Translations under genes and position numbers: made by a program | In this document: positions 1-64,000 of the stretch, in pieces | Layout: each line of letters begins with the position of its first letter | Numbering within the stretch: position 1 is the first letter of the stretch | Notes under the pieces: generated by a model | What the model saw: only the letters and a program-made list of their open reading frames with translations | Told to the model about the DNA's origin: nothing | Database searches by the model: none | Assembly (NCBI RefSeq): GCF_018977255.1 | Contig: NW_024704742.1 | Location: 56,918,001-56,982,000, forward strand | Direction of reading: 5' to 3' | DNA length: 64,000 nucleotides | Source: Callorhinchus milii | Lineage: Eukaryota

Positions 1-167
1 GATTGCAGTGCTTCCGATCTAAGGAGTTTGATCTGCTCTCACAAAGAGCAAGCAGAGAATACTTGAACTCGGAGCTACCTTGAGGACTTGGTCACTAGGC
101 ACAGGCTGGGCTTGCCCTGTCAGAGAGGCGATCCGGTTACCTGACTTGCTCAGCTGATCGTGAAGAC

Positions 168-176
168 ATGGTTCAG
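168..176 (+). CDS. UFSP2: UFSP2 exon 1 coding part (ATG only, or ATG GTT CAG)
   Basis: gaagacATG at 168-170 followed by two possible in-phase donors (gttcag at 171, gtccgc at 177); exon 2 is phase 0 and has no ATG. Confidence 0.55.
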
Positions 177-3100
177 GTCCGCATTATCCTTTGACAATTT
201 GGGGCTTAGAAGAGTTTGTGGGATTAGGGCTTGTCTGTGGGGACACAAACCTCACTCCCAAAGTGGAACGTTTTGGTCTAATTTGGTTAATGGGGAGTGA
301 GCAGGTCGAACCTTGCTCACCAATAATTTAAAAAAAAGATATCAGCACAAATTGAAAAGAAGTATCCTGTTCAACAATCCCTCCAGATAAATATATTTGG
401 TCCTCCTCTGTTCCAGTGAAAACATCTGTCACACAATTAGCTTTTATTCTTTAATCTTATTTCAGTGAATCTATGCTGTTTCCAATCCTGTACTTTTTTT
501 TAATATATTGAATACCAAAAATGGATGCACTAATTTAGCTGTTACCTAATTAATATCTTGTCTACTTGGTTCCTATATTTTGTTTAATGTTATTTGATAT
601 TATGTGATACTTATGTTAGGCTGACATGATTAGTCTAACTAATTAACACTATTAATCAGTGTTGCTTTCAAAGGATTCTTTTCATGACCAAGTATTTAGT
701 CAAAATATTCTTGTATGTAGAAGGAAAGAAACTAGAGTCAGAATGCTTCATTGCATCTTGATGTTGCTTGCCAATGATGTGATTATGTGTTTAATTATGA
801 TTGAAACAGTTGAATTACATGTTTGTGGACTTCATTAAACAGCAGTTTAATTGATGGATTATAGTTCTATAACTTCATGCAAAAGTATGTCCTGAGATCC
901 TTTCAAGCTCTTGGCACTTAAATTTATTATTGCATTAAGTAGAGATGTGAAGTCTTAAATTGGTGATCCTCTGTGTACAGTTGCTGAAGTTCACACTGTT
1001 TTTGAATTGTTTCCTTTTTTTTGCTGGTTGGTAATTGTAATTGTAAACACATTTTCCAAAAAAATTATTTCAGGCATCCTTCACATCCATTGAAAACCAA
1101 GAATTAATATTTCGACTAAAAGGTGGATTTTATTTGTCAGGTCTTCTCAGAAAATTGGATGGTAAGTAAATTAGTTTCAGATTCAATTACATTTCTAAGT
1201 GTGATTTAGGCATTCTAATAAAAATAATTTGTTTACTGTATTGAATGCTTGAATAATGGTTTGCATGCTGCTTGAGTAGTGGAGCCATATCAAGAGTATA
1301 AACTTTTTTAATTACAGCAGGTTTCTCTTGGGTCGGCATAACGTATGCAGCGTACAATGGGGAAAAAAATTATTTTTACTTACTCTTCTTCAGACGTTGA
1401 GGCGCATTTACTTTGATTTTCGTATGAATGTTTAAAACCTCAAAGTCATTGTTCGGTGTACTAACCATGTCCTGGAGAACAGTCTGACTACATTATGCCA
1501 GACTATATAAGTTAAACGTAAATTGTATTATGAGAAGAAAAAGATTTGGGGCTACAGATTGCAGTGTTGTGTGCATGTACAAAGAGACAGGTGTTCTGAC
1601 TGCTTTGGCTGAGGAGGAATAGCTAGTGATGGGGATGAGGGGAGGAATGAATTCCAGGAGGATCGAAGCCTGGAAGTGGTAAGGGAATAATATGTCTGCT
1701 GGTGAAATTTTCATGTAAGCCTAAGACTTGTCCTACCTGGACAAACTGCAGGAAGCTTTCCAAACAGTGTTTGCAATGACAAGGTTTTAGTTGGTTAAAT
1801 TCCAGCAGCAGCTCAACACACACTGTGCTTTCCAAGCTTTAACTCTCTGCCAATACTTTCCAGAATTAGGTAAGCAGGATGCTTCCCTCTAGGGTGAGAA
1901 TGTGCGTACCATTACAGAAAAATGGGAAATTTCCACACGTGGGTGGCATGTATATGTGAAACTCAATCTGGTTTGAATACGCGTAAGCCTGGTCATGCGT
2001 TTCTGGGTATGTCAGACATCCAACTGACCAAAAAACCTAATATCACCCTAGACTATAAGTCAGACTTTAAATTCATCAATAAAATTTCTTCTGACTCAGA
2101 GATGAGCTGATATTTTGCTGACATTATCTGAAAGTGAATTTCTTTAATTTCTTTAGTGATGCAGGTTTGATAGGGGTGTATTTCTCGGGAAACACAGTAA
2201 TATATAATGCAACTTTAATCTTGCATGTATGTTTCTCATTTGATGTATACATGATAACGTAACTACTGATATTATATAGAGACACTGAGTAATTAGATTG
2301 TGTAGTTAAGCATTATTATTGAGATCCGAATACTTTTAACATGGTTCTTTTTTTTTTGTTGAGACCAGAATCTTCAATTAAGGCAGCCATTTCAGAAGCC
2401 ATAAATGAGGCTGTTTTTAAGGTGAATTCAGAAGCTTTCGTTGTGAATTCTGAAAAGAGTTCACTAGTTGTATGGCCTAAGACTCATATCAGCACACATC
2501 TAGTAGACCTACCAGAGGATGCTGCCTGCAAATCCATTTTAAAATTTGTTACGTAAGTTATTGAACTGAATGTATAAAGTGTTTCATTATGATGCTGTTG
2601 CATATTATGATGGGCTGCAATGGTTGATGACTGACTCCTACATAAAATCAAAGTTTGAGACAAACCAAATTCTCCTTTTACCTCTGTTAGCTGTTCTGAA
2701 TTGCTCATTTTGGACATCGACAGTTTGCTTAATTTATCCCAATTATGATATTTTTGAAAATCACAGTGAATTGATTTCTGCATTAGTTTTTAATTAATGT
2801 TTGAATTGATATATTTTTATATGTTGGTTTTTTTTATCACCTGTGCTTAAAACTTCAGATAATTCTGGGCCATTTAATACTCCTGTTTGCTCACATATTT
2901 TTCGTGTAGCGCAGTACTTTGTATTTAAAGAAGCATCACAGTTCATTGAATAAAACTGGAGTATATTAAGGCATTTGTATTGACACAGATGAAAGGGGTT
3001 TTTATCAGTTGGAAAGTTAATTGGTGATGTATTGCACAATATTTTCATGCATCTGTTTTGTTCCTTGTAATACTTCTTACTCCTGTAAGCGTCTCAGTTT

Positions 3101-6100
3101 TCCAAAACATTTGAGTTTTTAGTTAGAGCAACATTTACCAACACAAAAATATGTACCATAGAGACTGAATTGAATCCCAATTTAGAGATCAAATGACTGC
3201 CAATGCCTTGGGTCGTCCTCCCGAAATGAAAGGTGCTATACAAATGTAATTTTGTATTCTGTTGACCTAGACATATGGTGCAACACACTATTAAATCTGA
3301 AAAGAGTAGTGGTCTTTGCTTTTGTCGCTGCTAAAAGGTTAAATGCCAAACATCCCCTCTATCTCTGCAACCCACTGAGGTCTCACACCTCAGGGATTAC
3401 AAGTTTTTCTATAAATGTGTGAGATTGCTTGTGGTGCATAAATTGAAGAGGCTTATTTTGGCAGTCAGATTCTATTTGTACATAATCTTACGGTAAAACT
3501 ATACCACAGTTTTCAATATTTATTTCAGAATTGAGCAGGATGAGCGTATTAAAAAGATCAATAAAAAGAAAGCAAAAAAGATCATACCAGTGGTAAGCAA
3601 TGTAAATTTGACTTGTTTCAAAGATAATTTGGAGTTTTACAGATTGGTTACCTATGCTATATGTTTCTGAAAATACAAAAGCTGTACTCTTAATCTTTAC
3701 AAACCAGACCTTTCTAATAACAGTAAACAACATTTCTTAGTTGTTATAGGCTTGTTAGTCAAACAATGGCAGTCTAAACTGATCCTCCAGTGCAGTTCCC
3801 GGGGTATGCTGTAACGTTGGAGGTTCAGTCCTTTGGATGAGACATTAAACTGACTTCCCCTTTGCTTGTTTGGCATTGAAGCAACCCAAACTGCATCCTA
3901 AAAGAGCAATGTTCAATTTGTTTTGTGAATTTGGTTGCCTTCTTCTCTCCCTTTCTTTTCTTGGTTCCCAATTAGTCCATTAACATGTGTATCTGCTCAG
4001 ATTCCCCTATCAATCTTCTGAAGACTCCATTATATAATTCCAGTTTTCACCTGATCTGAAAGGTAAAATGTATTGAAAGACATTTTAATACATAAAATTA
4101 ATAGGTATTAATAGGTATTCTCGAGCTATTCTTAAATCTTCTTGTTTCCATAATTAAATAATTTGACAAAAGGCTAATTTATATTTTATTAGTTTGTAAA
4201 TGACTTGACCTTTCAACAACTAATAATCCCAATTACCATTTGTTTCAGAAAGTAATAAACTTCAACATTTTGTTTGAGATGACAAGGCCTGAAACTGTGG
4301 AGAGCATGCATGTTCTCCAAGACAACAAATCACGACTCCACTTCAGTATGATTCTGCCAGTGGATGCATTGATACATGTTAAACCAGATGACACCTGGGG
4401 AAAGTATGATGTTATTTTGTCCTAGACATCAAATGGTTTCTAGATTGAATATATTAATAGTGAAAGAGTAGCATATGGTAGCCTGCAGAGAGGGACTGGG
4501 ACTGTGACAGGCAGCAGTGGGTAGAGAAGGGGGATTTGAGATTAATGACGAAGGGGGTTGGCCAACAGCAGTAACTTGCATTTATATAGTGCCCTTCACA
4601 TAGGATATCTCAGAGCACTTGTAGGATTATATAGGATATAAGATTATAACTGAGAAAAAAACAAATGGCCCAGAAATGTTTTATTTTCAAAATTGTGTTG
4701 TAGCAAATATCTTTATTATTAACAGTAAATTGTGTTTTGACAGAGTGCAAGATCTATTTGTGCAAGCAGTCACCACTCAGCTAGGAGATATGGAGAAGGT
4801 AGTCCAGCAATTCACAAAAGGACAGTCTGTTCCAATACCCCAACCATTCCACTTTTCACTGCGAGGCGAAACTACATTTGCTACAGTTGTGTACCCTGCT
4901 GGAATAAGTGATGGCGATCTGGAGTCGTATCGAAAAGTATGGCTGAAGTTTTGCTTGTGTTTTTATATTTATAGAGTCTATCCACCAATTCTGAAATTTT
5001 TAAAATGCTATGAAATTGGTGTAACCTTTTCTGTCCTTACCATACCTTCTTCAACGTTTCCTCTTTTCCTTACCTTATTCAACTGAAGCTGAAGTTCATA
5101 CCTTAGATATTAAGTCTTGCATCTAACTTTTTAAAATATCCAGAAAATAGTTCCAGGTGCCTGGTCTCTTGGTGCAGTTCATGTATTTGCCAATCTCCTA
5201 AGTTTAGGCAGTTTATTTCTTAATTTTCTTTACATTGCATGATTTGTTGACTTTTTCACATATTGAAGATGTCTGGGCTAATATTACTGGATATGAAATG
5301 TGTCTCAATCTCAGTAGTGAGCACATGCTAATTAAAAAAAGTTCAACCAATGCCATATCCTGATCTTCCATAATATTTTATATTCGTTAAATGTTCTATT
5401 TAATCTCCTCTTCGACCATGCCATCGGCCACCCACCTTCCCCTCCCCTCCCTTCCCCCCGCCCCCCCCAGGCCTAGCTCGGGTCTGAAATGCTGTACTCT
5501 GTCCAGCGCCTTGGGACGTCCTCCCGACATGAAAGGCGCTATACAAATGTAACCTTCTTGCTGTTGTTGTATTTGGCCTTTTTTAAATCTTTATTTTTAT
5601 TTTCCAAATACAATAAGAAAACATCAAACACTGACTACTGTATTTCATCTTTCGATCACATCAACGCATATCTAAACATGATTTATTGGATCCTTCTTGC
5701 TATCTGCACTTTCTGTACATTTACTAGTTTTAATACTCTTAAGTGACTCCCCTTCGAGTTCTCGTTGCTCTCATAATTATCCAATTATGATTTTGTCTGT
5801 TGTCTCTTATTTAGCTCAACAACTGCTTTATTCCCCTTGAACTGATGTTTAATAGTGCAAGAGTTATCAAAAAATGACTGTCCTTAACTTCTACCCTTAA
5901 TACTTCTATCCTATTATTAACCCATCCAATTAACTTACGGTCTTCTGGTACCTAGTTGTAAACTAGTTACACCCCTTGTAGCCCTTACTTAGTTTTAAGC
6001 ATGCACATCATTCAGAAACTTATTCCTTCAATTAAACTAGGGAGTTACAAAAATGTGGACATTTAAGCAAGAGTTATGCTTTATGTGACTTTTTGCTTAC

Positions 6101-9100
6101 AATGTTTGTAGTATAAATTAAACTGTTACATGATGGCTTTGAAACTTAAGGCACTGTCTTGCAGATTTAGATTTTAAAAAAATTATGTGTACAGACATTG
6201 CACCGTGAACTTGATCTGCCAGATGATAGACCCTTCCTTCGACGTGTTATGGCTTATCGTTTTCCTCATGAAACATCAAAGGACGTGTACCTGCCCAAGA
6301 TGCACCAATTTCTCATTCATCCTGCAACAGAGGATGCCAAGGTACATCCCTGAAGTAACTATACCATACCTTTTTTTATTGCCATAGAAACACACATATA
6401 GTTAATTCAAATCTAATAATGTGTAATTACCTGAAAGGCTGGGGATAAGAAACATAAATTCTCTTCGTTTTAAAAAAAATGTCTTCATCCTTTTTACAGG
6501 TTTATTTAGTACAGGGGTCGTACAACTTTTATCACTACCTGCAGGATAACATAGAGGATGCAGATTGGGGCTGTGCCTACCGTTCCTTGCAAACAATTGT
6601 TTCCTGGTACAGAGCACAAGGATATACTACTAAACCAGTCCCAACACATGAAGAGATCCAGGAGGTATCTGTGCATTAATATCTATTTAATAATCAGATT
6701 AATAATAATCTGTAGTAATATCTAAAGCGCTCCGAGACTCTACCCTGCGTGAAGGGCTCTTTCCTCTCCACCCATGCATTATTCGAACCCCTTCAGTCGG
6801 GTTTCCGTGCTGCCCATAGCACAGAAACCGCCCTGGTCAAGGTCACAATGACATCTTGACCATCTGCGACCAGGGCTCCCTCTGCCTCCTCGTCCTCCTC
6901 GACCTATCGGCAGCATTCGATACGGTCGACCACGCTATCCTCCTCCACCGCTTGTCCTCCCACCTCAACCTTCAAGGCCCTGTCCTTGAGTGGTTTAGGT
7001 CGTACCTCTCCCACTGTGTCTTCATTTTGTTTCCACAAACGGCTTTTCCTCCAGCCCCTGCACTGTCTCGTGCGGTGTCCCTCAGGGCTCTGTCCTCGGT
7101 CCCCTCCTCTTCACCCTCTACATGCTCCCCCTTGGTGACATCATCCGCAGACATGGGGTTAACTTCCACATGTATGCGGATGACACCCAACTCTACCTCT
7201 CCTCCACTACCCTCATCTCCACGACCACCGGTGTCCTGACAGCTGCCTGTCCGACATCGAGTCCTGGACGAGAGACAACTTTCTTCAGCTCAACGTGCGC
7301 AAAACTGAGGCCCTCCTGATTGGCTCGTGTCAGCGCCTCCGCACCTCAGGCGCTGACAACATCAGCATCCAAGGCTGCACTCTCCACCTCTCAAAGCCGT
7401 CAGGAACCCCGGTGTTCTGTTCGACCCTGAGCTGTCCTTTCTTCCTCATCCGCGCCACAACTGGCACCGCCTTCCATCACCTCTGAAACATCGGCAGACT
7501 ACGGCACTACCTCACCCCTCACTCTGCTGAAACTCTGGTCCACGCCTTTATCACCTCAAGGCTGAACTATGGGAACTCTCTCCTCGTCGGCCTTCCCGGC
7601 CCTCCCTCCACAAGCTGCAGGTCATTCAGAACTCTGCAGCTCGTGTACTGTCCCGCACCAGGCTTCGCGACCACATCACTCCCACCCTCCCTCCCCTCCA
7701 CTGGCTCCCCATCCCCCAGAAGATCGAATTCAAGATCCTCATCCTCACCTACAAGGCCATTCACGGCCTTGCTCCTTCCTACCTCTCCGACCTACTATCC
7801 CCCTACCTACCTGCCCGTACCCTCCGTTCCTCTGGCTCCGGTCTGCTCCACATCCCCCGCCCCAACCGCTCTACCATCGGTGGCCGGGCCTTCAGCCTCT
7901 CAGCCCCAGGCTCTGGAACTCCATCCCCCAGTGCCTTCGCCGCTTCCTCCCTTTCCTCCTTCAAGGCCGGTCTCAAGACCTTTCTCTATGACCGTGCCTT
8001 CAGCTCCACTCTCGACTCTCTACCCCCTCCTCGCTCTCTCCCTTCCCTCACCCTGACCATTTCCCCTCTGCTCGGGTCCTGACCCAACTGTCCAGCGCCT
8101 TGGGACGTCCTCCCGACGTGAAAGGCACTGTATAAATGGAATCTTGTTGTTGTTGATGTTGAGGCAGAGGGAGCCCTAGTTGCAGATGGCCAAAATGTAA
8201 TTTGTCACTTTCACCAAAGCTGTTTCAGTCGGTACAGAAACCCGGTTGGAAGGGGTTCGTGAAGGGAGTGGCAGGAGCATGAAGGAATGAGGAATGAATG
8301 AAGCTGAGAAGCAAAGATTCGTTCCAGAACCTTGGAAAGGAAAGGGAGGTTGGAGATGGGGCAGTAATTTGAAAGCAGGGATGGGTCCAGGGAAGGTTTT
8401 TTAAAGATGGGAAGATGAAAGACATTTATAAAGGGGTGGGAATGGTGCCAGTGGACAGGGAGAGGTTTATGATGTCTGTGAGTAGAAGAGCAAGGAGGTG
8501 GAGCTGGGTGGTAAGGAAAGGGGTAGGGATGGGGTCGAGAGAGCAGGTGGTCGGTTTTATGTGGGTTATAGTGGTGGTGAGAGGAGGGGGAAAGAGGTTT
8601 GAAGGTGTGGATGGCGTGAAGGTGTGATGGGGATGGGGTAGTAGACGGATCCCCTCGACTTTGATTTGAGGAAGTCCAGCATCACCTCACAGTTGACATT
8701 GGAGGAGAGAATGGGTGATGCGTGCGTGGGTGGGCGGAGGAGCCATTTAGTGAAGGAGAAGAGGAACCTGGGGTTGTTCTTGGCCTCCAAGATTGACTTG
8801 GAGTAGAAGAACGGTTTAGCGGAGCCAAGAGTGGAGTGGTAAGTTTTGATAAAGTCCAACCAGATCTGCCGATGGACCATTAAATCTGGGTTGCTGGTGT
8901 ACCAGGATGACTTCCGTGAGTAGGTGACAGTTTGGGAAATGAGGGTGGCAAGGGCATTGAAAGTGGTACAGAGGGATTTGTGGAGGAGAGTGACCAAGGA
9001 GGATGGCTCATTGCAGGAGGAAGCCCAGAGAGGGAGGAGTTTAGATCACTCCCAAAGCAGCGGAGTGGGGGGGAGATTTTTTTTCAGGGGCGGGAAGAGA

Positions 9101-12100
9101 TGAAGGTGGGTTTGGTGGCGGTGGGGAGAGGGATTGAGGAGTTAAGGGAGATGAAGTAAGATGAATATAACAAGAATGAACCTGCTTTCACGGAAGAATT
9201 TCTGTTAGAAAATTATTTGAAAAGAAACACATAACCGGACAGTGGTATATTTTCCTGAAAGTTGTTTGGCAACATTAGGTAAAATTAGTTCCCACAAAAT
9301 CATTAATTTTTCTGTGTCAGTTTTACATAACCCTCTGTATACTTGCACTGTGAGTCAAAAAAAATTGTTATATTCTAAAGTTTCCTTTTTAGAGAGGAAA
9401 TAAGATGTTTTAAAAATATCTAACTGAAGTCAAACATTGCTCCAAACGCCATTGAATACTGTGAGGGTTGTGCAGTGCAATGCATTCTATTTATTTCTTT
9501 AAGCTATTCAAGACGCTGTCCCACGTGCTATATAAATACAAGTGGTGATTGTTGTTCTATGTTTATTGTCAGATAAATACAACAACAACAACAACTTGGA
9601 TTTATATAGCACCCTCCACGCCGGACGGCGTCTCAGAGCGCTTTACAGTTTAGGATCCCGGGGCTGAGCCAGGGGGAGGGGTGGGAAGGTGACCAAAGGC
9701 GCGGTCGAAAAGAAAGGTCTTCAGAAGAGATGTGCACAATGCAATACAAAAAATGTGCACAAATGTGCAACACAAAAAATGATTGCCTTGGAACCTTGCT
9801 GTAGCAGAAATCACTGCTTCAAAAGAGGAGGAAGGAAAATTATGAGGATGTTGTATTGAAAATTGCAATTGTTCATTTTTATATACTATTTTTGTTTTGT
9901 GTCTTCAGGCTTTGGTGGCCGCTGGAGATAAAACTTCAGATATCATAGGATCAAGTGAATGGATTGGGTGTTTTGAGATCCAGCAAGTACTAGATTCCCT
10001 GGGATTTACAGCTAAAATTATAAACGTCCGGTAAGATAAATGAAGCAAAATGGTCATTGTAAATTCTTCTTAAAATTTTAACATTTCTGTTATTGTATTC
10101 ACTATATTCTAAAAACTAAATCAAATATGTTGTACCGTACTGCGTAGTTTGAAAGACAGTCATATATTGAACACAGGAAAAATAATAATAATCCTTGCAT
10201 TTGATATAGCACCTTATCAAGTCTTTGAGACATCTCAAAGCACTTCACAGAATATACAGTAAAGTGACTGTATATTTTGTGGCCGAAACAAAATGCATTA
10301 ATTGTAAATTAGACTAGAAACAATTAAGGGCAGTGAATACACTTGCTCAACTTTCCCTCATCTATGGAATATTAGTTTTGTTTCCCCCCTGGTTGAGATG
10401 CAATTGGCTGCAGTAATTGTAAATATGCAATTTCTACACTTGACAGGAATTATCTGTGAATTATTTTGAATATTTGATGATAGTAGCATTGCAGGGAAAC
10501 TCCATTATAGCACGGCTTTACTTATAGTACTGGTGTAGTGAGGACCTGTGCTAACTAGAAGTGCGTTACACCCGACTCCAGTGCTGACCGACTCCAGATT
10601 GTCACTGATGCTGTTTCCTGTGCCCTCCAAACAAAGAAAGCACTGCATGTCAAACATTTTTTCATGGTTTGTTATAATGCAGGTGCTGAGACATTGTCCC
10701 TAGACTGTTGTAACAGTTTGCCTTGCATAACTACTTATTATTTCTTCAGCTGGTTCCCATACAGTACAAGAGTTAACTGACTATGGGAATATTGAAATAG
10801 AAACATCTGTTGTTTTTGGAAGAACTGAAAGAATCGCAATCACTTGAAAGTGAAACTCAAAATCCAGGCCATATCAGACTTCAGGAATTATGTAGTTTAT
10901 TTTGATATAGATTATTTCAAAATCATATTTGAATCTGACAATCTTTTTGTAACCTAAAACTGAATGTTATTTTAGTGAAACTAGTAAGAACATTTCCAGT
11001 ATCCCCATATATTTATCAGGAAATTACACTAATTTATTTGTGTTTCAAATCTCTTATATGAATCTGTAATACTACTACGTTTCAATTTAGCTATTACATT
11101 TGTATTATAGATTCAAAGTAATATTTTAGTAGTTTTCTACATCCTTCAATGAAAGGAAATCATTTCACTTTTCCAGTACAGGTGCTGAGTTTCCTTCAAT
11201 AGGAAGAGAACTTGCAAATCATTTCACAGTTGAAGGAAGTCCAATTACGGTTGGTAAGTTTGTGATCAGTGTTGAACATCACCATTTGATCTTTTTGAGA
11301 CAACCGCAGTCAAAGTTACAAATGACCTTCTGTCTATCTGACCAGGGCCTTCTCTGTCTCCTCATCCTTCTCGTTCTCTCTGCCGCTTTCGACACTGTCG
11401 ACCACTCTATTCTTCTCCACCGCCTCTCCTCAGATCAACCTTCATAGTTCTGTCCTTGCCTGGTTTCTCTCTTGGCTTTCCCACTGTCTCAACTTTGTAT
11501 CCACTAACTACTTCTCTCCACTGTTACATCCGACATTCCTCAGGGCTCTGGAATGTATTGGAAAGTAAAGCGGAGTGAGTACGAAGAAATGGGGAATATT
11601 TTAATTTCAAGTCAGATGTGCATTCATTCGCAACTCTTCTTTTTCCGTGTGTGATTGTTTGAAATACAGCTGGTGATCGTCTGGCAAACACCATCTTGGG
11701 AGTGATTTGGAATGAAAATACAGGTGATCTAAAATTCCTTGTGATGGACCCACACTACATGGGAGATGATGAGTGGAATGCTGCCATTGAAAGGGTATGT
11801 GGAGATACAGCAGCAATGACTAAAACTCCAATGGACAATCCTGCCACAAACATTTTTGGTAGTGATTCTGTCAATTAATATAAATAGCAGATTTGTTTCT
11901 GTTAAAAATCTTTTTGTCTGTCTAAAATAACCAATTGTTTTGGTCAGCCAGGTGGCTAATACACACGGAAGCCCATTATCTGCTTAAGAGTATCCAAGAG
12001 TTCTGTGTGCTATACTTGTAGTCTAGAATGGGATGTGCACTCTCACAGGTGCTTACCTAATTTCAGAGAGCATTAAGTGCAGATTGGCAAGAGCTGAGGC

Positions 12101-12472
12101 TTGATAGACATACCCTAGAGTTTGGGTTAGGGTTTTTAACCCAACAAAAATCGCATAAATTGCCATCGAAAGCACTGTCTGACAATGTTGCCCCTGCTTG
12201 TCCAGCTAGGACCACCTCACCTTTTGGGGGTTTGGCTGGCAGGGTTAACAGGAGCTGATTATTATCTATGGGTCTTCTGTATCCAAAATTAAATTGAGCA
12301 CTGATTCCTCATTAGTTGTTGGGCTGTTGATGCATAGAGTTAAGACTTAAGACTGTTGTATTAACTTTAACTCTCTTGCATGTTTCAGGGTATTGACTGG
12401 AAAGGAATAGATTTCTGGAATCCAATGGAATCTTTCAACCTCTGCTTGCCACAAAGACCGTCAGGTGTTTAG
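168..12472 (+). CDS. UFSP2: UFM1-specific peptidase 2 (peptidase C78), 12 coding exons, ~468-470 aa, divergent
   Basis: Exons 168-170 (or -176), 1074-1161, 2369-2552, 3529-3592, 4249-4403, 4744-4936, 6195-6341, 6500-6664, 9909-10030, 11177-11253, 11670-11794, 12389-12472, all GT-AG with continuous phase. Motifs [43 protein letters not shown]; adjacent to ANKRD37 as in other vertebrates. Confidence 0.93.
1074..1161 (+). CDS. UFSP2: UFSP2 exon 2 ([29 protein letters not shown])
   Basis: tttcag acceptor, gtaagt donor; resembles the ILFRIRGG N-terminal motif. Confidence 0.85.
2369..2552 (+). CDS. UFSP2: UFSP2 exon 3
   Basis: polypyrimidine..ccag / gtaagt; inside ORF 2341..2556; phase 1 to 2. 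Confidence 0.85.
3529..3592 (+). CDS. UFSP2: UFSP2 exon 4 ([21 protein letters not shown])
   Basis: tttcag / gtaagc; phases match flanking exons. Confidence 0.8.
4249..4403 (+). CDS. UFSP2: UFSP2 exon 5
   Basis: tttcag / gtatga; [20 protein letters not shown]. Confidence 0.88.
4744..4936 (+). CDS. UFSP2: UFSP2 exon 6
   Basis: gacag / gtatgg; [28 protein letters not shown]. Confidence 0.9.
5400..5570 (+). mobile_element. L2-type LINE 3' end fragment
   Basis: cagcgccttgggacgtcctcccgac..tgaaaggcgctatacaaatg..(TTG)n, same 3' end as the 6760-8155 element. Confidence 0.75.
6195..6341 (+). CDS. UFSP2: UFSP2 exon 7
   Basis: tacag / gtacat; [21 protein letters not shown]. Confidence 0.88.
6500..6664 (+). 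CDS. UFSP2: UFSP2 exon 8 (catalytic Cys TGT 6572-6574, oxyanion Tyr)
   Basis: tttacag / gtatct; [34 protein letters not shown]. Confidence 0.95.
6760..8155 (+). mobile_element. 5'-truncated L2/CR1-superfamily LINE (degenerate reverse transcriptase plus 3' tail)
   Basis: [26 protein letters not shown], [11 protein letters not shown] motifs with frameshifts; ends in (TTG)n. Confidence 0.92.
8160..9160 (-). mobile_element. older L2-type LINE ORF2 fragment (region preceding and entering RT)
   Basis: minus-strand NNPRFLFS and [24 protein letters not shown] peptides, degenerate. Confidence 0.8.
9578..9728 (-). mobile_element. L2-type LINE 3' end
   Basis: (CAA)n ttggatttatatagc..ggacggcgtctcagagcgc, shared with 19475, 32390 and 55041. 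Confidence 0.75.
9909..10030 (+). CDS. UFSP2: UFSP2 exon 9
   Basis: cttcag / gtaaga; [23 protein letters not shown]. Confidence 0.92.
11177..11253 (+). CDS. UFSP2: UFSP2 exon 10
   Basis: ttccag / gtaagt; [17 protein letters not shown]. Confidence 0.92.
11300..11552 (+). mobile_element. L2 RT fragment
   Basis: [23 protein letters not shown]. Confidence 0.75.
11670..11794 (+). CDS. UFSP2: UFSP2 exon 11 (DPH box 11747-11755)
   Basis: tacag / gtatgt; [31 protein letters not shown]. Confidence 0.93.
12389..12472 (+). CDS. UFSP2: UFSP2 exon 12 with stop
   Basis: tttcag; [27 protein letters not shown]. Confidence 0.92.
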   Translation, partial: GIDWKGIDFWNPMESFNLCLPQRPSGV

Positions 12473-12606
12473 AGCTCGTGTTTTACAGAGCTTTAACTGA
12501 AAAGGGAAAGAGACCGAATTCTAAGATGCACAGGACTCTTGCAACCTCTGTATGCTTCAATCCAAAAGGGTTACTGAAGTATTGAGTATGATTTACATGG
12601 TACTAT

Positions 12607-12612
12607 AATAAA
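12607..12612 (+). terminator. candidate polyadenylation signal for UFSP2 (second AATAAA at 12919-12924)
   Basis: AATAAA 135 nt after the stop codon. Confidence 0.45.
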
Positions 12613-13514
12613 AACGGAGGATAAACATATATTCACTACTTGTTGCTTAAATAGCTTCATGTGCAATGTGCAGTATAATTGTGAAGCTATGCATTTTTCT
12701 ATTTAGAGGTTATGTATTCAGGCACTTACTGAGGGGACAACTGATTCATTTCCAACCTGGCCTAGGATAAATGTTCTTTTTTTAAAAAAAAGGCTAGATG
12801 CATGCAATGCCATATCTGTTATTCATGTTACCTGGATACCAACTCCTCAGTCTTGATACTTCTGTATTAAAACAGTAAAATTGCTATCAGTAGCCTTGTT
12901 TAAATCATCTGAAGTTACAATAAAAAGCAATGAATTATAATTGACTGAAGTTTACAAATATACTTATCTGAGAAACTTGGTGAAAAAATCTCTGAAGCTA
13001 AACTAATACTGTACACGTTGATGTACCTAAAGTACAGTATAGTAAATCTTTTGCCATTCAAGTATCCTGTTAAGATCTGTCATTGCCACCAAACGCAGCT
13101 ACTGGTTGCACTTAAACATTCAAACCATATTCAAATGTGATGAGTTTGTTAAAAATATTAACTTGTGAGCTGAAGACTTGTAAAATCAGTTGAAATTCAT
13201 TCACTTGGAAGGCATTAGAAAAGAAACCTGCCTGAAATACTTCCATTTGTTGCAGCTCTTCAGTTGAAGCCAAGCATCATTTGAGGCAACTTTTCAGCAC
13301 ATTGTCTAAAGAAATATTGTGTATGATTTTTTTTCGGTGTAAACAGATTTTATCTTGATCTAAAACAGTTTTATCACAGTAGGGAAGGTTTGTTTAAAAA
13401 AACTATAGTCAGATTACTTTTCTGTAGTTCTACTTATTGATTGATATACTTAGAATATTGACATATTGAAAATGAAGCATGATTTTTGCAGATGAATTTG
13501 CATAAAGGCAACAG

Positions 13515-13520
13515 TTTATT
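13515..13520 (-). terminator. candidate polyadenylation signal for ANKRD37
   Basis: tttatt on + (AATAAA on -) downstream of the predicted last ANKRD37 exon. Confidence 0.4.
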
Positions 13521-14068
13521 GTACAGGCAATATTGGAAATACTTGGAATATCAAACTGTTCCATGTCAAATACAGCACATAAATACAGCTCTATCTATTG
13601 ATCTTTGTATCCATTTCTGTAAATGAAAATGTATACTTCCCAGGTTCCAATAATCCTTAATCTAATGACAATTAATTTATGTATATAAAAGTTAATCAAT
13701 ACTTTTTTCACCAATCAGTTCTAAAGTTAAAGCTCTCACACAATACAATGTTCATTTATATTCTGTTTCTGAAGGAAAGTATCGGGCTCAGTTCTCAAAT
13801 TGGTAGATGTACCATCTAGATCAGAAACTAGAATTATTTCACAAGGCTCTTGTTTTTCCACTGATATAACTGTCTTCAATGTTTTCTGTGGAAATCCTGT
13901 CATTCGAAGGATAAGTTGCAAAAAAGACAGATTGTGCTCATTTGGAGCGATCTGTACTTGATTACACTCAAAAATTCAACTTGCAAACAATGTCCACTTC
14001 GTCACGAATCATTCTGTTGTCCTCAATTTTTCTCTCTCATGTCCATTACTGTTATTCAAACTGCAATA

Positions 14069-17000
14069 CTAGGCTAGTACATATTGCAGAAAACAAAAAA
14101 AAATGATTGCATGACAAAATGTCTTCATTGAACCTTCCATGCACAAGAAAACAGTTTGAGTGTATCCTGCTGTTCATCGTTTCTTTAACATTTTGCCATT
14201 TAAGTATTCTGTTAAAATCTGTCATTGTTTCCCAATGCAGCCACTGATTCTGCTAATTCTTCACAATGATCTCACCTCCTGCAGTGACAGTAAATGTTCC
14301 GTTCTACCACCTTTACAAAATTCTTTATTCGATTGTTGAATACCTATTAAATGGAAAAACATGAAGGTTAACAAGCCTTAATAAGTAAGTGAAGTGAGGA
14401 AGTTTTATATCATCGTAATTCTTGGCATTTGATATAGCGCCTTATCACATCATCGAAAAGTACCATTGGCAGGCGGGCCTTCAGCCACTGCCCCCACCCT
14501 CTGGAACTCCATCCTGCAGTCGCTCTGCCTCACCCCCTTCCTTGCCTCCTTCCAAGACCTGTCTGAAGACCCTCTTCGACTGTGCCTTCGGTCACCCTCC
14601 CCCCCCCCCCCGCCCTCTCCGATCCCAACCCCCAGCTCGGGTCTGAAGCACTGATTGTCCAGCGCCTTGGGATGTCCTCCCAACGTGAAAGACGATATAC
14701 AAATGTAATTTGGTCATTGTCTCAAAAAGCGCTTCATAGGATATATTGTAAAGTGTAATATCCTTGTATTTTGCGTTTGAAACGTGGCAGCCAGTTTGCA
14801 GACAACATTTCTAAAAAAAAATTAATCTGGATTATAGGTACAAACGGTTTTGTTGGATCGATGGAATCCATTTATATGAACATACCTCGCTGTTGCACAA
14901 GTTCATTTTTAACATGATCCTCCATTGGACCCACTTGCCAACTTCCCAGCAAATAATAATAAATCTTGCAATTGATATAGCACCTTGCCCTTGAGATGAG
15001 TGCGTGCATGATATACAGAATTACATCAGCAAACATGGGGTGACTTTTAACATGGATGCTGCTGACACCCAAATTCACCCTACTGCTTCTATCTTTGATT
15101 CCTTGACTCACATCAAGTCCTGGATTAAAAGCCACCTAAAAATCTACCTCTAGCTGTGCCTACGGTCACTTCCAAACCTCCCCACCCACCCTGCTTCATA
15201 ACTGGTACCATCTGTAAAGTCAATGGAGATGTTACTGTATATAAACACAAGCTGCTGTTGCTATTATGCGTTTTAGGATTTTATGTACAATCAAATATCA
15301 GAATAAACTAGTCCAAGAAAAGTTTTGTCACTGGTAGATACTATTTACAGTTTGCTTTTTCTAATTCTACACTGTACTCAAAAATTGAAAATAATGTCAT
15401 TGTTATAATTAGTGGAATCAAAAGCAATTTTATCCACCTATTGACTTAAAATTCTTACCAGAGAAATGAACAGAAGTAAGTTAGCTTTCTTACCATCGAT
15501 TTTGGCCTTCTTCTTGTCAGCTTCGAATACGCCACACATGCGTTTATAGCCAGCTGGCCTGTGTACAAGCCCTCCCCTGTCCCTGCTGTTTGCTGGCAAC
15601 TGTCCATCGTGAAGTTGGGGCTGTGTGCTTCGTGTCGTTCGTATTGTTGCCAAGAAATTTACACAATCAGCATGTCCGTGGGATAATGCAAGATCTTCTG
15701 CAGTCTGTCCAGCACAATTGCAGAGTCTAAGCAGAAATTAGATCTCATTTAATTACTACAAAAGAGAAACATTACTTTTAAGGAAAACTAATAAAAACTC
15801 TCTTCATTGTGGCAGTGAACTATCATGTTCAGAAATGAGCTCTGCAAAATTAAGATTTCTTCCTCAACATGTGAAGCTCCTAAAATCAACTTTTAAATAG
15901 TCGTTATTATCATCAATATTTAACTAGGATATGCTCAAAATCTCCATAGAGAAAGTTGTAGGAATACTTCACTCGAGAGTTATCAAGTTAGTAATCAGAA
16001 ATATAACTATTTGTTTAGTTTCTCACACCATACCCTCCTATTAACAACTTACATGGTGAGGAGTAAAAATTAGTTTTTAGGCTTAAAAGTGGCAAGGTAA
16101 GTACTGAATAGTGAAGCAAACAAGCCCTGAAAGTTACTTATCAGTCATGTAATAAGCCTATAGTAATACATAATTTTAATAAAAAGATATAGCAATGGCT
16201 TGAATAGCCTCCTGCTCTGAAAATTTCTGTGTAACCCACAATTCTTACCACTAAAAGTAAAATGTTAACTTTTTAAAAACTCCCTTTTAAAATCTATTCT
16301 TTGACAAATGAGGAAATCCCCTTGATCATCCGATTGTGTTGGTTTCTACTGTTGGATCAATTGTTTCTCTCCACCCACCCACTCATTTAAAGTTGAGAAA
16401 TTACAAGAGACACAACAACATTTTGTTAAATTCAGCCCAAACATACAAAGATTATGTGCCAAACTATTATTTTAAATGTAAATATAATCAGTAATATACT
16501 TTTTTAGCATTTAACCATATGCAACCAATTTAGCAGATATAGTAACTATATAGTAAGTATAGCAAGTAGTCAGCTGCTGAAACTAATGTTGAAGTTGCAA
16601 ACATCTGAAAATGAATGCAAATCACTTATGGTGCCACAGATGGATCGTGTTACTCAGTGAGTTATTTCTTAGAAATATATAGCATTGCAATCCACTGGAT
16701 CTATATCTAGTCACTGCCTATGTGGGTATTTGACCAGAGGTATTGCGATGTGATTTTGAAAATTACTGCGAAGACATGCAATCATGCTGCAATACAATGT
16801 TTTGAAGTACAGGGCAACATCATTAATAACAATGTATTCTGGGTCAGAATATCTCCAACACTGTTTTATGAACAAAGAACAAAAATGGCTGGCTTCAAGT
16901 TTGTCGGGTTGCCACTGATAGCACTTCCTGGATATTCGCAAGCGATATCACTTGCTGCACAGTGTCATTACAGCAAGTGAAATGACCTCCCTTTCCCGCA

Positions 17001-20000
17001 CCATGTGTGATACTACAACAACAACATTACATTTGTAAAGCGCCTTTCATGTCAGGAGCACGTCCCAAGGCGCTCAACAGTCAGGGACCAGGACCTGAGC
17101 GTGGGGGGGTGCAGGGTTGGGATGAGGGAGGGCAGAGGGGGTGTGAGGGCGGCTGATTGCACGGTCAAAAAGGAGGGTTTGGAGTCGTGCCTTGAAGGAG
17201 GCAAGAGAGGGAGCAAAGCAAAGGGATTGTGGAATGGAGTTCCAGAGGGTGGGGGCAGCGAGGCTGAAAGCTCGGCTGCTGATGGTAGTAGTGCAGGTCG
17301 GGCGGGAGACATGGAGCAGCCTGGAGCCTGCTGAACAGAGGGAGCGGACAAGTTGATAGGGGGTCAGCAGGTCAGAGATGTAGGAGGGGGCAAGGTCGTG
17401 GAGGGCCTTGAAAGTGAGGACGATGATTTTGAATTCCATCGTCTGGGGGATGGGGAGTCAGGGAGCTGGGCGAAGGGTGGGGATGATGGGGTCATGGAAC
17501 CTGGTGCAGGAGTGGACATGAGCTGCAGAGTTCTGGATGATTTGCAGCTTGTGGAGGAAAGAGTTGGGGAGGCCGACAAGGAGGGAGTTTCCGTAGTCGA
17601 GCCTTGAGGTGACGAATGCATGTATGAGGGTTATGGCGGCCTGAGGGATGAGGCAGTGGCGGAGTCGGGCAATGTTGCAGAGGTGGGGGAAGGCAGAGCG
17701 GATCATGGCACAGATATGAGGGAGAAAGCAAACACAGGAAGTTTTGTTAACAGTGACCTGACAACCCAGAAGTTGGCCCTTTATATACGTGGGGAGCTGG
17801 CTAGTTAGCACGGGAATTTGGGTGTAACACATTTATCAGCCGGTTAGGGCAGGACCATCAGATACCAGAATGTGAGAGTGCTTTATACTACGGGATGGGA
17901 GTTGGGTGGGGTGGGGGGGAGAAGAAAGTATACAACAGAATTTTATTGTCGTCATTGACACACCTAATTACTTACTCAATTCTTGCAGCTGAAGCAACAA
18001 GTAAGCTGATACACTGCAAGCTTCCGGTTTTGGCAGCTTTGTGAATGGCAGCCTCTCCCAAATCATCCTGGAAAAGAGTGACAATTCTAACGTAAAATGT
18101 TGCTCTTGTTAAACTGTGCAAAGTTGTTTGACATTGGAGTATATGGGTAGATGGGCAATACTATGGGTAGAGAGATGCTGCATTAAATTTATTTCATATT
18201 CACAAAAATACCAATGTAAGTAGTGTAATATTGACAAACATTATCTCTACTTCATAGGAAAATATAACGTGATTTAATTCTTGTGGATAAATGTTAATAA
18301 TTCAGGTTGAGGTTATTAAACATTCTATCCTTAAGGTGAATTAGCTGAATCACAAATTAAACAAGCTAATTTGCATTTCAGATACACTTGTTTTTAAAAT
18401 GTTGCCATTTTTTCAATTCAAATTCTGATTCTTTAAGCACGGAATGACTGAAATACAACTTAACAGCATTTCATATAGCAATCAAGGCAACTACAGTATA
18501 TCCAACACATTTCCATTTTAACCAACATTTGGGTGGCTTAGTTGTTTGAAGCCTGATTTGAGATCAGAAACCCACTCACCCTTCAACAACTTGGGATTTA
18601 TACCGTGCCTCTCACATAATATATTAATTTGCTTGACAAATGTTATGGTGGACATAAAGTATGCAAATATGATATTTAAAGATGATGGTAAAAGTCATGG
18701 TTACCAAGATATGTTTCTATGTTCTTGAAGGCAGCGAGTGAGACAAGCAAGCATAGTAGTTTTGGAAGAATATTGCTGAGAACAGAAACACAGTATTTGA
18801 AGGCATGGCTTTCAAGAGTAGAGTGAAGGGAATGGGGAGAGAACAACAGACCAGCCGAATGAGCTGGCTGGAATATACGGCTGCACAAAATTAAATTGGT
18901 TGGTGGTGTGAGACAATGGACAAATATTAGGATCGAAAGGAGGTTAGTGAAATGGATACCGTCTCCAAAAAAAAAATCTTCTTGAAAGAATGGAAAGCAG
19001 TATATGCCCGGAAATCAACTGATTCTGACTCACATCTGGAAAAACAATCAGGGCATTACTGATCCTGCGCAGTCGAAACATGACCTCCACTCCAAAGAAT
19101 CAAATCAACATTGGCTAAATTAGCTGTACGGTTAGCATTTTAACTGATTGTTGGTGATTTATGTCAGCCAGCTAATATAATTCTTGCACTTGCTACAGGT
19201 CGTTATCCCACCTACAAAATATTTCAAAAGTTTCACAGAATTTACTGTAAAGTTTAGTAACTCTATAGTTTGTAGGTGATAAAAGCAGCAATTTGACCAC
19301 CGTAATTAACAGCCTATACATAAATGATTGATATTTATTGGGGGGTTTTGGCCAGGACAACTAGCAGAAACTCCTTTCTCTTTTTGTAAAACGTTATGGG
19401 ATCTTTAACCTCCATGTAAACATCCCCCATCAGTTCTGCTGACCCAATGTGTTTTTTATACAGTACTTAATGAGAACAACAACTTGGATTTATATAGCGC
19501 CCCACACGCCGGACGGCGTCTCAGAGCGCTTCACAGTAACGGATCCCGGGGCCGAGCCATGGGGAGGGGGAGGAAGGTGACCAAAGGCGCGGTCGAAAAG
19601 GTCTTCAGCAGAGACCTGAAAATGGGAAGGGAGGGAGCGAGGCGAAGGGAGTGAGGAAGGGAGTACCAGAGCCTCGGGACATAGTGGCTGAAAGCACAGC
19701 CGCCAAGGGTGGAGCGGAGGACTCGGGGGACGAGGAGGAAGCCAGACCCAGAGGAACGAAGGCAATGGGTACTGTTTTGAGGAGAGAGATCAGAGAGGTA
19801 GGGGGGTGCAGAGGAGTGGAGGGATTTGAAGACAAGGGTGAGGATCTTGAAGTCGATCCTCTCTGGGACAGGCAGCCAGTGCAGTCTGGCAAGGACTGGG
19901 GTGATCGGGGAACAGAGTTTGGTGCGGGTGAGAATGCGGGCGGCAGAGTTTTGAATAATTGGATTTTGTGGATGGTAGTGGAGGGGAGGCTATTAGTATT

Positions 20001-21435
20001 GATAGGAGGAGAAGCCTATCGGTATTGATTATTTACAGGATTTCTTTCTTTCTTTTACTTTCCTGCTAAATAATAATTCTTGCATAGTGAAAGGATTTCT
20101 TAACTCTTCAGGGGATTTACTGTAAAGTTGTAGTAACTGTATTTTGTAGACAAATGCGATACCCCAATTTTGTGCACAGCAATGTCACAGCCAGGAAGTG
20201 AATGAACAATTTTATCTGAAGGATTGTTGACCAGGACAGCAGGAAGAACTTCCTTTATTTCTGAATTAGTGCCAATAGGATCTTTAACATTCACCTGCAC
20301 GGGCAGACAGGAACCCAGTTTAAAGACTCATCCGTAGGGCAGCACCTCTGACAATGCAGCATCCCCAGCACTGCTTCGGAGTGCCAGCCAACACTATGAA
20401 TTCAAAAGTCTGGATGTGAGGCATGGGGCTCAAACCCACAACTTTCTGACTCAAAGTTGAGAGTATATATAAACCAAATCACACTAAAGAAAAATCATTT
20501 ATAAAGTAATTTGATGTGATTTATTTATTTTGGGGGGAACGATCCTACCTGTTGGTTGACGTCCGTTCCAGCGTGTAGAAACCAAAGCAAGCAATAGGCT
20601 TGACCGCCAAATGCTGCTAGATGTGCTGGAGTCTGGCCTAAACAGCCCGGAGAGTTCACTGCAGTACCTGCCTGCATTAGTTCATTCAAGCACTCGACCT
20701 ACAAGACAAAAATAATAATCCTTGCAGTTGCAATCAATATAGCGCTTTATCATGTAAAAGCACATTGCAGAATATATTGTGAAGTGCATTGATTGTGTTT
20801 TTTCTGAGCATAACGAGAGTGCCAATTCCGCATTCGTAAAATCACGCTGAGGCTACAACTGTACATCAATCCTACCAACAACAACAACAACAACTTGCAT
20901 TTGTATGGCATCTTTCACGCCGGACAGCGCCTCGGGGGCACTTACCAACACCGTCGAATCAAAGCAACTATTTGCTGATCTGAAATGGGGATTTGTACGA
21001 TGCTCTTGATGTAAATTGGGCAAGAAAGCCCGCAATCTTAGCAAAGCTACATTTCCCATCCAAAACAGATACTGTAATTAAAAACGCAAAGACAAATTCA
21101 GAACCCGCTCTGGATAAATTCTACGAGTTGCAGATTTTGCCAGGCGTTCAAAAAAAAAAAAGAAATTAGCCTTATTTCGAAAATCTCTGGTTTGCTTAAA
21201 AATAGATCTGCTGAGAGTCTTTTCAGCACATTGTGGCTGTTGTGGACCATTGTGCCTTCAGGTCATTGTCACATTCCCGACAATAACAACTGTGATTTAT
21301 TGTGTCATTGCGTTTGTAAATCCCACCCGTGTTTTGCTCGCCGCACACAAGCAGAAAGCCAGTCAGTCAGTCAGTCAGGAATGTTGTGCTACGCGAATGC
21401 TTATTTACCTCGGGGTTATAATCCAACAGAATCAT
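14069..21435 (-). CDS. ANKRD37: ankyrin repeat domain protein 37, ~168 aa; terminal exon uncertain
   Basis: Exons 21435-21409 (MILLDYNPE), 20698-20549, 18067-17976, 15726-15494 and a probable terminal exon starting at 14073 (tag/CC TAG). Ankyrin motifs GQTPAHLAAFGG, GEAAIHKAAKTGSLQC, GQTAEDLA; N-terminus resembles mammalian MLLLDCNPE; syntenic position. Confidence 0.9.
14462..14712 (+). mobile_element. L2 3' end fragment nested in a SINE remnant
   Basis: APTLWNS motif and 3' tail cagcgccttgggatgtcc. Confidence 0.75.
15494..15726 (-). CDS. ANKRD37: ANKRD37 exon 4
   Basis: cttag / gtaaga; LCNCAGQTAEDLALSHGHADCVNFLATI..KRMCGVFEADKKKAKID (basic, bipartite NLS-like end). Confidence 0.9.
17012..17725 (-). 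mobile_element. L2 3' fragment
   Basis: IHAFVTSRLDYGNSLL, FKIIVLTFKALH, APTLWNSIP; (CAA)n tail at 17014. Confidence 0.88.
17976..18067 (-). CDS. ANKRD37: ANKRD37 exon 3
   Basis: ttccag / gtaagt; DDLGEAAIHKAAKTGSLQCISLLVASAARI. Confidence 0.92.
19475..19990 (-). mobile_element. L2 3' fragment
   Basis: C-terminal ORF2 similarity to the 7650-8000 segment, plus shared tail. Confidence 0.82.
20105..20470 (-). mobile_element. Deu-domain SINE (SacSINE1/AmnSINE1-like), degenerate
   Basis: reverse-complement similarity to 40005-40392 (ggatgagtctttaaactgggttcctgtctgcc..aaagatcc). Confidence 0.65.
20549..20698 (-). CDS. ANKRD37: ANKRD37 exon 2
   Basis: ttgtag / gtagga; VECLNELMQAGTAVN..GQTPAHLAAFGGQAYCLLWFLHAGTDVNQQ. 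Confidence 0.92.
21409..21435 (-). CDS. ANKRD37: ANKRD37 exon 1 coding part (MILLDYNPE)
   Basis: ATG at 21435, 27 nt, gtaaat donor. Confidence 0.88.
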
Positions 21436-21534
21436 AGCGTGAGAGATCCGAACGACTGGTTCAGAGACCCCACTCCCTTCTTGTAACTGCAGCCCAGTAT
21501 GCGAGGAGCAGCCTCCGACTCTGTTGAGTTATCC

Positions 21535-21802
21535 GGGCTGTGCTGTGCTGGGCTGAGCTGTGCTGTGCTGGGCTGGGTTGTGCTGTGCTGGGTTGTGCTG
21601 GGCTGAGCTGGGTTGTGCTGAGCTGTGCTGAGCTGGGCTGTGCTGGGTTGTGCTGAGCTGGGTTGTGCTGGGCTGGGCTGGGCTGTGCTGAGCTGGGCTG
21701 TGCTGGGCTGGGCTGGGCTGTGCTGAGTTGTGCTGAGCTGGGCTGTGCTGTGCTGAGCTGTGCTGTGCTGAGCTGGGCTGTGCTGTGCTGAGCTGTGCTG
21801 TG
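21535..21802. repeat. pentanucleotide tandem array (TGCTG/GGCTG/AGCTG/GGTTG)n, ~270 bp
   Basis: directly visible 5-nt periodicity, about 100 nt upstream of the ANKRD37 ATG. Confidence 0.95.
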
Positions 21803-21864
21803 TGGGCTCTGCCCTGTGCAGCTACAAATCGAAGGGGTGGGGGTGGATCAAGGAAACTGCGCTT

Positions 21865-22315
21865 CGCCTATAAATCATGCAGCAGAACCAATGGTATGTG
21901 TGGACTGCAGAGGGACGTGACTATGCACATGGGCTTTGACGGTCCACAGCAGAATTGGCGAGTGGCTATCACATCACCAGCAGCGATTGTGCTGCAATGT
22001 GCAGTCAGACACGTACACACGTCCTCCCCCTCTCCCCCTCTGCTCCCAGCAGCAGACATTCACCCTGAAACCTGCACCGCCTATTTCCAAAGCCACACGT
22101 AATGCACAGCAATCGCAGACTTGCATTCTTTCTCGGGTGCACACGCATTTTCGGATCCGCTTGGGATCGTTTTTTCTCTCGAGTTTGCAGACCGACCAGG
22201 CGTTGAAAAGAGAAAGAAATGAAACCCGCTTTTTTTTTTTGCAAAATGAAAAGAATTGAAATTCGATTTGCTGACCATCTTTCAGCACCTGGACCACGTC
22301 TTCAGATCACGTTTA
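21865..22315. promoter_or_regulatory. ANKRD37 promoter / CpG-rich region with hypoxia-response element (RCGTG) cluster and CCAAT boxes
   Basis: RCGTG on either strand at 21915, 22010, 22018, 22096, 22142, 22295, 22308; CCAAT 21888, ATTGG 21954; TATAAA 21869; locally high CpG. Confidence 0.7.
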
Positions 22316-22667
22316 GCCTTTTAATCCGACAATAGCAACTGCAGTTGTATTTGTGTGTTTGTGAAGCACAATCTATTTTGCAAATAGAAAGGCAGTAGCA
22401 TACTCATTTGGATAGCCTGTTTCAAAAGACCTCCAAAATGATGGATTATCTTCTTTCTTGGGTGTAAAAATACCAGCCCACAACTGTAGGTCCCTAAAAT
22501 GGTATCATTTTGTCCCTGTAGCACGGTTTGTTACTGCGGATGCTTAATATATTTAAGAAAGCGAACATGAGAAACATCTTTTTGTAACGACACCTCCTAC
22601 AATATCATGCAATGGTTTCCAAATAAAATTCTCCAGCTGGAATGGCAGTAAAACAGGCATTTTTTAT

Positions 22668-23200
22668 CCAACAACAACAACAACAAATTACATTTGTGTA
22701 GCATCTGTCACGTCGAGAGGACGTCCCAAGGCGCTGGACAATTAGTGTTTCGGACCTGAGCTGGGGTCAGGATGGGGAGGGTGGAGGGAGTAGGGTGGGG
22801 AAGGAGAGTGATCGAAGGCACGGTTGAACAGGAGGGTCTTGAGATGGGTCTTGAAGGAGGCAACAATACCAACAACTTGGATTTATATAGCAAAGCAGGA
22901 GAGCCTCGGTCGTGGGACGTCCTCCCGATGTGAAAGGCACTTTACAAATGTAATTTTGTTGTTGTTGTTGACATTCAACTGCAGGAAGTTAGCTCTCGTC
23001 TCGGACTTGATGTCCAACAGGCAGTCTGTGAGGACAACAGTGGTCCTGGAAATCGAGGGTGGAAGCAGAGAGGTAGAGGTGAGTGTCATCCGCGTCCATG
23101 TGGAGGTTGACCCCATGTCTGCCGATGATGTCACCAATGGGGAGCAGATAGATATTGAAAAGGAGAGGGCCAAGGACAGAGCCCTGAGGGACGCCATGCG
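22668..23200. mobile_element. nested cluster of L2 tails (both orientations) and an RT fragment
   Basis: (CAA)n tail on -, (TTG)n tail on + at 22905-22970, FHMDADDT-like RT piece on - at 22970-23200. Confidence 0.75.
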
Positions 23201-23647
23201 TGGCAGTGTTTAAAGAGCATTTCAGGAGCTTGGTTGCTAAAGGTGTGAATTTGCCAGCAATGATCTACTATTTAAAACATTTCTTTTTTTTACACTGTTC
23301 AAAATGAAGACCCAAAACAGCATGAGTGTAGATTAAAATCTGAGCAAACTAGACTGACTGCTGCAGTACAGTTTCCTGAGCACCTCCAGTCCCAGTTTCC
23401 TGCCAAGGAAGCAGCTTGCAGAGTCATGGTTTTGAGTGAGATCTATCAAAAATAGCATTTTACTAATAGTTGGATGAATTAAGCCAAAATAGTGTATAAC
23501 CAGTTTTTTAATGTTTGTTTAATTATTCTATTGAAATATTTAGGAGGGAAGTAGGTGAATATTTGGTAGGCAGGGGTATCAACTGATACATTGAAAGGCA
23601 GGGAGATGATATGGTAGACCGCTAAAACTGTTCATTTGAACATTCGT

Positions 23648-24017
23648 GGATTCCTGTAGCTCAGTGGGTAGAGCACTTGCCTCGCAAGCAAAAGGCTTGA
23701 GTTTGATTCCCGGCAGGGCGAAATTTGGGCAAGTTTCCTTACTCCACACGCCCCTGTTTTCCTAGCAGTAAGTAGGAACCCGGTTGTTAGTCAATTGTCG
23801 GATTGCTATTCCGGGGATAATAATCCCTAAAAAAAAGTAATAATTTGGTGACTCAATCCATGACTGTTTGTGTGACACTGCTGTACGCAATTGACTGCTG
23901 CATTTCGCCCACAAATATACAGTCAATTCACTTTACAGTATATTCTGTGAAACGCTTTGAGATGTCTAGAAGATGTGAAAAGCACTATATCAAATACAAG
24001 GATTATTATTATTATTA
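23648..24017 (+). mobile_element. tRNA-derived SINE, near full length
   Basis: A box TAGCTCAGTGG 23657, B box GTTTGATTCC 23701, body, (TAT)n tail; related copies at 24430, 46610, 54950. Confidence 0.85.
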
Positions 24018-24224
24018 TGCTGAAGCACTGCTATGCATTTTGCCGATAACAGAAAATTGCTGAACATTTGTATAACTGTACCTTTAAGTGAAATTTTGCT
24101 GAAAATAATATAATAATCCTTGTATTTCATAAAGTGCCTTATCATCATTGATATGTCTCAAAGCACTTCAAAGATTATGCTGTAAAGTGAAACATGTTAC
24201 CACAAGGAGTTTTTGAGACAATTG

Positions 24225-24408
24225 GCATAGATGTATTTATGGGAAAGCTAGATAGGTACATGAGGCAGAGAGGAATAGAAGGTTAGGCTTGAAGGCTTAG
24301 TTGAGGAAGGGCAGGAGGAGGCTCATGTGGAGCATAAACACCGGCATAGACCTGTTGGGCCGAATGGCCTGTTTCTGTTCTGTATATTCTAATGTATTCT
24401 AATGTATT
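24225..24408 (+). mobile_element. CR1-type LINE 3' end
   Basis: ggcatagacctgttgggccgaatggcct.. with (ATTCTAATGT)2 tail. Confidence 0.65.
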
Positions 24409-24429
24409 GAGTGACCACATTTTTTTTTA

Positions 24430-24592
24430 AGGGATTATTACCCCCCGGTTAGTGATCCGCTAATCGAATAGCAACCAGGTTCCTACTTATTGCTAGATAA
24501 ACAGAGACATGTGGAGTAAGAAAACTTACCCAAGGTTTCAACCTGCCCAGGAATTGAACCCCGACGGTCCTCTCACTTGCAAGGCGAGTGCT
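24430..24592 (-). mobile_element. tRNA-derived SINE 5' half
   Basis: reverse-complement similarity to 23670-23830. Confidence 0.7.
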
Positions 24593-25734
24593 GATAACTT
24601 TGTAATAACCTTGTTAGACCTGATTAATGGTTGCTTGGCTTTTCCTTGCTCAGTTTTGTGCGGTAATGCACAAAAAGAAATGTGCAAACTTTTTCCTTAT
24701 CTAACGTCCTTGTTTTTGCTGATGTAGTCATGTAGAGAAGGCATGTTAATTAAATCAAATCATCTTTGTTAGGTGAGGAGTAAGAGCGAGAAAAACGATA
24801 TCTGTGAACCAAACCAGATGATATTGTAGTTAGAGTTGAAGGAAAGGCTAAGTAAACAAATTAGGTATAACTGTCGCCAGTGTAGCTGTTGCTTTTCAAT
24901 AAGGTTAAACTCATATAAGTCAGATCAATCAGGACCATAGTATTTAATATGATTTAGGCGAAGACCGAGTTACAGTATGTTGTATAAAGTCTGATTTAAT
25001 CAATAATCTACACTGGGCATGCGTAATTCAATGCACCCAGTAAGTGCACATGTGGTAGTTTGTCACCAGCCAGTAAATGCACATGGGGTGATGGGTCAGA
25101 CGACATTTCCCGCAATTCAACGCAGCCAGACAGTAAGGGCGCATGCATCAAAGAGTCAGGGTGCCATTTTTCGTGATTCAATAAAACGGTAAGTGCAGGA
25201 GTAATGGACGGTTGGAGAATGCCATTACAATCACATTAGGAGGCGATTAATACGAGGCATGCAAAGAAATCTAAGTGGTTTTGATAGAAAACTGAATGTT
25301 TCTCGGATGAATGTGCGACTTCAGCAATTATACGATTTAAAACGATAAGACTTATGTGAGTTCTACTGTACAGACCTAGGAAGACAAGAGCACACTCGAG
25401 AATACAGCACTCTGAAGCCACTGTACATATGTTCTCCAGAATAAGTAACTATGTCTTTCCTGTACCTTTGGAGTTCCAATAATAAATTGTTAAACTAAGT
25501 TGGACTCTGTGAGCTTGATTATCTGGTGTCCGAAGCCACATGACTCAATCTTTAGATTAAGTATTAATTTGCAGTTCAATTATCATCCACTAAAATGGTG
25601 AGCGTGTTAAAGGGCTGAATGATCTGCTTCTATTCCTATGCATTTATACGACAGTTAGGTGTCAGCCTGGCTCAGTTGCTACAGTATATTCTGAATCGCT
25701 TTTAGATGTTTCTACAATGTGATAAGATGCTATA

Positions 25735-26570
25735 TGGGCAGACACATTGCAGATGAAGTTTAATCTAAAGAAGTGTGAGGAAGAATGAGGAGAGGCAATA
25801 TACACTAAATGGTACAGTTTTAAAGGGGGTTCAGGAGCAGAGAGGCTTGGGGGTTCACATACACAGGTCTTTGAAGGTGGCAGGAGAGGTTGATAGAGTG
25901 GTAAAAAGCATATGGGATCCTTGGTTTTATAAATAGAGGCATAAAGTATAAAAGCAAGGAAGTTCTGCTAAATCTTTATAAGTCACTGGTTAGGCCTCAA
26001 CTGGAGTATTGTATCAATTCTGGACACCACACTTTAGGAAGGATATCAAGGCCTTGGAGAGGGTGCAGGGGAGATTTACGAGAATGGTACCATGGATGAG
26101 GGACTTTAGTTATTTGGATGGTCTAGAAGCTGGGGTTGCTATCCTTGGAGCAGAGAAGTTTAAGGGGTGATTTAATAGAGGTGTTCAAAATTGTGAGAGG
26201 TTTTAAAAGAGTAGATAAGAAGAAACTGTTTCCACTGGCAGATGGGTCAGGAACTACCGCACATAGATTCAAGATAATTGGCAAAAGAACCAGAGGGGAG
26301 ATGAGGAGAATTTCTTTACACAGAGAGTTGAATGTAATCATGTTGTTGTTGTTGTTGTTAAGGTCTGGAATGCACTGCCTGAAAGGGTGCTGGAAACAGA
26401 TTAAAATAGCAACTTTCAAAAGTGAATTAGATAGGTACTTGAAAAGGAAAACATTGCAAGGATATGGAGATAGAGCAAGAGAGTGAAACTGATTGGGTAG
26501 CGCTTCCAAAGAACTAGCACAGGCACGATGGGCTGAATGGCCTCCTTCTGTGCTGTAATATTCTATGATG
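25735..26570 (+). mobile_element. CR1-type LINE 3' fragment
   Basis: LYKSLVRPQLEYC, LEQRSLRGDLIEVFKI, FKSELDRYL motifs; gatgggctgaatggcctccttctgtgctgta tail. Confidence 0.88.
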
Positions 26571-26639
26571 TGGAACTATTGTAATCAGAACTGAATTATT
26601 GTTTGAAATATTGTTTCAGTTAAGTTAGATATTCTCATG

Positions 26640-26885
26640 CATGTTAGCCAATGACAAGCTGACCTGGAGTATGATCATTTTGACTATAAATTGGAAGGGG
26701 AGTGGGGGGGAAGAGGTGGACAGTTTCTATGGTGACTTTGAGTGGGGGGGTGTGGGGGGCGATCAGTGGAAAGCCTGGGTGGGCGTTTTCCATGGTAACA
26801 ATGAGAGGGTGTGAGGTGGCGGGTCCCATAGTGATGGCTGAGTGAGGGGAGGGGGAATTATCAGAGGGGGTGTTTCAGCAGCAGC
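26640..26885 (+). promoter_or_regulatory. putative LRP2BP promoter with RFX X-box
   Basis: GTTTTCCATGGTAAC at 26785-26799, CCAAT 26648, TATAAA 26685, G-rich GC/GT boxes; immediately upstream of ATGAG/gtgagt. Confidence 0.55.
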
Positions 26886-37190
<10,305 letters not shown>

Positions 37191-40004
37191 AAAGCAATTA
37201 TCAGGGTGAATTACTTGAATAATCTCAGTTCCCCTGGATTGTTACGAAGACAACGTTTTCAATCATTGGAGGTTTTCATCATATACATTTCATCATCATT
37301 CGGAAACAATAAATTGCAATGTTGTCAGAAGCTCCTCAGTAAAAAGTTTCAAAAGGTCATGCTTCCTGCAAAGTACTGTCAATACCTCACTGCTAAAATA
37401 ATGTCCTACCTAATGCAGACAAGCATGAGTTTGAATTCTCCAGATTGTAGAGTAACATTTTAGTCCACATCAGATCTGAGAAAGTGGCACCAGCATTAAG
37501 AGCTTTTCAGCAGAATCTGTTTTAGATATAATACACTATTGTGCTGTTTATGAACAAACACCAGTGGGGCAGGGGCGGGGTGGAGGGTGGGGGGGTTGGT
37601 GACTCTACGTTTACCAACATTGGGAATGTGAGCTGATAATAGGAAACAATTTACTTACGAATGTGAATAAGACAACATCTTGTCCCCGCCACAGTACCTG
37701 ACATCTAAAAAATATTCCTTATTTCAGTTTTATAGCTGTCATTCTGGCTCAGTTGGCAGCACTCTTACCTCTAGATCAAAAAAGTTTTGGTTCAAACCCA
37801 CTGTTGGAACTTTGAGCCCATATATTGACATTTCAAAGCAGTTTTACATTGTCAGAAGTGCTGTCTGTTAGTTCAGAAAGATATTAAAGATCTCATTGGC
37901 ACAGCTTGAAAAGAGAAGGGAATGCTGCTTTACACTTTACAGAAAACTCTGTGAAGTACTTAGAAGCATTTAATGTTAAATGCAAGGATTATTGTTGCTG
38001 TACTAAGAAATTATGTCTTCTATTGCTATTTTTATATATTAAACAAAAGCTTGTAATGTAACTTGTTAAGCAATGGTCAACTATTCAATCCGGCTTTAAT
38101 TTTGATCATTTGATGTGATGCTCAATTATTTTTCACATACTGAACATTGGTTACAAGTAAAACAAAATGCAAATTAATTGCTACAGTTGACAGGAAACCA
38201 AACAGCTAAAGATATTATTTAACAAATAATGAGGAACGTTTTAGAACCAAAATATAATTGTACAGCTTCTGATCAGAAAATATGTGTTATATATATACTA
38301 TAGATACACATATATATTATATATAAAATATGTAAACACTTTCAAAATAGGTTTAAAAGAGGGAATATCTGGAGAAAAATGTTCTATTAATATTGATGTA
38401 CAAAGGAAAGTGGAAAGATTTATTTGCAGAAATATGAAAGTTCATCTCTTTAGAATCCAAACTATAAAAATGTAATATAAAGCTCTCCATTGAAAGAAGT
38501 TTAATCTATGAAGTTGTTGAGCAACATCTTTGAAAAGATACTGGGTAAATGCCAGGTTAGAAACAGAATTTAACAACAAATTGCATTTGTATAGTGCCTT
38601 TCACTAGAGGACGTTCCAGTGTGCTGAATTTAAGGTTATAAAATAAGAAAAGTAGTGAAATAATAATTATTTATTAATAATAAAGCTTGCAATTGATATA
38701 GAGTTGAGGATCTCTAATTGCTGTGCAGAATTTACTGTAGTTTGTAGGCAAACGAGGCAGCCAATTTGCGTAAAACAGTGCCTCAAAAACAGCCGTAACG
38801 TGAAGAACCAAATGTTGGTCATTTGGTTATTCCTTTGGAATAAATAAATGATGGCAGGCATATTATAGTCACCGAGTAGCTAGGGCTATCGAATGGTCAT
38901 GTCAAGGAAGACCACTTGCTCCAAGATGTAAAAGAATAGGCTGTAATGGTCAATAGATATTAACCAGGAGATGTTCTTAGAAGGTTCAAGGCTGACAGAA
39001 TGCATTGTAATTTTTTGTCATACATACACACATATACATACATAGATAGTGGGACGTTGCTGTGGCTGCCACATTTCTCCCACAAAACACACTTTACAGT
39101 CTATTCTGTGAAGCACTTTGAGACGTCTTGAAGACATGATAAGGCGCTATATCAAATGCAAGGATTATTATTATTATTAATCATAAAGTGAAATTATAAA
39201 CCACAGCCTGTCTGTATATTGTATGCTTTATAATCAAAACCGAATTTACAGTTCTAGACAAGAATATTCTCTTTCACTGACTTATTTTTAGTGATCATAC
39301 ACAAGATTTTTTTTCATGTACTTTTTTATTCCTCTTTACAAGTATCATTTAAAACTGATTAAAATATCTGTTTGCAGCACCCCCCAAAAGGCTGCTCCAA
39401 CAGATAAAATACTAGGTTAAGTTAGAACTGAATTATTTGCCTTATTGCTGTTGGATATTAAATAAAAAGTAAAAACTGTACAAAATGTTTCCCTTGTCTA
39501 ATTTCCATGAAGGAATTACTGTAAAATATATGGAAATGAATGGGCATGGACATATTCTGCAATGAGTATGTAGTGTGTATTTTATCAACAACTTCACGCA
39601 GGGCAGCATCTTGGAGCACTATCAAGCAAAGGAGATCCAAATAAATTTGCAGAACAAAATCTTTACATTGATGAGGTAGTACAGTACTGCAGGTGCTTGT
39701 GCTATACAAGATGTTATGGTACTGATCGCTCAAAGTTAAAGTCCTGGTGTAAAGTGCCACCTGCTGGAAACTTTCTGCAATGATTCAAGGTTTGTGATCT
39801 GTGCAATACTCAGATAAGGTTATTCTGCATATAGTCCTAGACACTGCACTACAAGGGGAATATGTAGAAGTCATTCACCCAAACTGCAGAACAGGCCACA
39901 CTGTATACTTTTTTTTTTAAAAAAGAGTATATATTTCTTTTTAAATATTCTGAACCAGATAGTGTAGACACTAGCACAAAATAATTACAAATGGGCCCAA
40001 AAGT

Positions 40005-40392
40005 AGCTGAGTCAGAAGCTTCTGGATTCAAATCCCATATCACGACTTGAACTCACATAGTCTAAGGTGATATTCCAATGCACTGCAGAGGTGCCATCCT
40101 TCGGATGAGACGTTAAGCCGAGGTCCCGTCTGCCTGTTCAAGTGGATGTTAAAGATCCCGTAGCACTACTTGAAAAGAGAAGTTCTTCAGGAGTCCTGGC
40201 CAACAATCCCACCAATAAAATTGGTCACTTAATCCACGGCTGTCTGTAGAACATTGCTTGTGCAATTGAATTTGGCATCGTTCTACCTCGTTTGCCAACA
40301 AACACAAAATCACTCCATCTCACAGTAAATCCTGTGAAACCTTTTGAGACATCCTTCAATAAGGCACTATACCAAATGCAAGGATTGTTATT
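40005..40392 (+). mobile_element. Deu-domain SINE (SacSINE1/AmnSINE1-like)
   Basis: gaggtgccatccttcggatgagacgttaagccgaggtcccgtctgcc..aaagatccc core, B-box-like ggattcaaatccc, shared tail. Confidence 0.7.
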
Positions 40393-40506
40393 ATATCATT
40401 TAAAGGAGATTTGATTAAAGTCAGTTATCTGTAATCCATATCATACCTTGCATGATATGATGAACAAAAGAAATTTCCACTGAAGAGTTTCAATGTTTTG
40501 TCATAA

Positions 40507-40512
40507 TTTATT
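40507..40512 (-). terminator. candidate SNX25 polyadenylation signal (another at 40747-40752)
   Basis: tttatt on + downstream of the SNX25 stop. Confidence 0.35.
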
Positions 40513-41036
40513 GCTTATAAATCATCTACACCATTAAAATCTTTGGTAAAAATAAAATCTAGCTCTATTTAACAATAAAATATTCACAATAGTTCTACAT
40601 AAATATTGCACACTGAGGCTATTCAACGATCACCAACAAAGAAAGGAATGTTCAAAAGTCCTCTGTGAGGAAATTGCAACTTATACGACACTGGTCTGTA
40701 CCACCGACAACAAAATAATACAATCCTCAAGTTGCCTTAAAAAATATTTATTCAGTTTCTCACAACATTAATTACTGGCATTTGAACTTCTTAAAGAAAC
40801 ATCAACTACCAGATTTCATGAAAAAAAGAAAAAGTAGCTTTTATGCATTGATTTCACAATGCTGGGACATGGTCATTTCACTTTGTGCTACATCAGTCAT
40901 TGTAAGAGGGGAAAACACCAAATATTAACATATTCAGCCCAAGTGTTCCTCTGGGAAAGTTGCTTTTTTAAACAAACAACAACTTCATGTCCATTAATCC
41001 CTTCCATCAATTCACATATAATGATGAGGTGCTGGA

Positions 41037-41117
41037 TCAACTTGGGCAGATTTTGTGCTCATCCAGATGAGTTCGTAGTTCTGGGCACAGCTCAATCAAT
41101 AGGAGCTCCACCAGCAT
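41037..41117 (-). CDS. SNX25: SNX25 last coding exon
   Basis: tttcag; [26 protein letters not shown]. Confidence 0.9.
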   Translation of the reverse strand: MLVELLLIELCPELRTHLDEHKICPS

Positions 41118-44100
41118 CTGAAAGGTAAAGGTGAAAGACTTAGACATGGAACTGGCATTTTATGCCACCGATAATGATAATAATAGTTGTATTTGCGTTT
41201 TATCACATCGCTGAGATGTCTAAGTACTTCACAGAATATACTATGTAGGTGAATAACTTCAGAAGATCTCAAACTCTCAAAAGCTATCACAGTCAATGTA
41301 CATTTGTAAGCAAACACGATGGTTATTTTGCACGAGGTAATGCCCTACAACAGCTGTGAGTTTGACGACCAATTTTATCCAGTGGATTGATGGTCAGAAC
41401 ACCAGGAATAACTCCCTTCTCTTTTGGAATAGTGTCATGGAATCACCAATGTCCACCTGAACAGGGAAACAAGACACATTTCACCTGAAAGGCAGCACTT
41501 CCTAGATACAACAGTCCTCCAGTAATAATAATAATAATAATCCTTGCATTTGATATAGCGCTTTTCACGTCGGGAGGACGTCCCAAAGCGCTTCACAGAA
41601 CACACTGTAAAGTGAATTGACTGTATATTTGTGGGCGAACGCGGCAGCCAATTGCGCACAGCAATGTCCCACAAACAGTCGTGGATTGAAAATGACCAAT
41701 TTATTATTGTTTTTGGTTTTGGAGGGATTATTATTAGGCGTGTGGAGTAAGGAAACTTACAGTATAGCATTTGCAGTATCAGCCTGGACTATGACTCATG
41801 CCCTAACATGGTCTTAAATGCACAATCTTCAGATACAGAGTCAAGAACGCAATAACCAGCCACACTGTTACAAAACATATACTGATAAAAAATATCAGTA
41901 TCTACTCTGTTGACCCGATTCCACTGTATAATTTAGTCATATAGCTTTTCTAGATATGAAAAATAATCTCCAACAGAGGGAGCTCTACCCACATATATCA
42001 CCATCAAAAAGGAGGTTTTGAAGAAAGCCCCACGAAGCCCATTCCCTCTCATTCTTTCTGAATTTACTGGGTGAGGGTTTAGAGTGGGGGCATGAGCAGA
42101 ATGGGTGCTCTTTTGGTCACATTTGCAACAGCTTCCGGTGACTTTCCGAAATTCCTCAGGCAGCTCTTGGCACATATTTCCCCACAGATGAAATTGTAAT
42201 TTTTTTACTTATTATTCTAAATTATAAGTGGAAAGCAGAGAATGTCAGAACGATCTCCAGGTTCTGTGATGTGAAGCCCAATCAGTAGGGTTGGCATCCA
42301 TATATATATTTTTTAAAAATCGCTAAGTTAATTTTTTTTATGATGCAGGCAGATGAATGACCGAGATACAAGTGAATTAAAACATGGCTGAAATGTGTGC
42401 AGGGGTGGGGGAAAGAGGAGCCTTAAAATGTATCCGTGTAGTGAAAGTGGCCAATGGATGTCTGAAACGTGTTTACTGAGGCAGCAGATGTCTGTGGCTA
42501 CTTCTTAGCTCAAAGGACCAATGGGCGTCTGATAAAAAATTCTGTTTGGAAGATTCCATAAGGATCGTCTGGCTATGAAATTCAATAGATTTCAGAGCCA
42601 CAAGTGTCTGATGTAAACACTAGCTTGGACTGATTTCAAAGGTAAAGAAGAGATGCTCAATTGATTCAATGGAGGAATCACGTGTGCCCTTAGTGAGTCA
42701 ATGCAGGAGCAAAGAGTGACCAACAAATATAAGAAGTTGAAGAAAATTGCTAAACCATGGAAAAAAATGAAGCAATAATCAATGTTATATAACTAAAATC
42801 AGAAAAAAAAACTGATTTCCACCAAACCTAATTATATGCACTGCAAAGATTTGCTGCTGTACTCACATAGAGGAGATGCTTGTTGGCACTGGATTCTTGG
42901 AGTGCATTGAAGACTTTAATGATCCCATGTCGAGCATTCTGCTGGCCAACAAGGTTTTGCAGTGCATCTAGAGAAGAAAGAACTCTCCATTTTACACATC
43001 AAAATGCCTCAAAGTGCTTCATAGTAATTATTCTCAAAGGTTAGTTTGTAGAAGGTAAATACAGCAGCAATTTTGCACACAAGGTCCCAGCAACTGCCAT
43101 GAGGTGAATAATCAATTTATCTGGAGGACTTCTCCTTCTTTTTACGAATGCTGTTGCAAGACCTTTCAAATCTACCCATTGTCAGGTGGACGGGACCTCA
43201 GTATAATGTCTCATCCAAAGTTCTGCACCATCAAAAATGTACCATACCCCCTAACACGGTACGGAGTGGCAGTCTAGATAAGAAGCTCAAATCTTGACAA
43301 AGGGATTGAACCACCAAACATCTGATCCAGAAGCCCTTAACTAGCTGAGAAAAGCTCTGAAGTTACAGCTCTACTTGGCAGGATTTGAGGTCATAGAACT
43401 AATCCACTCATACATGTATAAGGAAGATTATTCTTCAGAAGGCAAACTTGATTTCTGACAACATAAGGGTTAATTGAGGTTTCCGGTTCAAAGTCACTGA
43501 TTGTTGGTTCGTGGTTAGCATTCAGTAAATAAAAAACACTAAGTCAATATCCCACTAACAAGCAGACAAATATTCTGATTAGGGAGTCCAATGTCCCACT
43601 GCCTTCATGGTTACCATGAGAAATGCTGTGAAATGCCTCTGGGTACATTCAATGCACTAAATATCCACTACCATTAAATTAACCCTGCCACTTTCTTCCC
43701 CCACTCCTCAGTAAAAAAAACTGAAACCCTGAGACCAAGCAATTAGAGCACAGCATCAGTGCAGATATGCAGACAAATTTAACTCTGAAAATAATAGTCT
43801 TACATTAACCACTGTTTCATGGAAGCACTTCAGGTATCAAGAGAAATTCTGCCCTGAATTCTGAAAACCAATTTGGATCCACTGTAGAAAACTACATGAA
43901 ACAGGCTGAAAGTTAAATCTTGAATTGTCTGCTATACATTAGCACCAGTCCCTCAATGAAAGTATTCAACTAGTGCAGTGTGCATATTCTTTAAAAGGGG
44001 AAAATGAAATGAAACTGTTTTAAATCCAATTTGGTTTGGTTCAAAGTACCTTTGCAGATTTCTCACAGTCTGCATACCAGCACAGAATGATTTAGTGTTT

Positions 44101-47100
44101 AAATAAATCCTAAATTTAACAAAATTGGATTCAGTATTTCTAATTTTGTTTCTTTACCATACCAATTCTGATCATTATAATGCATTTGCAGATGACAGTG
44201 TGTACAGTCAAGAGCACTGATTAAAGCTATCAGTGCAGTCCTTGCAGAAGGGCTGAATGCCACACCTGGAATGTTGTCGAGTAGTTTCTGCTGTGCCTTG
44301 TTTTTGGTCTCCAGTCGTTGCTGCTCACTTCTGGGGCCTGTAGGGGCCGCTAATTTGCCATCCGGCCAGAAGGCATCTCGAAAGAGATTGATGTAATAAA
44401 CGATCATTTGCTCACCGATGATCCAATTGATTGTGTCACGTATTTGCCTGAAAATAAATTGCAAATTGCACAGCGTCAGATTTTTTAAAAATTACACGCA
44501 AGAAAAATCCAAAATGTGGCAACCAATTTGCACACAGCAATGTCCCACAAACAGCCATGAAGTCAATGACCAATTTTATTTGTACATCTAGCTGTTAGAA
44601 GAAAATGCTACTGACTGAAGTGTGGGCTGCAAATGGCATTTTTGAGGGAGAGCGTGGGTAATTGAAATCCCTGACACGGCTGGCTATTTGCTGTCAGACC
44701 CTATTTTGTTCTGTGGGTCCGAACAAGCTTTCCTCTGCCCCGTGGAGTAATAATTCATCCAAATGAAAAACAACAAAAGGAAATTCAGTTGCTCGCACAA
44801 CCTTGTGAAAATGTTGGCAGCTTTTAGCAGGTGTTCCAGAATCCATTTGTGCTGCTTCAAAGGGCTCATTTACTCCCACAGTCCAAAATACTCATTAGAT
44901 CATGGTGACATGTCTAGCAGTACTGTGATTGCCTTTACCACACCATAATAAAAAAATTCACTCACTGCGAACATTGGTGCTTACTCTGTGTAACTGGACA
45001 TTAAGAACCATTATACTAAATCAAGCGTTCTGGGACTCTACCCTGCGTGAGGGACGCTATATAAATGCAAGTTGTTGCTGCGGGTGACCTCTACATGCCC
45101 AGCGCTGGTACAATTATTAAAAGGATGGTGTCCTACAATGTAATAGTCAGTGACCGCAATCTGTTAACCTAATGCTTCTCCAGCTTCAGTATGTGGGGGT
45201 GGGGGACGACAAAGGGGAGAGATCCCACCTCTGGTCCATTCCCTATGATGTCACATGGCCCGCAAATATGACTCCATAGCTTCATACCCAATAATATCAA
45301 TATTGGGGTTTAACATGTGATGATTTGTACTTGGATTCCTTAATAGGAAAAACTAATGCGGCCACTTCCGGTATCTCCAGGTACATCACATAGACTCGCA
45401 GGATCTCTGTTCTAAAAGTAGTTCCTAGTTTCCTTATCAACGAATCTTATTAGAAATCGCTGCTTATTAGAAATCCCGTGTTCCACCAGATATCATCTTC
45501 TAATAGCCTGACTAGACTTCAAATCCACAGAATGAATGTGATTTTCATATTTTGTTGGTGTAAACATTAAAGACCATTATACTATTTGGTCAGTTGGAGA
45601 TACCTCTTTATGCAGGCAGCTTGTTGTTTGTTTTTTCGTCCGATGCTACACATTGCTAAAGTGTACTCAGCATGGTGCCACATTAGCACTCATGGTAATA
45701 ATAACAATAATAATTATAATTCTTGCATTTGATATAGCACCTTATCACGTCATTGGGACGTCTCAAAGCACTTCACAGAATATTCTGGAAAGTGGATTGA
45801 CTGTGTATTTTGTGGGCAAAACATGGTGGCCAATTGCACACAGCTGTATCCCACAAACAGTCATGGATTGAGTGACCAAATTATTTTTAAGGGATTATTA
45901 CCCTCAATTTGATGAATTTATTACATGAATTTGGGGTGGATTTCAATTTAGAACATAGTTAACAACATAGTAACTATTTTAGGCAGGATTGGCCAACCCA
46001 CCCAATTTTCCAGGCTGTGAGGAATCCACCTCTAACTCCGATAACTCCGGTAGCCAGAAATACATTTATCTAACTTTTCTGGTCAGCCTTATTAAATCCC
46101 TTTGTTATTTGCCTCTAAAGCAGCAGCACAGGGACATACTTAGCAAAAAAAAATGAGAGCAGAAAAGTGGCCCGCAAGCTTTACAGACTACATTAAAATC
46201 AACAACTATATTTAAATTCCAACAAATTGTGCCTATCTGGTATTAACCTGTACCCTTATTTGCAGTTAAGTAAATTTATTTTTCAACGCAAAAAATCTCA
46301 CTTTCACAGCATATCAAAGTGGCAAAGATAAATTCAATTTCTCTGAAGAATCAATATTACCATTAATTTTCAGTCCACGTTAATAAACTAGAATTGTATT
46401 CAATTTCTGAGCTGGGTGGATGCGGAAGGTGGGTGGGGATAGGTTAAAGATGATCAAAAGTGCAGTCAGAAAAAAAAGGTCTCAGACTGGGCTTTAAAGA
46501 TGGGAAAGGGGCAAGGAGGCAGAAAAACTCTGGGATGAAGTTCCAGAAAGTAGGGGCAGAATGGCTAAATGCTCACCCATTGATGATGAGGCAGATTGGG
46601 CGGCGGACATAACAATAATATTAGTCCTTGTATTTGATCTAGCACTTTTCACGTCTTCTAGACGCATCAAAGCGCTTCACAGAATATACTGCAAAGGGAA
46701 TCGACTGTATATTTGTGGACGAAATGCAGCAGCCAATTGCATACAGCAGTGTCTCACAAACAATCGTGGATTGAAATGACCAATATATTATTGTTTTTTT
46801 TTCTTGAGGGATTATTTTCAGGCCCGTGGAGTAAGGAAAATTGCCCAAGGTTTCACCCTGCCAGGAATTGAACCCAGGTCGCTCATGAAACTTCGCTGAG
46901 TGAAAGGAGCAGCCAGGTCTGTAGGGTTATAGGAGGTCATTAGAAGTTGGGAAAGGCAAGACCATAGAGGGGTTTGAAAGCAAGTTCCTTTCTTTAAAGG
47001 AAAGTGCTCTGACAGAATAATTAAAAATTGAGAACTTGTAATTTTGGCTGCATTGCTAACAAACTCCCAGTGCAATTATTTTCCACATGGAATACAAATT

Positions 47101-50100
47101 AGGATGACTCAATGCATTACTTTTAATTAAGTGACTGTCTGTGACAATACACATACTGCAATATGTGACTTTCAATTTTAATCCAGTCTCTTTAATGAAT
47201 TCCTTTCTGAATTTCCACTTGAAAACGGACTCACACTGAATTAGGGAGAAACAGGGGAATTCAACATTTCATGCCCATGAGTTTTAATCCCTTTCACAAG
47301 GAATATTTAGAGCAGTTGCTCAACAGGACAAACATACTGTTGTTTCCCACCTTGACAATTTTTTCCAGTTCTCCCCATTCAATGGACCTCCAAGTCATGC
47401 AGGCTCCATGAAAAAGAGAAATCTACAGAGCAGAAGGAGGCCATTCAGCCCATCAAGTCTGCACTGGATCACAGAACAGGGTGATCAATTCAACCCCACT
47501 GCCCCAATTTATCCCCATATCTCTTCAAGCCCCTCTCTTTCATATGTCTGTCTATTTACCCCTTGAAAGCTACAATAGATTCCATCTTCATCATCTTAAT
47601 CAGCAGGGCATTCCACATCCTAACAACTATCAGGGTGAAAAAATTCTTCCTAAATTCTCCCTTCGCTTGTCTTATGGCTTTCTTCACTATATTCTCTTGG
47701 AGCACCGTTCACTCTCACTCTTAGAGACAGCAGGAATTCTCAAGGTGACTGGGAATTTGCCACACATGACGAAAAGCCAAAGGACAGATCTGGGTCAGCA
47801 GAGTGGAGGCAAAGCCAATAGAGGATGATTTAGAGAGAGAAACTAAAGGACACAGGATCTCATATTTGCTGAAGAACGATTTGGGAACTAAAAGCGTTTA
47901 TATGCTGAAATTAAATCTATTCAGTATCCAGTATTTGATTCTGAGTTTGGGAGCATCATCCTAGGTGGGGGAGGGTGGGTTTCGCCCACAAAATATAGTC
48001 AATTCACTTTAAAGTATATTGTGTGAAGCTCTTTCCAGAGACGCCTCAAAGACGTGATAAGATGCTAAATCATATGCAAGGATTATTATTATTAAAGAAG
48101 CTGTCAAATACTGATGCAATTACTAGGTGGTTATCAACCATATTATCCGGGATAAGAGTCCGATGGCTGTTTTGTGACTTCAATTGGTCCACTAGAGCCA
48201 AGCTCAGTGTCATGTTGTCAGTCGCAGCTTGTTGCCAAGTCTATCAGGTTCAGTGTGACAACATCATAGAGGGGGGAGAAACCTAATTCAATGTTAGACA
48301 CGGAGTACAATTGGCAACACAAAGGAAACAGCTCAACAAGGGCTCAGAGAAGTGACTGATGCAGTTTGGTGGAAGATTTTGATCTCAGAAGTGGAAGGTT
48401 TTTCTCTGGTGATGACAAGGCTCAACAACAAATACTCAGAGTGAGGATAAGTGCTTCCTACATAGCTTACCACATGGACTTAGTTTCTAGGCAATCATTC
48501 CCCTGAAATGTATGCAGTTCAACAGCAACAACAACAACTTGCATGTACAGGCGCTGTACAGTGCCAGGGTTGGACACTGAGCAAGGGAAGGTGACCATAG
48601 GTGCAGTCAAAGAGCTAAGTCTTAAAGTGGAATTTATTTAAAGATAAAAAGGGGGCGAGGCAGAGGAATTGAAGCAGGGAGTTCCAGAGGTTACGGGTAT
48701 GGTGGCTGAAAACATGGCCATCATAATTAGGAGGACATGCAACAAGCCTGTACCAGCTGAGCGAAGGGCAGGCAGCGGAGTGAAGTATGAGAAGCAATTC
48801 ACCTACTTCAGTGAAATATTGTGTCAGTCCAGTCAGCTACTGCAATTTCCAGTGTGAGCATCTCGTGAACTGAGGCTTCTGGGTTATAGAGCAGACAGTA
48901 TACTAACCTTTTAGGCTCCCCTAAAGGCACGTTCTAACATAATCATTAATTGCAATGGGAATATTCTGTTCAAATGAGGGTAAAAGGTTTAAAAGCCAGA
49001 AAATGTGCAGCATTGAGAATGCTCTCAAGCACTTACTTGTTAATCGTTCTTCCAAATGTAACTTGAACTAGAGCAATGAGCGTCTTCCTAACCCACTTGA
49101 ACACTGGAAAACACAAGGAGGACAATAATGATTTGGTAACATTTACATATTCTATGCACAATTTGATTCCACAATTGTATATGGCAACCATCAACTGGGC
49201 GCTTTGTAAATCTCTTCCATCTATTTAAACTGAGCCTTCTCCTTTATCTCCACTGTTGCTCACTATTTCCACTCGGAGAAGGTGGAACTCACTTCAACAG
49301 GCTTTCCAGTAGAGGTGCTTTGGGTCCAATACCCTCTTTATGCTGTAATTTCTGAAATTCTATGATGAAGTTTTGCCAAAGTCCCTCAATAAAGAGCCAC
49401 TAGGAAGAAAATGAGAGCACAGCACTGGTAAAATATCATCTAGTTCATTCTCCCTGTGCTTTGGATTCTGTCCTGCAAAGTAAATGGGGCAGGATCCTAA
49501 TATAAGCTGCCACTCTTCTACTTTAAAACCAGATACTAAAATGCACCAAAACAGTAGAAGGCAACATAGGTTTAGAGATGTAAAGGGCAATTTCAGGACA
49601 GTTACAAGGAAGCTTTCCTTTACCTAGGGAATTAACCACTGGAATAGGTGGCCAGGAAAGGTAGTAGAGGCCAGGACATGGACATTGGACACATTTAAAA
49701 AGCAGTTTGATTCTGTGATGGGAAGACATTAGAGGGTGGGTATTCGGCAGGATGAGACAAAACAGGTTGAAGAGCCATCTTCATCTAAATTAATGTTGTG
49801 ATCTTGTATCCTACAATATAAGTAGTCAATCAGGCTGGTCCTGTCACAAAGATCAGGTAGGAATAAGAAATTCTCCATAAGCCTGAAACTATTTTCTGTA
49901 ACACTGGGATGCTGTTCGAGTCACTCGCATTTCTGATATTTATAGATTCATTTAGGCTGCTTTAAACTAATTACAAATATAAACTGTGCATTATCACTTT
50001 GATGACAGGACACACTCACTTAAGGACCAAGTTCAAGCGGTGTCAATCTCTGCAGCTGCAGCTCAAGCACTGGTTTTATCCCTACTTTGCTCAGTCTCAC

Positions 50101-53100
50101 TATAGAAATATTTATCTGCATACAAGAAATCAAATTGGTTCATGGTTGCAGTACGTGCTGAATTATATCCCAACATGAATTGTGTGTCTCCTGCAGGTGT
50201 TAAGTATGTATGTGTTATTGGACTGCTCGAAAGATAAAATGCAATTGAAGACTGTCTTCTGGCAGAGGAGTATCCATCAGCACACAAGACATGCAACACA
50301 CAGGAGCAGACTGGGTTACACAGTCAAACGTGGCATGCAGATAGGCACAGTGTGTAAAAAATACACACAAACAGGCAATGCACATAGTAATACATAGTCA
50401 GGCAATACATAGAGTAAGTGTGTGCAGACAAACAGGAAATATGCAAATAAAGGCTATCAGGATAGCAAGAAGTGCAGAGAGACAGACAGGCATGGTTTGT
50501 AGACTGGTATAGTGTAGGTATTTTGCTTTAAGAAAAACTAAAAGGCCTAATCATTTTTTCAAAAATGCAAAATCCATATGAATTGATACTGTGGCAGGAT
50601 TATAAATTAGAATTTAAACAGATCATCCCAGTATAGTAATTCTGCTCCATTCTAAACATCTTTCAATGGGAACCTGTAATATGATTTCCTGCCATAAACA
50701 CAAGTGAAACAATTTTCCATACATCATGAAGCAGATTGAGCTGCAGCCATGAGCCTAGCACGTTACATAACATTATAACTAATTGAGGTTTAAATCAAAG
50801 TTATCGGTTGTGCTTGTTTTTGGTAATTCTCTCCTGGGTGGATGTGAGTTCAAACTGAAATTGTAGAATATAGATAGGGAATATAACCTTATAATTTTAT
50901 GCATTGTCTCTGCCCTTCCATTTTACTCATTTGATCATTTGTCCCAATACACTTGGTTCTGTGGAATTTCCCTCTGTTCCACAACTAACCAACACAAGGT
51001 ATAACCACACAACTAGATTGTTCCACTCTCTCGCTTACATACTAGAAAACCTCTACCAGCCTTCTGAATGCTAAGTACCTGCTGTTAATTACCCTTTCTG
51101 TAAAGCAATACTTCATCCTGAAATTACTCTTCACAACTTTGAGCCCATGCCCTCTTGCCATGTTATTCTTTCAGAGTCTCTGAAAGTAAGAGAAGGGAGT
51201 TTCTCATGGTGTCCTGACCAACAATCCTCCAAATAAATTGGTCATTCACTTCATGGTTGGTTGTGGGACACTGTTGTGTACAAGTTGGCTGGCACCCTTT
51301 GCCTACAAAGTACACTTGCACTACACTTGACAGCAATTACCTGTGATGCCCTTTGAGATATTTTGAATGTTGTAGGTTCTATATGAAATGCAACAAATAC
51401 TGTTATGGTTTACTTTTCCAATCCCATTTAGCTGCTTATATGCCTTAAAGATTAAAACCTGTTCATTAGCTTTGAATACAGGAGCTCATACATTAACCTT
51501 CTACACAGTGTCAGCAAAAGGGCAGTGCTTACAATTACACTCCTCAGCCCAGTGCCTCAGCCACCTGCAGTACTGGGGCAACACATAATGATGGCTGCAG
51601 GAGCGTGACAAGCATCACATTTATAATCTGCTCCTTTCTACATTTAATCAGTTAATCTTTTTAGTCAGAAAAGCACAAAAGGCTTTTACTGAAAGGCTTT
51701 TCTGGGCTGGAAAGATCAGTGCACTCTCAAGGGGAACACAGAGTGCCATATCATTTTTTTTAAAGTGCTAGTAGAGGTCTCTATCGCTGTCTTCTAATTG
51801 TTCATCTGAACCATAATGGTGCTTAGGAGCAATAATGGTTAAAGTTTAATTTCCCACTAGAGGTATCCATGACCTTAAAATAAACATTATACACACAGCA
51901 ATAATAATGGTTCAGTCATTTACAGGGGGTTATTCTGCTTTATTATACATTTCCTGTCCTTGGAGGTGTGTGATTATAATGAGACTTTCCAGCACACACA
52001 AGCGTAGTACACTTCTAGATAAGCAGAACATGGCCCTTTTAAGTTAAGAGATTCTACGAGTGTTAGTGTAATGAATTCAGGGCTTTAACAAAGTTTGGCT
52101 CACCTCAGTGAGACATTTTTTCTAAACAGCTTTCATGATCAACAACAAACCAATTGCAAATGCATCAAATCTTCTGTCGCAACATTTTCTGCCCTTTCTT
52201 TCCTCTTTCTGGATGAAAAATAGAAATAGTTCTGATGCATCTAAAACACAGGAACAAATAGTAATCGCAAACTAAATCCACTTACTTCCTCTCAGCTCAA
52301 AGATCTCTCCGATGAGCATGAAGCAAGGCTCGGCGAGAGAGTCTTTTTTGCAGTCGGGCTCGTCCCCATAATCAGACAAGTCACTGTCGTCCTCTGTATC
52401 CTCCTGAATCAATGATCGAGAAACAAACATTAGACACATTTTAAAAAGCCAATGCTGCACAAAAATAGACTACGGAAATAAGCTTCTTACCATAAGGAAC
52501 TACCTGTTAATGTACACGTAGGCAGAACAGAGAAAATGTATCCTTGTAATTTATATCATAATAATAATAAAATTATTAAAATAGAATTTTGCTTTGATGT
52601 TGTTATGTCTACTCTAATGTTGAGCTTATGACAGGATGTGACTGATCTCTCCTGCACTAATGTGGGAAGGAATCAAATGGTAGCTGTAAGGAAGAGAGAT
52701 TTTAAAGGAAGACTACCTGGCCTCTGGCTTATGATTGGGGCCTGGGAAAAGACTGTGACCAGAATGGCATCAAAGTTCATTAGGTTATGGTTAGAAAGTG
52801 ATTTTTTACAGACAATTTCTGCATTCAGTGATAATCTATGAAATGCAAGGTTATCAGCAGCCAACACACCATAAACAGAATTTATTGTTAAATGTACATT
52901 TTCCTCTAGGTGTGTAGAGGAACACTGTAAACCAAGTACAGTATTCCATTAATTACAGCTAAGACCACCCTTCCTGGTTAAAGTCACAACAATACTCAGG
53001 AAATGACCACTGAAATAAATTACATTCCTTAGCCTCTTTGTACATTGACACAGGTTTAATAACAATATTAGGAGAAGGCTAAAAGCCTCTACAATATGTG

Positions 53101-56100
53101 CCGTGTCCCAAATACAGAGTCTGCTAATGGTTGAGGGGGAAGAGGCCCTGTACAACAATTGGCCATAAAGAGAAGGCTGCTGGTTCAAATCCCAGTCTTT
53201 GCTATATTAGCTGTTCTCTGACCTCAACAACAACAACAAATTACATTTGTATAGCGCCTTTCACATCAAGACGTCCCAAGGCACTGGACAGTCAGGGATC
53301 TGCACTAACTATGCCCATAAAATACACACGGTCACACTACTTTACAATATATCCTGTGAAGCATTTTGAGATGAGATGTCTTGACAATGTGATAAGACCC
53401 TATGTCAAATTGTAATAAAGAGAGGAATGTGTGTGTGAGGCACTTATCTGCAACTTAGAAAAACAGAAAGATAGTACCAGATATTAGACAAAGCTATCAA
53501 GAACTAAGACATAATCCATTGTGGACCTAACAATAGAAGAAGTAATGTATAACGAGATAAGGGCAGAACCTTACAAAATGGGAAAAATACAAAAATACAA
53601 ATACAAAATTTCTGATGATCCCACACATCAGGTCAAGCTAGTACCATCCATCCTTGGGTGATTGAAGACTACGGTCACGGGTGTAAAGAGTGCAAAATCA
53701 GCACTCCAGATTGGGGATAAAGACCCAGACTTGAGACAAAGGACAGCAATGACTGTACAGAAGGAAGGCCTTTCTCTAACAGAAGCAATCCCAGGCTAGA
53801 GTCACGGGTAATATGGTTTTGGTTGCTGCGTTTGCTGAAGCTGTTTGCTAATATGATAATATAATATCAATATTAATGCAGGGAATGTAACTTTGTGTGC
53901 TTGAATAAATCTTACGAAAGGTTGATGATCTTGTGTGTTTAAATCCTTATTGAGTAAACCGGGACAGTCCTGAATTCCTACAAAATGGAATGATTATTTT
54001 ATTATGAAAATAATGTAAAGGTTAATTCTGATTTGAGAAAGGCAGATTGCTCTCTAGGGCAGACTAGTAACCACCTTTATGGGATAATTGATGATAGAAT
54101 CATTTGGCCACCAATTTGACCCACCAGATAATTTTATTTTGCATTTCTGGGGTTAAACAGGCCATTGCCACAGGCCATTGCTGCAGTCATTTAAAAACAG
54201 TAAAAGCCTATTATTGCAGCCTGTCTCTGGGTAGTGAAATCAGGTGGAACATGCACATAACATTCTCCATATGACAAAAGTTACGTCCACGCAGCACAGA
54301 TGTTTTAAACACTGCGCCAAAGCACCAAAGCACCTTCAAATAAAAAGGGTTCTTCAAAGCAATTTCAATAATAATGTAACTAAAGGTTAAACAACAAAGC
54401 TCAGCTAGTAGCGAATATACCCAAACCCTTAAATTATACACATCACAATCATAACATTGTACCATCACAGCAAAATAGAGAGCAAGACGACAATGAGCTA
54501 AATGTGTGGCTTTATCACTAGTTCCTGCCCTAGCCCAACCTTTATAACATTATATGCTGGCAGCATACTTCTTATTGATCATTATGTCAGTCACACTGAA
54601 ATATATAATGCGTAATTCCCAGACTGAATCATTAGCACTGAGCTCTGCTGCTTTCACTGAACTATATTAAATGTGCTTTGTGCTGGAGGAAAATAAATAA
54701 AAATATTGATGTGGCCAAGTTCCCCAGTGAAATAGGTTTGTTTTTATCAAAACAGCACTGCCTACATATAAAAAGAGCATCAGCAAACTGGTTTATTGTT
54801 CAGGGGGGATGAGAGAGAGAGAGAGAGAGAGAGAGGAAGAGGCTGAGAGGGAGGGGGAGAGGGAGGTAAGCCACCTCATAGCAACATTACTGTAGCAACA
54901 CACTGAGATACTCAGACATCATAAGATCACTGTAGCTCAGTTGTTAAGAGCCCTGTAGCTCAGTGGTTAGAGCACTCGCCTTGCAAGGAGGAGACCTGGG
55001 CTTGATTCCCGGCAGGGAGAAACCTTAGGCAAGTTTCCTTACAACAACAACAACTTGGATTTATATAGCTCCCTTCACGACGGACGGCGTCTCAGAGCGC
55101 TTCACAATAACGGATCCCAGGGCCGAGCCAGGGGAAGGGGGAAGAAGGTGACCAAAGGCGTGGTCAAAAAGAAAGGTCTTTAGGTCCACATGTCTATGTT
55201 TACCTAGTAAGTAGGAACACTGCTATGCACAATTGGCTTGCGCGTTTCACCCACAAAAAATACAGTCAATTCACTTTACAGTATATTCTGTGAAGCACTT
55301 TGAGACGTCTCAAAGACGTGATAAGGCATTATATCAATTGCAAGGAATATTATTATTATTTCTATTATCACAGGATTGGTTCTGATGAAAAAAGGACTTA
55401 TCCTTCTGGAATACATACCCTACCATCGCAGCGCAAAGCTGTTTCATAAATCAGTCCACTGTCCTGGCCTCAACCACCCTTCCTGGTAACTTGTTCAGTT
55501 TGTTAATTACCAGGTGGATAAAGAAAAACTTTCTGGTGGCTGTGCTGAAATTGCCCTTCGTAATCCTGAACTCTCCTGTTCTGCTGCCTTGGGATAACTG
55601 AAAATATTCTTCTGGATGTACTTTCTCAATTCCATTTACAATCTTATATAACTCTGTAAGATCCAATCTGAGCCATCCCTTTTCAAGGCTGAAGAGCCCT
55701 AACCTGTCTAATCAACGTTCATAGCTAATCCTCTACTGGGGTTCATCCTCATTGTTCTACTCTGCACTATTTCTATCGCCTCATGTGATTCATGTGTGAC
55801 CACCTTGTGCATTTGCAAACAATACATTTTTCATGAAGGCAGTATCTCATTAAAGACTTCATTCGTTCAGTGCTGCTGGGGCTGCCTGGTTGCTTGCTTA
55901 ATATAATATGATCTGAGTATTAGTATACTTCACAACTGTTTGCAATAGTGATTCCATCTCTCCTGGAACCAAAGACACAGAAAACAAAAGGCCCTCAAAA
56001 AACTTCTAGTCATTTTTCATTGCAGGTTAACAGGCTGCCCTCACTGGCCAGCCTATGGCCTGATCCCGACATCACAGAAACTGCAACTTATCCAATGCAA

Positions 56101-59100
56101 ACCCTTCTCAGGCCGTGCAGACATCGGAATGTGCGCACCTCTTGATGAGAGAAGAAATCTCCAGGGAGCCTTTCTAAAAAGGAAGAGAGCGAGAATGTTG
56201 ACTTCTTCCCCTGTACATCAACAACTTTCAGGTATTCTGGGGAGGGGCTCAGGAAAGCGTAGAGAGCCTCACTTTGACAGAGTCTCTCGTCGGTCAGGAG
56301 TTTCTGGAAAAAAAGTACAAATGACATCAATGTCAAAGCTTGAAGTGCATCCTCATCTACATTTCATCCTGGGTCAAGTTCACAGTCTGTAAATACTACA
56401 TCATACTCAAAACAGCTAAGGGATAGAAATCGTTTCCTGGACTTGAAGAAATAATAGGCACCCATTTTCTAAACTTTCAGGAGGAGTTTTCATCTCACCA
56501 AATAACATTTGAAATGTCCAAAAACATAGCCCTTTGCTTTGATGCTGTAGTTATGATTTGACTATTCAGACATTGGGAAATGTTCCTGTGCAAATACTCA
56601 GGCTTTTATGGAACTCTCAGTCTTGCTTGGATACTCTTAAGCACGACCCTGGGTTTCAGCATGTGCAGAACTCAGCTGACCAAAAAACATTATGAATAGC
56701 CCTATGTTTTAGGTCTTAGCAGTTGTCTTGTAGCGAACACTAATACTCAGACATCAGTGGAGCATTAACCCATGAGATAAAAATGCTCTTAAAATTTAAA
56801 TTTGCAAATATTTGTGGAAAATTCCTAAATCCAGTCTGGAAGCAGGTTTTCTCCAGCTCTTGAAAGAACTAGTTTCCAAGTTTCCGAATTAAGACTAAAT
56901 TGAAGAATTTACCAAAATTGTACTGATTTTTTGAAACCGATCAGTTGACTTTGATTTCATTCTCACCAGAGAAGGAGTCTGGGCAGACAGATTAGACATT
57001 AATACAAACTATACCTGGAAGTTGAAATGCAGTGATTCACTGAGCTACACAATATCGAGGGATTGCTTTTTTAATGTCGTCAGATCTGCTCATGCCAAAA
57101 AACTAGCACCAGATTTCATAAGGCCTAAGACAGTCCTGCACAGCCATCTAGAATGGGGGTTGAGTTTATCAGCTCCCAATGCACTGAAACGCAGGCAGTA
57201 TAACTAGGAACATAGGCAAAAAGGAACAGGAGGAGATCATTCAGCCTGTTCCAACAGTTTATTAGATCTCAGTAGATCTTTTAATCCCAATGTCCTGTCT
57301 TTTTGTCACAGCTCTTAATACTTCTGACATCCAGTATTACTGTGTGTGCCATTTGCTCCTTACCTGGAGAAAATTATTCAGCTGATTTTTGGACTTGTCC
57401 AGGAATTTCTGGTCAATGGATTTAAAGGGTAGTTTACTGATAGAAGGCAACTGAACCTTCTTTAATGTCGGGAAACACTGCAAAACACAACATTAAATAC
57501 AAACTGGTATGAGAACACAGCATTGTGAAAATGGGAAACGATTATTCCGGATTCTGTTCTGATCACGTTAAGAGGGATTTGCTACCCTCTCTGTAGAAGC
57601 AGCTCCACTGCCCTCACTAATGGAGAAGACTCAAAAACAAAATCCAGTCTAATGTTAGAACCCTTTTTGAGGCTCATCACAAAGGGATTGGGACTTCATC
57701 ACGATTGACAATAAAAACACATTAATGGAGCCTTAGCCTTGCTGGCCTCTAATGACTTGCTGCCACTGCACCAGAATTTATTCATCGCATTTTACACTGA
57801 ATTGGAGTCCTCCCAGCCCACTGCTGAAAGTCTCATTACAAAGCATTTCTCTAGAGAAATGGCAGGATTTAACACAGGCTTCAGCATTACTCTACACTGC
57901 TTCCATTGTGCAAAAAAACGTAGCTACGTTTGTAACTTGGTTCTTTAACAAAGCCAATTATGTAATTACCATTAAGCACTGGAGACATCCAGAGTGAATG
58001 TAGGTCAGCTCCTTTGCAACAGGCTTGAGTGAATTATTAAGCAGCTAAGGCACTGTACTTCACAATTTGAAAACCAATACATATATTGCCCATGGTAATA
58101 AGTGTTAATGGATGGATGTGAGGAGACAGTAGATGTATTAACAATTTTCTGGAGCATTCCTGAAGACACACAGGAATTATCTTGGAAACGCTAATGATTG
58201 CATTTGATGTAGTAGTTTATCATGTCGGACTGACGTCTCAATCTGCTTCACGGGATTTTACAGTAAAATGTAGTGATGGATTTGTAGACAAAAACAGCAG
58301 CCAATTTGCACACAAATAGCCATGAAGAGGTTGGTCAATTTTATCTGTATGCAAAGCAAGTCTTAACGTGGACATTAAAAGTGGGTCAAGGCAGTGGTAC
58401 TCTAGGATTGAGTTCCACAGAGCTGGTGGGCAGGAATGGCAATTTTGTCCAATATTATAATATGATCCATAGGAAAGATTTAATGCCAACATATGAACAA
58501 CAAGTGCCAGTTCTTGATCGCATTCACCAGTTTCACTCACTGGCATTTCTCAGCTTCCTTCGGACCAACTTAAGAAATTCAGCTTCCTACGGTTGCAAGA
58601 ATGAGGATATCACAGGGAGAGGTAAGTGCAGGCAAGTGGTTGGGATCTTTTAATTGCCAATAACTGCAGAGCTGCAGAGTATAGTGGCGAAAACTAGCCT
58701 GACTCAAAGAATTAGGTGATGTGTAAAACTGCCAGATATGAAAAAATAAAGGTGGTTGGAAAGAAGAGCTACATTACTGCCCAATTTACACACATACGCA
58801 CGCATACTATATACCACAGCCAGGCACTTGTATTGAATGCAGTCAAGAAGTTTAGAATATGAAAAGTGGAATTGATATTTATGATTCAATTTATGAAAGT
58901 TACATAACTACAACAATAACAGCAATAATTTGTATTAAATTGTCCCTTCACTCGGCTGGCATCTTGGAGTGCTTAACTGCTGTGTGGCTGGGCGCCAAAT
59001 TAGAAATAGGGGAAAGTCACATTTGAAGAGGAAAGTCTTCAGATGTGATTTGAAGATGGGCAAAGAGGGGGTATTACTGAGAGATTGAGGCAGGGAGTTC

Positions 59101-62100
59101 CAGAGATTCGGGGCATAGAAAGCATGGCTGCCAATAGTGGAGCAGAGGGGACGAGAGACACACAGAAGACCTAAGCCAGCTGAGAGAAGGTGGTAAGTAT
59201 TGTAGTGGGGCATAAGCAGATTGGAGAGGTAGGGAGATGCCAGGGTTTGTCGAGATTTGAAAGTAAGAGTGTGGTTGTTGAAATTAATGGGGGTGCAGAG
59301 CCTGGTGTGAGTGAGGACATGGGTGGCAGAGTTTTGAAGCATTTGAACCTTGTTAATAGTTATACAAAACCTACAACTATCTGGAGATTTGGAAATTCAA
59401 TGGTATTTCAAGTATTTTTTTTAGTAAGATTGCAAAAGTGGGCAGGCGAAAGCAAGGGAGGTTGGTACTAATACGTCAAGAAATCAGAGCAGTTGGAGTA
59501 CCTCACAGAGTTTCCTGTGGAGATTCTGGAACTCGCTGAGCTTTCGGGATACTGTCCAGCCATTGTTTTCAGGATCGGATGGACTCATCTGCACCACAAG
59601 CCAGTAGCAGGGCATTTGCTCCCCATTCTCTTCCACAACCTGCCAACAAAAGAGTAAGAATATGGCTGACTCTATGCAACATCAACAAATTACATTTAAA
59701 TATCGTCTTTCACATCAGGAGAACGTCCCAAGGCCTGGACAATCGGGATTTGGACCTAAGCTGGGGCTTGAGATCAGGAGGGGTGGAGGGCAGAGAGGGT
59801 AGAGTAAGAGGTTAACTGAGGGCGTGGTCAAAGAGGAGGGTCTTGAGACATGCCTTGAAGGAAGCAAGGGAGGAATCAATGTGAAGGGACTGTGGGTTGG
59901 AGTTCCAAAGGATGGGGGCAGAGAGGCTGAAGGACTGTGACTGCAGCCTGCTGAGCAGAGGGAGTGGACAGTTTGATATGGCATTAGCAGGTCATAGAGG
60001 TTGGAAGGAGCAAGACCATGGAGGGCTTTGAAGGCGAGGATTTTGAACTCTATCTTCTGTGGGAAGAGGAGCCAATGGAGCCGGGCTAGGGTGAGGGTGA
60101 TAGGGTCACGGAGCCTGTTGCGGGAGAGGACATGATCTGCAGCTAGTGAAGGGAGGAGTTGGGAAGGCCAATAAGCAGGGAGGTAGCGTAGTCGAGCCTA
60201 AATGTAATAAATGCATGGATGAGGGTCTCAGGGGGCTGAGGCAGTGGCGGAGCCAGGCAATGTTGCGGATGTGGGGGAAGGCAGAGCAGGTTATGGCATG
60301 GATGTGGGGTTTAAAAGACAGGTGAGAGTCGAACATGACACTAACATTTGGGAAACTCTGAGTTGTAAATCAACACCAACCATAATAACTTCAATATATA
60401 TAGTTCTCTTCATGCAGGTTTTATCTCAGAGTGCTTAACAGTAGTAGAGCTCAATGCTAAGCTGGGGAGAAAGGGGAGGTGATCGTAGGCATAGTCTTCA
60501 GATAAAATCTGAAAATGGGCAAGGATTGGGCAAGGCAGAGGGATTGAGGCAGAGAGCTCTAAAGTTTCAACAGCTTGGATTTATATTGCGCTCTCCATGC
60601 AGGATGACGTCTCAGAGCACTCAGGGCATGGTGGCTGATGGTGCAGCAGAGTGGATGTGCAATTTCCCCAGGAAAATCCTTTCTTTACTATGGAAAATAA
60701 ATTACTGCATTACTTTTGTGTATTAAGACATTAACTCAGTTAATGAAGCCAGTGACAATAACTGCACTAAGATATCCAGACAAGGAAGGTCCCAGGTTTG
60801 ATCATAACTGTTAGGCCCATCAAGTCTGCACTGCTGATAGCTTATCCACAGGAAATAATTACAGTGGAAGCCGGTTAGTCCAGACACATCGGGGACAGAT
60901 ATTTTGTCCGATTTTGGACGGGAAGGGATCAATTAGCGGCGACAATGAGGTGACTGACGGCCCGCAGCCACTTGTGAATGGCTGAGCTCCAGCCACTCAC
61001 AAACTGCTCAGCTGTCAATCAATCGCAATTTTCCTCTCTTGTTCTTCCCTGTTCCTCCGCCAACCCCCTCCCCACACACACTGATTGACAGTCCAACTCC
61101 AGCCGCTTCTGAATTTGCCTCCTCGTATCTACATCAGCGAGCCCCTCGTGGCTGAATGCAGCCACTGGACACACAGATGGCCCCAGTGCATACATTCAGT
61201 GGTGACCAGCAAGGCATTTTGCCCGGAGTAACTAGATTTTCATCTGAATTAGCAGCCATATTTAAAACAGGTAAGAATACAAATGAATTGGGGCCAGACA
61301 TTTTGTTTGTTTTACCCGACGTTCATGATTAATCAGCATCCAGCATAAACAGATTCCACTGTATTCTCATGTTAGTTTCCTTGCCCTTTAACTGACAGAG
61401 GCTATGGTTGAAACAGAAAGCATCAACAGTTTCAAGAGAAAACTTGAATGAGTACATGAAGGATAAGGGAACAGAGAGATATGGGAGTGGGATAGGAAGA
61501 GGGGATTCATATGGAGTATAAATACTGACATGGATTAGTTAGTCCAAATTGTCATTACCCTAATGTATAGTCCATGTAACTCCATACAAATCTTCTGTCC
61601 CTTTATTTTACTTTTATAATAATAATATTATTATTTATTTTACTTGATTCTTCATTTGAAGGTTCAGACCTCAACAAGCCGAGTTAGCTGATCTCAGCCC
61701 GACAAGAAATGGTCCACTACAATTGGCCTTAATGCCCCGAGCGGATGGGAGAAGGGGGGGGGAAGGTAAAGGAAGAAAATTCAGTCAGGATTCCCTCTCA
61801 TGAATTGCTAGTCCAATAAATCGTCCTAGAAAGGGCAGTTGAATGGCTCAGATATGATCCGCCCCAAGGTTACATAACCTGCAGACACATGTTGGGGTCC
61901 AGATCCAAACAAAGAATAAACAAAATAAAGAGATAGGGGAAAGGCCAAGGAACTGGCCTGAGAGTAGTTAGCTCCAATGGAGGAGCCAGCACCGGCATGG
62001 ACGTGATGGGCCGCATTTCCAAGATTCAACCTGTGAGAAATACGTGTCTCACACTGTGTTTGAAGACTAAGACTAACTTTGAGCATCAGAAGGCATTAAT

Positions 62101-63949
62101 AAACCACTCAGCCATTGTATGAATTTAATCTATAGTGAGGACTTAAAAAGATCCATTAGAAGTTCAGCATCATTGACTGTTTAAATGTCTCTTTAATCCT
62201 TTCTGTAGCTTTCTCCAATTACAGGACTGTTAGCATTTACAATAACAACTTGCACTTATATAGAGCCCTCCTCGCAGGATAGCATCTCAGAGCACTTAAC
62301 AGTGGCGGAGCCTGACTCCTAAGCCGGGGGTGGGGGAGGGAGGTGGCTGAAAGCACGATTGAAGAGGAAGGTTTTCAGATGAAACTTGAAATAGGGGAGA
62401 GAGGGACAAGGCAGAGGGATTGAGGGAGAGTGTTCCAGAGTTTCGAGACGTAGTGGCTGAAAGCGCAACCTCCCATGGTAGGGCGGAGGCTGCGAGGGAT
62501 GAGCAGGAGGCCGTTGCCAGTTGAGCGGAGGTGCCGGGTGGTGGATTGGGGAGCTAGTGGAGCTTGGCCAGAACTGGTGAGTTGTGGGTACGGAGTTTGG
62601 TCCGTGTAAGTATGTGTATTACTTAAAAGTAAAAGTATTACATTTATATAGTGCCTTTCACATTCGAACGACATCTCAAAGCACTTCACAGAATTGGCTC
62701 AGACCCCAAACTGGGGGTAGGGGGAGGAAAAGGGGAGGGGGTGAAAAAGGTGACCAAAAGCGTGGGGGAGAGGGGACAAAGTATTTAAGGTCTTTGTTAT
62801 CCAAATTCAGACAATTTTTTATCAAAGAAAGATCTGAGTTACCATCAATCATCAGCTAACAGGTGACCTTTCTGCCAAGATTTGCTGCACAACTTTCATG
62901 AGACATTTTCCGCAATAAAATGGAATTATTTCATCTAAATTCCATTGGAGCTCTAATGGAGGAGTGTAGGAATAAGAATGTGCAGAATCTACATAGCAAT
63001 GGATAGACTAATCATGCTCATCCACACTCCTCCTTCAATCTGCATGCTGGTTTACAGTAATAGGATTCAACAATGAGGGAAAAGAAACCTTACATCCATT
63101 TCCTTCACTCAGTAATATTGGAGTGGTTTAGGCAAGCACGTTCACTTAGCTTACAATAGCATCACTTCCAAAGCACACAGCAAAACAACACCCAATTTCA
63201 ATTCTCAATGCTATTCTGCCGGCCGGCATTCAAAGCTTCACCCAATTCCTCATGTTGCATTAATCCTTGGACACCACACCAACAGAACACCTTACTATTC
63301 CATAGGGCAGGCAAGTCCCTGTTGCCAATTTTCCATTTTCTTTCCGGCTTAAAGATAGTCAGCAGCTACCACAATGACGAAGCCCCTGATAAACGTCATA
63401 GTTACATAGAGTGATATGGCAGAGCCCAACTACTGTGTGCTGGTGTTTATAACTAAACACTGTGTCAGTCTTGAGCTAGAATTACAATCTTAAATATGAT
63501 GTTCTCTCATTTTCTAAAATGGATGGTAGTAAATGAGATAAGATTTGTGTTCAAGCATGCTTCCCACTGCACGACAACAGAACAGCAATGGCCACTGGTA
63601 ATTGCTGGCTGGGTTATCCCTGGTTCTTATCAACAACAGCTTGCATTTAAATAGCTCCCTATACTCAGGGTAGAGTCCCAAGCGACAACCTTATTGTGGA
63701 GAAAGAGGAATAAAATAGTCAATCTCACAATAAAATGTTTCACGTTTTATCTTCAATAAGGAACACCATAAGAAAAGTACAATGGTTGTATACTGCTGTG
63801 TTTATTGATAAACCCACCTCGCTGCTGCTAATGGTGGCTTTCCACTGCCCCAGGTTCTCACACCACCAGTCTGTCCGGGTAATGTGCTGCTGGAGGTCAC
63901 TGTGCTCCTTTTCCATCGTGCAGATTTCATCCCTCAGTTTTGTAACAAT
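41037..63949 (-). CDS. SNX25: sorting nexin 25, 3' portion (PX and Nexin_C/PXC domains); gene continues beyond the window end
   Basis: Exons 63949-63818, 59639-59502, 57477-57364, 56303-56139, 52403-52286, 49103-49037, 44447-44266, 42967-42867, 41117-41037 in continuous phase. Motifs [71 protein letters not shown]. Confidence 0.95.
41195..41760 (-). mobile_element. two adjacent or nested SINE copies
   Basis: (TAA)n ccttgcatttgatatagcgc tails at 41215 and 41523; bodies match the 23840-24017 and Deu-type SINEs. Confidence 0.7.
42867..42967 (-). CDS. SNX25: SNX25 exon
   Basis: tctag / gtgagt; [33 protein letters not shown]. Confidence 0.94.
43000..43345 (-). mobile_element. degenerate Deu-domain SINE
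   Basis: gacgggacctcagtataatgtctcatcc, reverse of the Deu core. Confidence 0.55.
44266..44447 (-). CDS. SNX25: SNX25 exon
   Basis: ttcag / gtgtgg; [29 protein letters not shown]. Confidence 0.94.
45695..45905 (-). mobile_element. SINE 3' half
   Basis: (TAA)n tail plus body matching 23830-24017. Confidence 0.7.
46610..46885 (-). mobile_element. tRNA-derived SINE with internal deletion
   Basis: reverse complement of the 23700-24017 family. Confidence 0.75.
47420..47670 (-). mobile_element. CR1 3' fragment
   Basis: gcagaaggaggccattcagcccatc, reverse of the CR1 tail at 26525. Confidence 0.65.
49037..49103 (-). CDS. SNX25: SNX25 exon
   Basis: ttccag / gtaagt; [21 protein letters not shown]. 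Confidence 0.93.
52286..52403 (-). CDS. SNX25: SNX25 exon
   Basis: ttcag / gtaagt; [31 protein letters not shown]. Confidence 0.94.
53411..53982 (+). mobile_element. solo LTR (572 bp) with 4-bp TSD AAAT
   Basis: TGTAA..CTACA termini, AAAT at 53407-53410 and 53983-53986, AATAAA 53904; splits a SINE tail. Confidence 0.75.
54810..54835. repeat. (GA)n microsatellite
   Basis: directly visible. Confidence 0.9.
54930..55360 (+). mobile_element. tRNA-derived SINE with duplicated A box, interrupted by an antisense L2 tail (55041-55180)
   Basis: ctgtagctcagt twice (54930, 54953); SINE body resumes at ~55183. Confidence 0.8.
55400..55790 (-). mobile_element. CR1-type LINE fragment
   Basis: [32 protein letters not shown]. 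Confidence 0.75.
56139..56303 (-). CDS. SNX25: SNX25 exon (end of PX domain)
   Basis: ttccag / gtgcgc; [34 protein letters not shown]. Confidence 0.95.
57364..57477 (-). CDS. SNX25: SNX25 exon (PX domain)
   Basis: ttgcag / gtaagg; [38 protein letters not shown]. Confidence 0.94.
58910..59350 (-). mobile_element. L2 3' fragment
   Basis: [28 protein letters not shown]. Confidence 0.8.
59502..59639 (-). CDS. SNX25: SNX25 exon (start of PX domain)
   Basis: ggcag / gtactc; [31 protein letters not shown]. Confidence 0.93.
59678..60340 (-). mobile_element. L2 3' fragment
   Basis: [20 protein letters not shown]; shared tail. Confidence 0.8.
61385..61575 (+). mobile_element. CR1 3' fragment
   Basis: FKRKL-like segment and tail similar to 26400-26560. 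Confidence 0.55.
62240..62580 (-). mobile_element. L2 3' fragment
   Basis: [20 protein letters not shown]. Confidence 0.7.
63818..63949 (-). CDS. SNX25: SNX25 exon
   Basis: tttcag / gtgggt; [32 protein letters not shown]. Confidence 0.94.
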
Positions 63950-64000
63950 CTGAAACAAACCATTAATAACATTTATTGTTCAGTACTGTTCTTCACACAC

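What the first reader, a model, noticed from the sequence alone, without database searches (positions are those of the whole stretch)
6195..12472. Intact but unusually remodelled UFSP2 catalytic domain: possible neofunctionalised UFM1/ubiquitin-like protease
Seen in sequence: all exons splice in frame with canonical GT-AG and no stops. The catalytic Cys (6572), the DPH Asp/His (11747-11755) and the oxyanion Tyr are kept. Relative to human UFSP2 as I recall it, several motifs are changed: RNPH>PKMH (exon 7), NGWGC>ADWGC, DKP>DKT, WIGS>WIGC, MIGGGVLAHT>[16 protein letters not shown]>GIDWK (one residue shorter), YYNL>SFNL. Established: these motifs are generally strongly conserved in UFSP2, and the Gly-rich loop plus the WIG Trp line the groove that binds the UFM1 C-terminus. 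The neighbouring SNX25 exons look highly conserved, so locus-wide decay is unlikely. Inference: the gene is under selection but may have altered specificity or activity. It could be a duplicated paralogue (with a canonical copy upstream or elsewhere) or reflect lineage-specific co-evolution with UFM1.
Basis: partly seen in the sequence, partly recalled or inferred. Interest (0 to 1): 0.7.

Follow-up and report, generated by a model that had tools for sequence, protein, structure and literature searches.

The report
Cartilaginous fishes rebuilt UFSP2's substrate cleft
In the elephant shark and in all 17 sharks and rays compared, the enzyme that takes the small tag UFM1 off proteins keeps its catalytic residues but has lost substrate-groove motifs kept from plants to mammals; it likely still cuts an unchanged UFM1, with a speed or selectivity that may differ and is untested.

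Summary
The window holds the intact, spliced UFSP2 gene of Callorhinchus milii. It is the only copy found and sits at the usual syntenic site. It is not a duplicate, and it does not track a changed UFM1, whose tail is canonical here and in a shark.

The main result is that the remodelling is clade-wide. All 12 chondrichthyan sequences lost the GGGVL loop and the Trp of GWxGW, which 97-99 of 100 bony vertebrates and 27-29 of 30 non-vertebrates keep. The catalytic domain evolved about 3-5 times faster than in bony vertebrates (63 of 63 relative-rate tests); the N-terminal domain much less so. Catalytic Cys/Asp/His, the oxyanion Tyr, the groove Trp and two acidic residues are kept in 12 of 12.

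Five elasmobranchs carry a second, Cys-less copy. Most likely the main copy is still a UFM1 protease with a rebuilt groove; a substrate switch is not excluded. Whether UFSP1 is present is unresolved. No paper on this was found.

The parts
1074..1161 (+). UFSP2 coding exon 2 (residues 2-30); the ATG exon is 1.8 kb upstream of the window
2369..2552 (+). coding exon 3, N-terminal domain (PF20908)
3529..3592 (+). coding exon 4
4249..4403 (+). coding exon 5
4744..4936 (+). coding exon 6
6195..6341 (+). coding exon 7, linker into the catalytic domain; PKMH at 6294-6305
6500..6664 (+). coding exon 8: oxyanion Tyr291 (6536-6538), catalytic Cys303 (6572-6574); Gly-to-Asp at residue 300 in C. milii only
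9909..10030 (+). coding exon 9: Asp340 (9927-9929), groove Trp351 (9960-9962), Cys354, Glu356; a one-residue deletion near 363 shared by all 12 chondrichthyans
11177..11253 (+). coding exon 10, ends inside codon Ala400 of the remodelled loop
11670..11794 (+). coding exon 11: remodelled loop G401-D402-R403-L404 (11672-11683), catalytic Asp426-Pro-His428 (11747-11755), chondrichthyan-fixed Trp435
12389..12472 (+). last coding exon: GIDWK (12389-12403; the Trp of GWxGW is deleted), SFNL, stop at 12470-12472
15441..20698 (-). neighbouring ankyrin-repeat gene exons (ANKRD37-like; name recalled from synteny)
   Evidence: Ank hits, weak
35132..36100 (+). neighbouring Sel1-repeat gene exons (LRP2BP-like; name recalled from synteny)
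56091..59681 (-). PX-domain gene exons (SNX25-like; name recalled from synteny)
   Evidence: PX hit below cut-off

Best explanation
This is the intact, syntenic UFSP2 orthologue of a chimaera, whose substrate groove was rebuilt in a lineage-wide way (inferred to date from the common ancestor of living cartilaginous fishes); it likely still cleaves an unchanged UFM1, with kinetics or target preference predicted to differ from the mammalian enzyme. Shown: the gene structure, splicing, single detected copy, synteny, kept catalytic residues, clade-wide loop changes, domain-biased acceleration, and canonical UFM1 and RPL26 target lysines. Inferred: the N-terminal domain still docks on ODR4 at the ER; Asp340 and Glu356 still hold the two arginines of the UFM1 tail; the loop at 400-404, now G-D/E/A-x instead of G-G-V, accommodates Val82 with compensating changes nearby (Trp435, the deletions at 363 and 442), much as UFSP1 does with its own different loop.
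For: Tyr291, Cys303, Trp351, Glu356, Asp426 and His428 are identical, and Asp/Glu340 is acidic, in 12 of 12 chondrichthyan main copies and 144 of 144 other UFSP2s. The two duplicates in that alignment both lose Cys and His, and each loses some of the others. This shows what release from catalytic selection looks like in this clade, and the main copy does not show it. 79 catalytic-domain columns stay conserved in both clades. The fold is intact (TM 0.97 to a canonical UFSP2 model; best PDB hits 3OQC and 5XDA). The pathway is in place: UFM1 with a two-residue pro-tail that needs a protease, UFL1, DDRGK1, CDK5RAP3 and ODR4, and the RPL26 C-terminal lysines. Mouse UFSP1 (2Z84) has WIGC and VGGD, and the C. 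elegans enzyme solved with UFM1 (5XDA) has GGNM, so a non-Gly residue at 402 and Cys at 354 occur in UFM1 proteases. No other UFSP was found in the assembly.
Against: No activity data. Ala at 400 (C. milii) and Ser at 401 (rays) occur in none of 144 other UFSP2s, nor in UFSP1 or the worm enzyme. The first Trp of GWxGW, kept even in UFSP1, is deleted. A review states that the R loop contacts the UFM1 tail and that UFSP2 given the UFSP1 R loop is inactive unless a second loop is also swapped (PMC10952357, passages). Most changes look like lost constraint: 34 columns fixed in bony vertebrates are variable in chondrichthyans, against 9 fixed-but-different. The acidic pair would suit a ubiquitin tail equally (PMC5824887, passages). 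UFSP1 may simply be missing from the assembly, since its expected neighbour SRRT is on a 46-kb GC-rich contig and ACHE was not found; the 'only candidate' argument is therefore weak.
Confidence: 0.55

Rival explanations
1. Substrate switch: the chondrichthyan enzyme is an active protease for a different ubiquitin-like tail (for example a Gly-Gly modifier) or a different set of conjugates, while UFSP1 handles UFM1.
For: The two loop positions changed in 12 of 12 species (402, 403) line up with the ZUP1 loop residues (Gln489, Gly490 in human numbering) that form the tunnel admitting only Gly and clash with UFM1 Val82 (alignment inferred from flanking motifs; PMC5824887 and PMC5896202, passages). 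The catalytic residues are kept while UFM1 did not change. Nine fixed-but-different columns include Trp435 and two deletions. The change is biased to the catalytic domain.
Against: The new loop is not fixed (AGDR, GGEP, GSET, GSAS, GSAT, ASET), which fits relaxed better than newly specialised binding. No ubiquitin-binding domain was gained (Pfam), and the ZUP1-type catalytic His is absent (Leu404). RPL26 de-UFMylation is UFSP2-specific in human cells (PMC9638016, passages), and the E3 and RPL26 lysines are retained. ZUP1 itself is present.
Confidence: 0.18
2. Weakened enzyme kept mainly as an ODR4-bound scaffold: UFSP1 took over most UFM1 cleavage, the groove drifted, and the protein is retained for protease-independent ER functions.
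For: The catalytic domain now diverges at the pace of the N-terminal domain (shark-ray identity 64% in both, versus 80% and 43% for tetrapod-teleost). The worm orthologue has catalysis- and UFM1-independent roles with ODR-4 (PMC3945108, passages). Cys-less duplicates persist with open frames in five elasmobranchs, so a non-catalytic form can be retained. ODR4 is present.
Against: Cys, Asp, His, Tyr and Trp are invariant in all 18 species' main copies, whereas the duplicates lost them. UFSP1 was not found in this assembly (inconclusive).
Confidence: 0.22
3. Ordinary or artefactual: sequence error, a stray paralogue, or normal divergence for a 450-million-year split.
For: Two of the seven listed motifs are not deeply conserved (DKP, RNPH). 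Only the best 120 of 1096 hits were listed, so a canonical copy in some shark cannot be fully excluded.
Against: Contigs match the exons letter for letter, and the locus is single and syntenic. A crinoid is closer to tetrapods than C. milii is in five of six catalytic-side exons. The acceleration holds in 63 of 63 tests with two outgroups, GC3 is low at 0.37, and C. milii proteins are reported as the slowest evolving among vertebrates (PMC3964593, passages).
Confidence: 0.05

Closest known systems
Vertebrate UFSP2 (mouse, PDB 3OQC; peptidase C78 with UfSP2_N domain)
   Same: Domain order (PF20908 + PF07910), length, fold, Cys/Asp/His and Tyr, groove Trp, genomic neighbours.
   Different: GGGVL loop replaced, Trp of GWxGW deleted, 10-16 departures at 82 columns conserved in non-vertebrates versus a median of 2 in bony vertebrates; the DPH proline is also lost in 11 of 11 elasmobranchs.
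UFSP1 (mouse, PDB 2Z84)
   Same: WIGC and an acidic residue at the third loop position.
   Different: UFSP1 lacks the N-terminal domain, has a longer loop, and keeps both first glycines and GWxGW; the locus here is multi-exon with the UFSP2 architecture.
C. elegans UfSP/ODR-8 (PDB 5EJJ, 5XDA)
   Same: A UFSP2 with a non-canonical loop (GGNM) that still binds UFM1.
   Different: Keeps both glycines and GWxxW; far fewer groove changes.
ZUP1/ZUFSP deubiquitinase
   Same: C78 fold, WGC-Y and WIG-xE motifs; a precedent for a substrate switch inside this family (PMC5824887, PMC5896202).
   Different: Uses a different catalytic His/Asp and ubiquitin-binding domains; a separate ZUP1 gene exists at G000:C3:37.146-37.150 Mb.

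Membership tests
UFSP2 | N-terminal UfSP2_N domain plus C-terminal Peptidase_C78 domain | tested here: met
   PF20908 E 4e-84, PF07910 E 1e-53
UFSP2 | Cys / Asp-x-His triad and oxyanion Tyr | tested here: met
   C303, D426, H428, Y291
UFSP2 | Orthology by tree and synteny | tested here: met
   Sister to bony-vertebrate UFSP2; CFAP96 head-to-head upstream, Ank, Sel1 and PX genes downstream; the human gene order is recalled
UFSP2 | Canonical groove sequence (GGGVL loop, GWxGW); typical of the family rather than defining, since UFSP1 and the worm enzyme vary in the loop | tested here: not met
   0 of 12 chondrichthyans versus 97-99 of 100 bony and 27-29 of 30 non-vertebrates
UFSP2 | Cleaves pro-UFM1 and UFM1-RPL26 | not testable with these tools
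   Needs biochemistry; the complex predictor was not available
UFSP2 | ER anchoring through ODR4 | not tested
   ODR4 gene present; binding not examined
UFSP1 | Catalytic domain only, no N-terminal domain | tested here: not met
   Full UfSP2_N domain present
ZUP1/ZUFSP | His in the QxQGH loop and N-terminal ubiquitin-binding domains | tested here: not met
   Leu404 at that position, DPH kept, no zinc fingers
Pseudoprotease | Loss of a catalytic residue | tested here: not met
   Met only by the elasmobranch second copies P0113, P0186, P0230, P0233 and the 5' half of P0231

The most novel reading that the evidence does not exclude
In the ancestor of all cartilaginous fishes UFSP2 changed what it cuts: it became a protease for a different ubiquitin-like tail, or a much weaker de-UFMylase. 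A whole vertebrate class would then run ER ribosome UFMylation with a rewired off-switch plus, in sharks and rays, a dedicated UFSP2 pseudoenzyme. Because catalytic UFSP2 mutations cause epiphyseal dysplasia in people, a tie to the cartilaginous skeleton is conceivable but purely speculative.
Probability: 0.25. Interest if true: 0.8.

Novelty: new variant of a known kind. Interest (0 to 1): 0.55.

Why it matters
UFSP2's groove is nearly invariant from algae to mammals, and point changes in its catalytic domain cause human skeletal dysplasias (PMC8105169, PMC10952357; passages). A vertebrate class that rebuilt this groove while leaving UFM1 alone offers natural variants for asking what the regulatory loop does for specificity and how much de-UFMylation an animal needs. 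It also exposes a Cys-less UFSP2 paralogue in sharks and rays that databases label only 'UFSP2-like', a handle on the enzyme's non-catalytic ODR4-linked role.

Tried and rejected
Duplicate with a canonical copy: rejected. PF07910 gave 8 candidates and 7 matches, 3 at this locus and 4 at ZUP1; a canonical fish domain gave 4 matches, all here; no UFSP-like hit was found in 100 kb upstream, the rest of the window or 10 kb downstream.

UFM1 co-evolution: rejected. Assembly error: rejected. GC-driven divergence: rejected (GC3 0.37).

Pathway-wide acceleration: not seen for shark UFC1 (faster in 0 of 5 comparisons). One UFL1 exon and one DDRGK1 exon align well to human. The diverged UFC1 of this assembly has no close relative among the 120 listed hits, so it looks like a local oddity.

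Locating UFSP1 through ACHE/SRRT: inconclusive. SRRT is on a 46-kb contig, of which 40 kb was scanned with no C78 hit; the AChE_tetra hit was another esterase-family gene.

No run is on record as RNA; the laid runs are RNA by guess, though their contigs are spliced. An IQ-TREE run with bootstraps timed out and was replaced by FastTree and a smaller IQ-TREE run. The N-terminal trees are saturated and give inconsistent ratios (1.3 and 2.2), so only the catalytic-domain ratio is relied on. The complex prediction and the VIA fold comparison were not available. dN/dS was not possible without orthologous coding DNA.

The primary UFSP structure papers were not seen: Ha 2011 is not held; Ha 2008 and Kim 2018 were not looked up. 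Loop roles rest on a review and the ZUP1 papers. Supplements of PMC9168615 hold no shark names. Earlier-findings look-ups were blank.
Full report
1. Observation. Eleven exons between 1074 and 12472 on the + strand join through ten GT-AG introns into a stop-free frame identical to residues 2-468 of P0001, which NCBI names UFSP2 of Callorhinchus milii. Cys303 is at 6572, Asp426-Pro-His428 at 11747-11755 and Tyr291 at 6536. Contigs from four runs of two studies (RNA by the tool's guess) skip all ten introns in three runs and nine in one, and no differing letter is listed inside an exon. The sequence is therefore real and spliced.

2. Copy number and orthology. PF07910 over the genome gave 7 matches from 8 candidates: 3 exons here and 4 at G000:C3:37.146-37.150 Mb, the latter carrying ZUP1 motifs. 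A canonical fish catalytic domain found only this locus. Profiles and TBLASTN found no second copy in 100 kb upstream, the rest of the window or 10 kb downstream. CFAP96 lies head to head upstream; ankyrin, Sel1 and PX genes follow downstream (the Ank and PX hits are weak), which matches the human order as I recall it. The protein groups with shark and ray UFSP2 as sister to bony-vertebrate UFSP2. It is the orthologue, not a paralogue.

3. The remodelling is clade-wide. I aligned 12 chondrichthyan main copies, 2 duplicates, 114 putative bony sequences (100 named, 14 unnamed, of which P0072 is probably not a vertebrate) and 30 named non-vertebrates; one partial shark sequence and the other unnamed or fragmentary hits were left out. 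At 82 catalytic-domain columns defined on non-vertebrates alone, named bony vertebrates deviate at a median of 2 (maximum 12 in one gapped gene model, otherwise 6) and chondrichthyans at 10-16. Four such columns are changed in all 12: Gly402, Val403, Trp442 (deleted) and Gly444. The loop reads AGDR in C. milii, GGEP in sharks and GSET/GSAS/GSAT/ASET in rays; with added cluster members this holds for 18 of 18 species. Elasmobranchs have also lost the DPH proline (0 of 11, versus 130 of 130 others), which C. milii keeps. Only the best 120 of 1096 hits were shown; none was a canonical chondrichthyan copy.

4. Rate. Root-to-tip length in the catalytic domain is 1.09 versus 0.34 (FastTree) or 1.07 versus 0.23 (IQ-TREE) for chondrichthyans versus bony vertebrates. 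Relative-rate tests are significant at p<0.01 in 63 of 63 pairs with either outgroup; for the N-terminal domain they are significant in 0 of 63 and 19 of 63, so some acceleration there is possible (the pairs are not independent). Exon by exon, C. milii matches tetrapods about as well as teleosts do in the N-terminal exons (30-47% versus 32-50%) but much worse in the catalytic-side ones (43-62% versus 64-83%), where even a crinoid is closer in five of six exons. GC3 is 0.37. C. milii proteins are reported as the slowest evolving among vertebrates (PMC3964593, passages). Shark UFC1 is not accelerated.

5. The partners did not change. UFM1 at G000:C4:73.24-73.26 Mb splices to an 85-residue protein ending PRDRVG-SH; 18 of 20 residues of its last exon match the PDB UFM1 sequence, and Chiloscyllium UFM1 ends PRDRVG-SL. 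UFL1, DDRGK1, ODR4 and CDK5RAP3 are present. RPL26 keeps lysines at the positions of K132 and K134, counted from the end of a 145-residue protein whose length is recalled (PMC9638016, passages). UBA5 was not searched. UFSP1 was not found, but SRRT, its neighbour in human as I recall, is on a 46-kb GC-rich contig and ACHE was not found, so absence is unproven.

6. What is kept, and what a dead copy looks like. Tyr291, Cys303, Trp351, Glu356, Asp426, His428 and an acidic residue at 340 are kept in 12 of 12 main copies and 144 of 144 others. In contrast, second copies in Heptranchias, Pristiophorus, Mobula birostris, Hemitrygon and Hypanus have lost the Cys, and the His where the region is present. 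In Hypanus the dead and live copies are fused in one gene model, suggesting a tandem pair. They group together in the full-length tree (support 0.99) but not in the N-terminal tree, so a single origin is not established. Within the catalytic domain 79 columns are conserved in both clades, 34 are fixed in bony vertebrates but variable in chondrichthyans, and 9 are fixed but different: mostly relaxation, with a few fixed novelties (Trp435, two deletions).

7. Mechanism. The fold is intact (AlphaFold mean pLDDT 78; PDB hits; TM 0.97 to a canonical UFSP2 model). A review states that the regulatory loop contacts the UFM1 tail and that loop swaps between UFSP1 and UFSP2 inactivate or rescue the enzyme (PMC10952357, passages and section 15); identifying that loop with GGGVL is recalled. 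In ZUP1 two acidic residues bind the tail arginines, and a Trp plus Gln489/Gly490 form a tunnel that excludes UFM1 Val82 (PMC5824887, PMC5896202, PMC8776766; passages). By motif alignment (the Trp and Glu aligned by HMM, Asp340 and the loop by eye) the chondrichthyan enzyme keeps the acidic pair and the Trp but has changed exactly the tunnel positions. Mouse UFSP1 has WIGC and VGGD and the worm enzyme GGNM, so position 402 tolerates such residues in true UFM1 proteases; Ala400, Ser401 and the Trp442 deletion have no precedent in what I saw. I put 0.55 on a still UFM1-directed protease with a rebuilt groove, 0.22 on a weakened, mainly scaffolding enzyme (cf. PMC3945108, passages), 0.18 on a substrate switch and 0.05 on ordinary divergence or artefact.

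8. Novelty. The gene is annotated and belongs to a known family. Full-text searches for UFSP2 with shark (1 irrelevant hit) and with cartilaginous (5 hits whose titles concern human or mouse skeletal biology, listing only) found no report of the clade-wide remodelling or of the Cys-less duplicates. Looser searches listed no paper pairing the terms among the rows shown. The library lacks most subscription papers, and supplements were checked for one paper only. Human catalytic-domain variants cause skeletal dysplasia (PMC8105169, passages); a link to the cartilaginous skeleton is speculation. Verdict: a real, lineage-defining variant of UFSP2, interest 0.55, pending one simple enzyme assay.

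Noticed in passing
P0113, P0186, P0230, P0233, 5' half of P0231: Sharks and rays of five species carry a second UFSP2 copy lacking the catalytic Cys (and His where seen), with an open frame; fused to the live copy in the Hypanus gene model, suggesting a tandem pseudoenzyme. Not found near the C. milii gene.
   Followed up: partly
L041:5099-5905 (G000:C37:633099-633905): The only UFC1 found in this assembly is an intronless, GC-rich, 268-codon frame about 60% identical to other UFC1s over the domain, with Gln at the auto-UFMylation lysine (K122); partly covered by contigs in 2 of 4 runs. Shark UFC1 is canonical, so a normal copy may be missing from the assembly or replaced by a retrocopy.
   Followed up: partly
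G000:C676 (L059-L065): SRRT lies on a 46-kb GC-rich contig and ACHE was not found, so the region expected to hold UFSP1 appears poorly assembled.
   Followed up: partly
G000:C3:37146103-37150120 (-): Multi-exon ZUP1/ZUFSP gene, the only other C78 locus detected.
   Followed up: yes
L058, L066-L067 (G000:C11:17863992-17868685, -): A cholinesterase-like gene with a long catalytic exon and a short, diverged tetramerisation exon; the only AChE_tetra match, not clearly ACHE or BCHE.
   Followed up: no
window 6730-8130 and 8200-9150: Degenerate LINE-like pieces in the largest UFSP2 intron, abundant in the laid contigs; similar RT fragments at 31627-31956.
   Followed up: no
L009:5560-8195: UFSP2 and CFAP96 start head to head within about 2.5 kb across a GC-rich stretch, likely a shared promoter.
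   Followed up: no
G000:C4:30681762-30682052 (-): A broken RPL26-like copy with four stops.
   Followed up: no
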